Source: an uncultured bacterium (GTDB lineage: Bacteria; Acidobacteriota; Vicinamibacteria; Vicinamibacterales; UBA8438). Taken from it: 64,000 nucleotides of DNA. Made by a program: the position numbers and the translations under genes. The notes beneath the pieces were generated by a model. That model did not search any database. It was not told the DNA's origin and was given only the letters and a program-made list of their open reading frames with translations. The DNA is taken from positions 2,029 through 66,028 of the forward strand of contig CAWWAF010000003.1 in NCBI GenBank assembly GCA_963934795.1, written 5' to 3'. Numbering within the stretch: position 1 is the stretch's first letter; every line of letters starts with the position of its first letter. Below, in pieces: positions 1 through 64,000 of this stretch.

Positions 1-4
1 ACCG

Positions 5-1276
5 TCACAGCGGGTCCTCAAGATACGGGATGGTCTGTGGGCCCTCTGGCAAGACGCAGACACGCGCCTTCGGTCCGAAGCGCGCGAGCGCCTCCCGCGT
101 GGCGGCACCGACGTCGTGGATCGGCGTCAGATGGACCGCTCGCACCTGCTCATCTGTCAGGCCCTCGGTCTTGAGCAGCACCGCAGCTCGCTGCTGAATC
201 TGGGCCTGCATCTGCACTTCCCATTGGTCATGACGGTTGTGACCCGGCGCGTTGATCATCTCCAGGAGCCCCTCGGCGGTATCGCGTTGGGTAAGAATAT
301 CTAGAAATTCGCCGTGGTCCGGGTAGCCATCCGCGCACGCAGCGGCGCAGATGATGATCCCATGAGGTTTCACGACCTGGGCCGCGGCCGACATGCCCTT
401 GATGGACTGATACAGGTTCTGATCGAGTGGGTAGCCACTGTTGGTCGTGACCACGACGTCGAACGGCTCTGCGAACGCCTGCATCGCTGTCTGCTTGACG
501 ACGGTACGGACGGTCCGATGGACGGCGAACAACTCACCGGCCTCCACATGCGTGATATTGCGGTCGCGGTTGATGGCGACATCGATGCTGAAATCGACCT
601 CAGACAAAGCCGCGATGTGGCGGACCGCATCGTGAATAGGATTCCCCTCGATCACGCCCCAACGAGCTTGTGGGTGTCGGATCATCTCGGCGTCGTGTAG
701 ACGCATGATCGTTTCGAACCCGGCCAGCCCCGGCGCGACGAGTTTTGGCCCGCCGCTAAAGCCAGCGAAGAAATGCGGTTCGACGAAGCCGGTCGTGATC
801 CGCACGTCCGCCTCGACCCACGTGCGGTTCAGCCACACCGGGATGCCGTCTACCTCGCCAAGCGACACCAGGGCAGAGGCGTCGAACGCATCGTGGATGA
901 CGATGCGGTTGCGGTCTACGATCTCAGCGCCGAACATCTCAATCAACTCGTCGCGTGTCGTGGCCCGGTGTGTGCCGCTGGCGACCATGATCGCGATCTG
1001 GGCGGTGGGGACGTGTGCCAGCGCATCCAGCAGCACTGGCAGCAGGGTTGCGCTTGGCATCGGGCGCGTGATGTCGCAGACGGAAATAGCGACCGTGTGG
1101 TCGGCTCGCACGAGGTCACGCAGGGGGGCGGTGCCGGTTGGGTGCTCGATGGCTTGCCGGATAGCGCCACGCTGGTCCGCCAGACCGTCGATATACGTTG
1201 GCTGGATCACCGTCGTCCGGTCGTCTGGGAATTCGACCGGAAGACCGGTGCGGCCGTAAGCGAGAGTGACGAGCAT
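5..1276 (-). CDS. LarA-family (DUF2088) nickel-pincer-dependent 2-hydroxyacid racemase/epimerase homologue
   Basis: 423-aa ORF. Motifs ASGTHR and EPHFFAGFSGGPK match, from memory, the cofactor-binding His/Lys regions of Lactobacillus plantarum LarA. The ATG lies 24 nt downstream of the selenoprotein stop on the same strand. Confidence 0.8.
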   Translation of the reverse strand: MLVTLAYGRTGLPVEFPDDRTTVIQPTYIDGLADQRGAIRQAIEHPTGTAPLRDLVRADHTVAISVCDITRPMPSATLLPVLLDALAHVPTAQIAIMVASGTHRATTRDELIEMFGAEIVDRNRIVIHDAFDASALVSLGEVDGIPVWLNRTWVEADVRITTGFVEPHFFAGFSGGPKLVAPGLAGFETIMRLHDAEMIRHPQARWGVIEGNPIHDAVRHIAALSEVDFSIDVAINRDRNITHVEAGELFAVHRTVRTVVKQTAMQAFAEPFDVVVTTNSGYPLDQNLYQSIKGMSAAAQVVKPHGIIICAAACADGYPDHGEFLDILTQRDTAEGLLEMINAPGHNRHDQWEVQMQAQIQQRAAVLLKTEGLTDEQVRAVHLTPIHDVGAATREALARFGPKARVCVLPEGPQTIPYLEDPL

Positions 1277-1300
1277 CGATGAGCGCCTGCGAGTAGATGC

Positions 1301-1852
1301 CTAGACCGCCACCAGGATGGCCAAGACTTGTGGGACGGCCTCGTCGGCGCGCGACTGAATTTCGGCGTCGGTGAGTGTGCTCAGCGGGTGCGTGATGACC
1401 ACTGTGTCCAGACCCTCCGCGCCGAGCGCCGCGCGCTGCACCTCGGCCTCTCGGACGAACGCCGCAGTGATGATAGCCGCGGTCGGCACGCCTCGTTGTT
1501 CCAGCCCGATGGCGTCGTGCAAACTGCACGACGTGCAGGACCCTCAATCTCCGATGGCGGTGATGACGGCGTCGTTCTCTGCCGCGATCTGGTCCAGCAA
1601 GGAGTCCGGGGCCGCCCGCGAGAAACTGCCCTTCGTGTAGTGCGTGATGGTCGCCGGTGCAGCCTCAGCTTCCAGCCGCGTTGCGACACGCCGCAGCAGG
1701 TTTGACCCGTTCCACTTCGAGTTGTCCAGGATAGCCACGCGCATGCCGCGCAGTGTCGCGAGTCGAGCGGCCAGCGCGACCGTCTCGGCCGTCACGGTGC
1801 CGCGTGGGTCGAAGACGGTCTGCCCAGACGGCAGGGTGGAATGCGTGGACAT
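1301..1852 (-). CDS. UGA-recoded selenoprotein, UxxCxxC (UGSC-type, GrdB-like motif), copy A, about 183 aa
   Basis: ORFs 1544..1852 and 1301..1522 share a frame and are separated only by TGA 1544..1546. Read-through gives ...VITAIGD-U-GSCTSCSLHDAIGLEQRGVP... A hairpin follows the TGA. A paralogue at 9718..10257 has the same architecture. Confidence 0.75.
1513..1533 (-). promoter_or_regulatory. putative bacterial SECIS hairpin (copy A)
   Basis: On the mRNA, CGUCGUGCA-GUU-UGCACGACG forms a 9-bp perfect stem. The stem starts at the 11th nt after UGA and the GU-containing apical loop lies about 20 nt after UGA. The nucleotide block is conserved in copy B. Confidence 0.6.
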
Positions 1853-1914
1853 GATGGGATTCTCTCTTGACGGGTAGCCTGTCGGATTCGCGTGTCAAGT
1901 TCGCGTGTCAGACG

Positions 1915-3018
1915 TCACAACTCGCAGGTGCCGTCCGTGCATCGGACGTCGTTTTGGGGCGCCTGACCATCAATCGCGCGCAGTACCGGCGATGTCATGT
2001 GCCCCCAGCCAGGGAGGAACGCCGAAAATCGGCCGGCTTCGCCCCCCGCGACGAACAGGTGAATGTCGTCTGGAGACGGCACGATTGGAATACGCGCGCC
2101 CGGTTCGCGCCGATACCATTTGGGCAGATTGCGGTTGTAGATTTTGCCGTACCGGCCGTGGAAGCTGATGTCGTCGAAGGTGTTCGTGGTGTGTGACCAC
2201 AGATACCGTCGCACATCGCCGCGTGTCCAGCCGGCGCCAGCGATCGTGGCGGCGTGCTCCGGTCCGACGACGACAGCGCAGGAGCCACTGCTCACCGCGT
2301 TGTTGTGGGCGATGGTGCTCATACACGATACAAGACTATCCAGTACGCCTTGCGGGTCGTTCGCCACATGGTTTGTGACGCTATGCGGTCCTTCCGTGGC
2401 GATGCAGAACACCGTGCTGTCGTCGGGCCGATAGCCTTTTTCGACATGGTAGGGCGCCCACGGACTGGCTTCCTCGTGTTCGGCGATACAGAACGTGTAC
2501 TTCCCTGGATGACCGAGCGTGCTCTTGTCGAGGTCGCCCGGCCACCCGCCCCCGACATTGAGCATGATGAGCCGGAGGGCGCGGCCGATCGTGGCGTTCG
2601 CGCGGTTTCCGGAGCCGAACACGTTGGCGCCTGCGTTCATCCCGATCGTGCGGCGGATCGGGCCGTTCACGATGAGAAGCGGCGCGGCCATGTGCGTCGT
2701 GGCCTGTATGCCGTTGAGGTTGAAGTGTGCGCCACAGAGCGCCAGGATCGCGGCCCGGACGACCGGCGCGTAGGCTGGCGTGCATCCGGCCAGCACAAGA
2801 TTGATGGCGAGCACTTCCCGAGTGAGGTTGCCCCACCGGGGTGGCACCCGCGTCTCCAGCCGGTGCGCGTCTCCGCCCAGCGCCTCGACCATCGCGGCGA
2901 CTGTTGCCGTGGTTGGTGGCACCACCGGAAGCCCGTCGGTCCATCCCTGTTCGAAATACCACTCAACGAGATCGAGCTGCGTGTCCGTGGTAATCGTGGA
3001 TGCGGAGGCGTCTGGCAT
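1915..3018 (-). CDS. conserved hypothetical protein, selenoprotein-partner family (copy A)
   Basis: Long ORF. The ATG at 3018 is preferred over the TTG at 3060. It is colinear with residues about 190-558 of ORF 10311..11948, with shared blocks DGLPVVPPT, LAGC(T/R)P, VNGPIRR, FG.G.RANATIGRAL, STLG.PGK(Y/F)T.C and GKFSAFL.GW. I do not recognise the family. Confidence 0.6.
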   Translation of the reverse strand: MPDASASTITTDTQLDLVEWYFEQGWTDGLPVVPPTTATVAAMVEALGGDAHRLETRVPPRWGNLTREVLAINLVLAGCTPAYAPVVRAAILALCGAHFNLNGIQATTHMAAPLLIVNGPIRRTIGMNAGANVFGSGNRANATIGRALRLIMLNVGGGWPGDLDKSTLGHPGKYTFCIAEHEEASPWAPYHVEKGYRPDDSTVFCIATEGPHSVTNHVANDPQGVLDSLVSCMSTIAHNNAVSSGSCAVVVGPEHAATIAGAGWTRGDVRRYLWSHTTNTFDDISFHGRYGKIYNRNLPKWYRREPGARIPIVPSPDDIHLFVAGGEAGRFSAFLPGWGHMTSPVLRAIDGQAPQNDVRCTDGTCEL

Positions 3019-3095
3019 GGTCGGCGGTGGGTCCTGACGTGGGCTCACGACTTGACACAATCACTATAGTGCACGCCGCGACGCGGGTCCCCTTG

Positions 3096-3371
3096 CTACT
3101 TGTCGTCCGGGTTGATGCCTTTGAAGGCGAGCGCGGCGACGGCGCCGCCAGCGAGGTTGGCAACGGCGAGCTTGCCCATGACGATGAGACCCGCGACGAC
3201 GGCCGGGTTGAAATGGGCGCCCGAGACGTGGCCACCGGCGAAGATCATGACCATCAGCGCACTGCCGATGGCGATGGGGGCGAAATCACCTGCGAGGCCG
3301 AGCACCGCGGCGCAGCCTACCGTGAGGACGAGGAAAAACGTGCCGATGAATTCAGCAACGTACTTATTCAT
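3096..3371 (-). pseudogene. MIP/aquaporin-family remnant (N-terminal about 3 TM helices with the first NPA box only)
   Basis: 91-aa ORF reading MNKYVAEFIGTFFLVLTVGC...GGHVSGAHFNPAV... Normal MIP channels are about 230 aa with two NPA boxes. This ORF stops after the third helix, 35 nt from the neighbouring gene. Confidence 0.5.
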
Positions 3372-3532
3372 GGCTCGTTTATAGTGTGCAGACTAGAAAA
3401 TATCCAGTGCCAAATGTCCGGACCGTGCCGTATCGAGCCAGGGGGCCGGTTTTCTTGCTCGTGGTGTCAGGCTGAGTCGCGGACCTTGGTGGCGCACACC
3501 GAGCCCACACGTTCGAGACTGGGGGACCCCCG

Positions 3533-5449
3533 ATGAGGGAGAGGATGCCGAGATTCGTCGCCGCGATCGCCGCCTGCCTGCTCGTCGCCGCGCCGGTCGC
3601 CGCGCAGCGGGGCGCGGCCGACGGCCAATGGGCGAGCTACGGAGGCGACGACGGCAGTACGAAGTATGCGCCGCTCGACCAGATTGATGCCGGGAACGTG
3701 GATCAACTCGAAGTGGCGTGGACCTGGGCCTCGGCGGACAACGCGGTGCTCGCGCAGAATCGTGAACTCAGTGCACGCGGGTTCAAGGGCACGCCCGTGA
3801 TGGTCGATGGCGTGCTCTATGTGCGGACATCGCTCAGCATTGTGGCCGCGATTGACGCCGCGACGGGTGAGCAGCTCTGGGTCCGTGACGTTGGGAGCTA
3901 CGACGCAGGGCGGCCAACCAACCTCGGGTTCAACACCCGCGGCGTGGCGCACTGGTCGGACGGTGTCGAGTCCAGGATCTTCCTCGCGACTGGTGACTCG
4001 CATCTGTGGTCGTTCGATGCCGCGACCGGGCAGCCGATCGGTCGCTTCGGTGGCGACGGCAAGGTCGATTTGACCCAAGGACTTTTGCGTGAGGTCCCGC
4101 GAGGCGCATATCAGGTCATGTCCCCGCCCATGGTTGTGGGTGACGTCGTGATCGTCGGGTCGTCCATCTCCGACGGTCCCCAGAATATGACGGCGCCGCC
4201 GGGTGATATCCGCGGCTTCGACACCCGCACCGGTCGTCTGCTCTGGACGTTTCACACCGTCGCCCAAGCCGGAGAGTTCGGGAACGACACCTGGGAGGAC
4301 AACTCTTGGCGCTATACGGGCAACACGAATGTGTGGACCGTCATGAGCGCTGACCAGGAACTCGGTTACGTGTATCTCCCGATCGGGACCCCGACCAACG
4401 ACTGGTACGGTGGACATCGGTTGGGCGACAATCTGTTCGCGGAGAGCCTGGTCTGTCTGGATGCCGCCACCGGTGAGCGGGTCTGGCATTTTCAGATGGT
4501 GCACCACGGGCTGTGGGACTACGACCTCCCGGCCGCGCCGACGCTGGTCGACATCACGGTCGATGGCCGGGATATCAAGGCGGTCGCGCAGGTGAGCAAG
4601 CAGGGGTTCACCTATGTGTTCGACCGCGTGACGGGCGAACCGGTCTGGCCGATCGAGGAACGTCCGGTGGCGCAGTCGTCGGTGCCAGGTGAGCGCAGCT
4701 CGGCGACGCAGCCATTTCCCACCAAGCCACCGGCCTTCGAGCGTCAAGGGATGTCCGTGGACGCGCTCATTGACTTCACACCCGAACTGCGCGCTGAGGC
4801 CGAGCAGATTCTGTCCGGGTTCGAGTACGGAGACCTCTTCCATCCGCCGTCCGAGAAGGGCACGATTCAGATGCCAGGCTGGGCCGGTGGGGCCAATTGG
4901 TACGGCGCCGGGTTCGACCCTGAGACGGACTATCTGTATGTCCCCTCACGGACAGATCCCATTTCCGTGCGCCTGGTGCAGCCGGACCGTGAGCGTTCCG
5001 ACTTTACCTACCGGCGTGGCCGCAGTGGATTGCGCGGTCCGCAGGGCCTTCCGCTCGCGAAGCCACCCTATTCACGGCTGACGGCGATCAATCTTGCGAC
5101 CGGCGAGCAGGCCTGGCAGGTGCCGCTGGGAGACGGACCCCGGCAACAAGTCATCGACCTTGGGGCCCCGGACCCCGGGCCGCTCGGTGGCGCTGTATAC
5201 ACGGGCCCCGTCGTAACGGAGACGCTGCTCTTCCTGGGGCTCCGTGGCAACCGCGACACGGGGCAGGAGCCGGTGCTGAATGCGTATGACAAAGCGAACG
5301 GAGAGATCGTGCATGCCGTCGACCTCCCGGTTCCGCTCAACGGAACCCCGATGACCTATATGGCCGAGGGCCGGCAGTACGTTGTGGCGGCCTACAGCAG
5401 CGGTGTCGACTCGGGGCTCCTCGCGCTGGCATTGCCGACAGATCCCTGA
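3533..5449 (+). CDS. periplasmic PQQ-dependent dehydrogenase (glucose/quinate-type beta-propeller quinoprotein)
   Basis: 638 aa with a signal peptide, then WASYGGDDGSTKYAPLDQIDAGNVDQLEVAWTW, which is typical of the quinoprotein N-terminus. There is no vicinal Cys-Cys. It is a paralogue of 14034..16070. Confidence 0.85.
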   Translation: MRERMPRFVAAIAACLLVAAPVAAQRGAADGQWASYGGDDGSTKYAPLDQIDAGNVDQLEVAWTWASADNAVLAQNRELSARGFKGTPVMVDGVLYVRTSLSIVAAIDAATGEQLWVRDVGSYDAGRPTNLGFNTRGVAHWSDGVESRIFLATGDSHLWSFDAATGQPIGRFGGDGKVDLTQGLLREVPRGAYQVMSPPMVVGDVVIVGSSISDGPQNMTAPPGDIRGFDTRTGRLLWTFHTVAQAGEFGNDTWEDNSWRYTGNTNVWTVMSADQELGYVYLPIGTPTNDWYGGHRLGDNLFAESLVCLDAATGERVWHFQMVHHGLWDYDLPAAPTLVDITVDGRDIKAVAQVSKQGFTYVFDRVTGEPVWPIEERPVAQSSVPGERSSATQPFPTKPPAFERQGMSVDALIDFTPELRAEAEQILSGFEYGDLFHPPSEKGTIQMPGWAGGANWYGAGFDPETDYLYVPSRTDPISVRLVQPDRERSDFTYRRGRSGLRGPQGLPLAKPPYSRLTAINLATGEQAWQVPLGDGPRQQVIDLGAPDPGPLGGAVYTGPVVTETLLFLGLRGNRDTGQEPVLNAYDKANGEIVHAVDLPVPLNGTPMTYMAEGRQYVVAAYSSGVDSGLLALALPTDP

Positions 5450-5470
5450 GCGAAGGCGCGTCAGGGGGGC

Positions 5471-5878
5471 TCAGGGGGTGGAGAACCGTGCGCGAGCACG
5501 GAACAGCGCGGTGGTCGGAATCATGAAGATGGCAAAGCTCACGGCCGCGGAGCCTAGCGACCCGCGTGCCAGGCTGAACACCAGCATGCTGATCGCGACC
5601 TGTAGGGCATAGGCGGCGGCCCACGGCCACATCCAGGTTTTCATCTTCCACATGCCGTAGGCGCCCGCGGCGTAAATGGCCCAGTGGACTGGTTCGGTCA
5701 GTTTCGCGGCCCACCCTTCGAGCAGGAAGCCGAACCAGACTTCCTGGTCTTCGGCGACAGGCTTGAGGAACATGTCAAACGGCATGTACACGAACGTCAT
5801 GAACAGACAGAACCCGAAAATCAGGTTCATCCACCATGGGCGGCGGGTCCATGCCGCGCGTAGATTCAGTGCCGCCAT
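5471..5878 (-). CDS. small integral membrane protein, unknown function
   Basis: 135-aa ORF with about 4 hydrophobic, Trp-rich segments. It starts 6 nt downstream of the FadB-like gene on the same strand. Confidence 0.5.
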   Translation of the reverse strand: MAALNLRAAWTRRPWWMNLIFGFCLFMTFVYMPFDMFLKPVAEDQEVWFGFLLEGWAAKLTEPVHWAIYAAGAYGMWKMKTWMWPWAAAYALQVAISMLVFSLARGSLGSAAVSFAIFMIPTTALFRARARFSTP

Positions 5879-5884
5879 TGTGGG

Positions 5885-8005
5885 TTATAGGTCGCCGAAC
5901 CCTTTGCCTTGTTCGGCCAGTCGCTTCAGCAACGGGGCCGGTTCCAGCCAGTAGTCACCATGCGCGTCGTGTAGCCGGCTCATCGCCTCGTAGATGGTCT
6001 TGATGCCGACCAGATCGGCCCAGAACATCGGGCCGCCCCGGTAGCGGGGAAAGCCGTAGCCATACATCCAGACAACGTCAATATCGCTGGCCCGCTGGGC
6101 GAGTCCCTCCTCGAGGATCTTCGCGCCTTCGTTGACCAGCGGGTACATGCACCGTTCGAGAATTTCCTGGTCGCCAACCTCGCGCCGCGCGAAACCGTTC
6201 TCGGCCGACACCTGGAGTACCAGTTCGTTGACGACCGGGTCGGGAATCGGGGTGCGGCTACCCGATTCGTAACGGAACCATCCGGCGCCAGTCTTCTGGC
6301 CAAATCGGCCCAATTCGCAGACCCGGTCAGCCACCGCCGAGTAACGGAGATGGGCGGGCCGGGTCGCGGCTTGCCGCTGGCGGATGCGCCAGCCGACATC
6401 CAGTCCAGCGAGGTCCCCCATGGCGTAGGGACCCATCGGCATGCCGAAGTCGTAGATGACCTTGTCGATCTGGTGCGGGAGCGCGCCCTCTTCCAGTAGG
6501 AAGTCGGCCTGCCGGCGATAGGCGTACAGCATGCGGTTGCCCACGAACCCGTCGCAGATGCCCACCAGCACGCCGATCTTCCCGATGCGCTTCGACAGCT
6601 TCATGATGGTCGCGATGGTCTGGGGCGACGACTCGGCACCCCGTACGTTTTCCATCAGCTTCATCACGTTCGCCGGGCTGAAGAAATGGGTCCCGATGAC
6701 CTTGTCCGGCCGCCGCGTTGCCGACGCGATCTCGTCGACATCCAAGGTGGAGGTGTTCGTGGCCAGAATCGCGTCGGGCTTGCAGGCGGTATCCAGCTGC
6801 GCGAAGACCTCCTTCTTCAGATCCATGTCCTCAAACACGGCTTCGATGACGATGTCCGCGTCAGCCAGGTCGTCGTAGGACACCGTCGTGGAGATCAGCC
6901 CAAGTCGAGTGTCCATCTGCGCCTGGGAGAGGCGGCCCTTGGTGACCGTGGCGGCATAGTTCTTCGTGATGAGCCCCATGCCCTTGTCGAGGGCGTCCTG
7001 AGAGACCTCAAACACCTTCACGGGAATTCCGGCGTTGGCAAAGTTCATTGCGATGCCGCCACCCATGGTGCCGCAGCCGATCACCGCCGCGGTCTTGATC
7101 GGCAGGAGGGGCGTGTCTTTCGGCACGTCAGCAATCTTCGAGACCTGTCGCTCGGCGAAAAACGCGTGCCGCTGCGCCTTCGACTGGTCGGAGGCGAGGA
7201 GCTTCGTGAAGGTCTCACGCTCTTTCGCGAGGCCGGCGGAGAACGGCAGATTGGCGGCGGCCTCGACGCACTCCACGCAGGCAAATGGCGCCTCGAAGCC
7301 ACGCGCGCGACGAGCCATGTTTTTGCGGAACTCCGCAAATATCTCCGGCGCGTCGCGGCTCTCGGCCACCCGGTCGTCAAGCGCTGACATCCTCCGAATG
7401 GGGACCTGTTCTTCGAGCATGCGGCGAGCCTCCCTCACCGCGGCCTCCACGACATCGCCGTCGACGACGGCGTCCAGGATGCCGAGCGCCTGGGCATCAG
7501 CCGCCGGTACCATCTTGCCAGTGACGATGACGTCGAGTGCGGCCGGGACGCCGATCAAACGGGGAAGGCGCTGCGTGCCACCGGCGCCGGGCACGATGCC
7601 GAGCGTGACTTCAGGCAGTGCGACTCGCGTGCCCGTGGCCGCCACGCGCAGATGGCAGCCCAGGGCGAGCTCGAGCCCTCCGCCGAGCGCAAACCCGTGG
7701 ATCGCCGCCACAACGGGCTTTGTTGACGCCTCGATGGCGTCGATCAGCGTCGGCAGGTGTGGGGTGCCGGGCGGAGGCGCCTGTCCGAACTCCCGGATGT
7801 CGGCCCCGCCGCAGAACATCTTGCCACCGCCGGTGACAACCAGCGCCCGGACGGCGTCGTCACTCAGTGCAGACTCGAGCGCGGCGTGCAGCCCGTTGCG
7901 TACCGCAAAGCCCAATCCGTTCACCGGTGGGCTATCGAGCGTGATGACGGCTACGCCGTCGCGAATTGAATTGGTTACAACATCAGACATGCGAGGTCCT
8001 TCCAA
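5885..8005 (-). CDS. bifunctional enoyl-CoA hydratase / 3-hydroxyacyl-CoA dehydrogenase (FadB/FadJ-like)
   Basis: 706 aa. The N-terminal crotonase motif is GGGKMFCGGADIREF. The central Rossmann motif is AVIGCGTMGGGIAMNFANAG, followed by a 3HCDH C-terminal region. Confidence 0.9.
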   Translation of the reverse strand: MEGPRMSDVVTNSIRDGVAVITLDSPPVNGLGFAVRNGLHAALESALSDDAVRALVVTGGGKMFCGGADIREFGQAPPPGTPHLPTLIDAIEASTKPVVAAIHGFALGGGLELALGCHLRVAATGTRVALPEVTLGIVPGAGGTQRLPRLIGVPAALDVIVTGKMVPAADAQALGILDAVVDGDVVEAAVREARRMLEEQVPIRRMSALDDRVAESRDAPEIFAEFRKNMARRARGFEAPFACVECVEAAANLPFSAGLAKERETFTKLLASDQSKAQRHAFFAERQVSKIADVPKDTPLLPIKTAAVIGCGTMGGGIAMNFANAGIPVKVFEVSQDALDKGMGLITKNYAATVTKGRLSQAQMDTRLGLISTTVSYDDLADADIVIEAVFEDMDLKKEVFAQLDTACKPDAILATNTSTLDVDEIASATRRPDKVIGTHFFSPANVMKLMENVRGAESSPQTIATIMKLSKRIGKIGVLVGICDGFVGNRMLYAYRRQADFLLEEGALPHQIDKVIYDFGMPMGPYAMGDLAGLDVGWRIRQRQAATRPAHLRYSAVADRVCELGRFGQKTGAGWFRYESGSRTPIPDPVVNELVLQVSAENGFARREVGDQEILERCMYPLVNEGAKILEEGLAQRASDIDVVWMYGYGFPRYRGGPMFWADLVGIKTIYEAMSRLHDAHGDYWLEPAPLLKRLAEQGKGFGDL

Positions 8006-8114
8006 TGCGCCGAAAGTGTGCCGCGTGGCGCGCCGCGGGATTATATCGTCACGGCTACGGCATGTGTTGACGGGGTGGGGTTGGTCGTCGCGTCCGGCGA
8101 TGGCACGACCGGTG

Positions 8115-9671
8115 TCACGCCATGTCTGGCGGCACCGGTTCTGCGCCCGTCAGCATCTCGTAGAAGTTCTCACGGACGCCCGTCTGACTGGTCAACAGTG
8201 AGACGACCGGTACCACGATGAGCGGGATAAAGAACGTCAGATACGATGGGTCAATGCCCTGACCGTCGACCGTCAGCGCGTAGGCCAGGGTGCGCCAGGC
8301 GAGGCCGGCATCCGGTGCCGCTGCGAACCCCGTCGCAAGCGCAATTTTGATCAGAGCGAACCAGATCAGGCCTGATCCGTAGCCGATGGCCATACCCCAG
8401 TACGCGCCTGGTTCGGTGGTACGCCGCCAGTACACGAGATAGCCGAGCGACACGGCGGGCGGCACCACCATGGCGAACCCGAACAGCAACAGGTCGAGAA
8501 TCGAGATGGTGGTATAGGTCGCGACCAGCCACGCCGCGATCGCGGCCGCGAAGGCATACACCGTGGTCGTGATCCGATAGGCCTTCAGACGTTGTTCCGA
8601 ACTGTAGCGTCTGGTGAAGGGGAGCCAGTCGCGGACAAACATGGTGGCGCTTGAGAGCAAAATGGGCCCGCCCGAGGAAATGACCGCGGCCAGGACCGCC
8701 GCAAGCGCAATGCCGCCGACGACCGGACTGATTTCCGAGGCGAGCGTCGTCAGGTTCCGGTAGCCGCCAATCCCGGTGTCCAGCCCGTAGCGAGCGGTCG
8801 TGAGAATACCGATCACGCCAGCCAGCATCGGCATGACCCCGGCGATGAGGCCGGCAAGGAGAAACGCGGGAGCAATGTGCCGTTCGCTTCTGGCGGCGGT
8901 CGAGTAGTTCGTGTAGACCGACGCGGCCGGCGTGTGCACCGCCGCGGCGAAGAACATCCCGAAGACCGGAAGCCAGCCGGCCCCTGCGAATCCCCACCAG
9001 GCGCCGGTGTCGCGCGAGGCCGCGACCAGGTGTTCGTCAACAGTGGCGGTCACGGCCGTCCATCCACCGAGCTGGTCGACGCCCATCACGCCGACAGCGA
9101 TCAACCCGATGAGCACGACCGAGCAATGGATCAAATTGGTGACCGCAGTACCCCAGAGGCCACCAAGCGACACATACGTGGCGAAGATGCAGGCTGCCAC
9201 CATGACACCACCGAACATGGGGAGCGGAGTCAGGGTGCTCAGGATGACGCCGATGACGTACGCCTCGATCAAATTCACGATGGCGTATTCGGTCTGGACA
9301 CAGAGGCTGGTCAGCCACTGGCAGCGGCGGTTCTTGAAACGGATCGTGAAGAGTTCTCCGACGGTGCGCAGTTTGAAGCGGCGGAAGTAGATGCAGAAGA
9401 ACAGACCGACGATGGCCAGCGCCAGGAAGGCGTTGATCCCGTACCACCACAGGTTCCAGACGCCGCCACTGATGACATCGCCCGCGACGCCATAGGTGCC
9501 AGCTCCGCCAATGCGGGTGCCGGCTATACCGACGGCGACCAAGCTGGTCGACATCCCACCGCCAGCCACTGCCCAGCCGGTCGAGTCGCTGGTGCGACGC
9601 GCCATCAGGCTGCCGGCGGCGGTGGCCGCAACCAGATAGACGACGATGGTGGTCAGCGCGATGGCATCCAT
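8115..9671 (-). CDS. sodium:solute symporter (SSS) family transporter
   Basis: 518 aa with about 13 predicted TM helices. The N-terminal pattern ...AGSLMARRTSDSTGWAVAGGGMS... is typical of SSS family members. Confidence 0.85.
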   Translation of the reverse strand: MDAIALTTIVVYLVAATAAGSLMARRTSDSTGWAVAGGGMSTSLVAVGIAGTRIGGAGTYGVAGDVISGGVWNLWWYGINAFLALAIVGLFFCIYFRRFKLRTVGELFTIRFKNRRCQWLTSLCVQTEYAIVNLIEAYVIGVILSTLTPLPMFGGVMVAACIFATYVSLGGLWGTAVTNLIHCSVVLIGLIAVGVMGVDQLGGWTAVTATVDEHLVAASRDTGAWWGFAGAGWLPVFGMFFAAAVHTPAASVYTNYSTAARSERHIAPAFLLAGLIAGVMPMLAGVIGILTTARYGLDTGIGGYRNLTTLASEISPVVGGIALAAVLAAVISSGGPILLSSATMFVRDWLPFTRRYSSEQRLKAYRITTTVYAFAAAIAAWLVATYTTISILDLLLFGFAMVVPPAVSLGYLVYWRRTTEPGAYWGMAIGYGSGLIWFALIKIALATGFAAAPDAGLAWRTLAYALTVDGQGIDPSYLTFFIPLIVVPVVSLLTSQTGVRENFYEMLTGAEPVPPDMA

Positions 9672-9717
9672 ACGGATGACTCGGAGTCGGCCCCGGACGT
9701 GGAGAGAATCAGTGTCG

Positions 9718-10257
9718 CTACGAATGTGACGTGAGCGCGTTGAGGATCGCGTCGATCGCCAGCTGCGCCTTTACCCGCATCTCATCGTCGGTTGAACCCT
9801 GAATCGGGTGTGGTACGAAGACCGAGTTGGTGGCCATGTCCGGGATCCCGAGCGCTTCCGCTTGGGTCTTGGCCGCGTGCACGAACTCCGTCGACGCCAC
9901 CATGACCGACGGAATACCGCGCATCTCGTAGTCCACCAGGTCGTGCACACTGCACGACGTGCAGGACCCTCAATCGGCGAGCGCCTGGATGACGGCCTGG
10001 CAGCGACTGCTGACTTCGTCGCGAAGATCTGGCGGCGACGGTTTGGTATAGGTCGGCTTCCTCAGCCGGAGCACCTGAAGCGCCGGAAGCCGTTCTCGTA
10101 TGAGGCGCTCGAGCTCGTCGAGAAAGACGTCCCCGCGCGGTTTCGCGATGTCGACGATGCCAATCGTGCCCGTCAACTGGTCAGGGCGGTCGGCTAGCTG
10201 GCGCCTGATGACCGTGCGTTCGTCGGTCGGGTCAAGAATGACCAGCGGCTCGTGCAT
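9718..10257 (-). CDS. UGA-recoded selenoprotein, UxxCxxC (UGSC-type), copy B, about 179 aa
   Basis: ATG at 10257 is preceded by AAGGAAG. In-frame TGA at 9970..9972. Read-through gives ...CQAVIQALAD-U-GSCTSCSVHDLVDYEMRGIP..., the same frame as ORF 9718..9948. Same hairpin and motif as copy A. Confidence 0.75.
9940..9958 (-). promoter_or_regulatory. putative bacterial SECIS hairpin (copy B)
   Basis: GUCGUGCA-GUG-UGCACGAC forms an 8-bp stem. The stem starts at the 12th nt after UGA and the apical loop lies about 20 nt after UGA. Confidence 0.6.
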
Positions 10258-10310
10258 AGGATATCTTCCTTTCTTGAATCGGACTGTCGCTGACTGTATC
10301 ACCAGGGCTG

Positions 10311-11948
10311 CTAGGGCCGGATCTCGCGGGTGACGGCCATAGACCCGGCCGCGCCGTTCGCCCATCCTCCCAGAAAGGCTGAAAACTTGCCGGTGGTGCC
10401 GCCCGCCACCATGACGAGGATGTCCGTGTCTTGTTGGAACTTCGACAGGGGCGTGTCCAGGCCTTCGGCGGTCGGCTGTCCGTCCGGACCGAGTAGGGCG
10501 TTGGGCACTGCGCGCATGGTCATGCCTTTCTGGCAATCGGCATCCGGGAGCAGCTCGCGCAGCGGCCGTGCGGTGGCTTCCTGTATTCGGGCACGGAGAT
10601 CCGCCTTGGTGTACCCGTCGCGCTCGAAAATTTGGATATGTTCGGGGCTGACTACGAGCAGCGCTTCTCCCACGTGAGCCAGCTTCGGATGCGCCATGGA
10701 CTGAAGGCACATTCCCATGCTCGCGCCGAGTGAGGGTGCAGTTCGGGAGAGCTGGTCGCGAATCGCTCTGGGCGCTTCGCCGGCGAACACGGTGACCGTG
10801 CTGACGTCGGCCGCGAAGCCACGCTCAACATGGAACGGCTCCCAGCAACTGGCCTCCTCAAGCTCGCCCACGCAGCAGGTGAACTTGCCGGGTTGTCCGA
10901 GCGTCGACATGTCAACGCCGCCTGGTTTTCCGCCGCCGATGTTGCGGACCACGAGCTGCAGGGCGCGTCCAATCGTGGCGTTGGCGCGGAAGCCCTGCCC
11001 GAAGAGGTTGGGGCCGCAGTTGAGGTCGATGGCTCGTCGAATTGGACCATTGACGACAATGACCGGTGCCACAAAGTAGGTCGTGGCCAGCACGCCGTGA
11101 AGATTGAACTGGTCCGTGCAGGCGGCCTCGGTCGCCGCAATCACGACCGGCAGATAGTCCGGACGGCACCCCGCCATGACGGCGTTGATGGCGATTTTCT
11201 CGACCGTGGCTGGGGCGAGGTTCGGGGGGACGTGCGCCACGACGTCAGAGGCGGCGCGTTCGGTGCCCTCGAGCATGCGCAGCACCCGCGCCTCGGTCGG
11301 GGGTACCACCGGCAGCCCGTCGTCGAGTCCCTGCGCCGACAGGAAGTCGAACGGGTCGTTGTCAATCGGCACCTGCACGCGCCTGGCGCCGAGCGTTGCG
11401 GCGCCTCGGCGGACGGCCAGGTGTCGGGCCATGTCTGGGTCATGGACCTTCGAGCCGCAACCGGGGCGATGCTCCGGTAGTCCGTCACCGTCGTGCACGA
11501 GACGTGGCACGGCGGCACCGCACGCCGCCGCGGCCCGCTCGGTGAGCGTCAGGAGATCTGGTCGAGTAAATCCCTCGAAGCTGGCGAGTACCGCGCGGTC
11601 AGGGTCGACGAGGACCAGCGCCGGGACGGCGTCGAATCCGTAGTCGGCTGACACTTCAAGGTCGCCATCGAGCGCGACGGCAAAGGATAGGTGGTGACGG
11701 GCGACGACGTCGGACGTGTAGGCGACCGCGTCTTGGGAAATACCGACGACGCGAAGCCCTTCGTCGGAGAGCGCGGTGTGTAAGCGCTCCACGAGTGGGA
11801 GCGTGAGATCACAGGTTGCACAGTCGTGCTTGAAGAAGACCAGTAACGTGGGAACGGCATCACCGCCCCCGAATGCTACGACCTGGTTGTTACCCGTGGA
11901 TAGCGAGAACGCGGGCGCCATCGCGCCCAGAGCTGGTAGTTCTGACAT
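10311..11948 (-). CDS. fusion protein: N-terminal thioredoxin-fold (TlpA/redoxin-like, CxxC) domain plus selenoprotein-partner domain (copy B)
   Basis: The N-terminal about 150 aa read APAFSL...LLVFFKHDCATCDLTLPLVERL...VVGISQD...AVPALVLVD, a redoxin-like pattern with CATC. The remainder is homologous to 1915..3018. The ATG at 11948 is preferred over the GTG at 11987. Confidence 0.65.
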   Translation of the reverse strand: MSELPALGAMAPAFSLSTGNNQVVAFGGGDAVPTLLVFFKHDCATCDLTLPLVERLHTALSDEGLRVVGISQDAVAYTSDVVARHHLSFAVALDGDLEVSADYGFDAVPALVLVDPDRAVLASFEGFTRPDLLTLTERAAAACGAAVPRLVHDGDGLPEHRPGCGSKVHDPDMARHLAVRRGAATLGARRVQVPIDNDPFDFLSAQGLDDGLPVVPPTEARVLRMLEGTERAASDVVAHVPPNLAPATVEKIAINAVMAGCRPDYLPVVIAATEAACTDQFNLHGVLATTYFVAPVIVVNGPIRRAIDLNCGPNLFGQGFRANATIGRALQLVVRNIGGGKPGGVDMSTLGQPGKFTCCVGELEEASCWEPFHVERGFAADVSTVTVFAGEAPRAIRDQLSRTAPSLGASMGMCLQSMAHPKLAHVGEALLVVSPEHIQIFERDGYTKADLRARIQEATARPLRELLPDADCQKGMTMRAVPNALLGPDGQPTAEGLDTPLSKFQQDTDILVMVAGGTTGKFSAFLGGWANGAAGSMAVTREIRP

Positions 11949-12013
11949 CGCGTCGCATTGTGGCAGCTTTCGGGCCGCGAGCGCCACTCAACGCCAGCGT
12001 CACGTGTCCGGTG

Positions 12014-12934
12014 CTACTGTGGCGGTACTCGCCGATCCGCGAACAGCTGCATCGTGTAGTCTGGTCCTACAATTCCGGCTCCGATCTGCGCGCCCGGCGT
12101 ATCGCCTGGTCGCTCGTACTCGATTCGGTAGCGACTCGACATCGCGTTGAAGTGCTCGCCCATCCGTGTGGCGAACTCGGCCAGCGTCTCAACCAGCGCG
12201 GTCGCCGAGTTGATCGATCGGTGGAGCCCCCCGGTGGCCTGTGAGACGATCCGGGAAATCTGACTCTGTACAGACCCGAGTTGGTTCTCCAGTATCACGG
12301 TGTGGACCATGGCACCCTTGCTGGTCAGATCCTGGACGAACTCGTTGAACTGATCCGGATTGATGTTCCCGCTGCCCTCAGGAGCGTCGGTGATCACCAT
12401 AAAGATGACCGGCCACGGCTCGTCGCCGTCGAAGCGCCTGTCCCAGGTGTCCGTCAGGCCGTCGACCATCCTCGCGCCGCCGCCACGGTTGAACAGCCCA
12501 TCAGCGGCGTCACGCAGTTCGTCCCGGTCGGTCGTGAAGTCCACCAACGGCAGGATATTGCCGGCGATCGAGTACATCGCCACTTCGTGTTGGGGGGGCA
12601 GTATGTTCAGGAATTCGGTCATCCCGTTGCGCAGGGCGCTGACGCCGTTGCCGATACCTTCGCTGTTGTCCACGAGTATCGCGATCTTCATCGGCGCGGT
12701 GCCTAGCACAGCGGAGACGACCGTCATCGCGACGCCGTCCTCATTGATCTGGAAGTCTTGTGGCGTCAAGCTCATCACCGGTTCGCCCGCTGCGTCCGTG
12801 ACGCTGGCAAAGAGTACGCCGCGGCTCTGCGCGCGCGCGGAGGACGCAACGGCGAGCGTCACGACCACGGCGATGGTCAGGACACCCAGACATCGCGACA
12901 CCGGATGACGATGTGTAGTGTGATGGTTTCTCAT
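12014..12934 (-). CDS. secreted VWA domain protein (acidobacterial VWFA-related type)
   Basis: 306 aa with a signal peptide. Contains KIAILVDNSEGIG (partial MIDAS) and an N-terminal ...DFQINEDGV... segment reminiscent of the VWFA-related Acidobacterial domain. Confidence 0.7.
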   Translation of the reverse strand: MRNHHTTHRHPVSRCLGVLTIAVVVTLAVASSARAQSRGVLFASVTDAAGEPVMSLTPQDFQINEDGVAMTVVSAVLGTAPMKIAILVDNSEGIGNGVSALRNGMTEFLNILPPQHEVAMYSIAGNILPLVDFTTDRDELRDAADGLFNRGGGARMVDGLTDTWDRRFDGDEPWPVIFMVITDAPEGSGNINPDQFNEFVQDLTSKGAMVHTVILENQLGSVQSQISRIVSQATGGLHRSINSATALVETLAEFATRMGEHFNAMSSRYRIEYERPGDTPGAQIGAGIVGPDYTMQLFADRRVPPQ

Positions 12935-13061
12935 CTCTCACTCTCAGACGACAACGACGGTGGCAATGTTTCGTGCTGGCGCCCCCGCGCGCCGGACGGT
13001 GCTCTCGGATGTTACCCCTCGACCGTAGCACGCCATAGCTATCCACTCGTGCCATCAGCTG

Positions 13062-14027
13062 CTAGCGCGTCGTGAGCAGTCCTTCGTAGATGCCGAAGAA
13101 CGTCTCGACGTCGAGATCTAGCATGACATCGAGAGTCGGGGCGGCTGACGGGACACCGACGCGCGTACCGCCGTAGGTGGGTCCGAAGGTGGTTTCAACC
13201 ACGATCGGGAGGCGCTCCGATACGGTGACGATCGTCGGGTCGATCAGCCAGGCCGCGGTGATGCAGTCCCACACCTGATACGTGGCGGCGGGGTTCGCGT
13301 CGAATCGCGGCCCCATGTCGTCGCGCATCAGTCGAGTGAGCGGCGTCTCGACGGCGACGATTCGGTCAAACAGTGGTCTCTGCAGAGGAGCGTGGTTTGT
13401 AATGTCGAGCCCGAACATCACTATCTCGGGTACCGCCGCCGCCAGCACGGCGTGCGCCGCTTCGGGGTCGAACCAGATGTTGAATTCGGCTGCGGGTGTG
13501 ACGTTGCCGGGAACACGGGCATTTCCGCCCATAAAGACGAGGCGTTTGATGAGAGGGGCCAAGTCCGGTCGTCGCTGCAACGCGAGCGCAATGTTCGTCA
13601 TTGGCCCCATGGCAATCAACGTCACCTCATTCGGATACTGCTCGATGGTGTCGATGATGAACGCGACAGCGCCGGTGGTGTTGGGCCGCGCCACAGCGAA
13701 GCGTCCACCGTGTGGGGGGACGAGGGTATCGCTGGCATCAAACGCTCCCTTGAAGGAGACGGGGCCCCACCGGGCCTCCTGGAGGGCGGCCCGGGAGGCA
13801 GAGTTGACCAGCGGCGAGTGGGCGCCGAGGTATAGCGGGATGTTGTCGGCCCCGATGAGTTCGAGCAGATGCAGCATGTGCTCGGCGCCCTGAGGCACCG
13901 GGTAGTTCCCGGCGACGACGGTGACACCAAGGATGTCCACCACGTCCGGTCGCCTGGCCAGCATGGCCAGGGCGGCCGCGTCGTCATTGAACACCGCCGA
14001 GTCAGTGTCGAAGATGATGCGTTCCAC
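13062..14027 (-). CDS. nucleoside hydrolase (IUNH family)
   Basis: 321 aa. The N-terminal Asp cluster IIFDTDSAVFNDDAAALAM is a variant of DxDxxxDD. Family-like length. GTG start. Confidence 0.8.
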   Translation of the reverse strand: MERIIFDTDSAVFNDDAAALAMLARRPDVVDILGVTVVAGNYPVPQGAEHMLHLLELIGADNIPLYLGAHSPLVNSASRAALQEARWGPVSFKGAFDASDTLVPPHGGRFAVARPNTTGAVAFIIDTIEQYPNEVTLIAMGPMTNIALALQRRPDLAPLIKRLVFMGGNARVPGNVTPAAEFNIWFDPEAAHAVLAAAVPEIVMFGLDITNHAPLQRPLFDRIVAVETPLTRLMRDDMGPRFDANPAATYQVWDCITAAWLIDPTIVTVSERLPIVVETTFGPTYGGTRVGVPSAAPTLDVMLDLDVETFFGIYEGLLTTR

Positions 14028-14033
14028 GATGTG

Positions 14034-16070
14034 CTAGGGCAGCGCCAAGGCGATGAGCTCCGGCACGGGGGAGCCGCCTACCGTCAGCGCCACGTATTGC
14101 TTGCCGTCCAGCAGATACGTCATCGGCGTGCCGATGGCGCCGCGCGGAAGGTCGACCGAGGCGAGTGGCTCGCCGGTGGCCTTGTTGATTGCCAGGAGGC
14201 GTGGACCGCCGTCACTGCCTCCCGTCGTGAGCGCATACATGAGCAGCGTCTTGGTCACCAACGGTCCGCTCCGGCTCCCATCACCTCCAACGGGTGGCAG
14301 GTTGAGGTCCCGGAGCATCGGATGATTGCGCACCCGATCGCCGTCGCCCAGCGGCTGCATCCAGGTGTGGTCGCCGGTATTGAGATTGATGGCGGTCATT
14401 CGGGAGTAGGGCGGCTTGAAGAGAGGAAGCCCCTGCGGCATCGTCACCTGACGGGCATATTCTCCTCGTCCTTCGATGACGGCGAGCGTGGCGTCCTCGC
14501 CCGGTTGTGGCTCGCGATAGCGGCGAAGACTGAACGCGTTGGACGATGGCACGTAAAGCAGACCGGTCTCCGGGTCGACGCCCGCACCTGACCAGTTCGC
14601 GCCACCCCCAGAGCTGGGTCGCTGGATGGTGCCGCTCAGACTCTGTGGCGTAAAGAGCGGCCCGAGGCGGAATCCCTCGACAGCGTCGATCGCCATCTGT
14701 CTGATCTCGGGAGTGAAATCGACCAGGTCCTCGATGGTAGCGCCCTGATACTCGAATGGCGCCGGGCGTGTGGGGAACGGCTGCGTCGGCCAGACTTGCT
14801 CACCGGGGATGTCGGTGTCCGTTGGCACCGCGCGTTCTTCGATCGGCCAGACCGGTTCGCCGGTGACTCGATCGAAGACGTACACAAACCCTTGCTTACT
14901 GATCTGCGCGAGCGCCTTGATGGGGCGGCCGTCGACTTCAATGTCAACCAGGTTCGGTGCGGCCGGAAAGTCGTAGTCCCAGAGGCCGTGGTGCACCGCC
15001 TGGAAGTGCCACTCGCGCTCCCCGGTCTCAATGTTCAGCGCAATCACGCTCTCCGCGAACAGGTTCGCGCCGGGTCGGTGCCCACCGTAGTAGTCGGGGG
15101 CCGGTGTATTGGTGGGGAGATAGAGGAGGCCCAGGTCCTCGTCGGCGCTCATCAGCGACCATACCCCGACCTTGCCGGTGACTCGCCATGAGTCGCCGCC
15201 CCACGTGTCATTGCCGAACTCATCGCCCTGGGGAATCGTGTGAAACGTCCACTTCGTGCTTCCCGAGTGCACGTCAAAGCCGCGCATCCAGCCGGGGGGC
15301 GCCTCGCGCGTGATGTTGTATGACGAGATGGAACTGGGCGTGATTACCGTGTCGCCGACCACGATCGGCGGTGACTGTACGGAGTAGAGCAGCGCATTGA
15401 GCCAGTCCCGATTTTCGCGATCCGCCCGCGGGAGGTCCCGCACCAAGTCGAGCCGCCCATTCTCGCCAAAGTCGAGGCAGGGGCGGCCGGTCGCCGCGTC
15501 GACGCAGATGAGGTACCCGTTTCCGGTGCCCCAATACACCCGCTCGGACTCACCGTCGCTCCAATACGCCACGCCCCGTTGGTTCCAGCGGGCGCTCATG
15601 GTGGTGGTACCGGCTTCGTACGTCTTGGGGTTGTACACCCAGAGCGTGTCGCCCGTCCTGGCGTCGATGGCCGCGCCGGCCGACGTCGGCATGTTGATAA
15701 ACATCCGCCCATTGGCCATCAGCGGTGTCGCCTTGAGGTTGTTCGTATATGGCGGTTGGCCGTCGCGCCACCGATTGGGGTCCGCCTGGTTCAGGGCCTC
15801 GAAGATCACGTCTGACGGCGCCGACCACTCGCCACCGTCCGGCGTGGTGAGACTCATCACGGCGTCAGAGGATTGCCAGCGCCAGGCAATCTCAAGGTCG
15901 GCGAAGTTTGACGCGTCAATCTGGTCAAGCGGCGAGTATTTGGTGCCGCCCAGGTCGCCTCCATAGGTCCGCCACTCACCAGTGGCTGGTGCGCCCTGTT
16001 GCGCGGCGGCGGGGGTCGTGGCTGCCAAGGCGACAGCTGCGACTCCGCAAAATCGAGTCCATGTGCTCAT
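14034..16070 (-). CDS. periplasmic PQQ-dependent dehydrogenase, paralogue of 3533..5449
   Basis: The start at the internal ATG 16070 is preceded by GGAGAG. A signal peptide is followed by GEWRTYGGDLGGTKYSPLDQIDASNFADLEIAWRW. Colinear with the other copy. Confidence 0.85.
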   Translation of the reverse strand: MSTWTRFCGVAAVALAATTPAAAQQGAPATGEWRTYGGDLGGTKYSPLDQIDASNFADLEIAWRWQSSDAVMSLTTPDGGEWSAPSDVIFEALNQADPNRWRDGQPPYTNNLKATPLMANGRMFINMPTSAGAAIDARTGDTLWVYNPKTYEAGTTTMSARWNQRGVAYWSDGESERVYWGTGNGYLICVDAATGRPCLDFGENGRLDLVRDLPRADRENRDWLNALLYSVQSPPIVVGDTVITPSSISSYNITREAPPGWMRGFDVHSGSTKWTFHTIPQGDEFGNDTWGGDSWRVTGKVGVWSLMSADEDLGLLYLPTNTPAPDYYGGHRPGANLFAESVIALNIETGEREWHFQAVHHGLWDYDFPAAPNLVDIEVDGRPIKALAQISKQGFVYVFDRVTGEPVWPIEERAVPTDTDIPGEQVWPTQPFPTRPAPFEYQGATIEDLVDFTPEIRQMAIDAVEGFRLGPLFTPQSLSGTIQRPSSGGGANWSGAGVDPETGLLYVPSSNAFSLRRYREPQPGEDATLAVIEGRGEYARQVTMPQGLPLFKPPYSRMTAINLNTGDHTWMQPLGDGDRVRNHPMLRDLNLPPVGGDGSRSGPLVTKTLLMYALTTGGSDGGPRLLAINKATGEPLASVDLPRGAIGTPMTYLLDGKQYVALTVGGSPVPELIALALP

Positions 16071-16237
16071 CGGGTCTCTCCTCGCAAAGACGTGTCTCGC
16101 ACTGCTACCCAGATGGTGACGGGTACGGCGCCATGATACCCGACTGTCATCGCCGGCCGAGGCCAACGGCGTCTGTGGGCGCCGGCCGCGTAGGCGGTCT
16201 TTTTCGATGACGAACGACGGGTTAGAATGTCGGCACC

Positions 16238-16990
16238 GTGACCGCGATGACCAGCGTGACCCGAGGCGTCAGCCGGACTCTACGGCTTGGGGGCTACGCG
16301 CTCTGTGTGGGTGGCGGGCTCCTACTGCTGACGGCGTCACCAGAGGGGCGCGCCGGTCAGGCGATTGAGCGCCTGCCTCCCGAGACGTTTCACTGGGTGC
16401 TCCCGGCCCAGTATCCCGAGGTCGAGGTGACCGAACTGCATCCAGGCGATTGCTACGTGATCCAGCAGGTCGATGGCATGGTGTACTTCGGCGACCCCCT
16501 CCCGGACACGCTCGAACTGCAGCGCGCACTCGGCGGACCGCGCGCGCACCGCGTAGAGTCAACCGAGGAGCATCCTGCGTGCGGACTCGTCGGATGTCTT
16601 GACATCGTGCGACTCACCGAGGCCATCACAACCCGGTTGGTCGAGTCTGGACAGGCGCGCGGCAGACGCCTGGCCCATCACCTGCCCTCGCCCATTGACG
16701 GCATGCGTGGCGGCGCCTACTCCGACGTTGGGTCATCGGACCGCTCGCGATACCGGCAGGCGCCGGAGCAGCGAATGGCCCATCGGCATCTACGAACAGC
16801 GTCGCGTGACAACTGCTATGAGGCGGAGGTCCCGCGCTCGCTCACGGTCCACATCCGCGATAGTGGCCAGGGACGCGACCGCACCGGGGTCTATAGCGGC
16901 TATCTGTATCTCGAACATCATCACCCGGCGCCGCACGGCGTCGTCGTGCAGAATCGTCTGCGTAGCCCCAGAGAAGGAACCACGTCATGA
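16238..16990 (+). CDS. hypothetical protein with N-terminal TM segment
   Basis: This is the only long ORF in the interval. Its TGA overlaps the ATG of the downstream MBL gene (ATGA), which suggests translational coupling. I recognise no family. Confidence 0.4.
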   Translation: MTAMTSVTRGVSRTLRLGGYALCVGGGLLLLTASPEGRAGQAIERLPPETFHWVLPAQYPEVEVTELHPGDCYVIQQVDGMVYFGDPLPDTLELQRALGGPRAHRVESTEEHPACGLVGCLDIVRLTEAITTRLVESGQARGRRLAHHLPSPIDGMRGGAYSDVGSSDRSRYRQAPEQRMAHRHLRTASRDNCYEAEVPRSLTVHIRDSGQGRDRTGVYSGYLYLEHHHPAPHGVVVQNRLRSPREGTTS

Positions 16991-18054
16991 ATAACCGATT
17001 CTGGCTCACCCTGGCGACCGCCGCCATCGTGGTCTTCACGGCGCAATGGCAAACCCGCGGCGCCACGCTGCAGACCCCAGACGGCAGTCCGAGCCACCGG
17101 TTCGAGGAACTTGTCGACGGCGTGTACTTCGCTACTGGCACCGGTGCGATGACCACGATGAGCAACAACCTGGTCATCATCAATGACGATCACGTGATGC
17201 TGGTCGACTCATCGGTGACACCGGCGGCGGCTCGTGGACTGGTCGAGGGCATCAAGACGCTCACCGACAAGCCGATTAAGTACGTCTTCAACACGCACTA
17301 TCACTTCGACCACGCGCACGGAAATCAGATCTTTGGCGATGACGTCGAGATCATCGGGCACGAGTTCGTGCGGCAGATGTTGTTGAGTGACGTGCTCGAC
17401 CAGCGCACCAATCGGTCGTTCACCGAGCGCATCCCGGCGCAGCTCGATGCGCTACGGGCCCGCATCGCGGGCACCACCGATGCGGCGGAGCGGAGTCGTC
17501 TTGAGGCGCAACTGGTGATTCAAGAAGCACATGGGATCGCGGTGAAGGAGACGCGTCCCAAGGCGCCCAACGTGACCTACCGTGATTCGCTGACCCTGGT
17601 CAAAGGCGGTCGGGAAGTGCAGCTGCACTTTCCCGGCCGTGGGCACACAGGCGGCGATTCGATGGTGTTCCTGCCGAAAGAGCGCATCGTGTTTACCGGT
17701 GACTTCTTTGTGGGCAGTCCTGGGGCGGGTGGTCTGCCCTACATGGGCGATGGTTATGTAGAGGAGTGGCCCGCCTCGCTTGACGCGCTCAAAGCGATCC
17801 AGTTCGATGTGATTGTTCCCGGTCACGGGACGCCGTTCCGCGAACGGGAGCAGATCGACCATCTACAGGCTTATCTGCGTGACTTTTTTGGGCAAGTGTC
17901 CGCGTCGTACGCCGAAGGCCTGTCGGTACAGGACGCCACGGCGCGTGTCGACCTGACGGCGCACGCGGATCACTACGGTGCACGAGTCGAGAACACAGAC
18001 CCACGCGCTGTAGTCCGGATGTACGAGTTGTTTCAGATAAAGATGCCGAGATAG
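16987..18054 (+). CDS. MBL-fold metallo-hydrolase (secreted)
   Basis: 355 aa with a signal peptide and the HYHFDHAHGN (HxHxDH) zinc motif. Confidence 0.85.
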   Translation: MNNRFWLTLATAAIVVFTAQWQTRGATLQTPDGSPSHRFEELVDGVYFATGTGAMTTMSNNLVIINDDHVMLVDSSVTPAAARGLVEGIKTLTDKPIKYVFNTHYHFDHAHGNQIFGDDVEIIGHEFVRQMLLSDVLDQRTNRSFTERIPAQLDALRARIAGTTDAAERSRLEAQLVIQEAHGIAVKETRPKAPNVTYRDSLTLVKGGREVQLHFPGRGHTGGDSMVFLPKERIVFTGDFFVGSPGAGGLPYMGDGYVEEWPASLDALKAIQFDVIVPGHGTPFREREQIDHLQAYLRDFFGQVSASYAEGLSVQDATARVDLTAHADHYGARVENTDPRAVVRMYELFQIKMPR

Positions 18055-18082
18055 CGGGGAAGCTCCAAGGGCGCCCCGCGGG

Positions 18083-20176
18083 CTACCGACCGAGCAGCTC
18101 GTTCACCAGAGGGTCCGCATCGTACAGCGTCCCGAGCGCTTCGAGGATGTAGGCCGGATGCACCGCGAGCGAGCGAGCCCGTTCCGCCTCGTACGCGTAA
18201 CGGCCCACCAGGCTCTCGATGTTGCCGTCGAAGATGAGGCCCACCAGTTCGCCTTCGCGGTTGACGACCGGGGAACCTGAGTTTCCGCCGATGATGTCAG
18301 CCGTCGTGACGAAGTTCGCGGGCGTCGAGAGGTCCAACTGCTGGCGTCGGTCCCAGTAACGTTGCGGGAGCTCGAACTCACCGCTGTTGCCGAAGCTGAG
18401 CGCGCGGTCGAAGAGGCCATAGAGCGTCGTCTCATGCGGCGCCTGGGTACCGTTCATGGCGTAGCCTGCGACGGTACCGAACGAGACGCGCAGCGTGCCG
18501 GTCGCATCCGGGTATGTCGTGCGGCCATAGAGATCGAATCGCGCCGAGGCGAGTATCTCGCCCGCGTCGGTCAGCACGCTCTCAACCTCATCGCGGAACC
18601 ACTGTTGGTCTTGTCGGCGTTGCGCGTCGAGCGTCCGCGTGAGCGCGATCAGCGGGTCATCGGTGGCCTCGACCGCGGACTGGCCGCCGTCAAGCAGGCT
18701 TCGACGGAAGTCCACGTCCGCCAACCGAGTGCCCTCCATCACGCGGGCTGCGACCGTCGCCGGGTCGTCGTCGCCCAGCACGGCCGCGAGCCAGGGATCG
18801 TCGGTTCCCAATACCTCGCGGGACTTCTCAAGGAAACCGGCGACGAGATGCGCATCCAAGTCCGGAAAGACCGGCGCCTCGGATAGCAACTGAAAGCGTC
18901 TCGCGTCCAGCTCAGAGTCGTGATACCCGGGAAGGCGCTCGGCATCCGGTTTTTCGACTTCTGCGACGTAGCGCACGATCGTGCCGGCGGTCGCCGCGAG
19001 TCCAGACCCGACGAAACCGCGATAGATTCGCTGCGCAAAGCTGTCCGCGGCGTGTTGCGTCGCGGTTGCGATGGCTTCGAACGCAGCGTCGTACTCGCGG
19101 GCACGCGTGTGCTCGGCGACACCACGCCGGAACTCCTGGTCTCTCGTCTCCAGCCGGGACATCAGTGCCGGATCCGTGAGGCCTCGATATTCTCCCCCCA
19201 TCGCCTTGAGTGCATTGGTAATGCCCAGCCATTCGCGCTGCACGCGCCGCGCGTGTTCGGGGCTCCTGTCTGCGTACTCTTCGATGAGCCGTCGATAGGT
19301 CTCAAAGTAGTCGAGATACGTCGGATACCGCGTGTCTCGCTGATACAGCAGTTGGTCGAACGTGAATAGACGGTCGGTCGAGCCGGGGTTCCCGGACACG
19401 AAAATCAGATCGCCCGCCTCTGGGCCCTCTGGCTGCAGGGCCAGGTAGTGGGGTGTCGCCACCGGCGTGTCATCCCGGTAAATGCGGAAGAAGGCGACAT
19501 CCAGGCAGAACCGGGGATAGGTGAAGTTGTCAGCGTCGCCGCCGAAAAACGCCGCTTGATTCTCCGGCGCGAACACCAGCCGGACATCCGTGTATCGCTC
19601 GTACTGATACAGCCAGTATTCGCCGCCGTCGTACAGGCTGACGACTCTGGAAAACAGTCCCGTGCGATCGAGGCTCTCTTTCTCGATCGCGGCGACCGCC
19701 GCTTGACGCGCGCGGAGGCCCTCAGCCTTCGTCAGACCGGTTGCGGCAGTTTGAACCTGCGCCGTTACCTCTTCGAGCGAGACCAGCACCGATGCCTCGA
19801 GGTTTGGCGCGGTCAATTCCGCTCCACGGGTGCCTGCATAAAATCCGTTGTTCACGAAGTCGGCGTCGGCACCGGACAGGCTTTGTACGTAGCCCAGCCC
19901 GACGTGCATATTTGTCATGACCAGTCCGTCCGCACTGACGAACGAGCCGGACGCGCCGCCGATCCGGACACTCGACAGGCGCAGTCGGTTGAGCCACTCG
20001 TCGGTCGGCGTGAACCCATACTGTTCGCGCAACTGGTCGAGCGGCGGGTTGTCGAAGGTCCACATGCCTTCGTCGGCGCGCAGGGGGGGCGTGGGGCCGC
20101 CGGGAACGCCCGCGAGAATCAGCATGATGAGTCCGACGGTGGTGCAGTATCGGATGCCGCAACGGCGTGTGGTCAT
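18083..20176 (-). CDS. S46 family dipeptidyl-peptidase (DPP7/DPP11-like)
   Basis: 697 aa. N-terminal DEGMWTFDNPP and C-terminal catalytic serine region GGNSGSPVVNREGELVGLIFDGN. Confidence 0.85.
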   Translation of the reverse strand: MTTRRCGIRYCTTVGLIMLILAGVPGGPTPPLRADEGMWTFDNPPLDQLREQYGFTPTDEWLNRLRLSSVRIGGASGSFVSADGLVMTNMHVGLGYVQSLSGADADFVNNGFYAGTRGAELTAPNLEASVLVSLEEVTAQVQTAATGLTKAEGLRARQAAVAAIEKESLDRTGLFSRVVSLYDGGEYWLYQYERYTDVRLVFAPENQAAFFGGDADNFTYPRFCLDVAFFRIYRDDTPVATPHYLALQPEGPEAGDLIFVSGNPGSTDRLFTFDQLLYQRDTRYPTYLDYFETYRRLIEEYADRSPEHARRVQREWLGITNALKAMGGEYRGLTDPALMSRLETRDQEFRRGVAEHTRAREYDAAFEAIATATQHAADSFAQRIYRGFVGSGLAATAGTIVRYVAEVEKPDAERLPGYHDSELDARRFQLLSEAPVFPDLDAHLVAGFLEKSREVLGTDDPWLAAVLGDDDPATVAARVMEGTRLADVDFRRSLLDGGQSAVEATDDPLIALTRTLDAQRRQDQQWFRDEVESVLTDAGEILASARFDLYGRTTYPDATGTLRVSFGTVAGYAMNGTQAPHETTLYGLFDRALSFGNSGEFELPQRYWDRRQQLDLSTPANFVTTADIIGGNSGSPVVNREGELVGLIFDGNIESLVGRYAYEAERARSLAVHPAYILEALGTLYDADPLVNELLGR

Positions 20177-21909
20177 GTGTTGTCTCCGCCAAGAGAGTCC
20201 AGTGTTCGTATACCTGGGAGGCAGTCGTCAGTCGTCGTTCGAGCGCCGGCTGTTTTGGAATCCGTCGAACAGCTCACTTGGCCGACGTGCAGTCCACTCT
20301 GGATGCCCACGGTTTCGCCGATTTCCAGATATTCATCGCTGGCGACGTCGCACGCCGGCCACGCGGGAAGACCGGGACTGTTCGGGTCGCCGGTCGCCGC
20401 GAAACGCGCCCAATACCCCATCATCGTGTCCGAAATTCGCTGATCGACGTCAGTGTAGTCGCCGTTGTCGAGGTTGCCGAACACGTAGCCCAATTCGGCC
20501 GCATGGTGCGAGCCCATGCGCTCACCGCCCGCCGTGGGCGGGACATGCGTGAAGTGGTATAGCCAGGCCGGGGCGTCCTTTAGGGCGTGGGTCCGCGCAT
20601 GGAGGCGGACAGGGCCCGCGAAATACATGTCATGAATGAGGTGGTCGACCGCGTCCGGCACGGTGGCGGCCTCGCTGACGGCATAGTGCGCCAGTGCCGC
20701 GTCTGCTTGCTCCGGATACATGCGGCGGATGTGTGCCTGGAAGTCCGCGACGTCAGATAGGGGGAGCCCGGGGGCAAACATTGAGCCTTCGTTCCCGTTC
20801 ATGCCAACAATCAGTGGTACATCGTGTTGGCGCCCACTCTCATACATCCTGATTGGATCGTCGGGAATGACGCGGCCATCGATATTCGGGGCCCAGGCGT
20901 TGTCTTCCCGAGTGAAAGGGCTATTGCCGACGGCTTGGTACGCCGCAAAGAGGTCCTCCGCGCTGGCGCCGCGCAACTCGTCGAGTGGCGCATCGGGGTC
21001 CGCGACACCCAGGGCCTCGGCTACCCGCACGCCCTCTGCCTCGGCCGAGCCCGGGCCGCTCAATGGGCGGTCCCAACCATAGACTCAGTTACTTTCGGCG
21101 ATAGCACCATGGTACAGACCCTCCGCCTGCGGGACGACCATCAACGACATCACGGCACCGGCCCCCGCCGACTCGCCGAAGATCGTGACCCGGCGCGGGT
21201 CGCCGTCGAACGACGCGATGTTGTCTTGCACCCAGACGAGCGAGGCAACCATGTCCTGTATGCCTTGGTTACCGGAGGCGTCGTACGGCGACTCGGCCGA
21301 GAGCGCGGGGTGAGCGTAGAATCCGAAGACATTCAGTCGATAGTTGATCGAGACCAGCACCACGCCGCGCGCGGCCAACTGCGTGCCTTCGTAAGTGCTG
21401 TAGGACCCGGTCCCGCCCGTGTAGCCGCCGCCATGTATCCAGACCATGACCGGCAGCGGTTCTTCGACTTCTCGCGGTGCATACACGTTGAGTACCAGAC
21501 AGTCTTCGCTCTGGTCTTCCTCGTTGCGGCCGCCCTGCACGCATCGGTTGCCGAAGACGGTGGCATCCCGCACGTCGTCCCAGGGCTCAACGGCGACGGG
21601 CGGCTTCCAGCGCAGGTCACCGACGGGTGGAGCCGCGTAGGGGACGCCCTTGAATGTAATGATGTCTGGGTTGGTCTCTGACAGACTCCCCTGGACTCGC
21701 CCTCCGGTCACCGCGATTGGCGTGTCGGCCGAGAGGACGGTTGGTGTTTCCTCGAGCGGTTGGGCAGGTGCGAGGCCGCTCCCGCCCCCGCCACATGCGG
21801 CGGCCACCAGGGGCACGAGCACCACGAGCGATCGGTTCCACGTGAAGAAGTTGCGCATGTGCGTTCCGCCTTCTCGGTAGCGTTCGATTGGACGTGTTGG
21901 CGCTTTCAT
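20173..21909 (-). pseudogene. type-B carboxylesterase interrupted by a single in-frame TGA (21085..21087)
   Basis: ORFs 21085..21909 (HGGG oxyanion motif VWIHGGGYTGG and nucleophile elbow FGESAGAG) and 20173..21063 (C-terminal half) are in the same frame. The only interruption is one TGA, in ...AIAESN-*-VYGWDRP... Confidence 0.7.
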
Positions 21910-22005
21910 GTCGAAGCGATTTATTGTAGTCCTGCGACACCAAACCGGCAGCGGTCTTTCAATCGACAGATCGGGCGCCGGCCATGATCGAACCCCTCTC
22001 AGCCC

Positions 22006-23340
22006 ATGAGTGACGCGGTGCAGACATCAGACCCTCCGTGGTTTCGCCAGGTCGACGGCCAGCAGTGGCGTGCCTTTCTGGCCACATTCTTTGGCTGGCT
22101 GCTGGACGGGTTCGATTTCACCATCATGACGTTCATCCTGGTCGACATCCAGGACAGCTTCACGGTCGATGCTTCGTTGGCCGGGGCGCTTGGTACGGTG
22201 ACCCTGGTCTTCCGCCTCTTCGGTGGCCTGGGGGCGGGCATGATGGCGGACCGATATGGGCGGAAGCTTCCCTTGATGTTGTCGATTCTCTGGTTTTCCT
22301 TGTTCGCCTTTCTCAGTGGATTCTCCACCTCCTACGCCATGTTGTTCGCGTTCCGCGCACTGTTCGGGATTGGCATGGGCGGCGAGTGGGCGGCCGGAAT
22401 GCCGTTGGCGTTGGAGCACTGGCCGACGCGGCTACGCGGGTTGGCATCGGGGTTGCTGCAGGGGGGATGGTATTGGGGCTACATCCTGTCGGCGTTGACC
22501 TTTTCGTACGTGTATCCGATCTTCGCGGCGATGCCGGACCCGTTCAGCGTCTCGCCCGACTCGACGCTCGGGTGGCGCGTCATGTTCTGGACGGGCGTGA
22601 TCCCCGCCTTGATGGTCTTGTGGATCCGGACCGGCGTCCAGGAGAGCCCCGTCTGGCTCAAGCGCCAGCAGCAGATCAAGGCGAGTGGTGCCGCGCTCGA
22701 GGACCGAATCTCCCTGCTCCGGCTCTTTCGTCCAGATTTGTTGTGGGTCACGATCCAAAGTTCGCTGCTGATCTCAACCTTCATGTTTTCGTACTACTCG
22801 ATTTCATTCTGGTATCCCACGTTTCTGCGTGACCAGGGACTGGACCCGCTGCGGTATGTGGTGGGGTTCAATGCCGGAGCCATCCTCGGAATTGCCCTCT
22901 GGGGGCGGGCGTCTGAAGGCTGGCTTGGACGGCGCGGGGCGGTGACCCTGGCCGCGCTGACCGGTGTCGTGACGGCACCGCTGTTCTTGACCACATCGAG
23001 CACGTGGTGGCTGCTGATCGGCGCCATCCTGATGGGTGCGACCGGCGGTGGCATCTGGGGCATGGCGCCGGCCTACCTGACGGAACGGTTCCCGACCGCA
23101 GTGCGTGGGGTCGGGCCAGGGTTGTCGTATCACGTCGGCGCTGCCGTCGGCTCGGCCACACCGTTCATGCTCGGCCGCCTGCAGGATGGTGGAATGACCA
23201 TTGGCGGTGCAATGATGTTGTGTATCGTCGGTTCTGGACTGCTGGTGTCCGGCGTGATCTGGTTGGGCCCGGAAACGCGCGGACGGAACTTTACAGCCCT
23301 GGACGACATCCCGGGCCCCGTCGCCGACGGTGCCGGGTAG
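22006..23340 (+). CDS. MFS transporter
   Basis: 444 aa with about 12 TM helices and the motif-A-like sequence GGLGAGMMADRYGRK. Confidence 0.85.
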   Translation: MSDAVQTSDPPWFRQVDGQQWRAFLATFFGWLLDGFDFTIMTFILVDIQDSFTVDASLAGALGTVTLVFRLFGGLGAGMMADRYGRKLPLMLSILWFSLFAFLSGFSTSYAMLFAFRALFGIGMGGEWAAGMPLALEHWPTRLRGLASGLLQGGWYWGYILSALTFSYVYPIFAAMPDPFSVSPDSTLGWRVMFWTGVIPALMVLWIRTGVQESPVWLKRQQQIKASGAALEDRISLLRLFRPDLLWVTIQSSLLISTFMFSYYSISFWYPTFLRDQGLDPLRYVVGFNAGAILGIALWGRASEGWLGRRGAVTLAALTGVVTAPLFLTTSSTWWLLIGAILMGATGGGIWGMAPAYLTERFPTAVRGVGPGLSYHVGAAVGSATPFMLGRLQDGGMTIGGAMMLCIVGSGLLVSGVIWLGPETRGRNFTALDDIPGPVADGAG

Positions 23341-23363
23341 CCACGTGGGTAGAGGAGGTCTAT

Positions 23364-24116
23364 ATGGATCGGGAACGTCGATGGATGCTTGGGGCGATGC
23401 TGGTGGCGTCAATGGCGGGTGGGGCGGTGGCGAATGCATTGCTGCCGGCACGCCTGTCCGCCCAGGGTGGTGACGTGGTGACGGCCTCGCAGGTGAATAT
23501 CGTTGACGCGGGCGGACGGCTCCGGGCGGTGCTGTCTGGTGACGACGCGCGCGGTCTGACATCGCTGACGTTCTACGGGCCCGATGGTGCCACGCGCGGG
23601 GCGCTGGGTATGGATGCGGACGGCGCGCCAGGGCTGCGGTTCATGGACGCCGCTGGCGCGGTGCAACTGGCGGCGACGGTGAGCGAGGCAGACGCCCTGG
23701 TGACCGTCGGGGACCAGGGGGCTCGGAGCGCGCTGTTCGGTTCGTTGGGTGGCGCGCCGGTCGTCGGTCTGTCCCATGCGGGGCAGGCTCGGATGCAATT
23801 CGAACTTGGTCCCGCCGGCCAGCCCAGTCTGAGTCTCCAGGGCGAGCCGAGTGTGAACCTGCTCGGGGAGCCAGGGCAGCAGGCCCTCAGCTTGTCCGTG
23901 GATGCGGACGGGGCACCGTTCGTGTCGCTCTATGATGCGGAGGGGGCGCCGCGGCTTCTGATGGGAGCCGTGCGGGGAACAGCCGTCGTGAACCTCGGAG
24001 ACGGGATCCGGCCTCGGATGGTGCTGGGGGTGACCGACCAGGGCGAAGGGAGCCTCGGGTTCTACGACGCCGAAGGCACGCTGGTGCGCCTGGAGGGGGC
24101 AGAGCCCTCTCCCTGA
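23364..24116 (+). CDS. secreted repetitive hypothetical protein
   Basis: ATG 23364 is preceded by GAGGAGG. It has an N-terminal TM/signal segment. The body consists of degenerate repeats of about 20-25 aa (for example FYGPDGATRGALGMDADGAP, SLYDAEGAPRLLMG, GFYDAEGTLVRL). Confidence 0.5.
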   Translation: MDRERRWMLGAMLVASMAGGAVANALLPARLSAQGGDVVTASQVNIVDAGGRLRAVLSGDDARGLTSLTFYGPDGATRGALGMDADGAPGLRFMDAAGAVQLAATVSEADALVTVGDQGARSALFGSLGGAPVVGLSHAGQARMQFELGPAGQPSLSLQGEPSVNLLGEPGQQALSLSVDADGAPFVSLYDAEGAPRLLMGAVRGTAVVNLGDGIRPRMVLGVTDQGEGSLGFYDAEGTLVRLEGAEPSP

Positions 24117-24152
24117 ACGGACGTCGGTAGGACTCGGCTGAATCTGGCGCTG

Positions 24153-24878
24153 ATGGCAACGCGACTGCGCCGAAACGGAGGACCGATGGTTGGAACGCTG
24201 GTTGGAACGATGGTTGAATTTCCCAGCAATGGGAAGGCGGGAAGCGGATATCTGGCGGTGCCGGCGTCCGGCGGCGGACCGGGCGTGATCGTATTGCAGG
24301 AGTGGTGGGGCCTGGTCGACCACATCAAGGACGTGGCGGATCGCCTCGCGGCAGAAGGTTTTGTCGCGCTCGCGCCTGACATGTACCACGGCGAGAGCAC
24401 CACCAGTCCGGACGACGCCGGAAAGATGATGATGGCCCTCGATATCGGCCGCGCAGAGAAGGACCTGCGCGGCGCGATCGGCTATCTGCTGTCACGTGCC
24501 GAGGTGACCACAGACCACGTGGGCACGGTGGGGTTCTGCATGGGCGGACAGTTGTCTCTGTACGCGGCGTGCGAGAACGCCGCGGTGGGAGCCTGCGTTG
24601 TCTTCTACGGTATTCACCCGAACGTCGCCCCGAATCTGTCGACGTTGCAGGCGCCGGTCCTCGGCTTCTTCGCCGAGAAGGACGGTTTTGTCCCACCCGC
24701 CGCCGCGCGCCAGCTCGAGGCGGATCTCAACGCGGCCGGTCAGTCGGCGGACATCACCGTCTTTGAGGACGCGGACCACGCCTTCTTCAACGACACACGG
24801 ACGGAGGTCTATGACGAGACGCACGCGGCCACCTGCTGGTCGCGAATGCTGGCCTTCTACCGAGAGCATGTCCGGTAG
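24153..24878 (+). CDS. dienelactone hydrolase family protein
   Basis: Contains GVIVLQEWWGL...ALAPDMYHG and the nucleophile motif VGFCMGG. The exact start is uncertain because several in-frame Met codons follow. Confidence 0.85.
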   Translation: MATRLRRNGGPMVGTLVGTMVEFPSNGKAGSGYLAVPASGGGPGVIVLQEWWGLVDHIKDVADRLAAEGFVALAPDMYHGESTTSPDDAGKMMMALDIGRAEKDLRGAIGYLLSRAEVTTDHVGTVGFCMGGQLSLYAACENAAVGACVVFYGIHPNVAPNLSTLQAPVLGFFAEKDGFVPPAAARQLEADLNAAGQSADITVFEDADHAFFNDTRTEVYDETHAATCWSRMLAFYREHVR

Positions 24879-25047
24879 CGGCCTGCGGGGATGGTTGTCG
24901 CGGCTGCGGTCGTGGCAGCTCTTTCTGGTGGCCGCCGCGTTATTCGTGGCCGACCTGCTCATCCCAGACCCGATTCCGTTCGTCGACGAGATCATGCTCG
25001 CGCTCACCACCCTGTTGCTCGCACGCTGGAAAGGGCGCCGAGAGTAG
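24868..25047 (+). CDS. small membrane protein (59 aa), hypothetical
   Basis: The ATG overlaps the end of the DLH gene. The sequence MSGSGLRGWLSRLRSWQLFLVAAALFVADLLIPDPIPFVDEIMLALTTLLLARW suggests two hydrophobic helices. Confidence 0.35.
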   Translation: MSGSGLRGWLSRLRSWQLFLVAAALFVADLLIPDPIPFVDEIMLALTTLLLARWKGRRE

Positions 25048-25153
25048 TCGCGGCACCAACGCCAACGCTGCGTCGTGACGGGAACCGTCACTCGCTATGC
25101 ATGCGGGACCGTCGCGAGACGGTGGGTCTACTGCGTCCAGCCGAGATAGAGCA

Positions 25154-25585
25154 TCACGGCGGCGACCACGAACAACAGAATCCGAAAGAACAGCACCCAG
25201 GCTGACGCCCGGTGGGGCCGTTCAGGCCATCGATCAGGACCCGACGGCCGTCTGCGAGGCCGTCGTCGTCGCGATCCGCCTCAAGCAGAACCACCTGTCC
25301 GTCGCGTGGCGAGGAGACGAGGACGTCCCCTCGCGCGGTCACTCGTAGCCCACGCGCCTCGGCCACGCCGGTCGCGAACAACGAGACCGCGTACCCCCTC
25401 GGGACGACCAGACGACCCGCATCCTTCGACGACATCGTCGGTGGGTCGAGCCAGGACGGCAGCACCCGCATTTGCTGCAGCATGCTGCGCCACGGGACGT
25501 TGAGGGGGACCGCCATCCAGAGGCCCGTCACCGCCGCCACGAGTAGTGCCACCAACACCGCCGTGATTTTCAGGAGTCGCTTCAT
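25154..25585 (-). pseudogene. 5' fragment of a PQQ-dependent sugar (sorbosone/glucose) dehydrogenase-like gene
   Basis: Residues about 55-125 (VPRGYAVSLFATGVAEARGLRVTARGDVLVSSPRDGQVVLLEADRDDDGLADGRRVLIDGLNGP) match the start of the GSDH beta-propeller family, which is normally about 380-430 aa. Here the ORF ends at 143 aa and no continuation exists in any frame. Confidence 0.5.
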
Positions 25586-25592
25586 CTCAGGA

Positions 25593-26387
25593 CTATTTTC
25601 CGAGTCGCTTGCGAAAATTATGCCCGACCATGTTCAAGACCCGGTCGCGGGACAACAAGCGGGGCAGCCATGTGAACTTCTTGTTGCCCTTGCCCGTGAC
25701 GACGTAGGACTTGTCCCGCAAGAACGCGTCGAGACCTTCGTCTGCCACCGCTGTCGGAGCATCTCCGCCGTGGCCCAGATTGGTGCTGAGCTTGGTTGCG
25801 GCGACCGCCCGGAAATTGGAATCCGTGGCCCCCGGACAGAGCGTCATGATGCTCACGCCCCGCTGCGCGTATTCGAATCGCAAGGCGTCGGACAGGAGCA
25901 AGACATAGGCCTTCGACGCCGAATACACAGCGGCGTAGGGCACGGGAAGAAAGGACGCGGTCGATCCGACATTGATCACGCCACCGCCGCCCCGAGCAAT
26001 CATGTCTGGAATGAAGAGGTGACAGAGCTCCGTCAGGGCCGTGATATTCAAACGAATCATCTGGCCGTAGTCGGCGCGATCGAATTCTCCCCATCGTCCG
26101 TAGCCAGCGTTGTTGATGAGCAGATCCACCTGGAGCCCGGCCAACGTGACGGCAGCGTGCAGACGTTCGGCGGCACCGGGTTGGCTCAGGTCCTCTGGAA
26201 ACACGTGGGCATTGACGCCGGTCTCCTTGATATCCGCGGCAACGTTGTTGAGCGTCTCCGTGGACCGGGCGGTGAGGATCACGACTGCGCCTCTGCGCGC
26301 AAGGGAGGCGGCCATGGCCAATCCAACACCAGAAGAGGCACCGGTGACGAGTACTGTCTTGTCTGTGTACGATTTCATGGGTACCAA
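25593..26387 (-). CDS. SDR family oxidoreductase
   Basis: VLVTGASSGVGLAMA (TGxxxGxG) and YSASKAY (YxxxK). Confidence 0.9.
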   Translation of the reverse strand: MVPMKSYTDKTVLVTGASSGVGLAMAASLARRGAVVILTARSTETLNNVAADIKETGVNAHVFPEDLSQPGAAERLHAAVTLAGLQVDLLINNAGYGRWGEFDRADYGQMIRLNITALTELCHLFIPDMIARGGGGVINVGSTASFLPVPYAAVYSASKAYVLLLSDALRFEYAQRGVSIMTLCPGATDSNFRAVAATKLSTNLGHGGDAPTAVADEGLDAFLRDKSYVVTGKGNKKFTWLPRLLSRDRVLNMVGHNFRKRLGK

Positions 26388-26427
26388 CAGTGATTGACGC
26401 GAGGGCCCGGATCCGCCCGCCGGACCG

Positions 26428-27027
26428 CTAGCGCAACCCCGCGAAGAAGACTCGTACGAAGCGCCGCAGCCGTTTCTTCAAGGTCGCCACGTCGGGCGCC
26501 CCCTGTTTCAAGCCGGAGGCGCCCAGTTGGATCAACTCCGCCGCAGCCGCGGCGGACAGTCCCGCGCCCTTCAGGTCAACCTCCCCCGCCCGATCCGCTG
26601 CTCGCATTTCCGACGCGAGCAACGCGCGAAAGCGCGCTGACGACTCGAGTACCAGGTCTCCGCAGAGCCTGTTGTCCTCGTCATAGATTTCGCGCCCATG
26701 AGGGGATTGCGTTACGACCTCCTGGAGTCTGGCGAATCGAGCGACCAGTGCGCCCTCAACCCGTCGCGCGATATCAGGCTTCCCCGAGGTTGCCCTCAAT
26801 GCCGCTTCCGCGTCCGCCAGCGCCTGGCCGTGAACTGACGCTGACAGGCAACGGAAAATCTCTTCTTTGTTTCCGAAATAGGAATACAGAGAGGCTCGAG
26901 AAACGCCTGCCGCGGTCGCGATGTCCTCCATCGAGGTCCTGCGGAATCCGTAGCCGCTGAACTGAGTGAACGCGGAAACGAGAATTGCGGTGCGTTTCGG
27001 ATCTCCGCCTCGGTCCATGGTAGACAT
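26428..27027 (-). CDS. TetR/AcrR family transcriptional regulator
   Basis: N-terminal HTH FRRTSMEDIATAAGVSRASLYSYFGNKEEIF. 199 aa. Confidence 0.9.
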   Translation of the reverse strand: MSTMDRGGDPKRTAILVSAFTQFSGYGFRRTSMEDIATAAGVSRASLYSYFGNKEEIFRCLSASVHGQALADAEAALRATSGKPDIARRVEGALVARFARLQEVVTQSPHGREIYDEDNRLCGDLVLESSARFRALLASEMRAADRAGEVDLKGAGLSAAAAAELIQLGASGLKQGAPDVATLKKRLRRFVRVFFAGLR

Positions 27028-27029
27028 AG

Positions 27030-27061
27030 TGACATTAAATACTTATATTGTCAATATGACA
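27030..27061. promoter_or_regulatory. candidate TetR operator / promoter region (AT-rich inverted repeats)
   Basis: Immediately 5' of the tetR start. It contains TGACA (27030), TGTCA (27049) and TGACA (27057). TGTCAATATGACA at 27049..27061 is a 5-bp-arm palindrome. This is the most AT-rich stretch in the window. Confidence 0.35.
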
Positions 27062-27206
27062 TATGCGAACCGGATGGACGGCGGCCCTGGGCGTTCGAAA
27101 AGGGGACCTCGCGCAGCGGGTTGCTTGTCGGTGGTGGCCGTGACGCGGCCGGGCCCGAGGCCGGATTTACGTGGCCGACCCCGGCGTGATGGCGTACGGT
27201 GTTTCG

Positions 27207-27869
27207 CTACGCGCCCTGGGTGGTCTGCAGCGTGATACCCGTCAGGCGCCCGAGTTCGGCCAGGGCGGCCGTGGGTTCGCTGACCTTGACGGTCGTCATG
27301 CCCAGTGCCCGGGCGGGTTTCAGGTTGCCGCCCAGGTCGTCGAGAAAAATGGTCCGATCCGGCACGACGTTCAAGGTTCGGCAGGCAAGCTCGTAGATGC
27401 GCGGTTCCGGTTTGCGCATGCGCACCAGGCACGATTCCACCACGGCGTCAAAGCTGCGTTTGACGGCGTCAAGGTCCGCAGCCCGGTCGGGCATCGGCCA
27501 GATGTTGGTCAGCGCGCCCACCCGCAGCCCGGCGGCACGGAGTCGGACGATGGCAGTGACCATCGTCTGGCGTGGCACGGCCGTCGAGGCGATGACACGC
27601 AACAGCGCGACCGCGTCGACCCGATGGCCCGCCGCGTCCCCCTGGGCCGAGAAGGCCGTGGCGAACAGGGCGGGGCTCAGTTCGCCTCGCTCGAGCTGCG
27701 CCCAGGGACCATCGTCTCCACCTTCGAGCACGAGCCGGGCGATGAATCGCGGTGGGATCCCGGTGTCCGCCTCGAATGCCGCGATGGCCGGTAGGGGAGA
27801 CTCCAGTACCACGCCGCCCAGATCAAAGATGACTCCCTCGATGGTCCTGTCAACCATTGCCGCCCTCAT
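27207..27869 (-). CDS. HAD-superfamily hydrolase (subfamily IA, epoxide-hydrolase N-terminal phosphatase-like)
   Basis: Motif I GVIFDLGGVV. 220 aa. It overlaps the upstream oxidoreductase gene by 20 nt. Confidence 0.75.
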   Translation of the reverse strand: MRAAMVDRTIEGVIFDLGGVVLESPLPAIAAFEADTGIPPRFIARLVLEGGDDGPWAQLERGELSPALFATAFSAQGDAAGHRVDAVALLRVIASTAVPRQTMVTAIVRLRAAGLRVGALTNIWPMPDRAADLDAVKRSFDAVVESCLVRMRKPEPRIYELACRTLNVVPDRTIFLDDLGGNLKPARALGMTTVKVSEPTAALAELGRLTGITLQTTQGA

Positions 27870-28854
27870 AGCGGTCGGTGGTCAGAATGACCTTGCCGAT
27901 AACCTCGCGGCGCTCCAGCATGGTCAGCGCGACGGCGGCATCGGCGAGCGGTAGCCTGCGCGCGATAAGCGGCCGGAGCCGACCCTCATTGAGCCAGGTG
28001 AATAGTTGCTGGAAGTTGCGGCCATTGCCGGCCGGATCGCGATCGGCGTAGGCGCCCCAGAACACGCCGATGACCGAGCATCCTTTCAGCAAGATGAGGT
28101 TTGCCCGCGCGTGTGGAATGGTTCCGCTGGTGAAGCCGACCACGAGCAGTCGGCCCTCCCAATTGATGCACCGTAGCGACTTCTCGAAGATCTCCCCACC
28201 CACCGGGTCGCAGATGACGTCGGCGCCGCGCCCGTCGGTCGCCGCTTTGACTTGATCCTTCCAGTCTGGATCCCTGTCGTAGTTGATGAGGTGTTCGACG
28301 CCGTAGTGCGCCGCGACAGCCCGCAACTTCTGGTCGTTGCCCCCGGTGGCCACGATGCGAGCACCCAGGCACTGACCGATGTCAATCGCGGCGGTTCCGA
28401 TGCCGCCGGCGGCGCCGTGCACAAGCAGCGTCTCATTCGGCTGCAGCGCAGCCCGCTGCACCAACGCGTGGCAGCTCGTCCCATAGGTGAGGGCCAGGCC
28501 GGCGGCCACGGCCAGATCGGTGGATGGCGGTATCGCCACGCACCGGTGCCCAGGTACGACCGCCTCTTCGGCGTACCCGTTCCACCGGGTCATCCCGATG
28601 ACGCGGTCGCCAACGGCAAAGTCCGTGACCGCTGCGCCTGTCTCCAGTACCTCACCAGCCACTTCGCCGCCCGGTGCGAACGGGAGCGCTGGTTTGAATT
28701 GATACAGTCCCTGGATGATGAGTAGATCGGGGAAATTCACTCCGGCGGCGTGCACGCCGATCCGCACATCGTGCTCGCCCAGCGGCGCCCGCGGTACCTC
28801 TTGCAGCACCAGGCTGTCTGGGGGGCCGTACGCCGTGCACAGCATCGCTTTCAT
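27850..28854 (-). CDS. NADPH:quinone oxidoreductase / zinc-type MDR family
   Basis: The internal ATG at 28854 gives MKAMLCTAYGPPDSLVLQEVP. Nucleotide-binding motif VHGAAGGIGTAAIDIG. Confidence 0.85.
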   Translation of the reverse strand: MKAMLCTAYGPPDSLVLQEVPRAPLGEHDVRIGVHAAGVNFPDLLIIQGLYQFKPALPFAPGGEVAGEVLETGAAVTDFAVGDRVIGMTRWNGYAEEAVVPGHRCVAIPPSTDLAVAAGLALTYGTSCHALVQRAALQPNETLLVHGAAGGIGTAAIDIGQCLGARIVATGGNDQKLRAVAAHYGVEHLINYDRDPDWKDQVKAATDGRGADVICDPVGGEIFEKSLRCINWEGRLLVVGFTSGTIPHARANLILLKGCSVIGVFWGAYADRDPAGNGRNFQQLFTWLNEGRLRPLIARRLPLADAAVALTMLERREVIGKVILTTDRYEGGNG

Positions 28855-28966
28855 GTCTGTTTCCTCGCGCTTCGAAGACCAGGATCTGACGGGCGTCCGT
28901 CGTGGGGTCGTCATTCTAACAGGCGGACGCCGACGTCGGCCGACCGGGCGCGTGTAAGATCTCAGC

Positions 28967-30103
28967 ATGCCTGGCGACTCTTTCGGACATACCTTTCGCA
29001 TCAGTACCGCCGGCGAGTCTCACGGGCCGGGGTATGTCGTGATCATCGAGGGCTGTCCGCCCGGGGTGGTGCTCACGGCGGCCGATCTGGCCGAGGACCT
29101 GGCTCGTCGGCGTCCTGGGCAAAGCCGCATCGTGACCCCTCGCGATGAGCCGGACACACCGGAGATCCTCTCCGGCGTCTTCGAGGGAGAGACAACGGGC
29201 ACCGCGATCGCCATTCTGATTCGGAATACGGACCAGCGCGGTCGCGACTACGCGGATATCAAGGACAAGTATCGGCCCGGGCACGCGGACTACACGTACG
29301 ACGCGAAGTACGGTGCGCGCGACTATCGCGGTGGTGGCCGGTCGAGTGCTCGTGAAACCAGCGTGCGTGTTGCGGCCGGGGTCGTGGCCAAGAAGATCAT
29401 CGCGTCAGCATTTGGTGGTTCCGTCGTCGGCTACGTGCGTCAGGTCGGGGACATTGTGGCGGACGTGCCAGACCCGGCGGCCGTGACACTGGACCAGGTC
29501 GAGACCTTGCCTACCGGGGCGCCGAACATCGTTCGGTGCCCGGATCCGGACCGCGCGGCGGAAATGGTGGCCCTGATCGAGCAGGTCCGCGAACAGCGCG
29601 ACTCCATCGGCGGGGTGGCCGAAATCGTCGCGACCGGGGTACCGGCCGGACTCGGCGAGCCAGTGTTCGACAAGCTCAAGGCTGACCTGGCCAAGGCACT
29701 CTTCAGTCTGCCGGCGGTGCTGGGCGTGGAGTACGGCATTGGGTTCGGGGCGGCGACGCTGCGAGGTAGCCAGAACAACGATCTCTTTTACGCCGCGGAT
29801 ACGGCGGCGGCGCGCTCCAGTATCGCGACCCGATCCAATCGTCACGGCGGCATGCTCGGAGGCATTTCGAGCGGCATGCCGATCGTGCTGCGCGCCGCGG
29901 TGAAACCGACCAGCAGTCTGCCGCAGGAGCAGCCCACGGTCACCCGACGTGGCGAACCGACCACCATCAGCACCAAGGGCCGTCACGATCCCTGCCTGCT
30001 GCCGCGTTTTGTCCCGATGGCCGAGGCAATGGTCGCCATCGTGCTCGCCGACCACTGGCTTCGGTGGCAAGCGTCGGGCCGAGCGAACCCCACTCGGGGC
30101 TAG
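28967..30103 (+). CDS. aroC: chorismate synthase
   Basis: [22 protein letters not shown]... followed by [28 protein letters not shown]. These are canonical AroC signatures over the full length of 378 aa. Confidence 0.95.
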
Positions 30104-30342
30104 CGTCAGCCTTGTCGCGGGCGGCGTTCAGGGGCCTGAGGCGCTACACGGATGCCCCGGTATCTCAGGCGAATGATCGTGAGCTCGCGATGGCGGCGTG
30201 GTATTACTAGACACTCTGATGGGACCGTCGGTCTCCCGTATGATGTGCGGGGGACCTCGGCGGGGTGCTGAAAAGCCCTTTGCCCGATGACTGCGTGCGT
30301 GTGTCGCGATGCATCGGGGCATGCACAGGAGGCAATTGAATC

Positions 30343-31491
30343 ATGCGTAAGTTTGTTCTCGTCCTCGTGGCCGTCGTTGCGGGAGGCCTACTGGCCGGCC
30401 CCGCCTCGCTCCAAGATCTCGGCCCCGAAGGTCCGAGCCCCTACGAAGCGGTGGAAGGCTGGTTGAAGCCGTTCGCTGGTGCCGGATTCGCGTTCGGTGG
30501 TAACTCAGGCGTTCACGCCGAGTCGCCCGACCGCATTTTCGTCGTGCAGCGTGGCGAGACGCGGTTGCCCGATACCGTGCCGCCCGGGTTCGCCGGTTTT
30601 GTGGGCTCCATCGGGATCAATGCGCTCACCGATACGGATGGCCGTACTTGGCAGAACTGCATTTACATCGTCGATGGAGATGGGAACCTGATCGAGGTGT
30701 GGGACCAGTGGGATCACCTGTTCCAAGGGTCTGAGGGGCCCGGTCCTCACCGCATTCGGATCAGCCCCTATGACCCGGAAAAGCGGGTGTGGGTGGTGCA
30801 CGAGTCTGGGCATCAGATCTTCGTCTTCTCCAACGACGGGAGCGAGCTGCTGGCGACGCTGGGCGAGAAGAACGTGCCCGGGAACGATGAGACCCACCTT
30901 GGTGGTCCACAGGATGTCGCGTTCTTCCCCGACGGTCGCGTGATGGTGGCCGACGGGATCATCAACGGGCGAGTGATGATCCTCGACGCGGACTTGAACT
31001 ACATCACCGAGTTCGGTGGTGAGCCCGGCGACGGGCGCGGACGTTTCAACCGCCCGCACGGCCTCGCGCTGGGACCGAATGGCCGTATTTTCGTTACGGA
31101 TCGGGACAACCGACGCGTCCAGGTTTTCAACGAGACCACCCGCTCAGCGTGGTATCACCCCAACATCTCGCCGATTGCGACATGGCCCGGGTTCGATCTG
31201 CCGCTCGATGTCATCGTCAACCAATATGACGTGTTCATCACCGACGTCTCCTCCAGCGGGGCCAGTATTGTCCAGCTCGACCTGAACGGTAACCGCCAGT
31301 ACACGGCCAGAATGCCGACAGAGGGCCCTGGGATGTTCCGCGAGGTGCACTCGTTCTCGGTCGATAGCGACGGCAATGTCTACGGGGCCGACAATCAGCA
31401 CGGGCGGGTCCAGAAGCTCGTGCCACGGGCCGATGCCGATCAGGCACTGCTCGTGGAGGTGCCGTTCGTCGAAACTGACGTGACGCCATAG
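30343..31491 (+). CDS. secreted NHL-repeat six-bladed beta-propeller protein (PAL-like fold)
   Basis: Signal peptide and repeated NHL-type blades (VTDRDNRRVQVF, GADNQHGRVQKL, VADGIINGRVMIL). Confidence 0.65.
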   Translation: MRKFVLVLVAVVAGGLLAGPASLQDLGPEGPSPYEAVEGWLKPFAGAGFAFGGNSGVHAESPDRIFVVQRGETRLPDTVPPGFAGFVGSIGINALTDTDGRTWQNCIYIVDGDGNLIEVWDQWDHLFQGSEGPGPHRIRISPYDPEKRVWVVHESGHQIFVFSNDGSELLATLGEKNVPGNDETHLGGPQDVAFFPDGRVMVADGIINGRVMILDADLNYITEFGGEPGDGRGRFNRPHGLALGPNGRIFVTDRDNRRVQVFNETTRSAWYHPNISPIATWPGFDLPLDVIVNQYDVFITDVSSSGASIVQLDLNGNRQYTARMPTEGPGMFREVHSFSVDSDGNVYGADNQHGRVQKLVPRADADQALLVEVPFVETDVTP

Positions 31492-31511
31492 GGCAGTCAC
31501 TGCAAGACGGA

Positions 31512-31544
31512 GGGCCGGCGCAGCCGGCTCGCCGTTGTTTTTTT
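31512..31544 (+). terminator. possible Rho-independent terminator
   Basis: GCCGGC-GCA-GCCGGC stem-loop about 20 nt after the stop codon. After a short spacer it is followed by TTGTTTTTTT. Confidence 0.4.
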
Positions 31545-31669
31545 CGGCCCCGCCACTGCCTGCATCGGTAGTGGGAGACCCACGCGAGAGGGTGCCGGTC
31601 GTCCACAGCGGAAGGCCGTCGGGATTCCGCCGGGGTCGCTCCCCGTGACAGATATCAAGAGGTGGACGG

Positions 31670-32167
31670 ATGGCTCGAGGACGCGGAGTGCGGGTCGTCG
31701 TCAGTGTGGTCGCACTGGCCACCACGTTCGGTCTGGGGTGGATGGTCGCCAAGACAGGCGCCGGTCAAGCGGTGCCGACCGAGTCGCTGACAGAGCTCGA
31801 GCGCCAGTTCACGGATCGGATGCAGAACGTGGTCCTGGTCGGGAACTTTACCGTCGACGGTCGCGAGACGCGCGGGGGCAGCCCGGAGCGCTACGAACTG
31901 AGCGGTGTCACCAAGGTTGCTGACGACCAGTGGCGGTTCGACGTGCACATGGTGTACGGCAACGTCGACGCGACGCTGCCCGTGGTCGTGCCTATCGTGT
32001 GGGCGGGTGATACGCCCATGGTGACCATTACCGATTTTTCTATTCCCACCCTGGGAACGTTCACGGCACGGGTCTTTTTCTACGACGACCGGTATGCCGG
32101 ATCGTGGCAGCATGGCCAGTATGGCGGTCTGATGTACGGGGCCATCGAGCCGCTGGACGCGAGTTGA
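31670..32167 (+). CDS. hypothetical membrane-anchored protein
   Basis: 165-aa ORF with an N-terminal TM segment (VVVSVVALATTFGLGWMVA). I recognise no motif. Confidence 0.45.
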   Translation: MARGRGVRVVVSVVALATTFGLGWMVAKTGAGQAVPTESLTELERQFTDRMQNVVLVGNFTVDGRETRGGSPERYELSGVTKVADDQWRFDVHMVYGNVDATLPVVVPIVWAGDTPMVTITDFSIPTLGTFTARVFFYDDRYAGSWQHGQYGGLMYGAIEPLDAS

Positions 32168-32176
32168 CGCCTCTCG

Positions 32177-32959
32177 TTACTTGCGTTCCAGAAACGCCTG
32201 CATAAGACGACGAGGTTCGTCGGTCTGGTAGGCGTCGGCGAACACCTGGACACTGCGCTCGATCGCCTCGTCGAGGGGCACGCTGTCCCACAGTCGGACC
32301 AACTGTTTCTGGAGACGGATCGCGTGAGGCCCAGCCCTGTCGATGGCGCGGACCCAGTCCAGGGTGGCCACGTCGAGGTCCGAGCTGGAAACGACCCGGT
32401 CGACGAGACGGCAGCTCTCGGCATCCGTCGCCGTCAGTGAGCGGCCCGTGTACACCAGTTCCCGCGCCATGCCCGCGCCGACCAGGCGTGGCAGTAGGGC
32501 GGCTTCGATCACAGACGGGATTCCCACGTTGACCTCGGGCATGCCGAAGGTGGCGCCGTCGGCCGCCACCCGGAGGTCGCACGAGGCGGCGATCTCAAGA
32601 CCTGCGCCCAGACAGAACCCCTGAATACGTGCAATGACCGGTACCGGAAGCGCGCGTATCGAGGCACACGCCTGATGCAGCCGCGAGATGAACGCTCGAG
32701 CACTCGCGGGGTCCAGATCGGCCATCTCTCGGATGTCGGCGCCGCCGATGAATGCACGGTCACCCGCCCCGGTCAAGACGACGCAGCGCAGCGTGTCGTT
32801 CGCCTGCAGACGCTCGCACACCGCCACGAGCTGCAGGATCAGCGCCGAGTTCAGCGTGTTGACCCGCGCCTGATGGTCGACCGTGACTCGGGCAAGTTGA
32901 CCGCCAGAGGGGAGCGCTTCAAGCTCGCACTGGATTTGCGGGGGGATGGCAGACGACAT
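32177..32959 (-). CDS. enoyl-CoA hydratase/isomerase family protein
   Basis: The internal ATG at 32959 gives a 260-aa product. Motifs VLTGAGDRAFIGGADIRE and GFCLGAGLEIAASCDLR. Confidence 0.85.
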   Translation of the reverse strand: MSSAIPPQIQCELEALPSGGQLARVTVDHQARVNTLNSALILQLVAVCERLQANDTLRCVVLTGAGDRAFIGGADIREMADLDPASARAFISRLHQACASIRALPVPVIARIQGFCLGAGLEIAASCDLRVAADGATFGMPEVNVGIPSVIEAALLPRLVGAGMARELVYTGRSLTATDAESCRLVDRVVSSSDLDVATLDWVRAIDRAGPHAIRLQKQLVRLWDSVPLDEAIERSVQVFADAYQTDEPRRLMQAFLERK

Positions 32960-33067
32960 ATTCTCTCCGGGATGGGTGATGGGGCCGTTCTGCGCGTGGG
33001 CGCCGACCATACTCGTCGCGTGACACGCCCCTCGTAGCGCAGGGTACGACATTTCATAGACCAGGGC

Positions 33068-33850
33068 ATGCGCCTCAAGGATTCGATCGCCGTCGTCACC
33101 GGCGGAGCCAGCGGGATCGGGCGGGCGCTCGCCTGGCGATTCACGACCGAGGGCGCCCGGGGTGTCGTCGTGGTTGACATCGATGCCGATGGCGCCAGGG
33201 CCGTCGCGGCCGAAGTCGGCGGCGTCGCGATCGTGGCGGATGTGTCGGACAGCGCCGAGGTTGCGCGGGTCGTTGACGCGACGGAATCGCAGGTGGGCCC
33301 GATCGATCTGTTTTGCTCCAACGCCGGTCTGTTCGTGCCCGGTGGGGCCGGTCTCAGCGACGATCAGTGGGAAGAAATTTGGGGGGTCAACGTGCTGGCC
33401 CACGTCTACGCCGCGCGGGCCGTCCTTCCGTCCATGCTTGAGCGCGGACGTGGATATCTGCTGCAGACCGCGTCGGCGGCTGGCCTGCTCAGCCAGATCG
33501 GCTCGGCGCCGTATTCGGTGACCAAGCATGCGGCGGTGGGCTTCGCCGAGTGGCTCTCGATCACGTATGGCGACCGGGGAATCACCGTCTCCGTGCTGTG
33601 TCCGCAAGCGGTCCGCACCCGCATGACGGATGGACTGGCGGATGGCGCATCCGCCGCCGTCGACGGGATTTTGGAGCCGGGCCAGGTGGCTGACGCTGTT
33701 GTCGCGGGCCTTGCATGTGAGCGATTTCTGATCCTGCCCCATCCTGAGGTGCTGGACTACATGCGCCGCAAGACCGCGGACTACGACCGCTGGCTCACCG
33801 GGATGCGAAGGCTGCACGCGAGACTGCCACCGGCGTCAGACGGGGACTGA
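33068..33850 (+). CDS. SDR family oxidoreductase
   Basis: VVTGGASGIGRALA and YSVTKHA. Confidence 0.9.
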   Translation: MRLKDSIAVVTGGASGIGRALAWRFTTEGARGVVVVDIDADGARAVAAEVGGVAIVADVSDSAEVARVVDATESQVGPIDLFCSNAGLFVPGGAGLSDDQWEEIWGVNVLAHVYAARAVLPSMLERGRGYLLQTASAAGLLSQIGSAPYSVTKHAAVGFAEWLSITYGDRGITVSVLCPQAVRTRMTDGLADGASAAVDGILEPGQVADAVVAGLACERFLILPHPEVLDYMRRKTADYDRWLTGMRRLHARLPPASDGD

Positions 33851-33882
33851 GCCGGATGCGTGACGATGGAAGAGTCCTGCGT

Positions 33883-34578
33883 CTAGAATCTGCGCTCGTA
33901 GCGCCATCCTGCGTCGAGCATCCACACGCGGTGGCGGGGGCCGGGACAATGCACCGTACGCGATGCATACCCGCAGTCTTCCGCGTACAGCGCTACACGG
34001 CCACCCTCGACTGGAATAATTCGGCCCAGCATCTGTTCCATCGGCCAGGTGTCTACCGCAGCCAACGCGCTACGGACGGTCGTATGTTCGGCGAGGCGTG
34101 TCGTGAATACGAAGGTCGGGTTGGCAAACTGGACAGTGCCCGCGCGGTGGGCCCGAAGTGCTTCCTCCGGACGGTGCCACTGGTGAGCGTGAATCTCGAC
34201 CCCATCGACCTGGATTGGGCTGTCGTCGGCCTCGGCGACGAAGAACGAGGTGGCGAATCGGATCGGACTGGCGGTTGGGGTGGTCCATTGACTGACCGGG
34301 TGTAGCGAGGCTGGATCAAGGGTCACACCCGCCTCTTCCTGCGCCTCCCGCACCGCGGCTCGTCGGGCCGTGCCTGATGCGTCCAGGTCGCCGGCCTTGT
34401 GGTCTCCCGGGTCGACCCGCCCGCCCGGAAAGACCCAATAGCCACCCATGAATCGCAGATGCGGACTGCGACGCAGGTAGAGGATCTCCAGACCATCCTC
34501 GACGTCGCGCAGCAGCACTACGGACGCTGCAGGCTGTGGTTCGACGATTTCTCCCGGCGGACTCGCCATCGGTGCCAT
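33883..34578 (-). CDS. NUDIX hydrolase
   Basis: Nudix box region GGRVDPGD...ARRAAVREAQEEAGV. The start is assigned to the ATG at 34578. Confidence 0.75.
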   Translation of the reverse strand: MAPMASPPGEIVEPQPAASVVLLRDVEDGLEILYLRRSPHLRFMGGYWVFPGGRVDPGDHKAGDLDASGTARRAAVREAQEEAGVTLDPASLHPVSQWTTPTASPIRFATSFFVAEADDSPIQVDGVEIHAHQWHRPEEALRAHRAGTVQFANPTFVFTTRLAEHTTVRSALAAVDTWPMEQMLGRIIPVEGGRVALYAEDCGYASRTVHCPGPRHRVWMLDAGWRYERRF

Positions 34579-34679
34579 GCCCCATGGTACGCTAGCGACT
34601 GACTCGGAGGGGCACACCGCACCGTGGTGCGTCACTCGACCAACGCCAGCCCCGCGCTTCACCCGCGAACCCCCGCCTA

Positions 34680-35402
34680 GTGATGTCTCCGCTCGACACT
34701 GTGCTCGTCGTCCTCTGTAGCGTGGCGGGGTTTACTCTGCAGGGCGCCGTTGGGATCGGAATAGGAATCCTGGGTTCGCCGCTTTTGCTCTTGATCGACA
34801 GCCGTTTCGTGCCGGGGCCCATCTTGGCTTCGACGATGGTGTTCACGTGCCTGATGACGCTGCGAGAACGTCGAGCCATCGACCTCAGCGGTGTGCGGTG
34901 GGCAATGGCGGGTCGGTTTATCGGCACGTTGCCGGCGGCCGCGGTGCTGACTGTGCTTCCCGCCGAGCAGCTGAGCCTCGTCCTTGGGGCGATCGTCCTG
35001 CTGGCCGTCGGCATCAGTGTGTCGGGGCTGCGCGTCGAGCCGCGGCCGGCGGCCCTGCTGACCGGCGGGGTTCTGTCCGGCCTGATGGGAACGATCGCAG
35101 CGATCGGGGGACCGCCGCTCGCCTTGCTGTATCAGCGGGCGTCCGGTGCGCAGGTGCGCGGGACGCTGTCCAGCGTGTTCCTGGTCGGGACGGTCATGTC
35201 CCTGACCGCACTCGTCTTCGTGGGACGATTCGGCCGAGAGGAACTGGAACTCAGCCTCATGCTCGCGCCCGGCGTCGTGGTCGGTTTTCTGCTCTCGCGG
35301 CGAATAGCCTCGCGGCTTGACCAGGGGTATACACGCCGTGCGGTTCTGGCCGTGGCCTCCGCCGCGGGTGTGGTCGTCGTTGCGCGCTATTTCGCAGCCT
35401 GA
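34680..35402 (+). CDS. sulfite exporter TauE/SafE family membrane protein
   Basis: 240 aa with about 7-8 TM helices and the duplicated-halves pattern typical of TauE/SafE (DUF81). Confidence 0.8.
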   Translation: MMSPLDTVLVVLCSVAGFTLQGAVGIGIGILGSPLLLLIDSRFVPGPILASTMVFTCLMTLRERRAIDLSGVRWAMAGRFIGTLPAAAVLTVLPAEQLSLVLGAIVLLAVGISVSGLRVEPRPAALLTGGVLSGLMGTIAAIGGPPLALLYQRASGAQVRGTLSSVFLVGTVMSLTALVFVGRFGREELELSLMLAPGVVVGFLLSRRIASRLDQGYTRRAVLAVASAAGVVVVARYFAA

Positions 35403-35549
35403 GCAGAGCACTGGCTCCAGCCGGTCGAATGCCGGGCTGTCCCGAATTGCGGTTGCGGGGTATCGGTGGGCCTCGTCCCGACCGATACGACATAGGTAGA
35501 TGGCCGGTCGCCGGTGCGACTCGGTCTCCGAAAGTAGACGCCGGAGCGC

Positions 35550-36326
35550 ATGCGAAGGACACGACGGAATCGGGCCCCAGCGCGGAGCCGCGCGAGCCTC
35601 TGTGCGTCGCTCGCCGTGGTGGCGGCGTCACTCGTGGGCCACATGTCCGCGCAGAGCCTGCGTGGCAGCCGCTCGTCACTGGACGTGCAGACGGAGGAGG
35701 CCGCAGGTCATGACTTTGGCTACGTGTCTGAGCCTGACGAGGTGCGTCAGCTGGCAGTGGCGGGGGTTCTTGTTCGGGTCGACGGGAACCGCGACTATCG
35801 ACTGAAGGACGTCTCGTTTCCCTTCGCGCGTCCGGCCGTGAAGTTGTTCATCGAGCGGCTCGCAAGCCAGTACCGGCTGGCGTGCGGTCAGCAACTGGTG
35901 GTGACGAGTCTGACCCGCCCTCAGTCAGACCAACCTCGCAATGCGTCAGAACGGTCGGTGCATCCAACTGGGATGGCATTGGACCTGCGTCGTCCATCTG
36001 GTCGGTGTCGAAGCTGGCTCGAAGCGACGCTGCTGTCGCTGGAGTCCGAGGCGGTCCTCGAGGCGACGTCGGAACGGCGTCCACCGCATTATCACGTTGC
36101 GGTCTTCCCTGAGCAGTACGAGGCCTACGTCAAGCAGCTGAGCGAACGCGTGGCCTCCGGCCCGCCCCTCGCGCCCAGTGTGTACACCGTTCGTCGTGGC
36201 GATACGCTCTGGGATATTGCGCGGAGCCACGGCGTCTCATCCGGCACCCTGCGCCGGATGAACGGGTTGTCGTCGTCGCGGATTCATCCCGGCCAGACGT
36301 TGACCGTGCCCAGGGCGCGGCGCTAA
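35550..36326 (+). CDS. LysM domain protein with M15-like (D-Ala-D-Ala carboxypeptidase-like) core
   Basis: C-terminal LysM YTVRRGDTLWDIARSHGVSSGTLRRMNGLSSSRIHPGQTLTVP. The central SVHPTGMALDL ... HYHVAV resembles the zinc ligands of the Hedgehog/DD-peptidase fold. Confidence 0.65.
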   Translation: MRRTRRNRAPARSRASLCASLAVVAASLVGHMSAQSLRGSRSSLDVQTEEAAGHDFGYVSEPDEVRQLAVAGVLVRVDGNRDYRLKDVSFPFARPAVKLFIERLASQYRLACGQQLVVTSLTRPQSDQPRNASERSVHPTGMALDLRRPSGRCRSWLEATLLSLESEAVLEATSERRPPHYHVAVFPEQYEAYVKQLSERVASGPPLAPSVYTVRRGDTLWDIARSHGVSSGTLRRMNGLSSSRIHPGQTLTVPRARR

Positions 36327-36505
36327 GACTTCCCGGACGTCGCGGGACCTGCCTCGCGGCGCCGCCGGCCGGGGCAAGGATCTGCTGGCCCTGCCCTGAG
36401 GACCGTTCTACAATGGGACCACTAACAACGGGGATGCGCGTCCTCCCGGAAGACCGGCCACCACACGAATTGGTTGAGCGTCACTACGCGTTTATGGAGT
36501 CTGCA

Positions 36506-37339
36506 ATGAAGGCATCGGTCGGTGTTCTTGCCCTGAGTCTCATGTTGGCCGCCCACTCGGCGTCGGCCCAAGAGATCCCGAGGCTCTCTGATGGCCGTCC
36601 AGACATGAATGGCATCTGGCAGGTGTTGAACGAGGCGAACTACGACCTCGAACCGCACGTTGCCCGCCACTCAATGCAGATGCGTGAGGGGCCGGTGAAC
36701 CCCGTGCCCGCCGTGCCGACCTTGCGGCTCGGTGCCGTGGGTGCAGTGCCCGGGAGCCTGGGGGTCATTGTTGGCGGCGGGAAGATCCCGTACACGGAGG
36801 ACGCCCGCACGCTGAAAGAGGAGAACGCCGCAAACTGGATTGACAGGGACCCTGAGGTCAAGTGCTATATGCCCGGCGTGCCGCGGGCGACCTACATTCC
36901 GATGCCGTTCCAGGTCATCCAGAGCGAAAAGGACGTGTTCATCGCGTACCAGTTTGCGGGCGCCGTGCGGGACATCTATATGGACAACCCCGGCCCGTCC
37001 CAGGTCGACTCGTGGATGGGGTGGTCGGTGGGAACCTGGGAAGGGGACACGCTGGTCGTGGATGTGACCGGCCTTGCTGACGGGACGTGGCTTGATCGGG
37101 CTGGCAGCCATCATAGCTACCAGATGCACGTGGTGGAGCGCTACACGATGATGGGGCCGAATCACATCGACTACGAAGCGACCATCGAAGACCCGCAGGT
37201 GCTGACGGAACCGTTCACGATCAAGATGCCCTTGTATCGCCGGATGGAAGAGAACGCCCGAATCATGGACTTCCGCTGCGTGGAGTTTGTCGAAGAGCTA
37301 CTGTTTGGCGAGTGGCGCCGCACCCCGCTACCTCGGTAA
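36506..37339 (+). CDS. secreted protein, divergent member of the 'EYACHEGN' paralogue family (P1)
   Basis: Signal peptide MKASVGVLALSLMLAAHSASAQ. Shared blocks SDGRPDMNGIW, W.G.S.G.WEGDTLVVDVT and V.ERYT......I.YE.TIEDP. The C-terminal motif is degenerate (FRCVEF). Confidence 0.55.
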   Translation: MKASVGVLALSLMLAAHSASAQEIPRLSDGRPDMNGIWQVLNEANYDLEPHVARHSMQMREGPVNPVPAVPTLRLGAVGAVPGSLGVIVGGGKIPYTEDARTLKEENAANWIDRDPEVKCYMPGVPRATYIPMPFQVIQSEKDVFIAYQFAGAVRDIYMDNPGPSQVDSWMGWSVGTWEGDTLVVDVTGLADGTWLDRAGSHHSYQMHVVERYTMMGPNHIDYEATIEDPQVLTEPFTIKMPLYRRMEENARIMDFRCVEFVEELLFGEWRRTPLPR

Positions 37340-37411
37340 CGCGCAGACGGATGTGCGGCGACGCAAGTTCGGTGCGGGAACGTCCGACGACGGAAACCGA
37401 AGGAGATTGAG

Positions 37412-38548
37412 ATGCGCAATCGACTCGCGTTGTGTGGCGGCGGACTCACCGCGATCTGCCTGGCACTGGCACCGATGGCCGCCGGGCAAAGCGGCGACAT
37501 CCCGCGGACAGCGAGCGGGCGTCCCGACCTGTCTGGTACCTATGACGTGTCGACGTTGACGCCGCTGCAACGCCCGACCGATCTGGCGGACAAGCAATTC
37601 CTGACAAACGAAGAAGCGGCCGAGATTGCCGCACAGGAGCTGCAGCGGAACATCGACCGCCAGCGTGACAGCGCCCCCGATCGTGGTGCACCGCCGCAGG
37701 GCGGGGACGGATCGACCGGTGCCGCCGGCAATGTTGGCGGCTATAACAGCTTCTGGATCGATCGGGGAACCGAGGCGTTCCAGATCGATGGTCAATGGCG
37801 GACCTCAATCTTGATCGACCCACCGAACGGCCGAATGCCGGAACCGAGTGCAGAGCGAAGCGCCGCCCAAGCCGCCGCACGCGCGGCCCGTCGCGCGGCC
37901 GTCGGAGGGGGCGAGGCCCCGGTGTCTCGGCGGTTTCAGAACGACGGCACCGCCTATTGGCTCGAGGCGGGCCTGGACGGGCGTGGGCCATACGACAACA
38001 TGGAACAGCGGCCCTTCGCCGAGCGGTGCATCTTGTCGTTCAGTTCAACGGCTGGGCCGCCGATGATGCCGGCGCTCTACAACAACCACAAGCGAATCGT
38101 GCAGACCGAGGACACAGTGGTGATTCTCGTCGAAATGGTGCATGACGCGCGTGTGGTCAGGATGAATGCCGAGCACGATCCACCCGAGATCCAGAAATGG
38201 CTTGGTGATTCGATCGGGTGGTGGGAGGACGACACCCTGGTGGTTGAGACCACGAACTTCCGTGACACCCCGGCGTTTTCGCAGGGGTCGAAGGACATGA
38301 AGGTCACCGAGCGCTTTCGGATGGAGGGCGCGGACCAACTGGTGTATACGTTCACTGTCGAGGACCCGTCGGTCTGGAGCGCGCCCTTCACCGGCGAGTA
38401 TGCCTGGCCTCGCAGTGAGAACAAGGTGTTCGAGTACGCCTGTCACGAAGCGAATTACGCGCTGGAGGGCATCATGAAAGGCGCGCGGTTGCTTGAGGCC
38501 GACTTTCGGGGAGAAAGCCCGGAAGGGGTGGCCAACCCCACTCGATAG
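37412..38548 (+). CDS. secreted protein, 'EYACHEGN' paralogue family (P2)
   Basis: Strong RBS (AAGGAG) and a signal peptide. Blocks SGRPDLSGTY, TPLQRP, ERC, YNN, W.GDSIGWWEDDTLVVETTNF and FEYACHEANYALEGIMKGAR. Confidence 0.6.
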   Translation: MRNRLALCGGGLTAICLALAPMAAGQSGDIPRTASGRPDLSGTYDVSTLTPLQRPTDLADKQFLTNEEAAEIAAQELQRNIDRQRDSAPDRGAPPQGGDGSTGAAGNVGGYNSFWIDRGTEAFQIDGQWRTSILIDPPNGRMPEPSAERSAAQAAARAARRAAVGGGEAPVSRRFQNDGTAYWLEAGLDGRGPYDNMEQRPFAERCILSFSSTAGPPMMPALYNNHKRIVQTEDTVVILVEMVHDARVVRMNAEHDPPEIQKWLGDSIGWWEDDTLVVETTNFRDTPAFSQGSKDMKVTERFRMEGADQLVYTFTVEDPSVWSAPFTGEYAWPRSENKVFEYACHEANYALEGIMKGARLLEADFRGESPEGVANPTR

Positions 38549-38600
38549 CGTGAGACGCTGAGCCGGGTTCCGTTTGTTAACTTTTTTGGGAGAAGTCACG

Positions 38601-39053
38601 ATGCGACAGCAGACCTCGATGATGCTCAGGACCGGTGTGGCGGCACTCGCCCTTGCGGGTCTCGTAGTGGTGGCTGGTGTGCCGACTGCGGCGCACCACG
38701 CGTTCGGCGCCGAGTTCGATCCGAATCGTCCGGTTGTGCTCCGCGGGCCGGTGATCAAGGTCGAATGGGTGAATCCGCATACCTGGATTCACGTGGAAGT
38801 GACGGGCGATGACGGGACCAAGCAGGTGTGGATGGTCGAGGGCGGCACGCCGAACACGCTGCTGCGCCGCGGCCTGTCTCGCGATTCGATACCGATTGGC
38901 GCGATGCTCGTCGTCGATGGCTACCAGAGTAAGGACCGGAGCGCTCGAGCCAATGGGCGCGACGTGACATTTGAGGACGGTTCGAAGTTCTTCATGGGGT
39001 CGTCTGGAACCGGCGCGCCGCTTGACGGACGCGACGCGACCGAGCCCGAGTAG
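38601..39053 (+). CDS. small secreted protein, DUF6152-like
   Basis: A signal peptide ending ...AAHHAFGAEFD is followed by VIKVEWVNPHTWIHVEV. From memory this pattern matches DUF6152. Confidence 0.5.
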   Translation: MRQQTSMMLRTGVAALALAGLVVVAGVPTAAHHAFGAEFDPNRPVVLRGPVIKVEWVNPHTWIHVEVTGDDGTKQVWMVEGGTPNTLLRRGLSRDSIPIGAMLVVDGYQSKDRSARANGRDVTFEDGSKFFMGSSGTGAPLDGRDATEPE

Positions 39054-39102
39054 ACGCGGCCGGTCCACTCCCGCGGGGAGCGGCTGGTGCGCACGTTGAG
39101 AA

Positions 39103-39140
39103 GGCGCCTGGGGACTGCTGTCCCTGGGCGCATTTTTTTT
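39103..39140 (+). terminator. Rho-independent terminator
   Basis: GGCGCCTGGGGAC-TGCT-GTCCCTGGGCGC hairpin followed by a run of eight T, 50 nt after the stop at 39053. Confidence 0.65.
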
Positions 39141-39323
39141 GTCTTCAGGAGAGACGTCGGTGGCCCACAGGCGGAGCGCCGCGGTCGCTCTCCAAGAGAC
39201 GATCGGGGCCGTCAAGGTGACCGGGACGGTGCTGGTGTTGACCGCACCGGCCATGGCCCGGGTCGACACTTTCTGCACTGCGCGAGAGTACACACGTGCA
39301 GGCACGGGGGCACTGGGCCGCGG

Positions 39324-40115
39324 TCAGTCTCCGTCGACCGGGTGGGCGAGATCTGGTATCGGCGTCGCCGCGACCGTGGTGCGCTCGAGGAGCCAGACCA
39401 CGTTGACCGCGACCGGCGCGCCACGGGCTCTGGCCGGTTCGAAGCGGACGTCGGAGGCAAGCCGTGAGACCGCTCGTGTCAGCGCGGCATCTGGCACGCC
39501 GTCGTGTATCACGTGGACCGAGGCCAGCTGGCCCTCCCGGGTCACCACGGCCGTCAAGGCCAGGTTGGGGATGCCCAGCGGGCGGAGCGGCTGAATCAGC
39601 ATCGCCTTGGCTCGGGTGTCCGCCGCGACCCGCGGCAGCGTGACTCCGGCCACCAGCCAGAGTGGATTGGCATTCGAGCCGAGGGCCGTGGAGGTGCGCA
39701 TCAGCCCAGCCAGCGAACCGGGGTGTGTCGGCACGGCAAGACCCGCGAAGGCTGCCACTATCAGGGCGCCGGCGAGGGTGGCTGCCAGCGTGCCCCCGAT
39801 CATCCAGAGACGCTGCCGGTCATCGATCATGTCTTGAACCCGGTGGCGCCAACGGGTATCGGGTTGCATCGCCTTCCGGGCCATGACCTCTGGCGCCAAG
39901 CGTGCGAAGGCGGCTTCGTCAGGTCGGTGCTCTGCGGCGCCCTGGCGGAGTGCGGTGCCCAGCGACGTGAGGTCGTCGCGTACCCCGCGGCAGCGGGCGC
40001 AGCTCGTCAAATGGGCGTCCAGCAGCACGTGACGCCGGACCGACAGCTCGCCGTCATGAGCCGCCGTCAGCCAGGTGCGAACGGTGCGGCATCCCGGTGA
40101 GGTCAGCGGCGTCAT
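39324..40115 (-). CDS. anti-sigma factor (zf-HC2) with C-terminal TonB-C-like domain
   Basis: N-terminal CRTVRTWLTAAHDGEL...HLTSCARC (HC2 zinc finger), a central TM helix, and a C-terminal VVTREGQLASVHVIHDGVPDAALTRAVSRLASDVRFEPARARGAPV. Its ATG overlaps the sigma-factor stop (ATGA). Confidence 0.75.
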   Translation of the reverse strand: MTPLTSPGCRTVRTWLTAAHDGELSVRRHVLLDAHLTSCARCRGVRDDLTSLGTALRQGAAEHRPDEAAFARLAPEVMARKAMQPDTRWRHRVQDMIDDRQRLWMIGGTLAATLAGALIVAAFAGLAVPTHPGSLAGLMRTSTALGSNANPLWLVAGVTLPRVAADTRAKAMLIQPLRPLGIPNLALTAVVTREGQLASVHVIHDGVPDAALTRAVSRLASDVRFEPARARGAPVAVNVVWLLERTTVAATPIPDLAHPVDGD

Positions 40116-40711
40116 TGTGGTTGCAACTCCGTTCGCAACGTGTGGCGCGCGCGCGCCAGACGTAATTTGACCGCGGCGTTGGAGACGCCGAGGGAAAACG
40201 CAATCTCCGCGTAGCGCATACCATGCAGTTCACGCAGGACGACGGCTGAGCGCTGGTCGAATGGCAGCCGGTTGAGTGCCCGCCACACGCGCTCTCCCAA
40301 CTGTTTCTGGTCGAGTGCACGGTCCGGAGAAGTTGGTCCGAGTGGCGCCGGCAACTCTCCCCATTCTTCGATGAGGGCATCGAGCGATACCTGGTCGGCT
40401 CGACACCGTCGTCTCCACCAGCGCTGGCGGTTCCGCGCGTGGTTGATGACGATCCGGTAAATTCAGGTTTGTAGCGCCGAGTCACCCCGGAACCGGTGGA
40501 TGGATCGAAAGACGGTCAGGAAGACATCTTGCGAGAGGTCCAGGGCGTCGTCGTGATTGCTCAATAGCTGGAGCGCCAGGTGGTAGACCATCCGCTGGTG
40601 CGTGTCGACCACGTCTTGACACGATTGCGCGTCGCCGGACGCGCACCGTTCCGCGATGTCGCTTTCGGAGTCCGCGGTCTCAGACCAATCGATCGCGCGA
40701 GCTGGTTTCAC
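40112..40711 (-). pseudogene. ECF-type RNA polymerase sigma-70 factor with in-frame TGA at 40463..40465
   Basis: ORFs 40463..40711 (region 2: ...DLSQDVFLTVFRSIHRFRGDSALQT) and 40112..40354 (region 4: ...FDQRSAVVLRELHGMRYAEIAFSLGVSNAAVKLRLARAR) are in one frame. Read-through gives ALQT-*-IYRIVINHARN, where ECF sigmas have the conserved TW(L/I)YRI. Confidence 0.7.
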
Positions 40712-40917
40712 ACCTGCCTCCTGTCGGCCGTCACGTCGAGTATCCCTCGAAATGTCCCAGGTCCCTGTCTTCAGTTGGACACCGCATCCGGCAAAAAGTA
40801 GCGGCGGCGAGATTGAACCGACCTCGTCAGGGTTGTAGGATCAGCTGATCCATGCAGGCACCGAGCGGCAGCAAGGCGTGATGATCGCGCAATCAGGCCG
40901 TAATCAGGGAGATAGCG

Positions 40918-41913
40918 ATGCGTCGTCAAGTGTGTAGGACGGTTGGTCTCGTCGGGCTGGGCGTCATGCTGGTCGCCGGCCACAGCGCCGCGCAGTCGGG
41001 GGCGGCTGCGCACCGGACGCCGCACGGCGACCCCGATATTCAGGGGATCTTTACGTTTCGGACCATTACTCCCCTCGAACGTCCGGAGAACCTCGGTGAC
41101 AAGGCGACGCTATCGGCTGAGGAGGCCGCCGCATTCGAGGCGGCGGAACGGACGCGGTTGAATCGCGATCTGTTTGACCCCGAGTCCGGTGCCCCAAGCG
41201 CGGGGTATCAATCCCGCGCGGAGGGCGGCGTGCTGTCGTATAACGAGTTCTGGTACGAGCGCGGCATCGAACTGACCAGTGACAAACGAACGTCATTGAT
41301 TACCGATCCCCCGAACGGCCGGTTGCCCTGGACAGACCAGGCTCGTGCCGCGAACGGCGTCAACCGCCTGAATCTGAGGAACGGTTTTGCTGATACGTAC
41401 ACGGACCGCAGTCTGTCGGACCGGTGCCTCATGGGGTTCAATTCAGGCCCCCCGATGAGTGCCGGCGCCTACAACAACAACGTCCTGATTCTGCAGACCC
41501 CGACGCAGGTCGTCCTCGTCAACGAGATGGTGCACAACACGCGCATCATCCCGCTTGATGGCAGCGATCACGGCACGGTGCGTCGCTGGGCAGGTGACTC
41601 GCGTGGACGCTGGGACGGGGAGACGCTCGTCGTGGAGACGAGGAACTTCCTTCGGGACACGGCGGCACGCGGGTCGTCGCGGGACTCGCATCTCGTAGAG
41701 CGCTTTCGCCGGGTCGACGACGACACCGTCCTGTATGAGTTCACGTTCAAAGATCCGAATTCCTTCACCGAGCCCTGGACGGCAGCCATGCCGCTGCGAC
41801 GGACGGATGGACCACTCTTCGAGTATGCCTGCCACGAAGGCAACATCGGCATGCACGGCATCATGGCCGGCGCCCGGAAACTCGATACGCAAGCAGTCGA
41901 GGGCGGGCGCTAG
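40918..41913 (+). CDS. secreted protein, 'EYACHEGN' paralogue family (P3)
   Basis: RBS GGGAGA and a signal peptide. Blocks HGDPDIQGIF, TPLERP, DRC, YNNN, WAGDSRGRWDGETLVVETRNF and FEYACHEGNIGMHGIMAGAR. Confidence 0.6.
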   Translation: MRRQVCRTVGLVGLGVMLVAGHSAAQSGAAAHRTPHGDPDIQGIFTFRTITPLERPENLGDKATLSAEEAAAFEAAERTRLNRDLFDPESGAPSAGYQSRAEGGVLSYNEFWYERGIELTSDKRTSLITDPPNGRLPWTDQARAANGVNRLNLRNGFADTYTDRSLSDRCLMGFNSGPPMSAGAYNNNVLILQTPTQVVLVNEMVHNTRIIPLDGSDHGTVRRWAGDSRGRWDGETLVVETRNFLRDTAARGSSRDSHLVERFRRVDDDTVLYEFTFKDPNSFTEPWTAAMPLRRTDGPLFEYACHEGNIGMHGIMAGARKLDTQAVEGGR

Positions 41914-41922
41914 CCACTTCCC

Positions 41923-43077
41923 ATGTCGGCGTTCACGGATTTTCTTGGCACGCGTGCGCAAGAATTGTTGGGAACGGATCTCGCCCAGGTCCGGTTCACC
42001 GACATCGGCATGACGTATCTGCTGTCGATGGCGGTGGCGCTCGTCGTGCTGCTGTCCGTGCTACGCCTGTGGCTGACATCGCGGCGGCACCACCGGCAGC
42101 ACTCGGGCTACGAGATCGAGCCTCGGTTTCGACGGGGCGTGTGGAGCCAGGCGCTCTACAACGTACCGAAGCTGCTTCTCGGGCTCGCTCTCGCCGCGAT
42201 GCTGGTGGCCATGTCAGACCCCTACCTGACGGCGACCGAAGAGGTCGCTGGCGACATGGACTCGCGCATCCGTATCGACTTGGTCGATACCTCGCTGTCT
42301 ATGGCGTGGGAGTTCCCCGGCAGCGGGAAGTCGCGCGCCCAGGTGGCTCGCGAGGCGCACCTCGAATTTTTGGAAATGCGGCGCGACAAGAACGATCGGG
42401 TGGCCCTGTGGCTGTTCTCGTCGTTCCCGTACATGGTCGATGACTTTGTCATCGACGACGAGCTGTACTTCTTTCAGGTCCTGGACGCCCCCTACGCCAT
42501 CGTCCGTATCCTGGCCGCGCAATCAGGGACCCCAATCGACCAGATGTTCGTGCCGCGAGACAAGGTGCGCATCATTGACAGCGAAGGCAACACCAATATC
42601 ATCCGGGCGTTGCAATCGGTGTTGCGGCACTTTGACCGCGATGTCGCCACCCTGGGGAGTGGCAGCACGCCGCATCGCGCTGTGCTCATCGTGACCGACG
42701 CGGATGTCGACGAGATTCCGGAACAGGAGTTCGCCGAACTCAGCCGTCGGAACATTGTGCCGTACATGATTTTCATCAACGCCGACGAGCCGAGGCCGGG
42801 AATCCAGCGGCAGGCCAGTCCGCCCGTGGGGAATACCCAGGGGTTAATCGACACGATCCGCGAGTTTGGCGGCGACTACTTTGACGTGACCGATTCCGAC
42901 GGGTTGCAACGTGCCTACGAGGCGATCGATGAGGCGGAAACGGTGCAGGTCCAACTTTCACACCGGGCCGTCAAGGTGCCTATTTACCCGCGATTCCTGC
43001 TGATCAGCATGGCCCTGCTCGTGGTCGGGATTCCCGCAGGGTTCGTCGCCGAACTCATCGGCGGAACACAGCCCTAG
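41923..43077 (+). CDS. membrane-anchored VWA domain protein (BatA-like)
   Basis: N- and C-terminal TM helices. MIDAS motif DLVDTSLSM. 384 aa. Confidence 0.7.
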   Translation: MSAFTDFLGTRAQELLGTDLAQVRFTDIGMTYLLSMAVALVVLLSVLRLWLTSRRHHRQHSGYEIEPRFRRGVWSQALYNVPKLLLGLALAAMLVAMSDPYLTATEEVAGDMDSRIRIDLVDTSLSMAWEFPGSGKSRAQVAREAHLEFLEMRRDKNDRVALWLFSSFPYMVDDFVIDDELYFFQVLDAPYAIVRILAAQSGTPIDQMFVPRDKVRIIDSEGNTNIIRALQSVLRHFDRDVATLGSGSTPHRAVLIVTDADVDEIPEQEFAELSRRNIVPYMIFINADEPRPGIQRQASPPVGNTQGLIDTIREFGGDYFDVTDSDGLQRAYEAIDEAETVQVQLSHRAVKVPIYPRFLLISMALLVVGIPAGFVAELIGGTQP

Positions 43078-43127
43078 CACCGGCACCGTGTCACGCAAAA
43101 CGCCCGTTCCGGGTCCGTACGAGCGAA

Positions 43128-43161
43128 GGGCGGCACGTGCGACGTGCCGCCCTTGTTCTCT
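43128..43161 (+). terminator. Rho-independent terminator candidate
   Basis: Perfect 10-bp stem GGGCGGCACG-TGCGA-CGTGCCGCCC followed by TTGTTCTCT. It lies between convergent genes. Confidence 0.55.
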
Positions 43162-43187
43162 ATCTGCGGTTGCCGGATCGAGATGGG

Positions 43188-43895
43188 CTACTCGTCGTTG
43201 GTTGACTCGTACTGCGCTTCGATCGGCATGAGCACCGCCTTGATGGCGGCGGCCCAGATGGCGTTCCCCTTGTCGTTCAGGTGCAGGCCGTCGTCCACGA
43301 AGACGTCGTCCATCACTGTGCCGTCAGACTTCAGGAACGGGGCCGCCACATCGATGTAGTGGAGCCGGCTGTCGCTGTCGACGATGTCCTGGTAGAGCGC
43401 GCTGGTCGCCTGCGCTCTGTCCCACACCGAGACGCGAGCCAGGCTCGGTTTTACCGACAGGACATAGATGCGCGTGTCGGGTAGTGCCGCGTGAATCTTC
43501 GTGATGATCTGCTTCAATTCGCCCGCGACCGTTTCAGGCTCCATCCCGCCGAACGAGTCGTTGTCTCCCTCGTAGATGGCGACTGCACGCGGCTTGTAGG
43601 GCAGGACGAGTCGGTCAATGTGCTGGAGGACGTCGGACATCTTGCTGCCGCCGAAGCCCCGCGGCACCACTGTGAGCGGCGCCAGGTCGGCCTCCATGGT
43701 CCGCCACCGGGCAAAGCTTGAACTCCCCGTGAGCACGATGGCCCCTGCCGGCCGAGTGGGCGCGTCGGCGTCGAACGCCAGCATGGCCTCTTCCCATCGA
43801 TCCGGATTGGCCGCCGTGGTCTGCGCGGTTGCCGGCGTGACCAGCGACAGGGCGAGCAAGAGCGCCGCCGAGACGGACGCGTATCGAGCTTTCAT
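43188..43895 (-). CDS. SGNH/GDSL-type hydrolase (secreted)
   Basis: Signal peptide. Block I-like IVLTGSSSFARW and block V DGLHLNDKG. Confidence 0.7.
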   Translation of the reverse strand: MKARYASVSAALLLALSLVTPATAQTTAANPDRWEEAMLAFDADAPTRPAGAIVLTGSSSFARWRTMEADLAPLTVVPRGFGGSKMSDVLQHIDRLVLPYKPRAVAIYEGDNDSFGGMEPETVAGELKQIITKIHAALPDTRIYVLSVKPSLARVSVWDRAQATSALYQDIVDSDSRLHYIDVAAPFLKSDGTVMDDVFVDDGLHLNDKGNAIWAAAIKAVLMPIEAQYESTNDE

Positions 43896-43980
43896 CTAAA
43901 CCTCCAAGGGTGATCGTTGGGCGAGTACGGACGCCGGCATTATACGGGCGATCCGCCGTCGGTGCGCCTCAGAACCAGCG

Positions 43981-45390
43981 TTAGTAGTCGTTCTGGTCCA
44001 TCGACACCCGGATGATTTCCTCGTCGTTCCGCAATACCAGGTGGCGGTTGGCGAACGCCGGGTGCGACCAGACCACGAGGCGGTCGCTCTGGCCATGGGT
44101 GGCGCGACCGCGCGAGCCGGCCCTGGCCCCGCCGTACCCGGACCGCGAGGTGGGATTCATCAGGTGGGTTCGGTCCAGCTCGACATATCCCTCCGTGTTG
44201 AACTGCGCGATGATCAGATCGCCGTTCTCGTTGTAGACGAAATAGCGGTCTTCGTGCTGGATGAAATACGCTGACCCCCACCGATTTCTCGTGGTCAGTC
44301 CTTCCGCTTCCCACAGCCGTTCGCCGGTCTCGGCCAGCAGGCCGCGCACCTGTCCATGGCTGCCGATGCCATAGATGTAGTCGCCGACGATGAGCGGCGT
44401 CGTCATCACCGAGTGAAGCCCCGTGCTTTCAGCCACCTCGACGTCACCCACCGAGACCCGGTTGTTCTCGCCGCGCCAGATGGCGGTCGCGTCCGGTCGG
44501 TCCTGGTCGAGCCGCATCATCAGCGACCCGCTGTAGAACCCGGATACAAATAGATAGGGTCCGCTGTGGACCGCGTCGGCCACCGTCATGTTGGCTCGGC
44601 CCCGGAACTCTTCTTCCCAGTACAACTCACCGGTTTCGGGGTCGAGCGAGGAGAGTCCTCGCGGGTGCCAGACGATCAGCTGTTTGGCCCCGCCAGCCTC
44701 AATGATGCTGGGCTGGTGATACCCCATCTCCGTGCGGCTCTCGATGGCCCGCCACACCTCGTCACCGGTGTGCTTGTCGAAGGCCATCACCAGCGCGTCC
44801 GGTTCGCCGCCTACCAGCAGGATGACGCGGTCGCCGTCGATTAACGGGGCACTCGACGTTCCCCAGACCGGAATGTTGGTGTCGTACTCGGCGACCGTAT
44901 CTTTCTCCCAGATCACCGCACCGGTTTCGACATTCAGGCACAGCACGAGCCCAGTCGACCCCACGACATACACGCGGTCTCCGTCCACCGTGGGACTGGC
45001 GCGGGGGCCGGTCGCGTATGTGAACATCAGCATCCGGTAGGTGGTGGGCCACTCGTGGCTCCACAGCACCTCTCCCGTCTCTTCGTCGAGCGCGAGGACA
45101 CGTTCGGTCCCGTCCATCGTTCGCGGTTCGGTCTCCACATAGTCGAGCACGAACACGCGGCCATCGGCGACGGAGGGCCCTGAATAGCCGCCGTTCACCG
45201 GGACGCGCCACTTCACGGTCAAGCCTTCGTCTGGAAACTCCTCGAGGATCCCGGTCTCGGTCCACAGTCCCAGACGCTCGGTGCCGCGCCATTGAGGCCA
45301 GTCCTTTGCGGACAGCGTGGGGACGGCTGCGGTCGCCGCGGTGAAGAGGCCGACGAGCGCGATGAGCGCGATGCGATGTGCTGGCTGCAT
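43981..45390 (-). CDS. PQQ-like beta-propeller repeat protein (BamB-like fold, secreted)
   Basis: Signal peptide followed by KDWPQWRGTERLG. Repeated blades of the pattern ...DG.V(Y/F)V.... 469 aa. Confidence 0.75.
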   Translation of the reverse strand: MQPAHRIALIALVGLFTAATAAVPTLSAKDWPQWRGTERLGLWTETGILEEFPDEGLTVKWRVPVNGGYSGPSVADGRVFVLDYVETEPRTMDGTERVLALDEETGEVLWSHEWPTTYRMLMFTYATGPRASPTVDGDRVYVVGSTGLVLCLNVETGAVIWEKDTVAEYDTNIPVWGTSSAPLIDGDRVILLVGGEPDALVMAFDKHTGDEVWRAIESRTEMGYHQPSIIEAGGAKQLIVWHPRGLSSLDPETGELYWEEEFRGRANMTVADAVHSGPYLFVSGFYSGSLMMRLDQDRPDATAIWRGENNRVSVGDVEVAESTGLHSVMTTPLIVGDYIYGIGSHGQVRGLLAETGERLWEAEGLTTRNRWGSAYFIQHEDRYFVYNENGDLIIAQFNTEGYVELDRTHLMNPTSRSGYGGARAGSRGRATHGQSDRLVVWSHPAFANRHLVLRNDEEIIRVSMDQNDY

Positions 45391-45580
45391 AGTCGTGACC
45401 CAGTGTGAAGGAGGAACTTATTGTCCGAGGTAGTCGGCGTTGCTAACCGGCTTGCCGTCCATTGGACTCCACAGGAACGCGGCGACGCCGAGCGCCAGCG
45501 CGACGCGCAACCCCGTCGTGACGTGTCTTGTCATGGAGCCATCCTATCCCCGTCGGGGCACCTCCGCAATGCGCCGGGCA

Positions 45581-46060
45581 TCACTCGGACGGCCCCGCGT
45601 CCGGCGCGAACAGATCCTCCATGATGCGATACCTCGCCGCGTTCATCCCCAACTGTTCGTAGGTGGTCTGTGCCACACGGTTGTCAGCATCGACGTAGAG
45701 ACGCAGGCCCACTACACCCGGGTCGGCTCGCGCGAGCGTCTTCAGGTGGTCGTGGAGCATCCTGAAGACGCCACGGCGACGATGGTCTCGTCTGACATAG
45801 ACGCTCTGGATCCACCAGACGTCACCGTTTCGCCAGTCGCTCCACTCACGCGTATGCATGATCTGGCCGACAATCTCCTGCCCAGCGCATGCCACGTAAT
45901 ACCGGCCGCGGGAGGCGTTGGTGAGGAGGGCCTCGACCCCGAGGGTTACCAGGTCGCGGTCGAGTGACCTGGCCTCGGTCTCAGCCGCGATCCGCAGATT
46001 GAAGTCGGCGACGGTCGCTGCGTCCGTGGGGGTGGCGAGTCTGATGACGAACGGGGGCAT
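45581..46060 (-). CDS. GNAT family N-acetyltransferase
   Basis: 159 aa. Acetyl-CoA binding region VYVRRDHRRRGVFRMLHDHL (R/Q-x-x-G-x-G/A-like). Confidence 0.8.
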   Translation of the reverse strand: MPPFVIRLATPTDAATVADFNLRIAAETEARSLDRDLVTLGVEALLTNASRGRYYVACAGQEIVGQIMHTREWSDWRNGDVWWIQSVYVRRDHRRRGVFRMLHDHLKTLARADPGVVGLRLYVDADNRVAQTTYEQLGMNAARYRIMEDLFAPDAGPSE

Positions 46061-46202
46061 GCGGTCTCATCTCCTTCACGGCCGATCACGGCTGAGTTCG
46101 GCCCACCATAGCGGAATCGCAAAAGGGACACGAAGCGTCGTCTCGTGTGGGTGAGGATGCGGATCGAAGGCGGCAGCGGCGCTCCGCGACGAGCCGTCGT
46201 GC

Positions 46203-47195
46203 TCAGCGTGTGACCTGGACGGTCACGTTTTCGTAGCTGAAATGCGCGCCGTCGCTCGCGACGGCCCGGAGCGTGTAGTCCCCGGGCTCGAGGAAGGTCA
46301 CCGTGTTCTCCCACCGGTTTCCGGCGGGTGGTTCCGGGAGAATATACGGCGGTGACCACGGGGAGTTTCCCCACACACGCGTATCCATCCAGGCCTTCAT
46401 CTGAACAGGCTCGAACGCCGCGTGGTCGGCCGGCCCGCGAAAGACAATCCACGACAGACGCAGACCCGGGGCGCTGCTGACGACAGACGATCCGACACCG
46501 GCTGTGGTGTAGAACTCGTCCAGGTCCTTCGGGGGCTGTCCACGGTCCGAGCGCTCAGGAAAGTTGTCCGGATCGTTCGCCATGGCGAACAGCGCCAGCG
46601 GTTCGCCGACCTTGGCGCTACGCTGCATCCCGCCCTCCACCGTCAGGTCTGGAGGCAGGTTCGTGCGGAGACGGTCGTCAAGGCTGCCGAAAGCACCACC
46701 CACCTCGGTCGACAGCACCTGGGGGTCCATCCGGTAGTCCGGACTGAGCGTGGCAAATGCCCGGTTCGTTCGCCCATGGCTGGTCAAGGTCCACACCACT
46801 TCCCGCTCTCCGAAGTCCGCCGGTACCTGGACGGTGAAGAGGAACGGGTTGCGTCGTGGATAAAAGTGCGTCGGTTGGCCGCGGTCGGCCGCTGCCGCGT
46901 CAAAGGCCGCGGTCGTGAGGTCGTCCAGCGCATTCGGTTCGGCGATGGAGAAGTAGTTCTTGGGCCCGATCGGGAAGTCGAACTCCTCCTCCCAGTTCGA
47001 ATTCATATAACCGAACCACAGCGTAAATGACCCGTCGTTGTTGGGCCACCAGCCCTCGAACGAGGGGTGGATACTCTGGCCCCGCAGGAACATGAACCGC
47101 GTCTGGGCATCTGCGCCACGCGCCGCGAACGGCGCCGTGACGATGAGAGAGAGCAGTAGCAACCCGAGCGCCGCCCGCGACACAGGCTGACTCAT
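46203..47195 (-). CDS. secreted hypothetical protein with C-terminal Ig/PKD-like domain, partner of the haem-c/Cu-monooxygenase-like gene (copy 1)
   Basis: The ATG at 47195 overlaps the upstream TGA (TGATG). Signal peptide present. Paralogue of 62811..63758, with shared blocks FGYMN.NWEE, GQPT.F.PRRN.F.F.V.VP, VWTLT, L.V.GGM.R...VGEPL and GL(R)(L/V)SW(I/F). C-terminal GDYTLRAVASDGAHFSYENVTVQV. Confidence 0.55.
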   Translation of the reverse strand: MSQPVSRAALGLLLLSLIVTAPFAARGADAQTRFMFLRGQSIHPSFEGWWPNNDGSFTLWFGYMNSNWEEEFDFPIGPKNYFSIAEPNALDDLTTAAFDAAAADRGQPTHFYPRRNPFLFTVQVPADFGEREVVWTLTSHGRTNRAFATLSPDYRMDPQVLSTEVGGAFGSLDDRLRTNLPPDLTVEGGMQRSAKVGEPLALFAMANDPDNFPERSDRGQPPKDLDEFYTTAGVGSSVVSSAPGLRLSWIVFRGPADHAAFEPVQMKAWMDTRVWGNSPWSPPYILPEPPAGNRWENTVTFLEPGDYTLRAVASDGAHFSYENVTVQVTR

Positions 47196-48682
47196 CACTG
47201 CTGTCCGCTTTCCTCTGTGGCGGTCTCCATCGGCGGCACCGGAGCCCAACACAACGGGCAGCCGACGTCATATTCGTTCCGGTCCTTCATGGCGGCGCGT
47301 CGGTCGGCCATCTCGCCCTGGAATTGTTCCTCTGTGAGCTCGACGGCATAGCCGAGGTCAATGAACATATTGGCGACAGATCGCCGGCCACCGCCGGCCC
47401 AGTTCCTGCTGTCCGCGAGGTTCTTGTTGCCCGGGGTCGTGTCCAGGAAGCCAACGATGTGCAGGATGGTGCCTTTCGGCAGCAGCGGCGCCGCATCGTC
47501 CTCGTAGACGTACTGCTTGACCCAACTGTGGTCGTAGCCGACGCAATTGAGTGTGAAGTGGTTCTTGCCCCAGATCGCTTCGATACACATGCGCGTGCCG
47601 GGTGCGTGCAGATGGGGTTCGAAGGCGACGAGCTTGGTGTGCTGATTCAGCACCGTGAACGCGTGCATCTCCTGGCCGGAACGACCGGGCGCGACGTCGA
47701 TGTCGTTGCCGTTACCCAACCCCACCCGAGCGCGGTCGCCGTACTCCGGTGCGTAGCCCTTGTCGTGGAAGATGAAGCCAAATTCAAGATGTGCGGTCGT
47801 TTCCGCGATGCCGTTCGAGTGGAGGTGGCTGGCACCCAGGTGCAATGCGGAGCCCGCCTGCAGCAGCGTGCCAAATTTCTCCGGGAAGATGTCGGCGTTG
47901 CGTCCCACTTCGTGGATCGGCCAGCGCACGCGGGTGTCCTCGTCTATATCGGTGCCGTCCTCGTTCAGGACTCCGCTGGAATAGGTCATATGGTGGAAGA
48001 TGTACCGTCCACCGACGGTATTGTCTCCGGCCCCCGGAGGGATATCGTTGATCTCCCTCACCTCTACCGCTTTCACATACCGGTCTTCCGTGAGGCCCGT
48101 CGGCACCAAGCCGATGTCACCCCAGCGGTCCGGCCCAACGGCGGGGCGCGTCATATCTTTCGAACGTAACACGAGGTCCGGTTCCCCGATGGTCCACTCT
48201 CCGGCGCCGGCAAATTCGAGCGGCGGGGGCATGTCGTTGGCATCCCCGCGGGGCGCGCCGTGGTCCGCCCACGCCTGAATCAGCGCGAGCTCCTCGTCGC
48301 TCAGGGAGGGGTCGTTCTTGAATTTGAGGATGCCGAGATCCTTCTCAAGGAAGAACGGTGGCATCGCGCCCTGCCGGTCTCTGATGGAGGTTCTGGTCTT
48401 GATCGAACGAGCCCAGGGCCTCACCTGATCGTAGGTGAGGAGGGACATGGGTGCGCCGCCGTCGGGCCGATGACAGCCCTGACAGCTTCGCTGCAAGATG
48501 GGTGCGATGTGCTTGGTGAACGTGACATCCTCGGCGTCGATGCCGAAATCGGCCACGTCATATAAGTGGACATTGGGATGGGGGTCGCTACCGGCGAGCG
48601 ATTGCGCCGCCGCGGCGGCGGGTGCCAAGGTCACCAACGGAACGATCAGGGCCGCCGCGTACGCGAACAGTTTGGTGCGCAT
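47195..48682 (-). CDS. secreted fusion: c-type cytochrome (CxxCH, PSCyt1-like) N-domain plus PHM/DBH-like copper monooxygenase core (copy 1)
   Basis: Signal peptide. HIAPILQRSCQGCHRPDGGAPMSL. His/Met ligand-like motifs occur in PHM order and spacing: YIFHHMTY, then about 56 aa later ASHLHSNG, then about 70 aa later FEPHLHAPGTRMC, then about 80 aa later VANMFIDLGY. Confidence 0.5.
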   Translation of the reverse strand: MRTKLFAYAAALIVPLVTLAPAAAAAQSLAGSDPHPNVHLYDVADFGIDAEDVTFTKHIAPILQRSCQGCHRPDGGAPMSLLTYDQVRPWARSIKTRTSIRDRQGAMPPFFLEKDLGILKFKNDPSLSDEELALIQAWADHGAPRGDANDMPPPLEFAGAGEWTIGEPDLVLRSKDMTRPAVGPDRWGDIGLVPTGLTEDRYVKAVEVREINDIPPGAGDNTVGGRYIFHHMTYSSGVLNEDGTDIDEDTRVRWPIHEVGRNADIFPEKFGTLLQAGSALHLGASHLHSNGIAETTAHLEFGFIFHDKGYAPEYGDRARVGLGNGNDIDVAPGRSGQEMHAFTVLNQHTKLVAFEPHLHAPGTRMCIEAIWGKNHFTLNCVGYDHSWVKQYVYEDDAAPLLPKGTILHIVGFLDTTPGNKNLADSRNWAGGGRRSVANMFIDLGYAVELTEEQFQGEMADRRAAMKDRNEYDVGCPLCWAPVPPMETATEESGQQ

Positions 48683-48896
48683 TTCACACTCCCTATACAC
48701 AACGTCCCGACGCCAACCCATGGTGGGTTGAGGCTGTCGGTCACCTAGCTTGCAGAAACGCTCCATTATGACCTGGACCGCACCGTCAGCTCAATCACCA
48801 AACCGACTCGGCTAGATGGTCTTTTGCCCCGTCGAGCGTCGGAGACGGTGACCCAGGGCGCGACAACGCCCGCCCTGGGTCAGCCCGATCCGAGTG

Positions 48897-49475
48897 CTAG
48901 TTGAAGCGAATGCCGCCGAGAATGGCGAACGTGGTGCTCCTGACGTCTCGCGCGTTCGTCTCTTTCGCAATGTTCCGGAATCCCCAGGTGCCGCGACCCT
49001 CGATGATGAATCTCGAGATCTCGAACCCGATGCCGGCCACGATGCTCACGTCGACGCGCTCAACCTCGTCGGTAGTAATCGCAAGCTCGTCTTTGAACAA
49101 CAGATCGAGCGACGGTCCCGCGATGCCGTACACCACCGCGTCACTGAGTCCCGTGCCCGAAGACCCAATGTTGATTCGCAACAGTGCAGGCACTTGGAAG
49201 TAGTACAGGGGCGATTCGCCGGCTGCGGAATCGCTCTTCTTGGCCAGGACGTTGAACTCGCCCATGAAGCCGATCGTGCCCGGGCGGTTGCCGCCGAAGA
49301 ACAGGCCCGCCTGCCATCCTTGACCGCTGTCGAACGCCTCCGTGGCGTCGAACGACGAATGCAGAAAGCCGCCCTTGACGCCGACACCGATGCCCTGCGC
49401 CTCGGTCAGAGCCGGGGCGGACAGAAACATCGAGACCAGTGCCGCGAAGGCCACTACGCGAACCACACGATTCAT
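48897..49475 (-). CDS. outer-membrane beta-barrel (OmpA-like TM / porin family) protein
   Basis: 192 aa. Signal peptide, alternating hydrophobic beta-strand pattern, and C-terminal ...FAILGGIRFN. Confidence 0.7.
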   Translation of the reverse strand: MNRVVRVVAFAALVSMFLSAPALTEAQGIGVGVKGGFLHSSFDATEAFDSGQGWQAGLFFGGNRPGTIGFMGEFNVLAKKSDSAAGESPLYYFQVPALLRINIGSSGTGLSDAVVYGIAGPSLDLLFKDELAITTDEVERVDVSIVAGIGFEISRFIIEGRGTWGFRNIAKETNARDVRSTTFAILGGIRFN

Positions 49476-49596
49476 GGGGAAAAAAGGCAGCGGACGAGCA
49501 GGCGGAATGCCTCCTCACCTGAGCGCGCTGTCTCTTGACATGATCCTCCCGGCGGCGTGCCGACATCGAGCCCCGCCAGCCGCGCTCCAGAGGGGT

Positions 49597-51363
49597 ATGC
49601 TCACCATAGCAATTATGTCTGCACTGCCCGTTTCGATGGTTCGGCTGCTGGCGCTTGCTGTCGTGTCCGCTCTGCTTGCTGGCACCGTCTGGGCGTTGCA
49701 ACAGGCCGGGGATATTCCTGCCGATGCGACAGGTTCCGTGATTCTCTCGATCGTGGGTACCACGGACCTCCACGGGAGGGTGTTGCCCAGCAATGGGCGG
49801 GGAGGACTCGCGCTGCTGGGCGGATATCTGAGCAACCTGCGCGGAGCCCGCGCGGCCGACGGTGGTGCGGTGCTGCTGCTGGACGCGGGTGACACGTTCC
49901 AGGGAGGAATCGAGTCCAACCTCTCGGAAGGTGCACTGGTGGTCGACGCCTACAACGCCTTGGGCTACGACGCGCTGGCCATCGGCAATCATGAGTTCGA
50001 GTACGGGGCGCGTGACGACAACGCGTCTGGGACTGGCGAATCGGACATGCGCGGTGCCTTGAAGGCCGCGGCGGTTCGGGCGCGATTTCCATTGCTGGCG
50101 GCCAACGTCATCGACGAGGCCACCGGCCGCCCGGTGACATGGCCAAATGTTCGGCCGTCCACGGTGGTCGATACCGCAGGCCTCCGCGTGGGCATCGTGG
50201 GCGTGATGACCTACGACGGCCTCACGAAAACCCTCGCTGCGAACGTCCAAGGGCTCGCAACGGCGCCGCTCATCCCCAGCGTTGAGGCCGAGGCGAGGCG
50301 TCTGCGCGAACGCGGCGTCGACGTCGTGGTCGTGCTGGCCCACGCCGGAGGATGGTGTGAGCAGTTCGACGATCCCGCCGACCTGTCGTCGTGCGACGAC
50401 GACGCGGAGATCTTCCGGCTGGCTCGAGGACTCCCGTCTGGTCTCGTGGATGCGGTCGTGGCGGGACACACCCACGCGGGGGTTGCGCACGAGGTGGCGG
50501 GCATTCCCATCGTGCAGGCGTATTCGAGAGGGGCTGCGTTTGCTCGGCTGGATCTCACCATCGAGCGCGGGGTCGGCGTGCGGTCGTCGCGCATCTTCGC
50601 GCCCCAGGGCTTATGCGCCGCCATCGGCCCGGACGGCGCGTGCCGGGAGGGTGGCTCGACCCCGGCGTTCTACGAAACGGCGCCGGTCAGGCCGGACGCA
50701 TCCGTGGTGGCGGCGATGCAGCCGGAGCTCGATCGGGTGCGGCGTTGGCGAGCCGTCCCACTGGGGATTCTGATCGAGACGCCCCTGCCGAGGAACCCAG
50801 AAGACTTCGAGTCGCCACTCGCGAACCTCTTCGCGGATGCGCTCCTGGCAGCCGTGCCGGGTGCTGACGTGGCTATTGGCCTGGGGGCGCGACGCGGCGG
50901 GTTGCGTACGGATGTCGCGGCGGGGGCGCTCACGCGCGGATCGCTCTACGACGTGTTCCCGTTCGACAATCGCGTGGTCACGCTCAGATTGACTGGGGCG
51001 CAGCTCAGGCAGGCACTCGTCGTGGCTCTCGCCCGCGGGCGTCGTGGAGTACCCGGACTCTCCGGTGCTCGCGTGGAGGTGCGGTGCGAAGGGGAGAGGC
51101 CCACGGTGGACCTTGCCTGGCCCTCCGGTGTGCCGATCCGCCCGACCGACGCACTGGTTGTCGCGACCACTGACTTCTTCGCCGCGCGAGCGTCCGTCCG
51201 CTCCGCCGCACCGCCGAAGACGGAGTGGGCGTTTGCGCCCCTGGTTCGCGACGCCGCCGCCAGCTGGCTTACCGCCCGCGGCGGCCGGCTCCGCGCCGTC
51301 GACCTCTTGAGCCCGCCTCGCTGGGAGCTGCTCGACAGCGGCGCGTGCCTTGCGGCCGACTAG
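49597..51363 (+). CDS. bifunctional metallophosphatase / 5'-nucleotidase (UshA-like)
   Basis: GTTDLHG, DAGDTFQGG and GNHEFEYG metallophosphoesterase motifs plus a C-terminal 5'-nucleotidase domain. ATG 49597 is preceded by AGAGGGG. Confidence 0.85.
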   Translation: MLTIAIMSALPVSMVRLLALAVVSALLAGTVWALQQAGDIPADATGSVILSIVGTTDLHGRVLPSNGRGGLALLGGYLSNLRGARAADGGAVLLLDAGDTFQGGIESNLSEGALVVDAYNALGYDALAIGNHEFEYGARDDNASGTGESDMRGALKAAAVRARFPLLAANVIDEATGRPVTWPNVRPSTVVDTAGLRVGIVGVMTYDGLTKTLAANVQGLATAPLIPSVEAEARRLRERGVDVVVVLAHAGGWCEQFDDPADLSSCDDDAEIFRLARGLPSGLVDAVVAGHTHAGVAHEVAGIPIVQAYSRGAAFARLDLTIERGVGVRSSRIFAPQGLCAAIGPDGACREGGSTPAFYETAPVRPDASVVAAMQPELDRVRRWRAVPLGILIETPLPRNPEDFESPLANLFADALLAAVPGADVAIGLGARRGGLRTDVAAGALTRGSLYDVFPFDNRVVTLRLTGAQLRQALVVALARGRRGVPGLSGARVEVRCEGERPTVDLAWPSGVPIRPTDALVVATTDFFAARASVRSAAPPKTEWAFAPLVRDAAASWLTARGGRLRAVDLLSPPRWELLDSGACLAAD

Positions 51364-51380
51364 TTCGCTTGGGGAGGTGA

Positions 51381-52301
51381 TTACCTCGGTTCACCGGGCC
51401 GAGTGCCATCCCGTTCCTGAACGCGAGCGCCGCGTAACAGGTTCTCCATGCCGTAGTTCCCCTCGTGGCAGGCATATTCGTAGATCGGACCGTCGAACCG
51501 CGCCAGCGGAATCGACGCGGTCCAGGGGCCGGCGTAGGTGGTGGGGTCTTCGACGGTGTAGCGATGGTCGAGGGTGTTGGCGTCCACACGGGTGAAACGT
51601 TCGACCAGACGCAGGTTCGCGCCGGCCCCGGGGCAGCAGTTGTACGAGTTGAAGACGATCTGCTCGGCGAAGTTGGTTGTCTCGACCACCAGCGTGTCGC
51701 CATCCCATCGTCCCCGGGAATCGCCCATCCAGAGCCCGATGTCGCCATCGATGTGCGGCCGGTCGTCGAGTGGAATGATCCGGACCTCGTGAATCATCTC
51801 CTGCAGAATCGTTACGTAGCCGGGCGTCTGCAGAATCAAGAAATTGTTGTTGTACCCGCCGGGGCGCTTCGGTGCCCCTCGCGTCACGCAGCGCTCCGCC
51901 AGGTTCCGGTTGGTCCAGGAGTCGGCCCCACGCGCCCATTCGGCTCGAGCTTGTCCGTCCGCCGTGAATGCGGGTATTCGGCCGTCGGACGGGTCGATCA
52001 CCAGCGAGGTCTGCGTCAGGCGGGTGCCCCGCTCCCACCAAAATTCGTTGTAGGTACCGGGGTCCCCGGCCCGTGGCGGACGATCGTTGCGTCCGACCGC
52101 TTGGGCATCGAGCGTGGCCATTTCCTCATCGGTGAGTACGGTGCGGTTCGCCATGTCTGGCGGTCGTTCGAGCGGAGTCGTGGTCGAATTGGTCCACAGC
52201 CCGTGCAGATTACGCTGGCCGTCCGGCGTCAGCGGAGTTTGGGCGGCGACCCGGACGAACACACACAGGACGATGGCGACCAGCCAATAGCAGTTTTTCA
52301 T
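51381..52301 (-). CDS. secreted protein, 'EYACHEGN' paralogue family (P4)
   Basis: The internal ATG 52301 gives the signal peptide MKNCYWLVAIVLCVFVRVAAQ. Blocks TTPLERP, ERC, YNNNFLILQTPGYV, WMGDSRGRWDGDTLVVETTNF and YEYACHEGNYGMENLLRGAR. Confidence 0.6.
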   Translation of the reverse strand: MKNCYWLVAIVLCVFVRVAAQTPLTPDGQRNLHGLWTNSTTTPLERPPDMANRTVLTDEEMATLDAQAVGRNDRPPRAGDPGTYNEFWWERGTRLTQTSLVIDPSDGRIPAFTADGQARAEWARGADSWTNRNLAERCVTRGAPKRPGGYNNNFLILQTPGYVTILQEMIHEVRIIPLDDRPHIDGDIGLWMGDSRGRWDGDTLVVETTNFAEQIVFNSYNCCPGAGANLRLVERFTRVDANTLDHRYTVEDPTTYAGPWTASIPLARFDGPIYEYACHEGNYGMENLLRGARVQERDGTRPGEPR

Positions 52302-52309
52302 GGCACCCC

Positions 52310-53464
52310 TCAGGAAGAACGCGGCGATTGTCTCACCGCGACGTCGTCCGGCACGGATGCACTGGAATCTGGGGAACGGCGTGGGGGCTCCAGAGGCGAT
52401 GCCGGTTCGGTATGTCCGTCGGTTCCAGACAGGAAGCGGCGGATGTGTGGCGCCGCGAGCAGGCGACGGCCTTGCTCCCGACCCCGTTCGAATGTGCGCA
52501 TGATGACCACGGGATCGAAACACAGGAAGCCTGCCTCGACCACGTGGTCGGGATGGATGACCAGAAGTGTGCCGTCGGCGAGGGCGCGCGCGACGGACGG
52601 GTGGTCGTTCAACGCCCGCAGTCGCAGGCTCGTCTCCCAGAGGCGACCGTTTGGATCGCAACAGAAGACCACGGTGCGGGGCGTCGCCGTCCAGCGGGCT
52701 AGGCCCCGGAAACGGGCGTCGTCCTCGAAGATCGCCATGGGCATCTTCAGAGCGAACCCTCCGTCAACGAATATCGCCTGCCTATCGTTCGGGAACAAGC
52801 CGCCGGGCGAAAGCAGCGTCGGTTGGATCGCAGGCCCCATGGCCAGCGGCACCAGGCACGAGGCCTCGATAGCGCAGTGGTAGTTAGCCCGTGTGAGCGG
52901 CCGAACACACTCAGATTGCAGCGCGTCCGGGAGGTTGGTGGCGAACACGACCGGGTCCACCTGGTAGCGAGGCCGGTACTTTAGCCGCCCAGGAAGTTTG
53001 CGGGTGGCCGCCATCGCGAACAACTTGGTCAAATCGGCACGCCCCGGCGTCCGTCCGTCCAGGCGCCGAATCCGCGACGTGAACACGAGCAAGGTCCGCT
53101 GCGCCGACTCGTCGAACACGTCATCCACTTCGGGAGGCTCCATCACGTAACGGATGGACGCGTGCAGGTGCTTCCGAAAGCGGCTACGTGGCCACTCGTT
53201 CGCAACGAAGTCGGCGAGAGGATACCGCTTCGGGATCTCCGGAGCCCCCCAGACCGTCCAGCCTTTCAGTACCGTCGCCTCGCTGCCGGTGGCCACATCG
53301 GCGGCGGCATAGCCACCCGCCGACGCGCCCATCGCTATCGTGGGATAGCCCCCGTTCGTGCGCGTCCATCGCATCACTTCGTAGAGGACGCCACCTTGCC
53401 AGGCGCCGCGCCCGGCGCCGCCCGAGTCGAGAATCCAGGTGCAGGAGAAGGGCCTTGTCACCAT
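52310..53464 (-). CDS. patatin-like phospholipase family protein
   Basis: DSGGAGRG (oxyanion GGxRG), GASAGG (GxSxG) and VDGGF (catalytic Asp). The start ATG at 53464 overlaps the DASS gene stop (ATGGTGA). Confidence 0.8.
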   Translation of the reverse strand: MVTRPFSCTWILDSGGAGRGAWQGGVLYEVMRWTRTNGGYPTIAMGASAGGYAAADVATGSEATVLKGWTVWGAPEIPKRYPLADFVANEWPRSRFRKHLHASIRYVMEPPEVDDVFDESAQRTLLVFTSRIRRLDGRTPGRADLTKLFAMAATRKLPGRLKYRPRYQVDPVVFATNLPDALQSECVRPLTRANYHCAIEASCLVPLAMGPAIQPTLLSPGGLFPNDRQAIFVDGGFALKMPMAIFEDDARFRGLARWTATPRTVVFCCDPNGRLWETSLRLRALNDHPSVARALADGTLLVIHPDHVVEAGFLCFDPVVIMRTFERGREQGRRLLAAPHIRRFLSGTDGHTEPASPLEPPRRSPDSSASVPDDVAVRQSPRSS

Positions 53465-54870
53465 AGGCCAATCACCCGCCACCACAACCCGCCGATCACC
53501 GTCCAGATGACGATATTGATGACGCTGATGAGCGCCCCGAGTTGCCACCACGCCCCCAATTCGACGTAACCAGAGCCAAAGAACACCGGCGCGGGCCCAG
53601 TGCCGTAGTGACTCAGCCCGGCAAAGAGGTTGCTGAAGAACGCCAAGACGAGGGCGGCCAGGGCCGGCGGGGCCCCGGATGCGATAGCCATGGCCAGGAA
53701 TGCGGCGTACATGGCGACGACGTGGGCGGTGTTGCTGGCAAAAAAGTAGTGGCTGTAGAAATAGACAAGACTCAGGGCCAGGAGGGCCGGCACCCACCCG
53801 ATGCCCTCGACCATACCGCCCATCGTCGTGGCAAACCACGGGATCAGCCCGAGTTCGTTCAGGTAGTTGGCCATCATCACCAACGTCGAGATCCAGACGA
53901 GCGTGTTCCAGGCGCCCTGTTCCTGCAGGACGTCGTCCCACGTCAAGGTGCCACTCAAGAGGAGCAATGACAGACCAATGAACGCGGCGGTGGTCCCGGT
54001 GCCGTCGAGCCCGAGCGGTGCCCCGAAAATCCACAAGCTCAGCAGCAGCACGAACGTGGCGAGCATCGTCCACTCGTCGGGCTTGAGCGGGCCCATCTCG
54101 CGCAGCTGGGTGCGGGCGAGTTCCCTCGCGCCGGGCGTCTCTCGGATGCCGGGGGGGTAGACCGTATACAGAACCCACGGCATCACCGTGAGGCTCACCA
54201 GCCCTGGCACAATGGCCGCCAGCGCCCATCCACCCCATGTCAGTTGCACACCCGCGTCGCCAGCCAACCGCACGATAATCGGATTCGCCGCCATGGCGGT
54301 GACAAACATCGCGCTCGTGATCACGGTGCCCTGATAGGCCGTCTTCATCAGAAACGCGCCGATGGCACGTGCCGTCCCGTCGTTCGGGTGGCTTCCATAC
54401 GACCGGGCAATCGAGCCCACGATAGGAAAAATCACCCCAGCGGCACGGGCTGTATTGCTGGGCATGGCGGGCGCCAAGGTCAAGTCCGCCGCGACGAGGC
54501 TGTAGGCCAGGCCCAGTGACGTCTGCCCGCACGCCGCCATGAAGAGATAGGCGATCCGAGCCCCCAGACCGGTCTTGATGAAGCCACGAGAGATAAAGAA
54601 GGCGATCACGATGAGCCAGATCACTCGCTCGCCAAAACCGCTGACCGACTGCTCGATCGTGAGCGTGCCGCTGAGACTGGTCGCCGCGATGCCGAACAAG
54701 GCGACCGCACCCATCGGGTATGGGTTGGTGATGATGCCCACAATCGTGGCCACGAAGATGGCCAGGAGATGCCACGCTTGGGTGCCGACGCCGTCCGGGG
54801 GCGGGATGACCCACAGTACGACACCGACGGCCAGCGTGCCCGCCAGGCGTAGCGACCTACTCCGGTTCAA
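53458..54870 (-). CDS. DASS family (SLC13-like) sodium-coupled anion/dicarboxylate symporter
   Basis: 470 aa and polytopic. Contains PAMPSNTARAAGVIFPIV and a repeated hairpin motif pattern typical of CitT/SdcS-type carriers. Confidence 0.85.
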   Translation of the reverse strand: MNRSRSLRLAGTLAVGVVLWVIPPPDGVGTQAWHLLAIFVATIVGIITNPYPMGAVALFGIAATSLSGTLTIEQSVSGFGERVIWLIVIAFFISRGFIKTGLGARIAYLFMAACGQTSLGLAYSLVAADLTLAPAMPSNTARAAGVIFPIVGSIARSYGSHPNDGTARAIGAFLMKTAYQGTVITSAMFVTAMAANPIIVRLAGDAGVQLTWGGWALAAIVPGLVSLTVMPWVLYTVYPPGIRETPGARELARTQLREMGPLKPDEWTMLATFVLLLSLWIFGAPLGLDGTGTTAAFIGLSLLLLSGTLTWDDVLQEQGAWNTLVWISTLVMMANYLNELGLIPWFATTMGGMVEGIGWVPALLALSLVYFYSHYFFASNTAHVVAMYAAFLAMAIASGAPPALAALVLAFFSNLFAGLSHYGTGPAPVFFGSGYVELGAWWQLGALISVINIVIWTVIGGLWWRVIGLW

Positions 54871-55299
54871 GGTCCTGGCCGGGGTTCAGAGGCATCGGGA
54901 ACTGAAACGACTGGTTGTCGCGGCCCTCCGGACCTGCCCGGCGGGCCGCGACGCACCCTGACAGGGATGATAGACATCGAGCGGCCAGCCTCGCATGCCA
55001 TCGGCCGATGCCGTGCAGGCGTGGCTGGGAGGGCGGCGTGCCTCTGCATTCCGTTCGGGCCTTTCTCGATGACTTCCGGTCAACCGCGACCGTAAATTGC
55101 CATTTAGCAAGGACACGCACGATAGCAGATTTCAGAAGCGCGATCATCAGATCGGATCCGTCAATCCCCATCGACGGGAGATTGGCGCGTCGGCGCTCAC
55201 ATTGTGCCCCCCCACGCCTACCCCGCAGAACTCGTCGAGAGCCGCTATAATTGATGGACCATTACGGCCCATGAACGACTTCGACAAGGACCATCACTC

Positions 55300-56967
55300 A
55301 TGATTGCCACGCTCCGCACCGTCGCTGCCGCTCTGCTCGTCGCGGTCTTGCTCGCTCCCACTGTCCGCGCTGACGTCCTGTCGGTCGACATCAGTGAGCG
55401 GAGCCCCATTGAGGCCGGGAAGGGCTTCGGCGATGCCGGCCCTTACGAGGAAATCGTGGGACGGATCACCTTTGGGATCGATCCGACCGACTCCAAGAAC
55501 CAGGTCATTCTGAATCTGGATCGGGCACCCCGTAACGCGCAGGGTCTGGTCGAGGCGACCGCCGACTTGAGAATCCTCGCCCCGATTGACCAGAGTCGCG
55601 GCAACGGTGTCGCGTTGGTAGACATCGCCAATCGCGGCCGCATGTCGGCGCTGGGGTTCAACCGTGGCGGCAGTGGGCCGTACGGCGACGGGTTCCTGAT
55701 GAACCAGGGATACACAGCGGTCTGGATCGGCTGGGAGTTTGATGTGCCGGACGGTCGTCCCATCCGGTTCGAGGTGCCCTCCGTTGACGGCCTGCCGGTC
55801 GGTGGACTTGGCTTCGCGGCCGTTCGCGACACCACGGCCTGGATCAAGCATGACCCCGCTGCGCCCGTCAGCGCTGGGCACGCCCTGACGTTTGGCTCGT
55901 CCCAGAGTGGTCGCTTCCTTCGGACCTTCCTCTACCTGGGATTCAACACCGATACAGCGGGTCGGCAGGTCTTCGACGGGATGATTCCGCATATTGCCGG
56001 ATCGTCCCGACTGGACCTGAATGAGCCCGGCGCTGAGCCGATCACGCTCGGTATGTTCGACGCCACCTCGTTCCCCTTCGCGGATGCGGCGTTGCGTGAT
56101 CCGGTTACCGGCGTCGTCGACGGGACGCTGGGCAACGAGCGCAGCCGCGAGAATCAGCCGCACATCTTCTATACCAACACCGGCGTCGAATACTGGGGCG
56201 GCGGCCGCGTGGCCACGTTGGTGCACGCAACCCCCGACGGGACGACCGATCTCCCGTTGCAGGACAACGTTCGATTCTATTTCCTGGCCGGGACCCAGCA
56301 CGGGCCTGGCGCCTTCCCGCCTCCCCCTCCCGGCAACCGCCAGGAGATGGGCAACCCCACTGACTATTGGTGGAACATGCGGGCGTTGTTGACGTCGCTG
56401 AAGGACTGGGTGGTCGATGGTGTCGAGCCACCGGCCAGTCGCCACCCGCGGTTCGCCGACGGGAATCTGGTGTCACCGAAGCAGATTGCATTTCCGGCGA
56501 TACCTGACGTCCGCTCCCCGAGTGACCGCGAAGGCGGCACCAGATCGGCGAACCGGTGGCTGGAGGCGGCTTCTGGCGACGAAGGCACGGCGCTCCCGAT
56601 GTTCGTGCCCCAGGTCGATGCCGACGGTAACGAGACCTCCGGCATCCTTCATCCTGAGGTCGCGGTGCCACTGGCCACCTACACCGGGTGGAACTTCACG
56701 AACCCGGACAATGGCGATCCCAACACGCTGGTTTCCCTGGCTGGCTCCTACATCCCGTTCCCTGCCACGCGTGAGCAACGTCAGCGCACCCGTGACCCGC
56801 GGCCGTCCATCGAAGAGCGCTACGACTCCCGTGAGGACTTCTTGACCCAGATCGAGACCGTGGGACGGGAACTGATTGGACAGCGATATCTTCTGGAGGC
56901 GGACCTGCCGGCCATCGTCGAGCGCGCCGCGGACCACTGGGACCTGCTCGTTGGCGCCAACGAATAG
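55300..56967 (+). CDS. secreted hypothetical protein (alpha/beta-hydrolase-domain-like)
   Basis: 555 aa with a signal peptide. The N-terminal region ...GDAGPYEEIVGRITFGIDP...LRILAPIDQSRGNGVALVDIANRG resembles proteins I recall as annotated 'alpha/beta hydrolase domain-containing'. I could not verify a catalytic triad. Confidence 0.45.
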   Translation: MIATLRTVAAALLVAVLLAPTVRADVLSVDISERSPIEAGKGFGDAGPYEEIVGRITFGIDPTDSKNQVILNLDRAPRNAQGLVEATADLRILAPIDQSRGNGVALVDIANRGRMSALGFNRGGSGPYGDGFLMNQGYTAVWIGWEFDVPDGRPIRFEVPSVDGLPVGGLGFAAVRDTTAWIKHDPAAPVSAGHALTFGSSQSGRFLRTFLYLGFNTDTAGRQVFDGMIPHIAGSSRLDLNEPGAEPITLGMFDATSFPFADAALRDPVTGVVDGTLGNERSRENQPHIFYTNTGVEYWGGGRVATLVHATPDGTTDLPLQDNVRFYFLAGTQHGPGAFPPPPPGNRQEMGNPTDYWWNMRALLTSLKDWVVDGVEPPASRHPRFADGNLVSPKQIAFPAIPDVRSPSDREGGTRSANRWLEAASGDEGTALPMFVPQVDADGNETSGILHPEVAVPLATYTGWNFTNPDNGDPNTLVSLAGSYIPFPATREQRQRTRDPRPSIEERYDSREDFLTQIETVGRELIGQRYLLEADLPAIVERAADHWDLLVGANE

Positions 56968-56992
56968 CGAGTAGCGGCCCACCATTGTCATC

Positions 56993-57835
56993 GTGTCGAT
57001 TACGGGACCACTGACGGACCCCGACGAGCTGGCCAAGCACCTGGGCCGGCCGGGCGTTGTCGTGTTGGACGTCAGGCGTGGCGAGCGATTCGCGACGGCA
57101 CACCTGCCCGGCGCGAGACACTTCAGTGTCTACGGCATCAACACCTATGACACCGATGAGTCATCGCTACGGTCGTTCGTGCGGATGTGGGCATTCCAAC
57201 TGAACCTGGCGGGAATTAGACGGGACGATACGGTGGTCGTGTGCGGCGACTACAGTGACGAGCCCGCCGCCCGCGCCTACTGGTTCTTGAGATACCTCGG
57301 ACATCCGGAGTGTGCGCTGCTGGACGGTGGGTTGACCGGGTGGGCACGCGCCGGACACCAGACAGAACAGGCGGCGGCGGTTCCCCTCCCAACCTCCTAT
57401 CGGTACACCGTAGTCGATGCGCTGGTCGCCAATTGGCGCCAAGCCGGGGCCGCCGGACGCGACGCCACCGCGGTGTTGCTCGACACCCGTAGCGACGAGG
57501 AGTGGTACGGACACGATGGCCGGGGAGCCGAGCGCGCGGGCGCCATGCCGGGAGCCGTGCATCTCGAGTGGACGCACCACTTGGGCGAAGACGGGCGGTT
57601 CAAGTCGCCCCGCATGCTGTCGGCCCTGTTTGAGGATGTTGGTGCCACGCCGTCGGCACCCGTGGTGGCCTACTGCAATACCGGCTACCGGTCGGCCCAC
57701 GCCTGCCTCGCGCTCGAGTTGGCTGGCCACGTGCCGGCCCGCAACTACGTGGGCTCGTGGCAAGAGTGGGGCAATCGGTCTGAGTGTCGGGTGGTCCGGC
57801 CGTCTCCACGCGGCGGCGCTGCGCCGCTGGCCTAG
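56993..57835 (+). CDS. rhodanese-domain sulfurtransferase (thiosulfate/3-mercaptopyruvate type, two domains)
   Basis: Tandem rhodanese architecture with the active-site loop YCNTGYRSAH. GTG start. Confidence 0.8.
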   Translation: MSITGPLTDPDELAKHLGRPGVVVLDVRRGERFATAHLPGARHFSVYGINTYDTDESSLRSFVRMWAFQLNLAGIRRDDTVVVCGDYSDEPAARAYWFLRYLGHPECALLDGGLTGWARAGHQTEQAAAVPLPTSYRYTVVDALVANWRQAGAAGRDATAVLLDTRSDEEWYGHDGRGAERAGAMPGAVHLEWTHHLGEDGRFKSPRMLSALFEDVGATPSAPVVAYCNTGYRSAHACLALELAGHVPARNYVGSWQEWGNRSECRVVRPSPRGGAAPLA

Positions 57836-57869
57836 TCGCCAACGGCGCCCGGTCCTGTGCGGCGGTTGC

Positions 57870-58667
57870 CTACGAGAGCACGTCGATGATGCGTGGCACC
57901 GTCCCTCGTTCACCGAGGCGTACCGCCTTCGTGACCAGCGTCCCCACCACGGTGGGATAGCGAACGACGTGTGCGAGCGCCAGGACATCATCGTCCAGAC
58001 GGGCGATGCGACTCGCTTGGTCTTCGTCGCTCAGTGGCGCGAGGTGTTGGGCGACCGACCACGCGTGGTCGCGGGCCCGCTCCATGCTGAAGTTGATTAC
58101 CGCGGTGTCGACGTCTCCCAGATACCGGTTCAGTAGCCGCAACGTCGTCCAGATGCGCGCCAGCTCATCCTGAACCTCGCCGACCAGCGAAGCGAGAATC
58201 CCGTTTATTCGGTTGAAGTCCCCATGCAAGGCTGGCAACTGGGGGCCAGGTGCAACGCGGGCGGCGGCAATGCCGAGGTCCAGATTGATGTGTGCGTTGA
58301 TACCCAAGAGAAGGTGTTGCAGGACGATGGGCCACCATTGGTCCGTGACATCGAATGCACACTGCCACGACCGCGTAAGAGCGTCGCCCTCTCGATAGGC
58401 GTCGAACGCGTCCAGATACCGGCTGGCAAACAGGACGTCCAGCCGTTCCATGCGTGGGCCGTCGTCGAAGACGCCGTTCGCGATGCCATCCCGCACCTCT
58501 ATCGTGACCTTGCGGTAGAGCGCGGGAAAGTAACCCAGCCTCGACCCATCTGTTTTCGCGTCGTCGACGATGGTGGTCAGCCGACTGATGACGTCGTCAA
58601 TTGTGCGGGAAGTGGCGGTCATGGCGTGGTCGCAGTCTGCAACACCGGATCTTGGCATGGATGGCAC
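57870..58667 (-). CDS. hypothetical protein (DUF5995-like)
   Basis: 265 aa. The sequence YFPALYRKVTIEVRDGIANGVFDDGPRMERLDVLFASRYLDAFDAY matches my recollection of DUF5995. Unverified. Confidence 0.45.
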   Translation of the reverse strand: MPSMPRSGVADCDHAMTATSRTIDDVISRLTTIVDDAKTDGSRLGYFPALYRKVTIEVRDGIANGVFDDGPRMERLDVLFASRYLDAFDAYREGDALTRSWQCAFDVTDQWWPIVLQHLLLGINAHINLDLGIAAARVAPGPQLPALHGDFNRINGILASLVGEVQDELARIWTTLRLLNRYLGDVDTAVINFSMERARDHAWSVAQHLAPLSDEDQASRIARLDDDVLALAHVVRYPTVVGTLVTKAVRLGERGTVPRIIDVLS

Positions 58668-58817
58668 GGTCCGGCTACTGCGGGGCCGCAGACTGGCGGT
58701 TGACGCGATGGCGACCCAGGGCGGGTCCGCCCGTATAATGCGTCAGGGGCTCGACAGTTGGTCTGGGTCTCACGGTCGCCCCGCCACCTCCACAGGTCGG
58801 GCAGAGGAGTTGCATCG

Positions 58818-60152
58818 ATGGATCGCCCGGTTCACCGCGTCGTCAACCTGATCGAGGATGCCGACCAGCGCATTCTCAACATGACGGCCGACACGGCTCG
58901 GGCGTTGCTACTCGACGCCCGCCCAGACGCCATGCTCGATGTGCATGGGTCGTTCGCGCTGGCCGCTCGAGACGGCGAGACGGTGCTGATGGCTCGCAGT
59001 CTCGATCGGCCGATGCGGTATTTCCTGGCCAAAGAGACCGCCGGACCGATGCTCGTGATCGGGGAGCGGATCGACGACCTGAAACGCGTGCTCGATAGCC
59101 ACGGCTATGGGCATCAGTTTCATCCGAGTTACACGCGGATGGTGCCGGCTCATCACGTCACCGCCCTCCGGCTGATCGGGTGTCCGGACCCGACGCCGCA
59201 ACAACGCCGATTCTTCGCGCCGCCCCACGCTACGATGTCGACGGACCTCCAGGGCATCGGCGACTCGTATGTGGCGGCCCTGCACCATGAAGTGACCGAA
59301 TGGCTCGTGCGGCAACCGAAGACCGAGCCGATTGGGGTCTTGTTCTCGGGTGGCATCGACAGCGGGGCGATTCTGGTCAGCGTCTATCGCGCATTGCTCG
59401 ACAGCGGACAGAGTCCCAGCCGTCTGAAGGCGTTCACTCTGGCGGTCGATGGCGGTGGGGCCGACGTGGCACAGGCGCGTGAGTTTATGAGACGGCTCGG
59501 ATTGGAGATGTTGCTGGAGGTGGTTGAGGTCGCTGCGGAGCGTCTCGACCCGTTCGAGGCCGTCGAGGTGATAGAGGACTACAAACCGCTGGATGTCGAG
59601 TGCGCGACCGTGGGGCTGGCGTTGCTGCGTGGCATACGCGAGCGTTATCCCGACTGGCGCCTCCTGTTGGACGGCGACGGCGGCGACGAAAACCTCAAGG
59701 ACTATCCGATCGAAGAGAACCACGAACTGACCATCCGGAGCGTCGTCTCCAACTCGATGCTGTATCAGGAGGGGTGGGGCGTTGGTGCCATCAAGCACTC
59801 GCAGACCTACTCGGGTGGTTTGTCCCGTGGGTGCGTCCGGACCTTTGCACCGGCTCGTCTATTCGGGTTCGCTGGGCTGAGTCCGTTCGTGCGCCCGTCG
59901 GTCATCCAAGTCGCGGAGTCGATACCGTTTGGGACGCTTGCCGCCGGGTCGACCGAGGCCCTCTACGGCTTGAAGGGGGAGGTGGTGCGTCGCGGTATGC
60001 GCTCGTGCTTCGATCTGGACTTTCCCGTGTTCGAGAAGCGCCGGTTCCAGCACGGTGCCGTCGACGACGACGTCTTTCGCGGCCTGTTCGCCGTGCCTCC
60101 TGAACGGTACCGGGCCCACTTTCACTCCTTATACGGCCAGTCCGCGCCGTAG
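58818..60152 (+). CDS. asparagine synthetase-like ATP-pyrophosphatase (PP-loop), apparently lacking the N-terminal Cys nucleophile
   Basis: ATG 58818 is preceded by GAGGAG. PP-loop VLFSGGIDSGAI. The N-terminus begins MDRP, whereas glutamine-hydrolysing AsnB begins MC. This resembles beta-lactam synthetase or CarA-type relatives. Confidence 0.7.
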   Translation: MDRPVHRVVNLIEDADQRILNMTADTARALLLDARPDAMLDVHGSFALAARDGETVLMARSLDRPMRYFLAKETAGPMLVIGERIDDLKRVLDSHGYGHQFHPSYTRMVPAHHVTALRLIGCPDPTPQQRRFFAPPHATMSTDLQGIGDSYVAALHHEVTEWLVRQPKTEPIGVLFSGGIDSGAILVSVYRALLDSGQSPSRLKAFTLAVDGGGADVAQAREFMRRLGLEMLLEVVEVAAERLDPFEAVEVIEDYKPLDVECATVGLALLRGIRERYPDWRLLLDGDGGDENLKDYPIEENHELTIRSVVSNSMLYQEGWGVGAIKHSQTYSGGLSRGCVRTFAPARLFGFAGLSPFVRPSVIQVAESIPFGTLAAGSTEALYGLKGEVVRRGMRSCFDLDFPVFEKRRFQHGAVDDDVFRGLFAVPPERYRAHFHSLYGQSAP

Positions 60153-60167
60153 CCCCTCGGTAATCGC

Positions 60168-61133
60168 ATGGACGGCTGGGTGCGTTCGCTCCGGCGTTCG
60201 AAGGTCGTCAGGCCTTCCGATAGACCACTCGGGGTGGTGCACGAGCGGGAGCGTCGGCCCGCGGGTACGGTGGTCGACGCAACCACCGTCTTTCTGGCCG
60301 GCGCCGAGTGCCCCTTCAGTTGTGTGTTCTGCGATCTGTGGACGCACACGCTGACCGAACGGACGCCTCCCGGCGCACTCCCGCGTCAACTGGCCGGAGC
60401 GCTCGACACGATCGGACAGCGCTCGCTGATCAAGCTCTACAACGCGAGCAATTTTTTTGACCCGACGGCTGTGCCGCCAGCCGATGAGGCGGCGCTCCTT
60501 GGCCTGCTTGACGACTTCGCGCAGGTGACGGTCGAGTGCCATCCTCGGTTCATCGGCGACCGGTGCTTCTCGTTCGCCGACCGACTACAGGGGGCGCTTG
60601 AGGTCGCGGTCGGGCTGGAGACCGTGCACCCCGAGGCGCTGCCGCGCTTGAACAAGCGGATGACGCTGGCCGATTTCGATGCGGCCGCGTCAGCACTCGC
60701 GACGCGGAAGATAGCGCTTCGCGCGTTCGTGTTGCTCGGGTGTCCCTTTGTTGCAGACGAGGAGCAGCTCGACTGGACCCTTCGTTCGGTGTTGCATGCG
60801 GCTGCGGGTGGCGCCGGAACGATCTCCATCATTCCGGTGCGCGGCGGAAACGGTGCGCTTGAATCCCTGGGCGCCGAAGGCCACTGGAATCCCGTGACCC
60901 TCGATCTGGTCGAGGAGACCTTCGACCAGGCATTGCGGCTCAATCTGGAGGATGCGGTGGTGCAGGTGGATCTCTGGGATCTCGAACGCCTGTCCGGTTG
61001 CGACCACTGTGCCGAGGCCCGCGTCAGTCGGCTGGCGGCGATGAATCTGAGCGGTCTGGAAGAGTCGCGCGTCGGGTGCGACTGGTGCGATGCCAGCCGC
61101 CAGGTTCCGGGCGCCCGATCCCGCGGTCTCTGA
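60168..61133 (+). CDS. radical SAM protein (small, Elp3/TIGR01210-like)
   Basis: CPFSCVFC = Cx3Cx2C with an aromatic residue before the third Cys. 321 aa. C-terminal extra Cys pairs (CDHC ... CDWC). Starts 15 nt after the upstream gene. Confidence 0.7.
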   Translation: MDGWVRSLRRSKVVRPSDRPLGVVHERERRPAGTVVDATTVFLAGAECPFSCVFCDLWTHTLTERTPPGALPRQLAGALDTIGQRSLIKLYNASNFFDPTAVPPADEAALLGLLDDFAQVTVECHPRFIGDRCFSFADRLQGALEVAVGLETVHPEALPRLNKRMTLADFDAAASALATRKIALRAFVLLGCPFVADEEQLDWTLRSVLHAAAGGAGTISIIPVRGGNGALESLGAEGHWNPVTLDLVEETFDQALRLNLEDAVVQVDLWDLERLSGCDHCAEARVSRLAAMNLSGLEESRVGCDWCDASRQVPGARSRGL

Positions 61134-61145
61134 CTCGCCCGCGAC

Positions 61146-62756
61146 ATGACCATGCGCTATGACGTGACGGTGATCGGGGCCGGATTCGCCGGCTCCCTGC
61201 TGGCTCGGCTGTTGGCGCTTCGTGGGCGCTCGGTGCTCCTGGTCGAGCGCGACGTGCACCCGCGTTTCTCCCTTGGCGAGTCGTCGACCCCATTGGCGGC
61301 GTTGTCGCTCGAGCGCCTGTCCGCGCGGTACCAACAGCCGGACTTGCGCGCACTTGCCGCGCACGGCCGCTGGCGAAGGGAGCTGTCCGGGCTTCGCTGC
61401 GGCCTCAAGCGCGGCTTTACGTTCTACCGTCATCGGCCCGGCGAGCCGTTTCCCACTACCCAGACGCACGAGGCTCGGATGCTGGTGTCGGCGAGCCCAG
61501 ACGCGGAGGTAGCCGATTGTCAGTGGCTGCGTGCCGACGTGGATACGCACATGGTCGAGCGGGCCCGCGCCGCCGGTGCTGACTATCGCGACCGTTTCGA
61601 GGTGGTCGGGGTGGAGCGGACTGGGGAGCGCCTCCGTCTGCGCGGGCGGTACGGGGGTGAGGACGTCGAGATCGACGCGGGATTTCTGGTCGATGCGTCT
61701 GGCGTCGGAGAAGTCCTCGCGCGGGCGTTCGGAGTCGAACACGAGGCGTCCGAGCCCGATTTCTCGAGTCGACTCCTGTACGGACACTTCGAGGGGGTGA
61801 GGCCGTTCGCCGAGGTGGCAGCCGGCGACGGGGCCACGCTGCCGACGGGCCCCTATCCTGACGACTGGGCTGCCGTCCATCACCTGCTGGACGAGGGCTG
61901 GATGTATGCGTTGCGGTTCGACGACGGGCTGGTGAGCGCGGGCCTCCTCCTCGACGATGCGGCGGTCGTCTCTGGCGCCAGCGCGGGCGACCCCGAGTTG
62001 CGGTGGCGCACGGTGCTGTCGCGGTACCCGACGCTCGAATCAGCATTTGCGGGCGCCCGGCCGCTGCCGCCGGGAATACGGGCGACTGGCCGTCTTCAGC
62101 GTCGGCGGCGGACAGCCGTAGGCGAGCGCTGGGCGATGTTGCCCCAGACGTTCGCCTTCTTCGACCCGCTGTTCTCGACCGGTCTCGCATGGAGCCTGCT
62201 CGGCGTCGAGCGGTTGGTAATCGCTCTCGAGACCGGCCGTCCCACGTCTCAATCGCTGGGCGAGTATGACGCGCTGTTGCGGGCCGAGGCGGACCAGCAA
62301 CAGGCGCTGCTCGCGGCCGCCTACGCCGCCCGTCGTGATTTTCGCGTCTTCCGAGATATGTCGTTCCTCTACTTCGCGTGCGCCAGCTTCGAGGAGCTGC
62401 GGCAGCGTTTGCTCGATGGTTCCGATGAGGTCGATTCCTCCGAGCCATCGGGCGGGCGAGATTCGGCCGCGTGGCGCGGATTTCTCGGCGCCGGCGACAC
62501 GAACTGGGCCGCGTTGTGCGGTCAGGCGCTGGGCATGGTCCGTGCGACCGTGGCAGAAGGTTCCGATGACGCCCGGCGACGATTTTCGGAGTGGGTGGCC
62601 ACGCGGATCGCATCCCGCAACGTCGTGGGACTCGGTGAGTCGCCCACGCATCTGTATGGGGTCGACGTAGACCTGTTGGTGAAGCGCGGAGGCCTGCTTG
62701 GATTGACGGAGACCGAGGTCGAGGAGCGGCTACCTCGCTTGCGCGGTGGCCCCTAA
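61146..62756 (+). CDS. FAD-dependent oxidoreductase (halogenase/geranylgeranyl-reductase-like fold)
   Basis: N-terminal YDVTVIGAGFAGSLLARLLALRG...LLVERD and GESS. EGWMYALRF sits in place of the halogenase WxWxIP motif, so halogenase activity is not supported. Confidence 0.75.
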   Translation: MTMRYDVTVIGAGFAGSLLARLLALRGRSVLLVERDVHPRFSLGESSTPLAALSLERLSARYQQPDLRALAAHGRWRRELSGLRCGLKRGFTFYRHRPGEPFPTTQTHEARMLVSASPDAEVADCQWLRADVDTHMVERARAAGADYRDRFEVVGVERTGERLRLRGRYGGEDVEIDAGFLVDASGVGEVLARAFGVEHEASEPDFSSRLLYGHFEGVRPFAEVAAGDGATLPTGPYPDDWAAVHHLLDEGWMYALRFDDGLVSAGLLLDDAAVVSGASAGDPELRWRTVLSRYPTLESAFAGARPLPPGIRATGRLQRRRRTAVGERWAMLPQTFAFFDPLFSTGLAWSLLGVERLVIALETGRPTSQSLGEYDALLRAEADQQQALLAAAYAARRDFRVFRDMSFLYFACASFEELRQRLLDGSDEVDSSEPSGGRDSAAWRGFLGAGDTNWAALCGQALGMVRATVAEGSDDARRRFSEWVATRIASRNVVGLGESPTHLYGVDVDLLVKRGGLLGLTETEVEERLPRLRGGP

Positions 62757-62810
62757 GCACGGCCCCTGGCCGTCGGCACGACAGTACGTCACGAGGTCTG
62801 GTGTATCGCC

Positions 62811-63758
62811 CTATTCCGTGACGGTGACGGTCACGTCGTAGGACACATCGAGCGCACCGTCAGCGGCGAGACACCGGAGGACATAGGTTCCGGGGGCGGT
62901 GAAGGTGGCCTCGGTGGTGAAGGTCCCATCCGCGGGCGGCTCCGGATTGATGAAGTGCGGGGCCCATGGAGAGTAGGCGCCGGTCCGGGTGTCTTCCCAC
63001 ACACTGACCTGAGGTGGCTCGAAGTCGACCGCATTCGCTCCGCGGTAGAGAAACCATGACACGCGCAGGCCCGTTTCGGTGTTCACGGTGACCCGGGCGC
63101 TGGGTCGCCAACGTCGCGTCAGGGTCGGGTCGAACCGCGCGAACCGCTTGCGGGGCGACTCCGGCACGCCGTCGTCCTCTGAGATCGCCGTCAGCACGAG
63201 CGGTTCGCCTACGCGAACCGTGCGACTCATCCCACCGTCCACCTGGAGGGTCGGCCCCGTATTGGCACGAATCTTCGGGCTGCTCGTCCCGGCTCCGATG
63301 GCGCCGTTCTCTGAGGCCCGTACCATCGAGTCGACGAAGTAGTCCTGGCGCAGCGTTGCGTAGGCCCGCTCCGTCACCCCGTTGACGGTGAGTGTCCAGA
63401 CCAGTTCATCGTCAACCGCGAACTCGTCGGGCACCGGCACCCGGAACACGAACCGGTTGCGCCGGGGCTGAAAAAGGGTCGGTTGCCCAAGGTCCGGACC
63501 ACCCGGCTCCATTGCGTTGTCCGGGCCGACCGGAATGGTTGGGGTTTCTTCCCAGTTGCGGTTCATGTATCCGAACAAGAAGTGACGCGAGCCGTCCACG
63601 TCTTCCTCCCAACCCTCGTAGGCCGGCGAGATGTTCTGATCGGTGGAATACGTCAATCGCTGCGCGTCCGCCGCAGCGGGAGCGAGGATGACCAACGCCA
63701 ACAAAAGCGCGCCCAAGGTGTGCGCTGCTGGAACGCGATGGGTGAGGCAGCCGTTCAT
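62811..63758 (-). CDS. secreted hypothetical protein with C-terminal Ig/PKD-like domain (copy 2 of 46203..47195)
   Basis: Signal peptide. Colinear with copy 1. C-terminal GTYVLRCLAADGALDVSYDVTVTV. Confidence 0.55.
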   Translation of the reverse strand: MNGCLTHRVPAAHTLGALLLALVILAPAAADAQRLTYSTDQNISPAYEGWEEDVDGSRHFLFGYMNRNWEETPTIPVGPDNAMEPGGPDLGQPTLFQPRRNRFVFRVPVPDEFAVDDELVWTLTVNGVTERAYATLRQDYFVDSMVRASENGAIGAGTSSPKIRANTGPTLQVDGGMSRTVRVGEPLVLTAISEDDGVPESPRKRFARFDPTLTRRWRPSARVTVNTETGLRVSWFLYRGANAVDFEPPQVSVWEDTRTGAYSPWAPHFINPEPPADGTFTTEATFTAPGTYVLRCLAADGALDVSYDVTVTVTE

Positions 63759-63801
63759 GGGTTTCGTCCTTGTCCCTGTCTATGCGTCGTGACAATCGAC
63801 C

Positions 63802-64000
63802 TCACTGCTGTGCCGCGGTCTCAGCGGTTTCTCCCGCGGCGCCATCCTGGGCGTCCTCTTCAGTCACATCCGCGATGGTCAGATCGTCATACGGGCACAG
63901 CGGGCAGCCGATGACGTGGTCACCGGTTCTCCAGCCGATCGCCTGACGACGCTCTTCCATCTGCTCGAGGAACTGCTCGTCAGACAGCTTCACCCCAATA
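63802..64000 (-). CDS. 3' end of a second haem-c/Cu-monooxygenase-like gene (partial, runs off the window)
   Basis: ...IGVKLSDEQFLEQMEERRQAIGWRTGDHVIGCPLC... aligns with the C-terminus of 47195..48682 (...LGYAVELTEEQFQGEMADRRAAMKDRNEYDVGCPLC...). The reading frame stays open to the window edge. Confidence 0.5.
   Translation of the reverse strand, partial: IGVKLSDEQFLEQMEERRQAIGWRTGDHVIGCPLCPYDDLTIADVTEEDAQDGAAGETAETAAQQ

What the first reader, a model, noticed from the sequence alone, without database searches (positions are those of the whole stretch)
9718..10257. Second, paralogous UxxCxxC selenoprotein gene (copy B) with the same TGA architecture
From ATG 10257 (RBS AAGGAAG) the frame reads 95 aa to ...CQAVIQALAD. 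It then meets TGA at 9970..9972 and continues in frame as GSCTSCSVHDLVDYEMRGIPSVMVAS... to TAG at 9718. The N-terminal and C-terminal halves are only moderately similar to copy A. The D-U-GSCTSCS core and the downstream hairpin are retained. An identically placed in-frame TGA in two diverged paralogues is hard to explain as a sequencing error or a pseudogene.
Basis: partly seen in the sequence, partly recalled or inferred. Interest (0 to 1): 0.8.

Follow-up and report, generated by a model that had tools for sequence, protein, structure and literature searches.

The report
Known UGSC-family selenoprotein gene, second copy
This is a real gene in which an in-frame TGA is almost certainly read as selenocysteine, but it belongs to the UGSC family, a selenoprotein family already catalogued from ocean metagenomes whose function is still unknown.

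Summary
On the minus strand, ATG 10257 (RBS AAGGAAG 7 nt upstream) opens a frame of 95 codons, then TGA at 9970..9972, then 83 codons to TAG at 9718.

Read through, the product scores 152.9 bits against NCBIfam NF041046, 'UGSC family (seleno)protein' (cutoff 125), and 151.7 bits against Pfam PF24696. The TGA falls at profile position 69. This family was described in 2008 as one of the main marine selenoprotein families.

- All 87 homologous genes fetched, from several phyla, carry TGA at this codon.
- 78 of 86 more distant full-length homologs carry Cys there.
- dN/dS stays at about 0.2-0.35 downstream of the TGA.
- Synonymous sites are frozen exactly over a hairpin at nt +15..+33. Its apical G23-U24 sits at the same distance from UGA as in the E. 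coli fdhF SECIS.
- In alphaproteobacterial relatives, selB and tRNA-Sec lie directly upstream of the module.

By-products: a partner gene (TlpA-like CxxC domain plus an unclassified ~340-aa domain) sits directly upstream in 77 of 85 loci and is fused to Cys-type UGSC proteins. The predicted UGSC fold is flavodoxin-like, not thioredoxin-like. Sec machinery in this organism could not be checked.

The parts
9718..10257 (-). Copy B coding sequence: 95 codons + UGA (Sec) + 83 codons + TAG; UGSC-family selenoprotein of 179 residues
   Evidence: sequence and translation. NF041046 152.9 bits against a cutoff of 125, PF24696 151.7 bits. The N-terminal half matches profile positions 4-68 and the C-terminal half 70-147.
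10265..10271 (-). Shine-Dalgarno-like AAGGAAG, 7 nt upstream of the ATG
   Evidence: The start is consistent with the Pfam profile beginning at residue 7 and with homolog N-termini.
9970..9972 (-). In-frame UGA, predicted Sec codon (residue 96, motif D-U-G-S-C-T-S-C)
   Evidence: TGA in 87 of 87 homologous genes. Cys at the aligned position in 78 of 86 full-length distant homologs.
9940..9958 (-). SECIS-type hairpin, nt +15..+33 counted from the U of UGA: 8-bp stem GUCGUGCA/UGCACGAC with apical loop G23-U24-G25 (9948..9950)
   Evidence: The 6-bp core is paired in 74 of 74 distinct sequences. Synonymous sites are frozen over codons +5..+8. G23, U24 and U26-C30 coincide in position with the E. 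coli fdhF SECIS (PMC8659212).
10311..11948 (-). Conserved partner gene, 53 nt upstream on the same strand: TlpA/ResA-like thioredoxin-fold domain (C56-A-T-C59) plus a ~340-aa C-terminal domain of no described family. The longest ORF starts at GTG 11987; homologs suggest the ATG at 11948.
   Evidence: domains. Directly upstream of UGSC in 77 of 85 loci. Fused to Cys-type UGSC proteins. At least 7967 homologs.
8115..9671 (-). Sodium:solute symporter family gene 46 nt downstream; lineage-specific neighbour (Vicinamibacterales only)
   Evidence: PF00474, TIGR00813. Present downstream in only 9 loci (L001-L009), all close relatives; the named ones are Vicinamibacterales MAGs.
1301..1852 (-). Copy A, the paralogous UGSC selenoprotein gene (UGA 1544..1546; hairpin 1513..1533)
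   Evidence: NF041046 158.2 bits. B-like and A-like copies also sit together in L011 and L012.
1915..3060 (-). Copy A's partner: paralogue of the ~340-aa C-terminal domain only, without the thioredoxin-like domain
   Evidence: About 42% identical to the C-terminal part of the copy-B partner (seen in its L001-L006 copies, which are 95-100% identical to the window gene). No Pfam or NCBIfam family.

Best explanation
Copy B is a functional gene of the UGSC selenoprotein family in an uncultured marine Vicinamibacterales (Acidobacteriota) bacterium.

**Decoding (shown by comparative sequence evidence).** The UGA at 9970..9972 is read as selenocysteine. An mRNA hairpin inside the coding sequence (nt +15..+33, apical loop G23-U24) acts as a bacterial SECIS. 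Inferred from the established E. coli mechanism, SelB-GTP carrying Sec-tRNA(Sec) binds this hairpin and delivers Sec to the ribosome paused at UGA.

**Product (inferred from a model of a 56%-identical homolog).** The 179-residue product is predicted to be a five-stranded alpha/beta, flavodoxin-like protein. Sec lies in the loop between strand 3 and helix 3, and Cys+3 lies at the helix N-terminus, in the same strand-to-helix position as a CxxC redox centre.

**Function (inferred from gene order and fusions, not shown).** The U-x-x-C pair cycles between selenol/thiol and selenenylsulfide. It passes reducing equivalents to or from the protein encoded directly upstream. In that protein a TlpA/ResA-like CxxC domain is joined to an uncharacterised ~340-aa domain that is probably the substrate-handling part. 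The substrate is unknown.
For: **Family membership.** NF041046 scores 152.9 bits (cutoff 125) and PF24696 151.7 bits. The two halves hit adjacent profile segments, 4-68 and 70-147.

**Sec/Cys pair.** TGA is present in 87 of 87 fetched homologs from Acidobacteriota, Chloroflexota, Actinomycetota and Proteobacteria. Database proteins are truncated at exactly ...ALAD. 78 of 86 full-length distant homologs have D-C-G-S-C at this position.

**Translation past the TGA.** dN/dS of the C-terminal half against seven orthologs is about 0.17-0.35, similar to the N-terminal half. In-frame GC3 is 0.83.

**SECIS.**
- Codons +5..+8 are NCG in 82 of 83 sequences, TGC in 83 of 83, AGT in 83 of 83 and NTG in 83 of 83.
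- The same amino acids at +2, +3 and +4 use all their codons.
- The core stem is paired in 74 of 74 distinct sequences. One pair varies: G-C 66, G-U 7, A-U 1.
- G23, U24 and U26-C30 occupy the same positions as in fdhF.
- An established Cys-type gene with the same peptide has lost the hairpin codons: TCA TGT TCG.

**Link to Sec machinery.** tRNA-Sec lies directly upstream of partner + UGSC in 7 alphaproteobacterial loci. In 6 of these, selB precedes it.

**Standard code.** TGA is an ordinary stop in 8 of 31 domain-supported genes in the window.

**Partner.** It is adjacent in 77 of 85 loci, fused in P0224, P0234, P0267, P0268 and P0289, and also adjacent to Cys-type genes.

**Fold.** The model has pLDDT 82.8. 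Foldseek hits are flavodoxin, B12-binding and DpaB proteins, with no thioredoxin among the top 50.
Against: - No selA, selB, selD or tRNA-Sec is present in the 64-kb window, so Sec competence of this organism is not shown.
- True covariation in the hairpin is minimal. Five of six pairs never vary, and 66 of 500 shuffles reach the observed score.
- Folded alone, the hairpin is not unusually stable.
- No Rfam family matches.
- The hairpin lacks the bulged U17 of the E. coli element.
- No member of the family has been characterised experimentally (PMC13188914).
- The structure model is of a homolog, has lower confidence around the active site (pLDDT 64 for residues 91-100), and has no close structural relative (TM <= 0.5).
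- The redox-relay role rests only on gene order and fusions.
Confidence: 0.9

Rival explanations
1. Split gene or pseudogene. The TGA terminates translation, and the locus yields a 95-aa N-terminal fragment, with or without a separately initiated 76-aa C-terminal fragment. This is how gene callers annotate it.
For: Public gene calls split it into 95-aa and 76-aa ORFs. A GTG exists 21 nt downstream of the TGA. No Sec machinery is seen in the window.
Against: - TGA is conserved at exactly one codon in 87 of 87 genes across phyla, and Cys occupies it in distant homologs.
- The active-site string GSCTSCS lies between the TGA and the GTG and would be lost from both fragments, yet it is invariant.
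- Purifying selection is uninterrupted across the junction.
- Neither half reaches the family cutoff alone.
- selB and tRNA-Sec are linked to the module in relatives.
Confidence: 0.04
2. UGA is read through as a standard amino acid (Trp, Cys or Gly) by a reassigned code or near-cognate suppression, not as selenocysteine.
For: One homolog in the database carries Trp (TGG) and one carries Cys (TGT) at this codon.
Against: - TGA ends 8 of 31 ordinary genes in the window, so the code is standard.
- The TGG and TGT variants are single-contig sequences one nucleotide away from TGA, and both retain the full hairpin.
- A dedicated hairpin with G23-U24 at the fdhF spacing is held at synonymous sites only in TGA-type genes.
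- tRNA-Sec and selB sit next to the gene in relatives.
Confidence: 0.03
3. Sequencing or assembly artefact, or local gene conversion between copies A and B, creates the shared TGA and the identical 30-nt tract.
For: 29 of 30 nt are identical between two paralogues that are otherwise about 45% identical at the DNA level. This is what a conversion tract would look like.
Against: The same TGA is found on 17 independently assembled contigs. The same nucleotides are conserved in 83 distinct genes from different phyla, most of them with one copy in the ~8-kb stretch fetched. The identity therefore reflects shared constraint, not exchange within this genome.
Confidence: 0.01

Closest known systems
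UGSC family (seleno)protein: NCBIfam NF041046 and Pfam PF24696; the 'UGSC-containing protein' of Zhang & Gladyshev 2008 (PMC2398784), example ABI76733.1
   Same: Scores above the curated equivalog cutoff over the whole profile. Has the D-U-G-S-C motif and TGA at the family's Sec position. Comes from an aquatic or marine source. More than one copy per genome is already implied in the literature: 33 genes in 26 organisms (PMC5029168).
   Different: Nothing essential differs; this is an ordinary member. The host is new (marine Vicinamibacterales). The predicted fold is flavodoxin-like, whereas the 2008 paper guessed a thioredoxin-like fold.
E. coli fdhF SECIS, the reference bacterial selenocysteine insertion sequence
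   Same: A hairpin inside the coding sequence immediately 3' of UGA. The upper stem-loop spans about nt 15-31/33. G23 and U24 are in the apical loop, and U26-G27-C28-A29-C30 is at identical positions (description in PMC8659212).
   Different: The loop has 3 nt (G-U-N) instead of the 4-nt GGUC. There is no bulged U17, because C17 is paired. The stem has 6-8 perfect pairs. SelB binding has not been tested.
Thioredoxin-fold UxxC/CxxU selenoproteins (Trx-like, Prx-like, SelW-like) of marine bacteria
   Same: Sec is paired with a Cys three residues away, at a strand-to-helix junction. Cys-containing homologs exist. A thiol/selenol redox function is presumed.
   Different: The predicted topology is five consecutive beta-alpha units (flavodoxin/Rossmann-like). 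No thioredoxin-fold structure appears among the top 50 Foldseek hits. The thioredoxin fold is supplied instead by the partner protein's TlpA/ResA-like domain.
Glycine reductase selenoprotein A (GrdA) working with thioredoxin and substrate-specific proteins (from general knowledge; analogy only)
   Same: A small Sec/Cys redox protein encoded beside, and presumed to work with, a larger substrate-handling protein and a thioredoxin-type reductant.
   Different: No sequence or family relationship was detected. The motif is UxxC, not CxxU. The hosts are mostly aerobic aquatic bacteria. The partner domain matches no Gly/Pro-reductase family.

Membership tests
UGSC family (seleno)protein (NF041046 / PF24696) | Whole-protein score above the curated cutoff, with full-length profile coverage | tested here: met
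   152.9 bits against a cutoff of 125, profile positions 4-147 of 147. Pfam 151.7 bits against 25, profile positions 2-171 of 172. Copy A scores 158.2 bits.
UGSC family (seleno)protein (NF041046 / PF24696) | U/C-G-S-C motif at the conserved position after a beta-strand ending in ...ALAD | tested here: met
   The motif reads D-U-G-S-C-T-S-C-S-V-H-D, identical to the string in 83 homologs.
UGSC family (seleno)protein (NF041046 / PF24696) | Association with the upstream TlpA-like/unknown-domain partner. This is an empirical feature found here, not a formal criterion. | tested here: met
   The partner ends 53 nt upstream. The same arrangement is seen in 77 of 85 loci, and fusions exist.
Bacterial selenoprotein gene | In-frame UGA aligned with Cys in homologs | tested here: met
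   78 of 86 full-length homologs have Cys at the aligned column. TGA is present in 87 of 87 close homologs.
Bacterial selenoprotein gene | Coding constraint continues in frame downstream of the UGA | tested here: met
   dN/dS of the C-terminal half is about 0.17-0.35 against seven orthologs; GC3 is 0.83. The C-terminal half matches profile positions 70-147.
Bacterial selenoprotein gene | SECIS hairpin at the right distance 3' of UGA, with a conserved G(U) in the apical loop | tested here: met
   The stem spans nt 15-33 with loop G23-U24-G25. Synonymous sites are frozen. Positions match fdhF. Covariation itself is weak, and no Rfam model matches.
Bacterial selenoprotein gene | Sec-decoding machinery (selA, selB, selC, selD) in the same genome | not testable with these tools
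   None is present in the 64-kb window. In relatives, selB and tRNA-Sec are adjacent to the module.
Bacterial selenoprotein gene | Selenium demonstrably incorporated (75Se labelling or mass spectrometry) | not testable with these tools
   This needs an experiment. Reviews state that these families remain uncharacterised (PMC13188914).
Thioredoxin-fold redox protein (assignment suggested in PMC2398784) | Thioredoxin fold | tested here: not met
   The AF2 model (pLDDT 82.8) has five beta-alpha units. The top 50 Foldseek PDB hits are flavodoxin-like, B12-binding, DpaB and CheY-like proteins, with no thioredoxin. This rests on a model of a 56%-identical homolog, so confidence is moderate.

The most novel reading that the evidence does not exclude
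UGSC proteins may not be stand-alone thioredoxin-like redox proteins. They may be the flavodoxin-like seleno-subunit of a widespread, undescribed two-gene (sometimes fused) enzyme system. Its other component would be a TlpA-like CxxC domain joined to a ~340-aa domain that has no Pfam, NCBIfam or PDB sequence relative, at least 7967 homologs, and invariant Cys/His residues. This window would carry two diverged copies of the system: one with the thioredoxin-like domain (copy B) and one without it (copy A).
Probability: 0.55. Interest if true: 0.5.

Novelty: already known. Interest (0 to 1): 0.25.

Why it matters
For the genome scan, this is a correct call made from raw sequence alone, but it is a catalogued family. 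NCBI's annotation pipeline has an equivalog model for it, and reviews from 2008 to 2026 list it.

Its practical value is as an annotation fix. Public gene calls for this organism and for hundreds of relatives split the gene into two nameless ORFs.

The wider interest lies in the family. It is among the most abundant selenoprotein families in aquatic metagenomes, yet it has no known function. The results here give concrete handles for working the function out:
- a near-universal partner gene with an unclassified domain;
- fusion proteins linking that domain to UGSC;
- selB and tRNA-Sec linkage in roseobacters, some of them cultured (Sulfitobacter);
- a non-thioredoxin fold prediction.

Tried and rejected
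- **Rfam.** Scans at gathering threshold over the whole window and at E <= 10 over 9850..10050 found no SECIS or other credible RNA family.
- **Hairpin stability alone.** Not significant against shuffles.
- **Formal covariation.** Underpowered, because five of six pairs are invariant. I rely on synonymous-site freezing instead.
- **PDB sequence search of copy B.** No hit even at E <= 10.
- **P0002 (Cys) and P0001 (Trp).** I first took these as independent full-length homologs. Their DNA shows TGT and TGG with the SECIS intact. They are one-step derivatives or read errors and do not count as Sec/Cys-pair evidence. The distant homologs are used for that.
- **Sec machinery in the window.** Pfam annotation of about 40 ORFs, ARAGORN, and tblastn with a SelB from L053 all gave nothing.
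- **Fold search of the partner model.** The N-terminal ResA-like domain dominated the hits. The C-terminal domain could not be searched alone because the structure jobs were exhausted.
- **Lenient Pfam search of the C-terminal domain.** Only a noise-level MttB hit at E = 0.14.
- **A third conserved gene around the module.** Only lineage-level synteny was found; the largest cluster covered 16 of about 80 loci. A TrxB-like neighbour occurs in only 3 loci.
- **'Unknown_1' domain of PMC2398784.** I could not tell whether it is the partner domain found here, because Figure S1 is an image.

Full report
**1. The observation**

On the minus strand an ATG at 10257 is preceded by AAGGAAG (10271..10265, 7-nt spacer). 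It opens a frame of 95 codons ending ...CQAVIQALAD. An in-frame TGA follows at 9972..9970, then 83 more sense codons (GSCTSCSVHDLVDYEMRGIPSVMVAS...), ending at TAG 9720..9718.

A degenerate DNA pattern for TGA-GSCTSC occurs twice in the window (0.05 expected). The second site is copy A, at 1301..1852 with TGA at 1544..1546. The two conceptual proteins are 33% identical. Their DNA is about 45% identical, except for 29 of 30 nt from the Asp codon through the hairpin. In-frame GC3 is 0.78 before and 0.83 after the TGA.

**2. What it is**

With Sec written as Cys, the read-through product matches NCBIfam NF041046, 'UGSC family (seleno)protein', an equivalog model. The score is 152.9 bits against a cutoff of 125. 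It also matches Pfam PF24696 'UGSC' at 151.7 bits.

The halves taken separately match adjacent parts of the same profile, positions 4-68 and 70-147. They score 49.4 and 82.2 bits, both below the cutoff. The TGA therefore sits at profile position 69, inside one domain. Copy A scores 158.2 bits.

The family is the 'UGSC-containing protein' of Zhang & Gladyshev. It is listed with a UxxC motif, with 255 Sec forms against 21 Cys forms in the GOS metagenomes, as one of the major marine and freshwater selenoprotein families (PMC2398784). Reviews in 2022 and 2026 still list it, the latter with NF041046, and state that such families remain functionally uncharacterised. A 2016 survey counted 33 genes in 26 organisms, so more than one copy per genome is not new either.

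**3. Is the TGA real, and is it decoded?**

- *Not an artefact.* The identical 95-aa N-terminal half, ending at the same stop, is called on 17 contigs from independent marine assemblies (TARA, FRAM Strait and others). The C-terminal half is called as a separate 76-aa UGSC ORF.
- *TGA in close homologs.* In the 5.8-billion-protein collection nearly all close homologs are fragments. About 44 are N-terminal halves ending exactly at ...ALAD, and 773 hits to the C-terminal half are nearly all fragments of about 72-76 aa. A scan of one genome per species returned at least 595 related stretches. All 87 UGSC genes in the 85 loci held at that point have TGA at this codon. They come from Acidobacteriota, Chloroflexota, Actinomycetota, Alpha- and Gammaproteobacteria and others.
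- *Cys in distant homologs.* A full HMMER search of 1.84 billion representatives found 1404 relatives. Of 86 with at least 150 residues, 78 have Cys at the aligned column (D-C-G-S-C). The third Cys of the Sec forms is often Trp in these.
- *Selection past the TGA.* Against seven orthologs, dN/dS of the part downstream of the TGA is about 0.17-0.35, similar to the upstream part.
- *Standard code.* TGA terminates 8 of 31 domain-supported genes in the window, so the genetic code is standard.

*A caution.* The two closest 'full-length' homologs, P0002 (Cys) and P0001 (Trp), carry TGT and TGG with the whole hairpin intact, each on a single contig. They are one-step derivatives or read errors, not independent evidence.

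**4. The hairpin**

Counting the U of UGA as nt 1, copy B folds G15-U-C-G-U-G-C-A22 / U26-G-C-A-C-G-A-C33 around the loop G23-U24-G25 (window 9958..9940). Copy A forms 9 bp (1533..1513).

Alone, this is no more stable than shuffled sequence (z = -0.66), and no Rfam family matches. The comparative evidence is what is strong. Across 83 distinct genes:

| Codon after TGA | Amino acid | Codon use |
|---|---|---|
| +2 | Ser | six codons |
| +3 | Cys | TGC 57, TGT 26 |
| +4 | Thr | four codons |
| +5 | Thr/Ser | NCG 82/83 |
| +6 | Cys | TGC 83/83 |
| +7 | Ser | AGT 83/83 |
| +8 | Val/Leu/Met | NTG 83/83 |

The frozen codons +5..+8 cover exactly the hairpin, while the same amino acids just upstream vary freely. 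AGT is a rare codon in GC-rich genomes, so codon bias cannot explain it.

The 6-bp core is paired in 74 of 74 distinct sequences. Only one pair varies (G-C 66, G-U 7, A-U 1, the last a double change in L055). Formal covariation is therefore weak, with 66 of 500 shuffles as good.

As a control, a well-attested Cys-type gene encoding the same peptide (P0167, DCGSCTSCSTHD) uses TCA TGT TCG ACT, which abolishes the hairpin. Another (P0238) uses AGC, which changes the loop to GCG.

I recalled the E. coli fdhF SECIS sequence and verified it at 100% identity inside fdhF of 5419 of 5426 E. coli genomes. Aligned from the UGA, G23, U24 and U26-G27-C28-A29-C30 are at identical positions in fdhF and in the UGSC genes. 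A review states that the fdhF upper stem-loop spans nt 15-31, 11 nt from the UGA. It names U17, G23 and U24 as the conserved bases, and U17 and G23 as the SelB contacts (PMC8659212). The UGSC element lacks the bulged U17 and has a 3-nt loop.

**5. Link to the Sec machinery**

The window holds no tRNA gene and no selA, selB or selD. Sec competence of this organism is therefore not shown.

At family level the link is direct. In 7 of 80 genome loci, tRNA-Sec (anticodon tca) lies immediately upstream of the partner + UGSC pair. These are alphaproteobacterial loci (including Sulfitobacter sp. M05 and F26169L) and one labelled Sulfopaludibacter. In 6 of the 7, selB precedes the tRNA.

**6. Organism and context**

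The nearest genome hit is a Vicinamibacterales (Acidobacteriota) MAG from Fram Strait, 94% identical over the gene. Other Vicinamibacterales are 66-70% identical.

The local order is PQQ dehydrogenase, nucleoside hydrolase, VWA protein, a 545/558-aa 'peroxiredoxin/TlpA-like' protein, UGSC, a sodium:solute symporter, and a FadB-like enzyme, all on one strand. This order is kept in relatives.

Only one neighbour is conserved beyond the order. The gene ending 53 nt upstream of copy B is found directly upstream of UGSC in 77 of 85 loci from all phyla. Its parts are:
- an N-terminal ~150 aa ResA/TlpA-like thioredoxin-fold domain with C56-A-T-C59;
- a remaining ~340 aa with no Pfam, NCBIfam or PDB-sequence match, yet at least 7967 homologs and invariant Cys, His and Glu residues.

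Copy A's upstream gene (1915..3060, 381 aa) is a paralogue of that C-terminal domain alone, at about 42% identity. Cys-type UGSC genes have the same upstream partner. Several Cys-type proteins are fusions of UGSC with this domain: P0224, P0234, P0267, P0268, P0289 and others. This may be the 'UGSC/Unknown_1 fusion' noted in 2008, but I could not verify that because the figure is an image. No other gene is broadly conserved around the module.

**7. Structure**

An AlphaFold2 model of P0002 was built with 116 sequences, mostly half-length. P0002 is 56% identical to copy B. The model has pLDDT 82.8 and pTM 0.79. It consists of five consecutive beta-alpha units. The Sec/Cys residue lies just after strand 3, and Cys+3 lies at the start of helix 3.

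Foldseek against the PDB gives only generic three-layer alpha/beta matches with TM <= 0.5: flavodoxin, B12-binding domains, dipicolinate synthase B and CheY-like domains. There is no thioredoxin-fold protein in the top 50. The 2008 suggestion of a thioredoxin-like fold is therefore not supported by this model. Confidence around the active site is lower (pLDDT 64 for residues 91-100).

The partner model (pLDDT 83.1) confirms the ResA-like N-terminal domain. Its C-terminal domain could not be searched on its own.

**8. Mechanism**

*Shown by sequence comparison.* Copy B is a UGA-containing member of the UGSC family. It is under protein-level selection on both sides of the UGA. It carries a nucleotide-level-constrained hairpin at the canonical SECIS distance.

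*Inferred from the E. coli paradigm.* SelB-GTP with Sec-tRNA(Sec) binds the hairpin and inserts Sec at residue 96.

*Inferred from motif, model, gene order and fusions.* U96 and C99 form a reversible selenenylsulfide. They exchange reducing equivalents with the partner's CxxC domain and/or its unknown domain, which probably binds the substrate. The substrate and the physiological role are unknown.

Rival readings are each contradicted by several independent results (section 3) and together receive under 10%. They are a split gene or pseudogene, read-through as a standard amino acid, and an artefact or gene conversion.

**9. Verdict**

It is an ordinary member of an already catalogued selenoprotein family, so novelty is 'already known' and interest is low (0.25).

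The by-products may be worth a specialist's attention, because the family is abundant and still has no known function:
- the near-universal partner with an unclassified domain;
- the fusions of that domain to UGSC;
- the selB and tRNA-Sec linkage in roseobacters, some of them cultured;
- the flavodoxin-like fold prediction;
- the clean synonymous-site footprint of the SECIS.

Noticed in passing
window 10311..11987 (-); also 1915..3060 (-): The gene upstream of each UGSC copy carries a ~340-aa domain with no Pfam, NCBIfam or PDB-sequence match. It has at least 7967 homologs and invariant C274, C372, H433 and E449-H450. It lies directly upstream of UGSC in 77 of 85 loci and is fused to Cys-type UGSC proteins. 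In the copy-B version it follows a TlpA/ResA-like CxxC domain; the copy-A version lacks that domain.
   Followed up: partly
window ~11436..11468 (-), residues 174-184 of the 558-aa partner: A near-invariant string R-P-G-C-G-S-K-V-H-D-P sits in the linker between the thioredoxin-like domain and the unknown domain. It echoes the UGSC active-site string D-U-G-S-C-T-S-C-S-V-H-D. Its meaning is unknown.
   Followed up: no
loci L026, L053, L060, L063, L066, L073, L081 (about 1.7-2 kb upstream of the UGSC gene): tRNA-Sec (anticodon tca) lies immediately upstream of the partner + UGSC pair. In six of the seven loci selB precedes it. These are alphaproteobacterial genomes, including cultured Sulfitobacter strains.
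   Followed up: yes
L086:947-1486 and L087:333-848: The two closest full-length homologs carry TGT (Cys) and TGG (Trp) at the Sec codon while keeping the complete SECIS hairpin. These are recent Sec-to-Cys/Trp changes or read errors. A true Cys-type gene (L088:2501-3055) has lost the hairpin codons.
   Followed up: yes
window, 31 domain-supported genes: Stop-codon use is TAG 18, TGA 8, TAA 5. TAG is unusually frequent for a genome of 65% G+C. Both UGSC copies end in TAG.
   Followed up: no
window 5..1276 (-): Immediately downstream of copy A lies a nickel-dependent LarA-type lactate racemase homolog (NF033504, 515 bits against a cutoff of 460). A close LarA homolog (70-72% identical) also lies near the UGSC genes in Vicinamibacteraceae loci L010 and L011; in L011 it follows the A-like copy.
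   Followed up: partly
window 3533..5449 (+), 14034..16166 (-), 43981..45417 (-): There are two full-length PQQ-dependent alcohol/glucose dehydrogenase genes, plus a third PQQ_2/BamB-like beta-propeller protein, in one 64-kb window. One of the dehydrogenase genes belongs to the conserved gene string around copy B.
   Followed up: no
L088/L089:1-989 and L032:4803-5636: A TrxB-like pyridine-nucleotide disulfide oxidoreductase gene lies next to the partner + UGSC module in 3 loci only. It could be an electron donor, but it is not conserved.
   Followed up: partly
window 56975..57835 (+) and 34596..35402 (+): A tandem-rhodanese sulfurtransferase and a TauE/SafE sulfite-exporter family gene lie elsewhere in the window. 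No link to the UGSC genes was established.
   Followed up: no

What the first reader, a model, noticed from the sequence alone, without database searches (positions are those of the whole stretch)
9718..11948. Candidate uncharacterised Sec-dependent reductase module: selenoprotein plus conserved partner, with a thioredoxin-fold fusion in copy B
Each selenoprotein gene lies immediately downstream of a homologous large gene, with gaps of 62 nt (copy A) and 53 nt (copy B). The partners are 1915..3018 and 10311..11948. They share long blocks, for example NLNGIQATTHMAAPLLIVNGPIRRTIGMNAGANVFGSGNRANATIGRALRL versus NLHGVLATTYFVAPVIVVNGPIRRAIDLNCGPNLFGQGFRANATIGRALQL. They also share conserved Cys residues in LAGC(T/R)P and K(Y/F)T.C. 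I cannot place this partner in any characterised family. In copy B it carries an N-terminal TlpA/redoxin-like domain with a CATC redox motif. That is a Rosetta-stone type hint that the module cycles through a selenenyl-sulfide or disulfide reduced by a thioredoxin-like domain. Glycine and proline reductases depend on thioredoxin or dithiols in an analogous way. The duplicated gene pair, the Sec, and the redox-domain fusion together look like a two-component reductase with no described function.
Basis: inference. Interest (0 to 1): 0.9.

Follow-up and report, generated by a model that had tools for sequence, protein, structure and literature searches.

The report
UGSC selenoprotein with its uncharacterised partner
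The window holds two copies of a two-gene unit, a known selenoprotein of unknown function (UGSC family) and an unannotated 350-residue partner, and the two are neighbours or fused across many bacterial phyla, which gives this abundant selenoprotein a testable working context.

Summary
Both small genes are UGSC-family selenoproteins (NCBIfam NF041046, Pfam PF24696). Each has an in-frame TGA (D-U-G-S-C) followed by a conserved SECIS-like hairpin. Both large genes are paralogues (42% identity). They belong to a very large family that matches no Pfam model, no NCBIfam model and no solved structure. Copy B carries a cytoplasmic TlpA/ResA-like CxxC domain.

The pairing is not chance:
- 64 of 80 species-representative genome loci have a UGSC gene beside the partner.
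- 56 of 61 evaluable metagenome loci found from the UGSC side have the partner directly upstream.
- 42 of the 150 best cluster representatives are partner-UGSC fusion proteins.
- Other fusions add a redoxin, a thioredoxin-reductase-like domain or a ferredoxin:thioredoxin-reductase-like domain.

No third gene is conserved. Neighbours are mostly organic-acid transport and catabolism genes.

Best reading: a heteromeric thiol/selenol redox enzyme recycled by thioredoxin-type reductants. The reductase chemistry and the substrate are inferred, not shown. Homology to glycine or proline reductase was not found.

UGSC is already catalogued, and a fusion to an unnamed domain ("Unknown_1") was reported in 2008. 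The new parts are the partner family, the near-obligate pairing and the redox fusions.

The parts
10311..11948 (-). Copy B partner gene (545 aa): N-terminal TlpA/ResA-like thioredoxin-fold domain, a Cys-bearing linker, and the uncharacterised partner core
   Evidence: ORF. The closest relatives are 545-553 aa at 63-91% identity and 100% coverage. AF2 model has pLDDT 87.
11526..11888 (-). Redoxin / AhpC-TSA domain of copy B (residues 21-141). The CATC redox motif is at residues 43-46 (nt 11811-11822).
   Evidence: Pfam AhpC-TSA 46.8 bits, Redoxin 45.4 bits. Foldseek matches ResA and DsbE with TM about 0.9 normalised to the target. C43 and C46 are invariant in 60 relatives. Only about 9 residues precede the domain, so there is no room for a signal peptide or membrane anchor (sequence inspection).
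11358..11525 (-). Linker of copy B with two further invariant Cys: C143, and C164 in RPGCGSxVHDPD
   Evidence: C143 is kept in 59/60 and C164 in 60/60 B-clade sequences. The role is unknown.
10311..11357 (-). Partner core of copy B (residues 198-545)
   Evidence: 42% identical to copy A over 334 residues. Matches the partner HMM across nearly its whole length, profile positions 7-350.
9718..10257 (-). Copy B UGSC-family selenoprotein gene (179 aa read through the UGA). The Sec codon TGA is at 9970-9972.
   Evidence: NF041046 152.9 bits (cutoff 125); PF24696 151.7 bits. Translation.
9939..9959 (-). SECIS-like hairpin of copy B, starting 16 nt after the U of UGA. The conserved 5-bp stem core is 9942-9956.
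   Evidence: Hairpin predicted. The stem is conserved in 70 sequences with 7 CG-to-GC compensatory changes.
1915..3018 (-). Copy A partner gene (367 aa from the ATG; 381 aa if the TTG at 3060 is the start). It is stand-alone, with no redoxin domain.
   Evidence: ORF. Relatives are 361-377 aa at 73-90% identity. AF2 model has pLDDT 91 and pTM 0.90. Conserved D28, C79, R146, K173, C177, E180, H255.
1301..1852 (-). Copy A UGSC-family selenoprotein gene (183 aa read through). The Sec codon TGA is at 1544-1546.
   Evidence: NF041046 158.2 bits; PF24696 193.9 bits. Translation.
1513..1533 (-). SECIS-like hairpin of copy A (stem core 1516-1530)
8115..9671 (-). Sodium:solute symporter gene directly downstream of UGSC B (46-nt gap). 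This is lineage-conserved context, not part of the universal module.
   Evidence: Pfam SSF. Same order in L004-L006 and L167-L169.
5885..8005 (-). FadB-like enoyl-CoA hydratase / 3-hydroxyacyl-CoA dehydrogenase gene. Lineage-conserved context.
   Evidence: Pfam ECH_1, 3HCDH_N, 3HCDH. Synteny.
5..1276 (-). LarA-like (lactate racemase family) gene directly downstream of UGSC A (24-nt gap). Lineage-conserved context.
   Evidence: Pfam Lar_N 199 bits, LarA_C 116 bits. Same position in L004-L006.

Best explanation
Each copy is a two-gene unit that encodes one enzyme made of two proteins.

- The 350-residue partner is the large subunit. It has a well-packed fold with no close solved relative. It keeps a set of almost invariant polar residues and two Cys: D28, C79, R146, K173, C177, E180 and H255 (copy A numbering). 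That set looks like a substrate-binding active site.
- The 180-residue UGSC protein supplies a selenocysteine in a D-U-G-S-C (UxxC) redox motif.

Proposed cycle: the selenol(ate) attacks or reduces a small substrate held by the partner. The Sec then ends in a selenenyl-sulfide, either with its own Cys or with a partner Cys. That bond is reduced again by a thioredoxin-type dithiol. In copy B the reductant is built in as the N-terminal CxxC (CATC) redoxin domain. Copy A would use free thioredoxin.

Shown:
- the identity of the parts;
- Sec decoding signals;
- near-obligate pairing and frequent fusion of the two families;
- recurrent fusion to thioredoxin-system domains.

Inferred:
- physical complex formation;
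- catalysis by Sec;
- the selenenyl-sulfide cycle;
- that the reaction is a reduction;
- the substrate class. The best guess is a transported organic (carboxylic) acid, from the neighbouring genes.
For: - Family identity and Sec. A conserved hairpin follows the UGA, with compensatory changes. Cys replaces Sec at the same position in Parapusillimonas, Candidimonas, an Actinomycetota MAG and Natrialba.
- Pairing from the partner side: 64/80 species-representative genome loci have a same-strand UGSC gene within 1 kb. About 6 of the 16 exceptions are cut by contig ends.
- Pairing from the UGSC side: 56/61 evaluable metagenome loci have the partner directly upstream.
- Co-diversification: the order partner->UGSC goes with UGSCT[STA]C. 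The order UGSC->partner goes with UGSCTSW.
- Fusions: 42 of the 68 representatives of at least 400 aa, taken from the top 150 clusters, carry a UGSC domain. 5 carry a redoxin, 2 FeThRed_B and 1 Pyr_redox_2. The TrxR-like domain keeps CAVCD, and the FTR-like domain keeps its Cys motifs.
- A TrxR-sized flavoprotein gene lies in the Candidimonas cluster.
- Active-site-like conservation in the partner over 530 sequences: R146 and E180 100%, D28 99%, C79 98%, C177 96%.
- Sec strongly outnumbers Cys: about 59 versus 4 in genomes, 80/80 in metagenome loci, and 255 versus 21 in GOS (PMC2398784). In that same GOS table the Trx-like and Prx families show the reverse ratio.
- No third conserved gene, so the pair is self-contained.
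Against: - There is no experimental datum on any member.
- No model of the complex could be made and no coordinates were available. Proximity of Sec to C79/C177 is therefore untested.
- Fusions to thioredoxin-system domains are a minority: 8 of the 150 top clusters.
- A TrxR-like gene is rare among neighbours: 2 of 108 downstream ORFs.
- One fused UGSC domain (P0162) has lost both U and C while the partner keeps its two Cys. In at least some lineages the partner therefore does not need the Sec.
- A short Poribacteria variant and a few other loci have no adjacent UGSC.
- Orphan UGSC genes exist (L004).
- The substrate guess rests on heterogeneous neighbours.
Confidence: 0.55

Rival explanations
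1. UGSC is only a dedicated selenium-containing electron carrier, in the way NrdH or thioredoxin is. The partner is the real reductase. Its own C79/C177 pair does the chemistry and is then re-reduced by UGSC, which is in turn reduced by Trx/TrxR.
For: - UGSC has a UxxC motif placed as in thiol-disulfide carriers, and the GOS authors thought a Trx-like fold likely (PMC2398784).
- The partner keeps two nearly invariant Cys.
- The partner keeps them even where the fused UGSC domain has lost U and C.
- L170 reads as a complete chain: UGSC followed by a partner-TrxR fusion.
Against: - Plain electron carriers in the GOS table are overwhelmingly Cys forms: Trx-like 1 has 321 Sec versus 7,880 Cys. UGSC is overwhelmingly Sec (255 versus 21, PMC2398784).
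- Copy B already has a fused CxxC carrier domain and still keeps UGSC, so two carriers in series would be needed.
Confidence: 0.25
2. The partner is a non-redox enzyme, a hydro-lyase, isomerase or racemase acting on a carboxylic acid. It would use a Cys pair as acid/base or as metal/cluster ligands. UGSC and the thioredoxin-type domains would only keep those Cys reduced, or would regulate the enzyme.
For: - The only structural matches, all weak, are to class I fumarate hydratases, Toblerone-fold cyclic amide hydrolases and PrpD.
- Neighbours include LarA, PrpD/MmgE, MaoC, ECH, CoA-transferase III and carboxylate transporters (TctC, TRAP DctM, SSF).
Against: - The Foldseek matches have TM about 0.2-0.26 and rmsd 13-19 A.
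- hhalign against E. coli FumA gives probability 0.1%.
- Only two Cys are conserved, not the three cluster ligands of class I fumarases (the three-ligand rule is from my own knowledge).
- A mere protective role does not explain a near-obligate partner that is often fused and almost always uses Sec.
Confidence: 0.12
3. The module is a peroxide or electrophile detoxification system, a peroxiredoxin-like or AhpD-like defence, and not a metabolic enzyme.
For: - The N-terminal domain of copy B hits AhpC/TSA and Redoxin, and JGI names relatives 'peroxiredoxin'.
- Many aerobic bacterial selenoproteins are antioxidant (PMC13188914).
- The family is abundant in oxic ocean and soil (PMC2398784).
Against: - The fused domain has a CxxC motif, and its best structural matches are ResA/DsbE/TlpA thiol-disulfide oxidoreductases, not peroxiredoxins.
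- Thiol peroxidase (NF006960) scores 24 bits against a cutoff of 140.
- Neighbours are catabolic and transport genes, often under LysR or MarR regulators. They are not oxidative-stress genes.
Confidence: 0.08
4. The adjacency in this window is incidental, and the two families are functionally unrelated.
For: None found. Some orphan UGSC genes and some partner genes without UGSC do exist.
Against: - Adjacency in 64/80 and 56/61 independent loci across more than 10 phyla.
- Two gene orders, each tied to its own motif subtype.
- 42 fusion-protein clusters.
Confidence: 0.01

Closest known systems
UGSC-containing (seleno)protein family (NCBIfam NF041046, Pfam PF24696; Zhang & Gladyshev 2007/2008)
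   Same: Both small genes of the window are full members. Their scores exceed the curated cut-offs, and they have the D-U-G-S-C motif, an in-frame UGA and a SECIS-like hairpin.
   Different: Nothing differs for the selenoprotein itself. The literature treats it as a stand-alone selenoprotein of unknown function (PMC1976440, PMC13188914). Here it turns out to be half of a conserved pair.
'UGSC/Unknown_1 fusion' reported in the GOS selenoproteome (PMC2398784, Fig. S1A)
   Same: A UGSC protein is fused to a conserved domain of unknown function that has conserved Cys. The partner-UGSC fusions found here fit that description.
   Different: The published alignment is held only as an image, so identity of Unknown_1 with this partner could not be verified. 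[quoted passage not shown] This family has 5,058 clusters at 50% identity and spans soil, marine, bacterial and archaeal genomes. The unfused operon form and the Trx, TrxR and FTR fusions were not described.
Glycine/sarcosine/betaine reductase protein B (GrdB with GrdE) and D-proline reductase (PrdB with PrdA)
   Same: - A two-protein selenoenzyme, with a small Sec subunit and a larger substrate-binding subunit.
- A UxxCxxC motif in both window copies, as in GrdB/F/H (PMC6778437, PMC13188914).
- Reduction by thioredoxin or dithiols (from my own knowledge of these enzymes).
   Different: - No GRDB match even at E up to 10, and the partner matches no family.
- The third Cys is not conserved in the UGSC family.
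- No grdA, grdC or prdC-type genes were seen nearby.
- Hosts are mostly aerobic soil and marine heterotrophs, not Stickland fermenters.
- The resemblance is one of working principle, not of membership.
TlpA/ResA/DsbE thiol-disulfide oxidoreductases
   Same: The N-terminal domain of copy B has the fold (TM about 0.9 to 3gl3, 1st9 and 2h1b) and a CxxC at the canonical position.
   Different: Those proteins are membrane-anchored or periplasmic and serve cytochrome maturation (my own knowledge). This domain has no leader or anchor and is fused to a cytoplasmic protein. The ResA NCBIfam score is 37.8 bits against a cutoff of 170.
Thioredoxin-dependent reductases whose catalytic Cys/Sec is recycled by Trx (MsrA/B, ArsC, PAPS reductase)
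   Same: The proposed logic is the same: a nucleophilic Cys/Sec, then an intramolecular disulfide or selenenyl-sulfide, then reduction by Trx.
   Different: There is no sequence or fold relation. Here the catalytic unit is split over two proteins.

Membership tests
UGSC family (seleno)protein (NF041046 / PF24696) | HMM score above the curated cut-off over the full length | tested here: met
   Copy A: 158.2 bits (NCBIfam) and 193.9 bits (Pfam). Copy B: 152.9 and 151.7 bits. Cut-offs are 125 and 25.
UGSC family (seleno)protein (NF041046 / PF24696) | U(or C)-G-S-C motif at the conserved position | tested here: met
   D-U-GSCTSCS in both copies. U95, G96 and C98 are invariant in 24 diverse members.
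UGSC family (seleno)protein (NF041046 / PF24696) | Sec decoding: in-frame UGA followed by a bacterial SECIS-type hairpin | tested here: met
   Hairpin found. A 5-bp stem is conserved in 70 sequences, with 7 double changes at one pair. No Sec machinery or tRNA-Sec lies inside the window, which is uninformative for 64 kb.
TlpA/ResA-type thioredoxin-fold thiol-disulfide oxidoreductase (Redoxin PF08534, AhpC-TSA PF00578) | Domain HMM above the gathering threshold | tested here: met
   46.8 bits against 26, and 45.4 bits against 26.6.
TlpA/ResA-type thioredoxin-fold thiol-disulfide oxidoreductase (Redoxin PF08534, AhpC-TSA PF00578) | CxxC at the N-terminus of helix 1, and a thioredoxin fold | tested here: met
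   CATC at residues 43-46, just before helix 44-63. Foldseek E about 1e-11 to ResA and DsbE.
TlpA/ResA-type thioredoxin-fold thiol-disulfide oxidoreductase (Redoxin PF08534, AhpC-TSA PF00578) | Extracytoplasmic location (signal peptide or membrane anchor), and equivalog-level score for ResA | tested here: not met
   Only about 9 residues precede the domain (sequence inspection). ResA NF002854 scores 37.8 bits against a cutoff of 170.
Glycine/betaine/sarcosine/proline reductase selenoprotein B (GRDB, PF07355) | Sequence membership of the selenoprotein in GRDB | tested here: not met
   No GRDB hit in a Pfam scan at E up to 10.
Glycine/betaine/sarcosine/proline reductase selenoprotein B (GRDB, PF07355) | UxxCxxC motif | tested here: inconclusive
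   Present in both window copies and in the partner->UGSC subtype. The third Cys is replaced by W, G, S or A in other UGSC members.
Glycine/betaine/sarcosine/proline reductase selenoprotein B (GRDB, PF07355) | Companion pyruvoyl proprotein (GrdE/PrdA), and GrdA/GrdC or PrdC genes nearby | tested here: not met
   The partner matches no Pfam or NCBIfam family. None of these families appears among the most frequent families listed for 225 neighbouring ORFs; the tool lists only the first 25 per set. Self-cleavage to a pyruvoyl group cannot be tested with these tools.
Class I (Fe-S) fumarate hydratase / Fe-S hydro-lyases | Detectable homology of sequence or fold | tested here: not met
   Best Foldseek E is 3e-4, but with TM 0.23-0.26 and rmsd about 18 A. 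hhalign against E. coli FumA gives probability 0.1%.
Class I (Fe-S) fumarate hydratase / Fe-S hydro-lyases | Three conserved Cys ligands for a [4Fe-4S] cluster | tested here: not met
   Only C79 and C177 are conserved across the family.
Any solved structure or curated family, for the partner core | Significant match by sequence, profile or fold | tested here: not met
   - Sequence search (phmmer) against PDB: 0 hits.
- Profile search against PDB: only E about 1.
- Pfam and NCBIfam: none.
- Foldseek: weak only.
- The AlphaFold DB was not available.

The most novel reading that the evidence does not exclude
The partner plus UGSC is a previously unrecognised, very widespread class of two-subunit (or fused) selenoenzyme built on a new fold. 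It would carry out a thioredoxin-driven reductive transformation of an imported organic acid in aerobic soil and marine heterotrophs. In effect it would be an aerobic counterpart of the Stickland-type selenium reductases. It would also explain why UGSC is one of the most abundant selenoproteins in ocean metagenomes.
Probability: 0.3. Interest if true: 0.85.

Novelty: new variant of a known kind. Interest (0 to 1): 0.62.

Why it matters
UGSC has been listed since 2007 as a selenoprotein of unknown function. [quoted passage not shown]

This work shows that UGSC almost always comes with one specific, unannotated 350-residue protein, and is often fused to it. That partner is in turn sometimes fused to thioredoxin-system domains. 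An orphan selenoprotein therefore becomes a defined experimental system.

- There are two proteins to co-express.
- Natural Cys versions exist in cultured strains (Candidimonas nitroreducens, Parapusillimonas granuli, Natrialba asiatica).
- There is a predicted reductant.
- There is a shortlist of conserved residues to mutate.

The work also defines a large protein family, 5,058 clusters at 50% identity, that has no Pfam or NCBIfam model. Its members are annotated as 'hypothetical'. In the fused form they are named 'TlpA family' or 'peroxiredoxin', which describes only the N-terminal domain.

Tried and rejected
1. GrdE/PrdA-like pyruvoyl proprotein for the partner, and a GrdB/PrdB relation for UGSC. 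There are no Pfam hits even at E up to 10 and no PDB hits. I could not obtain GrdB or PrdB sequences for a profile-profile test. The idea is kept only as an analogy.
2. Class I fumarate hydratase or Toblerone-fold relationship. Foldseek matches are weak, and hhalign against E. coli FumA is negative.
3. A conserved third gene. The first and second neighbours on both sides of 64 loci were scanned against Pfam. They are heterogeneous, and the top family reaches only 6 of 108 or 6 of 117 ORFs.
4. Reading Fig. S1A of the GOS paper to identify 'Unknown_1'. The panel is held only as an image.
5. A fold search with the full copy B model returned only thioredoxin-fold hits. The core therefore had to be modelled alone.
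6. The first attempt at a UGSC-side metagenome scan failed because no stretch was conserved enough. It was repeated with a closer subset. The reverse test therefore covers only the copy-A-like UGSC subclade.
7. The promoter and terminator scan of 1-13000 was uninformative: 0 promoter-like sites, and terminator-like sites near the shuffle expectation.
8. Rfam and tRNA scans of the window found nothing.
Full report
**What is in the window**

Two same-strand gene pairs lie on the minus strand.
- Copy A: a 367-381 aa gene (1915..3018/3060), a 62-nt gap, then a 183-codon gene (1301..1852) interrupted by one TGA at 1544-1546.
- Copy B: a 545 aa gene (10311..11948), a 53-nt gap, then a 179-codon gene (9718..10257) with a TGA at 9970-9972.

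The large proteins are paralogues, with 42% identity over 334 residues and E 5e-83. The small ones are 34% identical, and both read D-U-G-S-C-T-S-C-S at the TGA.

**The small genes are a known family**

Both score well above the curated cut-offs of NCBIfam NF041046 'UGSC family (seleno)protein' and Pfam PF24696. The literature lists this family as a selenoprotein of unknown function (PMC1976440). [quoted passage not shown] A 2026 review still gives it no function (PMC13188914).

Directly after each UGA there is a hairpin. In an alignment of 70 such regions from unrelated loci, a 5-bp stem 16 nt after the UGA is conserved. One pair switches CG to GC in 7 sequences. That switch accompanies a Cys-to-Trp codon change, so the RNA pairing is kept while the protein changes. 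In four genomes the TGA is replaced by a Cys codon at the same position. Sec decoding is therefore well supported, although no Sec machinery lies inside the 64 kb.

**The large genes belong to a large, unannotated family**

The partner core matches nothing:
- no Pfam or NCBIfam model;
- no PDB entry by sequence or by profile.

An exhaustive HMMER search found 5,058 clusters (at 50% identity) with E <= 1e-3, and 1,299 with E <= 1e-30. Sources call the members 'hypothetical protein'. One UniProt entry has the submitted name 'thiol-disulfide oxidoreductase'.

A scan of one genome per species found at least 595 loci. The hosts include:
- Acidobacteriota/Vicinamibacterales (the nearest relatives of the window, 84-87% identity);
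- Dehalococcoidia;
- Alpha- and Betaproteobacteria;
- Methylomirabilota/Rokubacteria;
- Binatia;
- Poribacteria;
- Bacillota;
- the haloarchaeon Natrialba asiatica.

AlphaFold2 gives a confident model of the copy A core (pLDDT 91, pTM 0.90). Foldseek against the PDB returns only weak, poorly superposing matches:
- class I fumarate hydratases, E 3e-4 but TM about 0.25 and rmsd about 18 A;
- Toblerone-fold amide hydrolases;
- PrpD.

A profile comparison with E. coli FumA is negative, with probability 0.1%. I treat the fold as having no close solved relative.

Across 530 family members, R146 and E180 are invariant. D28 (in DGLPVVPPT) is 99% conserved, C79 (AGC) 98%, C177 (KYTxC) 96%, and K173 and H255 95%. 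This is the pattern of an enzyme active site, not of a scaffold.

**The fusion in copy B**

Residues 21-141 of copy B are a thioredoxin-fold domain. It scores 46.8 bits for AhpC-TSA and 45.4 bits for Redoxin. Foldseek gives TM about 0.9 to ResA and DsbE. CATC sits at the canonical position.

Only about nine residues precede the domain. Unlike TlpA and ResA, it therefore has no export signal or anchor and should be cytoplasmic (sequence inspection).

The architecture is not a one-off. At least 120 clusters of 63-91% identity share it. In 60 of them examined, four N-terminal Cys are invariant or nearly so: C43 and C46, C143 (59 of 60), and C164 in RPGCGSxVHDPD.

**The pairing is conserved from both sides**

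From the partner side, I searched the 80 best genome loci with HMMs for both families.
- 64 have a same-strand UGSC gene within 1 kb.
- 48 are in the order partner->UGSC and 16 in the order UGSC->partner.
- About six of the 16 exceptions are cut by contig ends.
- Five more are a short Poribacteria variant.

Gene order goes with motif subtype: UGSCT[S/T/A]C for partner->UGSC, and UGSCTSW for UGSC->partner. The two families have therefore diversified together.

From the UGSC side, I used 80 metagenome loci of the copy-A-like subclade.
- All 80 carry TGA.
- 56 of the 61 with enough upstream sequence have the partner directly upstream.
- Two more have it 1.2-1.7 kb upstream.

**Fusions**

Among the 150 best cluster representatives, 68 are at least 400 aa long.
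- 42 of these carry a UGSC domain, N- or C-terminal to the partner. Many are truncated exactly at the Sec codon by gene callers.
- 5 carry a redoxin domain.
- 2 carry a ferredoxin:thioredoxin reductase catalytic-chain domain.
- 1 carries a low-molecular-weight thioredoxin-reductase-like flavoprotein domain with a CAVCD motif.

In L170 a Sec-UGSC gene directly abuts the partner-TrxR fusion gene. In Candidimonas nitroreducens the cluster reads partner, UGSC (Cys form), CoA-transferase III, then a 343-aa TrxR-like gene.

The UGSC fusion to a conserved 'Unknown_1' domain reported in 2008 (PMC2398784) is very probably this partner. The figure is held only as an image, so I could not confirm it.

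**Context**

No third gene is conserved. Among 225 first and second neighbours, the commonest Pfam families reach only 6 members.

The recurring themes are transport and catabolism of organic acids:
- TctC, TRAP DctM and SSF transporters;
- CoA-transferase III, enoyl-CoA hydratase/dehydrogenase and MaoC;
- PrpD/MmgE and LarA;
- SMP-30-type lactonases and luciferase-like monooxygenases;
- LysR and MarR regulators.

In the window's own lineage a longer synteny is kept: PQQ dehydrogenase, nucleoside-hydrolase-like gene, redoxin-partner, UGSC, SSF transporter and FadB-like enzyme (L167-L169). In close relatives this continues directly into partner, UGSC and LarA (L004-L006). In the window about 2.8 kb is inserted between the two halves. 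The insert holds a PQQ dehydrogenase on the other strand, a small membrane-protein ORF and a truncated aquaporin fragment.

**Interpretation**

The shown facts are:
- two families that are neighbours or fused in the great majority of loci examined;
- a Sec-x-x-Cys centre that is almost always Sec rather than Cys;
- a partner with an active-site-like constellation that includes two Cys;
- repeated capture of thioredoxin-system domains.

From these I infer a two-protein thiol/selenol redox enzyme. Its oxidised form, a selenenyl-sulfide or disulfide, would be re-reduced by a thioredoxin-type dithiol. That dithiol is fused in copy B and free for copy A. The strong preference for Sec argues that the selenium takes part in catalysis and is not a plain electron relay. 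In the GOS table the Trx-like and Prx families are overwhelmingly Cys forms (PMC2398784).

The main rival is that UGSC is a dedicated carrier and the partner's Cys pair does the chemistry. One fusion protein has lost U and C in its UGSC domain while the partner Cys are kept (P0162), which favours that rival for at least some lineages.

A non-redox enzyme merely protected by UGSC, and a peroxide-defence role, are less likely (see the rival explanations).

The analogy with glycine and proline reductases is one of working principle only. No homology was detected, and the third Cys of UxxCxxC is not conserved.

**Novelty and verdict**

The selenoprotein genes are ordinary members of a catalogued family. 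What is not in the literature I could search is:
- the definition of the partner as a very large family without any model;
- its near-obligate pairing with UGSC, in two gene orders that go with two motif subtypes;
- the frequency of fusion;
- the thioredoxin, TrxR and FTR fusions that point to the electron source.

Function and substrate remain unknown. I rate it a new variant of a known kind (Sec-dependent, thioredoxin-linked redox enzymes), with moderate to high interest.

Noticed in passing
window 3096-3371 (-): A 91-aa ORF matches only the N-terminal third of the MIP/aquaporin model (positions 9-86 of 222). It is probably a gene remnant. It lies in a roughly 2.8-kb stretch (3060-5885) that is absent from the otherwise syntenic relatives L004-L006, where the FadB-like gene directly abuts the partner gene.
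   Followed up: partly
window 3533-5449 (+) and 14034-16166 (-): Two full-length PQQ-dependent dehydrogenase paralogues (Pfam PQQ, E 1e-201 and 5e-183) flank the two modules. The second one, together with the nucleoside-hydrolase-like gene 13062-14027, is part of a synteny conserved in marine contigs L167-L169. The VWA-domain gene 12014-12934 is extra in the window.
   Followed up: partly
window 11358-11525 (-), residues 143-197 of copy B: The linker between the redoxin domain and the partner core holds two more Cys, conserved in 59 and 60 of 60 relatives (C143 and C164). The motif RPGCGSxVHDPD loosely echoes the UGSC active-site stretch D-U-GSC..S-V-H-D. It may be a third redox centre or a mimic, or the resemblance may be chance.
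   Followed up: partly
L007-L086 (genome loci): Gene order correlates with the UGSC motif subtype. Partner->UGSC genes read UGSCT[S/T/A]C[S/C]. UGSC->partner genes read UGSCTSW[S/C]. The rare Cys forms read CGSCTS[S/G/A/W]C, with the third Cys shifted by one residue.
   Followed up: partly
P0162 (553-aa UGSC-partner fusion): The fused UGSC domain has lost both Sec/Cys and the second Cys (EIGGSLFG in place of D-U-GSC). The partner half keeps C79 and C177.
   Followed up: no
L038, L052, L063, L068, L069 (Poribacteria MAGs): A shorter partner variant matches only profile positions 3-280 and has no UGSC gene within the 4-kb flanks. It may be a UGSC-independent branch of the family.
   Followed up: no
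L078; P0131, P0139, P0146, P0206, P0212, P0261: Tandem arrangements of the partner occur. One short contig has three partner genes in a row. Proteins of about 710 aa hold two partner cores in one chain.
   Followed up: no
L066 (MAG labelled Candidatus Nitrosocosmicus); L016, L021, L035, L080 (MAGs labelled Streptomycetaceae or Enterobacteriaceae): A Sec-type UGSC-partner pair lies on a contig binned as a thaumarchaeon, and the other four loci carry implausible family labels. The L066 partner is 46% identical to partner A over residues 21-336, identical in percent identity and matched range to the Rokuibacteriota MAG locus L055. This suggests mis-binning or mislabelling and not a true host range.
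   Followed up: no
L004-L006 1717-2250; L009 1266-1796: In close relatives of the window, the copy-B-type UGSC gene sits in the same synteny (before the SSF transporter) but has no redoxin-partner gene upstream. A divergent beta-lactamase-family gene is there instead. The copy B partner can therefore be lost while its UGSC is kept.
   Followed up: no

What the first reader, a model, noticed from the sequence alone, without database searches (positions are those of the whole stretch)
36506..41913. Four-member family of secreted proteins ending in EYACHEGN....GAR, with three copies clustered here and a fourth at 51381..52301
P2 (37412..38548), P3 (40918..41913) and P4 (51381..52301, minus strand) share an ordered set of blocks. 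These are G(R/D)PD(L/I).G after the signal peptide, TPL(E/Q)RP, (E/D)RC, YNN, an EM(V/I)H..R(I/V) segment, W.GDS.G.W(E/D)(G/D)(D/E)TLVVET.NF, ERF.R, ..(V/F)(E/K)DP, and a C-terminal (F/Y)EYACHE(G/A)N....(I/L)..GAR. P1 (36506..37339) is a shorter divergent member. I do not recognise the family as characterised. The invariant Cys-His-Glu near the C-terminus and the earlier conserved RC suggest a metal or redox site. Four paralogues within 16 kb is unusual.
Basis: seen in the sequence. Interest (0 to 1): 0.65.

Follow-up and report, generated by a model that had tools for sequence, protein, structure and literature searches.

The report
Unannotated secreted beta-barrel protein family
The four genes are real, secreted paralogues of a very large bacterial protein family that no database has named; they are predicted to fold into a lipocalin/FABP-like barrel, and three neighbouring genes (two paralogues plus a small DUF6152 protein) lie on one RNA in seawater, but what the proteins do is still unknown.

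Summary
Exactly four paralogues lie at the stated coordinates: P2, P3 and P4 are 35-43% identical, and P1 is 26-30% identical to them (E about 1e-17). None matches Pfam, NCBIfam or any PDB sequence, and every source calls them 'hypothetical protein'. The family is very large: 24,968 clusters at 50% identity, in Acidobacteriota and marine Gammaproteobacteria.

A confident AlphaFold model (pLDDT 87) shows an eight-stranded barrel of the calycin (FABP/lipocalin) type. An ordered N-terminal wrap of about 150 residues precedes it, and a C-terminal helix that starts at the C-H-E-G-N motif follows it.

There are two subtypes. P2, P3 and P4 are the 'CHE-type'. P1 is a shorter 'CVE-type' that lacks the histidines. 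In both phyla a CVE-type gene sits directly upstream of a CHE-type gene, often followed by DUF6152, which is predicted to be an OB-fold with a His-His N-terminus.

In this window, metatranscriptome contigs cover P1-P2-DUF6152 as one unit (about 36431 to 39138, ending at a terminator-like hairpin). These genes are also the best-conserved in the syntenic block.

The ECF sigma link holds only in close relatives. Clustering of copies is normal for this family. The two invariant cysteines more likely form a disulfide than a metal site, but I could not test this. My best guess for function is periplasmic handling of a small molecule by a heteromeric complex.

The parts
36409..36414 (+). TACAAT, a candidate -10 box of the P1-P2-DUF6152 transcription unit
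   Evidence: Read directly from the sequence. RNA contigs from three metatranscriptomes begin at 36431, 36432 and 36435. The consensus promoter scan reported no full sigma-70 match, so this is an inferred feature.
36506..37339 (+). P1: the CVE-type (short) family member, 277 aa, with a signal peptide ending ASA|QE. It lacks R55, H206, H306, N309 and R320 of the CHE-type, and in this lineage has Gln at position 203. It keeps both Cys, R209, E261 and D279.
   Evidence: Orthologues are 85-100% identical over more than 120 clusters at 90% identity. Covered by RNA contigs.
37412..38548 (+). P2: a CHE-type family member, 378 aa, with an extra insertion of about 50 residues before the ERC motif
   Evidence: RNA contigs span both the P1-P2 and the P2-DUF6152 junctions.
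38601..39053 (+). DUF6152 (PF19649) partner gene, 150 aa. It has a signal peptide and a predicted mature N-terminus of His-His, and is predicted to be an OB-fold.
   Evidence: Pfam E 6.9e-30. Orthologues are 150-152 aa. Invariant H32, H33, D40, N58-P59-H60, W77, E80 and D112. AF2 model pLDDT 73, with the core at 80-92. Foldseek matches OB-fold domains.
39104..39141 (+). Hairpin that looks like an intrinsic terminator (12-bp stem, 9 G-C pairs, followed by ATTTTTTTTG), closing the P1-P2-DUF6152 unit
   Evidence: An RNA contig ends at 39138, and depth drops to about 0 after 39054-39314.
39324..40115 (-). Context: anti-sigma factor (zf-HC2 N-terminus, weak TonB_C-like C-terminus)
   Evidence: Conserved only in close relatives.
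40112..40711 (-). Context: ECF sigma factor gene interrupted by an in-frame TGA at the conserved Trp of region 2 (TW[IL]YRI)
40918..41913 (+). P3: a CHE-type family member, 331 aa. This is the protein that was modelled.
   Evidence: It is followed 9 nt later by a VWA-domain membrane protein gene at 41923-43077. That pairing is kept in L005 and L007.
51381..52301 (-). P4: a CHE-type family member, 306 aa. Its start lies 8 nt downstream of the stop of a patatin-like gene on the same strand.
   Evidence: Not covered by RNA contigs in the four runs examined.

Best explanation
P1-P4 are Sec-exported (periplasmic or secreted) members of a very large, unannotated protein family.

Fold. An eight-stranded up-and-down beta-barrel of the calycin (FABP/lipocalin/avidin) type is preceded by an ordered N-terminal wrap of about 150 residues. 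It is followed by a long C-terminal helix that begins at the C-H-E-G-N motif.

Cysteines. The two invariant cysteines are the 'RC' before strand 1 and the 'ACHE' after strand 8. They lie on the segments that flank the same end of the barrel. They most likely form a disulfide that staples the C-terminal helix to the pre-barrel loop.

Subtypes. The family has a full-length CHE-type (P2, P3, P4) and a shorter CVE-type (P1). The CVE-type has lost part of the wrap and the residues R55, S126, H206, H306, N309 and R320.

Proposed working unit. A CVE-type gene sits directly upstream of a CHE-type gene, often with the OB-fold DUF6152 gene next. I therefore propose that the unit encoded at 36506-39053 is a periplasmic heteromer of P1 and P2, with or without DUF6152. 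It would bind or process one common small polar or anionic ligand, possibly a carboxylate-bearing lipid-like product of the esterases and lipases often found nearby. The universally conserved R209, E261 and D279 would contribute to the ligand site.

Shown: homology, family size, predicted fold, gene order, RNA contigs covering the three genes as one unit, and strong conservation. Inferred: the disulfide, the heteromer, the ligand class and the location of the binding site.
For: Homology and family size.

Fold: AF2 model of P3 with pLDDT 87.4 and pTM 0.84, showing 8 strands (188-295) and a helix (307-329). Foldseek against PDB matches only calycin-type barrels. The top hit is iFABP 3akn (E 6.5e-4, TM 0.52 normalised to the target), then CRABP2, streptavidin, nitrophorins and lipocalins.

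Cysteines: both are present in 113 of 118 family genes, and the other 5 are unaligned at those columns. They persist even in the P1-type that has lost the His. Mature P1-P3 contain no Cys beyond the two conserved ones. P4 has one extra adjacent pair (CC) in an insertion.

Paired subtypes: a CVE-type gene directly followed by a CHE-type gene occurs in L005, L007, L032, L044, L054, L064 (a gammaproteobacterium), L065, L081 and L082. The two genes are usually close or overlapping.

DUF6152: found within +-8 kb in 16 of 86 loci. It is the most frequent operon-linked Pfam family, at 7 of 75 linked genes.

One transcription unit: RNA contigs cover 36431-39138 and span both gene junctions. A terminator-like hairpin lies at 39104-39131.

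Constraint: against two related genomes, P1, P2, DUF6152 and P3 are 77-87% identical, while most flanking genes are 52-70%.

Lipid/ester link (weak): about 8 of the 75 operon-linked genes are GDSL, esterase or alpha/beta-hydrolase genes. A patatin-like gene ends 8 nt upstream of P4. A GDSL gene lies two genes from P3. There is a fusion to the DUF3089 hydrolase domain. FABP-type proteins are the best fold hits.
Against: - No ligand, complex or disulfide has been observed.
- About 14 polar residues are invariant or nearly so across paralogues that share only 30-40% identity. That looks more like a catalytic or cofactor site than a simple carrier pocket.
- The genomic neighbourhood is otherwise heterogeneous: PQQ/cytochrome c dehydrogenases, NHL propellers, TonB-dependent receptors and amidohydrolases. 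The lipid link is therefore only a modest enrichment, with no proper background model.
- P3 and P4 are not paired with a CVE-type gene, so a heteromer cannot be obligatory for every member.
- The N-terminal wrap might fill the barrel and leave no pocket.
Confidence: 0.4

Rival explanations
1. Metal- or redox-dependent periplasmic enzyme. C305 sits at the N-terminal cap of the long C-terminal helix. Together with H306 or E307, H206, E203 and C170 it would form a metal site or a redox-active Cys pair. The CVE-type P1 would be a catalytically dead partner subunit. DUF6152, with its N-terminal His-His, would deliver or hold a metal such as copper.
For: - The polar residues E203, R209, E261, D279, E302, C305, H306, E307 and N309 are at least 95% conserved across 134 diverse members.
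- H206, H306 and N309 are lost together in the CVE-type, a pattern seen in pairs of an active and an inactive paralogue.
- C305 lies immediately before the helix at 307-329. Reactive cysteines often sit at that position (established knowledge of thioredoxin-fold and peroxiredoxin enzymes).
- The predicted mature N-terminus of DUF6152 is an invariant His-His, with an invariant NPH as well. This recalls histidine-brace copper sites (a resemblance from memory, not tested).
- PQQ/cytochrome c dehydrogenases lie within +-8 kb in 16 of 81 loci, and some are directly adjacent.
Against: - Three consecutive residues (C-H-E) cannot all point at one site.
- The residues lost in the P1-type include the whole TPLERP / RTSL..DPP.GR.P part of the N-terminal wrap. 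H306, N309 and R320 may therefore simply be contacts for that wrap.
- Both Cys are kept in the P1-type although the His is gone. That fits a structural disulfide.
- There is no CxxC, CxxCH or other known metal motif (read directly from the sequence).
- No fold match to any metalloenzyme.
- The DUF6152 model is only of moderate confidence, and its N-terminal tail is disordered in the model.
Confidence: 0.3
2. Envelope-stress or signalling output of the adjacent ECF sigma/anti-sigma pair. The paralogues would be regulon members whose job is tied to that regulator.
For: The sigma/anti-sigma genes lie between P2-DUF6152 and P3, and are divergently oriented to P3. The arrangement is conserved in L005 and L007.
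Against: - An ECF sigma lies near a family member in only 5 of 87 loci, all close relatives.
- The sigma gene here has an in-frame TGA in three assemblies. It shows no RNA coverage, while the P1-P2-DUF6152 unit is covered.
- The P1 upstream region has a TACAAT box rather than an obvious ECF-type promoter.
Confidence: 0.05
3. Non-catalytic structural or adhesive secreted proteins, for example cell-surface or matrix components. Their conserved residues would serve only folding, and multiple copies would provide surface variation.
For: Multi-copy, tandemly clustered, exported proteins. The N-terminal half is mostly ordered coil.
Against: Orthologues are unusually well conserved (P1 85-100%) rather than diversifying. 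The conserved positions are mainly charged or polar, not only glycine, proline or hydrophobic. The fixed gene order with DUF6152 across phyla points to a defined complex.
Confidence: 0.1

Closest known systems
Intracellular lipid-binding proteins (FABP, CRABP) and other calycins (lipocalins, avidins, nitrophorins)
   Same: Antiparallel up-and-down beta-barrel of similar size. These are the best, and essentially the only, Foldseek matches (iFABP 3akn E 6.5e-4; CRABP2, streptavidin, nitrophorins, lipocalins). Like lipocalins, the barrel has eight strands followed by a C-terminal helix.
   Different: - No sequence or profile relationship: no Pfam calycin-clan hit in 134 members, and hhalign against a Lipocalin_5 domain gave probability 0.4%.
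- TM-scores are only about 0.45-0.52 over about 115 residues.
- No helix-turn-helix lid between strands 1 and 2, as FABPs have.
- A family-specific, highly conserved N-terminal wrap of about 150 residues and the C-H-E-G-N helix cap have no counterpart.
- The proteins are exported, whereas FABPs are cytosolic.
Lipocalin-type prostaglandin D synthase and other calycin-fold enzymes (spirocyclases OssO/OlmO, the Oplophorus luciferase catalytic subunit / NanoLuc)
   Same: They show that calycin barrels can be enzymes, in one case using a single reactive Cys. OlmO, OssO, NanoLuc and L-PGDS appear among the weak Foldseek hits.
   Different: The matches are weak (E 0.02-0.1). No catalytic residues are shared, and no activity is known for the present family.
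DUF6152 (PF19649), the partner gene rather than the family itself
   Same: The gene at 38601-39053 is a clear member (E 6.9e-30). It recurs directly downstream of family genes in two phyla.
   Different: DUF6152 is itself uncharacterised, and full-text searches of the held paper library for 'DUF6152' and 'PF19649' returned no paper on it. It is a predicted OB-fold, unrelated in sequence and fold to P1-P4.

Membership tests
Calycin structural superfamily (lipocalin / FABP / avidin) | 8-10-stranded antiparallel up-and-down beta-barrel | tested here: met
   AF2 model of P3 (pLDDT 87.4) has 8 consecutive strands between 188 and 295. Foldseek top hits are iFABP, CRABP2, streptavidin, nitrophorins and lipocalins. 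This rests on a predicted structure, not an experimental one.
Calycin structural superfamily (lipocalin / FABP / avidin) | Detectable sequence/profile membership in a described calycin-clan family | tested here: not met
   No Pfam family at E<=1 for the four paralogues, nor recurrently among 134 members. No NCBIfam hit. hhalign against a Lipocalin_5 domain gave probability 0.4% (a weak test, because the template was a single sequence).
FABP/iLBP family | Helix-turn-helix lid between strands A and B; ten strands | tested here: not met
   DSSP on the model shows strands 188-193 and 197-202 joined by a 3-residue turn, and only eight strands.
Calycin structural superfamily (lipocalin / FABP / avidin) | Ligand held inside the barrel cavity | not testable with these tools
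   Model coordinates are not exposed, and no ligand data exist.
   Conservation: C170, C305 and E307 are universal. H306 is 96% conserved in the CHE-type but is Val in the CVE-type. H206 is 84% conserved. Geometry could not be examined.
c-type cytochrome / thiol-disulfide oxidoreductase | CxxCH or CxxC motif | tested here: not met
   The mature proteins have single, widely separated Cys (ERC ... YACHE); read directly.
DUF6152 (PF19649) | Match to the Pfam model above the gathering score | tested here: not met
   P1-P4 give no match. Only the neighbouring gene at 38574/38601-39053 matches (103.5 bits against a cut-off of 27).
Sec-exported proteins | N-terminal signal peptide with a signal peptidase I site and no lipobox | tested here: met
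   By inspection of the four N-termini: a basic n-region, a hydrophobic stretch of 12-16 residues, and ASA|QE, AAG|QS, SAA|QS and VAA|QT. No dedicated predictor was available.

The most novel reading that the evidence does not exclude
The CVE-type/CHE-type pair plus DUF6152 would be a previously unrecognised three-component periplasmic enzyme system. It would be widespread in Acidobacteriota and marine Gammaproteobacteria. A calycin-fold subunit would use the helix-cap Cys-His-Glu cluster catalytically, with or without a metal. The OB-fold DUF6152 would contribute an N-terminal histidine-brace-like metal site.
Probability: 0.15. Interest if true: 0.75.

Novelty: new variant of a known kind. 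Interest (0 to 1): 0.45.

Why it matters
This family has about 25,000 clusters at 50% identity and no entry in Pfam, NCBIfam or the PDB. It is among the best-conserved genes in its neighbourhood, and its RNA is found in ocean metatranscriptomes. It is therefore a sizeable piece of functional 'dark matter' in abundant soil and marine heterotrophs (Vicinamibacterales, Bryobacterales, Pseudohongiella, Porticoccaceae).

This work gives experimenters a concrete, small target by defining three things: the fold, the two subtypes, and the conserved gene order of CVE-type, CHE-type and DUF6152. It would also justify new family models and a first functional handle on DUF6152.

If the function turns out to be ordinary ligand carriage, the gain is mainly annotation. 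If it is a new calycin-fold enzyme, it would add a widespread periplasmic chemistry.

Tried and rejected
- Pfam on the four paralogues, on 134 diverse members and on fused members gave no family for the domain itself.
- NCBIfam gave nothing.
- A PDB sequence-profile search gave only one chance hit at E 0.55.
- hhalign against the Lipocalin_5 domain fused in P0360 showed no relation.
- Literature searches for DUF6152, PF19649 and the ACHEGN/YACHEG motifs found nothing relevant. The hits were an author's surname. A search on Vicinamibacterales metatranscriptomes found nothing useful.
- ECF-regulon idea: I looked by eye for a shared ECF-type promoter upstream of P1, P3 and P4 and found no convincing common motif. 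ECF sigma co-occurrence is restricted to close relatives. Rejected as a trait of the family.
- Neighbourhood clustering with greedy longest-ORF gene calls was contaminated by antisense ORFs in these high-GC genomes. I redid it with a GC3 filter.
- TonB-dependent receptor linkage: only 2 of the 10 large neighbouring genes I checked. Not pursued.
- PQQ-dehydrogenase linkage (16 of 81 loci): left as weak. These genomes probably carry many such genes (an assumption I did not test), and I had no background estimate.
The accepted alignment had little diversity (81-87% identity), which explains the moderate confidence.
- Lookup of a representative's contig (P0316) returned only a 1.5-kb contig.
- RNA coverage of P4 showed only 30-nt motif matches from other paralogues' transcripts.

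Full report

- P1, 36506-37339 (+), 277 aa
- P2, 37412-38548 (+), 378 aa
- P3, 40918-41913 (+), 331 aa
- P4, 51381-52301 (-), 306 aa

There are three small deviations. P4 reads GQRNLHG in the first block. P2 reads ERFRM. The spacer between N and (I/L)..GAR is five residues, not four.

Pairwise BLASTP gives P3-P4 43% (2e-79), P2-P3 37% (1e-62) and P2-P4 35% (8e-61). P1 against the others is 26-30% (1e-17 to 1e-18, 68-72 bits). The best of 200 shuffles reached 26.9 bits. A profile of the four, searched against the six-frame translation of the whole window, returns exactly these four ORFs.

Each protein begins with a typical Sec signal peptide ending A-x-(A/G)|Q, and none has a lipobox (read from the sequences).

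**2. How big and how annotated is the family?**

- Pfam gives nothing at E<=1 for any of the four, and nothing recurrent for 134 diverse members scanned one by one.
- NCBIfam gives nothing.
- A profile search of all PDB sequences gives one chance hit at E 0.55.
- Word-indexed searches with P3 and with P1 each saturate at 8,000 hits. Every source name is 'hypothetical protein', mostly from Acidobacteria/Vicinamibacterales MAGs.
- An exhaustive HMMER search of 1.84 billion representatives of 50%-identity clusters finds 24,968 proteins at E<=1e-3, 13,218 at 1e-10 and 2,331 at 1e-30.
- A motif-seeded scan of one genome per species finds at least 584 coding stretches. They lie in Vicinamibacterales, Bryobacterales and Terriglobia, and also in Gammaproteobacteria (Pseudohongiella, Porticoccaceae, Pseudomonadales).
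- Full-text searches for DUF6152, PF19649 and the motif strings find no paper.

The window itself matches Tara and other marine metagenome contigs.

**3. Conservation**

The alignment A2 holds 134 sequences: the four paralogues plus 130 cluster representatives. Six positions are invariant (P3 numbering): G134, P137, C170, G226, E261 and C305. At least 95% conserved are G37, P39, D40, G43, R55, S126, P131, R169, E203, R209, G230, W232, T236, L237, V238, T276, D279, E302, A304, H306, E307, N309, L316 and R320.

I also tabulated the functional-looking positions in 118 family genes, taken from the window and 81 genomic loci:
- C170 and C305 are both present in 113. The other five are unaligned at those columns.
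- R209, E261 and D279 are universal.
- R55, S126, H206, H306, N309 and R320 are confined to one subtype.

**4. Fold**

AlphaFold2 on A2 gives a confident model of P3: mean pLDDT 87.4, pTM 0.84, and 205 residues at pLDDT 90 or above.
- Residues 30-185 are mostly ordered coil with two helices (67-81 and 140-155).
- Residues 188-295 form eight consecutive beta-strands.
- Residues 307-329 form a long helix that starts right after C305.

Foldseek against the PDB finds no full-length match. It matches only the barrel, and only to calycin-type proteins. These are iFABP 3akn (E 6.5e-4, TM 0.52 normalised to the target), CRABP2, streptavidin, nitrophorins, lipocalins, NanoLuc, and the spirocyclases OlmO and OssO.

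In an eight-stranded up-and-down barrel, the start of strand 1 and the end of strand 8 lie at the same end, on adjacent strands. The loop carrying C170 (18 residues before strand 1) and the segment carrying C305 (10 residues after strand 8) can therefore be close in space. From this I infer a C170-C305 disulfide. I could not measure it, because the tools do not return model coordinates.

**5. Two subtypes and a conserved gene order**

P1 represents a distinct 'CVE-type' of about 270-290 aa with the C-terminal motif F(K/R)CVEF. It lacks the TPLERP ... RTSL.DPP.GR.P part of the wrap, and also H206, H306, N309 and R320. It has its own conserved blocks: PDLNGIWQ..N.ANWDL..H, LGA.GA.P.G.GV, DPE.KCY.PGVPRA.Y.P.PFQI and TWFD.AGN.HS.

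P1 orthologues are 85-100% identical across more than 120 clusters at 90% identity.

In the genomic loci, a CVE-type gene is directly followed on the same strand by a CHE-type gene in L005, L007, L032, L044, L054, L064, L065, L081 and L082. The two genes are mostly close together or overlapping. L064 is gammaproteobacterial; the rest include Vicinamibacterales and Bryobacterales.

A DUF6152 gene follows in many of these, and also follows lone CHE-type genes (L021, L062, L075, L052). DUF6152 is within +-8 kb in 16 of 86 loci. Among 75 operon-linked non-family genes it is the most frequent Pfam family, at 7. Next come NHL (4) and PQQ (3), then a scatter of esterase, GDSL, alpha/beta-hydrolase, metallo-beta-lactamase and amidohydrolase genes.

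Two or more family copies within +-8 kb occur in 39 of 86 loci, and one locus has six.

**6. The P1-P2-DUF6152 unit in this window**

Contigs from four seawater metatranscriptomes cover 36431-39138, including both intergenic junctions. Three runs have contig ends at 36431, 36432 and 36435, just downstream of a TACAAT box at 36409-14.

A hairpin with a 12-bp stem and nine G-C pairs, followed by a T-run, lies at 39104-39141. One RNA contig ends at 39138.

Coverage over the LysM gene upstream is low. Over the sigma gene it is zero, over the anti-sigma gene almost zero, and P3 is covered only partly. P4 is not covered at all, apart from 30-nt matches to the conserved motifs that come from other organisms' paralogues. 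Contig depth is a poor measure of expression, and DNA carry-over cannot be excluded.

Compared with two related genomes, P1, P2, DUF6152 and P3 are 77-87% identical. The flanking ECH, NUDIX, TauE, LysM and anti-sigma genes are 52-70% identical; the VWA and sigma genes lie in between, at 72-80%.

**7. DUF6152**

The gene at 38601-39053 matches PF19649 (E 6.9e-30). Its orthologues are 150-152 aa and 81-87% identical.

An alignment with diverse homologues puts the predicted signal-peptide cleavage just before an invariant His-His (A|HH[AS]F). Also invariant are D40, N58-P59-H60, W77, E80 and D112.

The AF2 model is of moderate quality (pLDDT 73, core 80-92) and is an OB-fold. Foldseek matches the LysRS anticodon-binding domain, PriB and SSB.

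An N-terminal His is the hallmark of histidine-brace copper sites. That is a resemblance from memory, not a test.

**8. Other context**

The ECF sigma/anti-sigma pair between DUF6152 and P3 is present only in close relatives: 5 of 87 loci. The sigma gene here carries TGA where relatives have TGG.

P3 is followed 9 nt later by a VWA-domain membrane protein gene; L005 and L007 keep this pairing.

P4 begins 8 nt after a patatin-like gene, which follows a DASS-family symporter gene. A GDSL lipase gene lies two genes beyond P3.

Rare fusions join the domain to a DUF3089 alpha/beta-hydrolase, to a squalene-hopene-cyclase-like repeat, and to a Lipocalin_5 domain. Some of these may be gene-call artefacts.

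PQQ/cytochrome c dehydrogenases are within +-8 kb in 16 of 81 loci. I had no background rate for them.

**9. Interpretation**

Well supported:
- a genuine, very large, unannotated family of exported proteins
- a predicted calycin-type barrel with a family-specific wrap and C-terminal helix
- two subtypes whose genes are paired across phyla
- DUF6152 as a recurrent third gene
- RNA contigs that cover the three-gene unit from end to end
- strong conservation relative to neighbouring genes

Inferred:
- a C170-C305 disulfide
- a P1-P2 (+- DUF6152) heteromer
- a common small polar or anionic ligand bound in or at the barrel

The modest excess of esterase and lipase neighbours, together with the FABP-like fold, suggests a carboxylate-bearing lipid-like ligand. 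I put this overall reading at 0.4.

The main rival, at 0.3, is that the conserved polar cluster is a catalytic or metal site, P1 is an inactive partner, and DUF6152 is a metal-binding accessory. Two things favour it: the number of invariant charged residues, and the position of C305 at a helix N-cap. Two things weaken it. Both Cys persist in the His-less subtype. And the 'lost' residues disappear together with a whole segment of the wrap, so they may simply be packing contacts.

The ECF-regulon and purely structural readings are unlikely.

**10. Novelty and score**

In fold terms this is a new variant of a known kind: a calycin-type barrel. In sequence terms it is an undescribed family. Nothing here contradicts established biology, and no mechanism has been demonstrated.

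The family's size, its conservation, the RNA evidence and the conserved three-gene module make it a good target for characterisation. Interest: 0.45.

Noticed in passing
window 40112-40711 (-), stop codon inside 40340-40480: The ECF sigma gene has an in-frame TGA exactly at the conserved Trp of region 2 (...GDSALQT*IYRIVINHARN). The same TGA is present in independent assemblies L001 and L002, while relatives L005, L006 and L007 have TGG. No RNA contigs cover the gene. It could be a population-level pseudogene or a read-through codon.
   Followed up: partly
window 46203-47252 (-) and 47195-48766 (-): Two adjacent genes have no confident Pfam match. One encodes a 330-349 aa exported protein. The other encodes a 495-523 aa protein with an N-terminal CxxCH (weak Cytochrome_CBB3 hit) and several HH / HxH motifs. 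Co-linear homologues lie next to a family member in the Pseudomonadales (gammaproteobacterial) locus L042 (4088-5479 and 5496-6443), so this is another conserved pair of unknown function.
   Followed up: partly
window 52313-~53400 (-): A patatin-like phospholipase gene (Pfam E 1.3e-6) is hidden inside a longer 834-aa ORF listing. Its stop lies 8 nt upstream of the P4 start on the same strand. A DASS-family Na+/sulfate-type symporter gene (53458-54870) lies just upstream of it.
   Followed up: partly
window 38601-39053 (+): DUF6152 has an invariant His-His at the predicted mature N-terminus, plus invariant NPH, D40, W77, E80 and D112, and is predicted to be an OB-fold. It is a candidate metal-binding (histidine-brace-like) periplasmic protein. 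No literature on it was found.
   Followed up: partly
window 36413 vs 36506: Public gene calls for P1 include a 308-aa version starting at ATG 36413 (P0121). That ATG overlaps the TACAAT box, and RNA contigs start at 36431-36435. Orthologues are 277-281 aa, so 36506 is the likely true start.
   Followed up: yes
window 37056->41816 and 37059->38429 (RNA contig joints, runs X3/X4): A few metatranscriptome contigs join P1 to P3 or to P2, with only 21-23 nt on one side. These are most likely assembler chimeras between paralogues rather than real RNA junctions.
   Followed up: no
window 43981-45390 (-); L005 12635-17239; L065 4576-7023; L052 5061-7118: PQQ-type beta-propeller proteins, several fused or adjacent to cytochrome c domains, recur near family members (16 of 81 loci within +-8 kb). 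Whether this exceeds the genomic background is unknown.
   Followed up: partly
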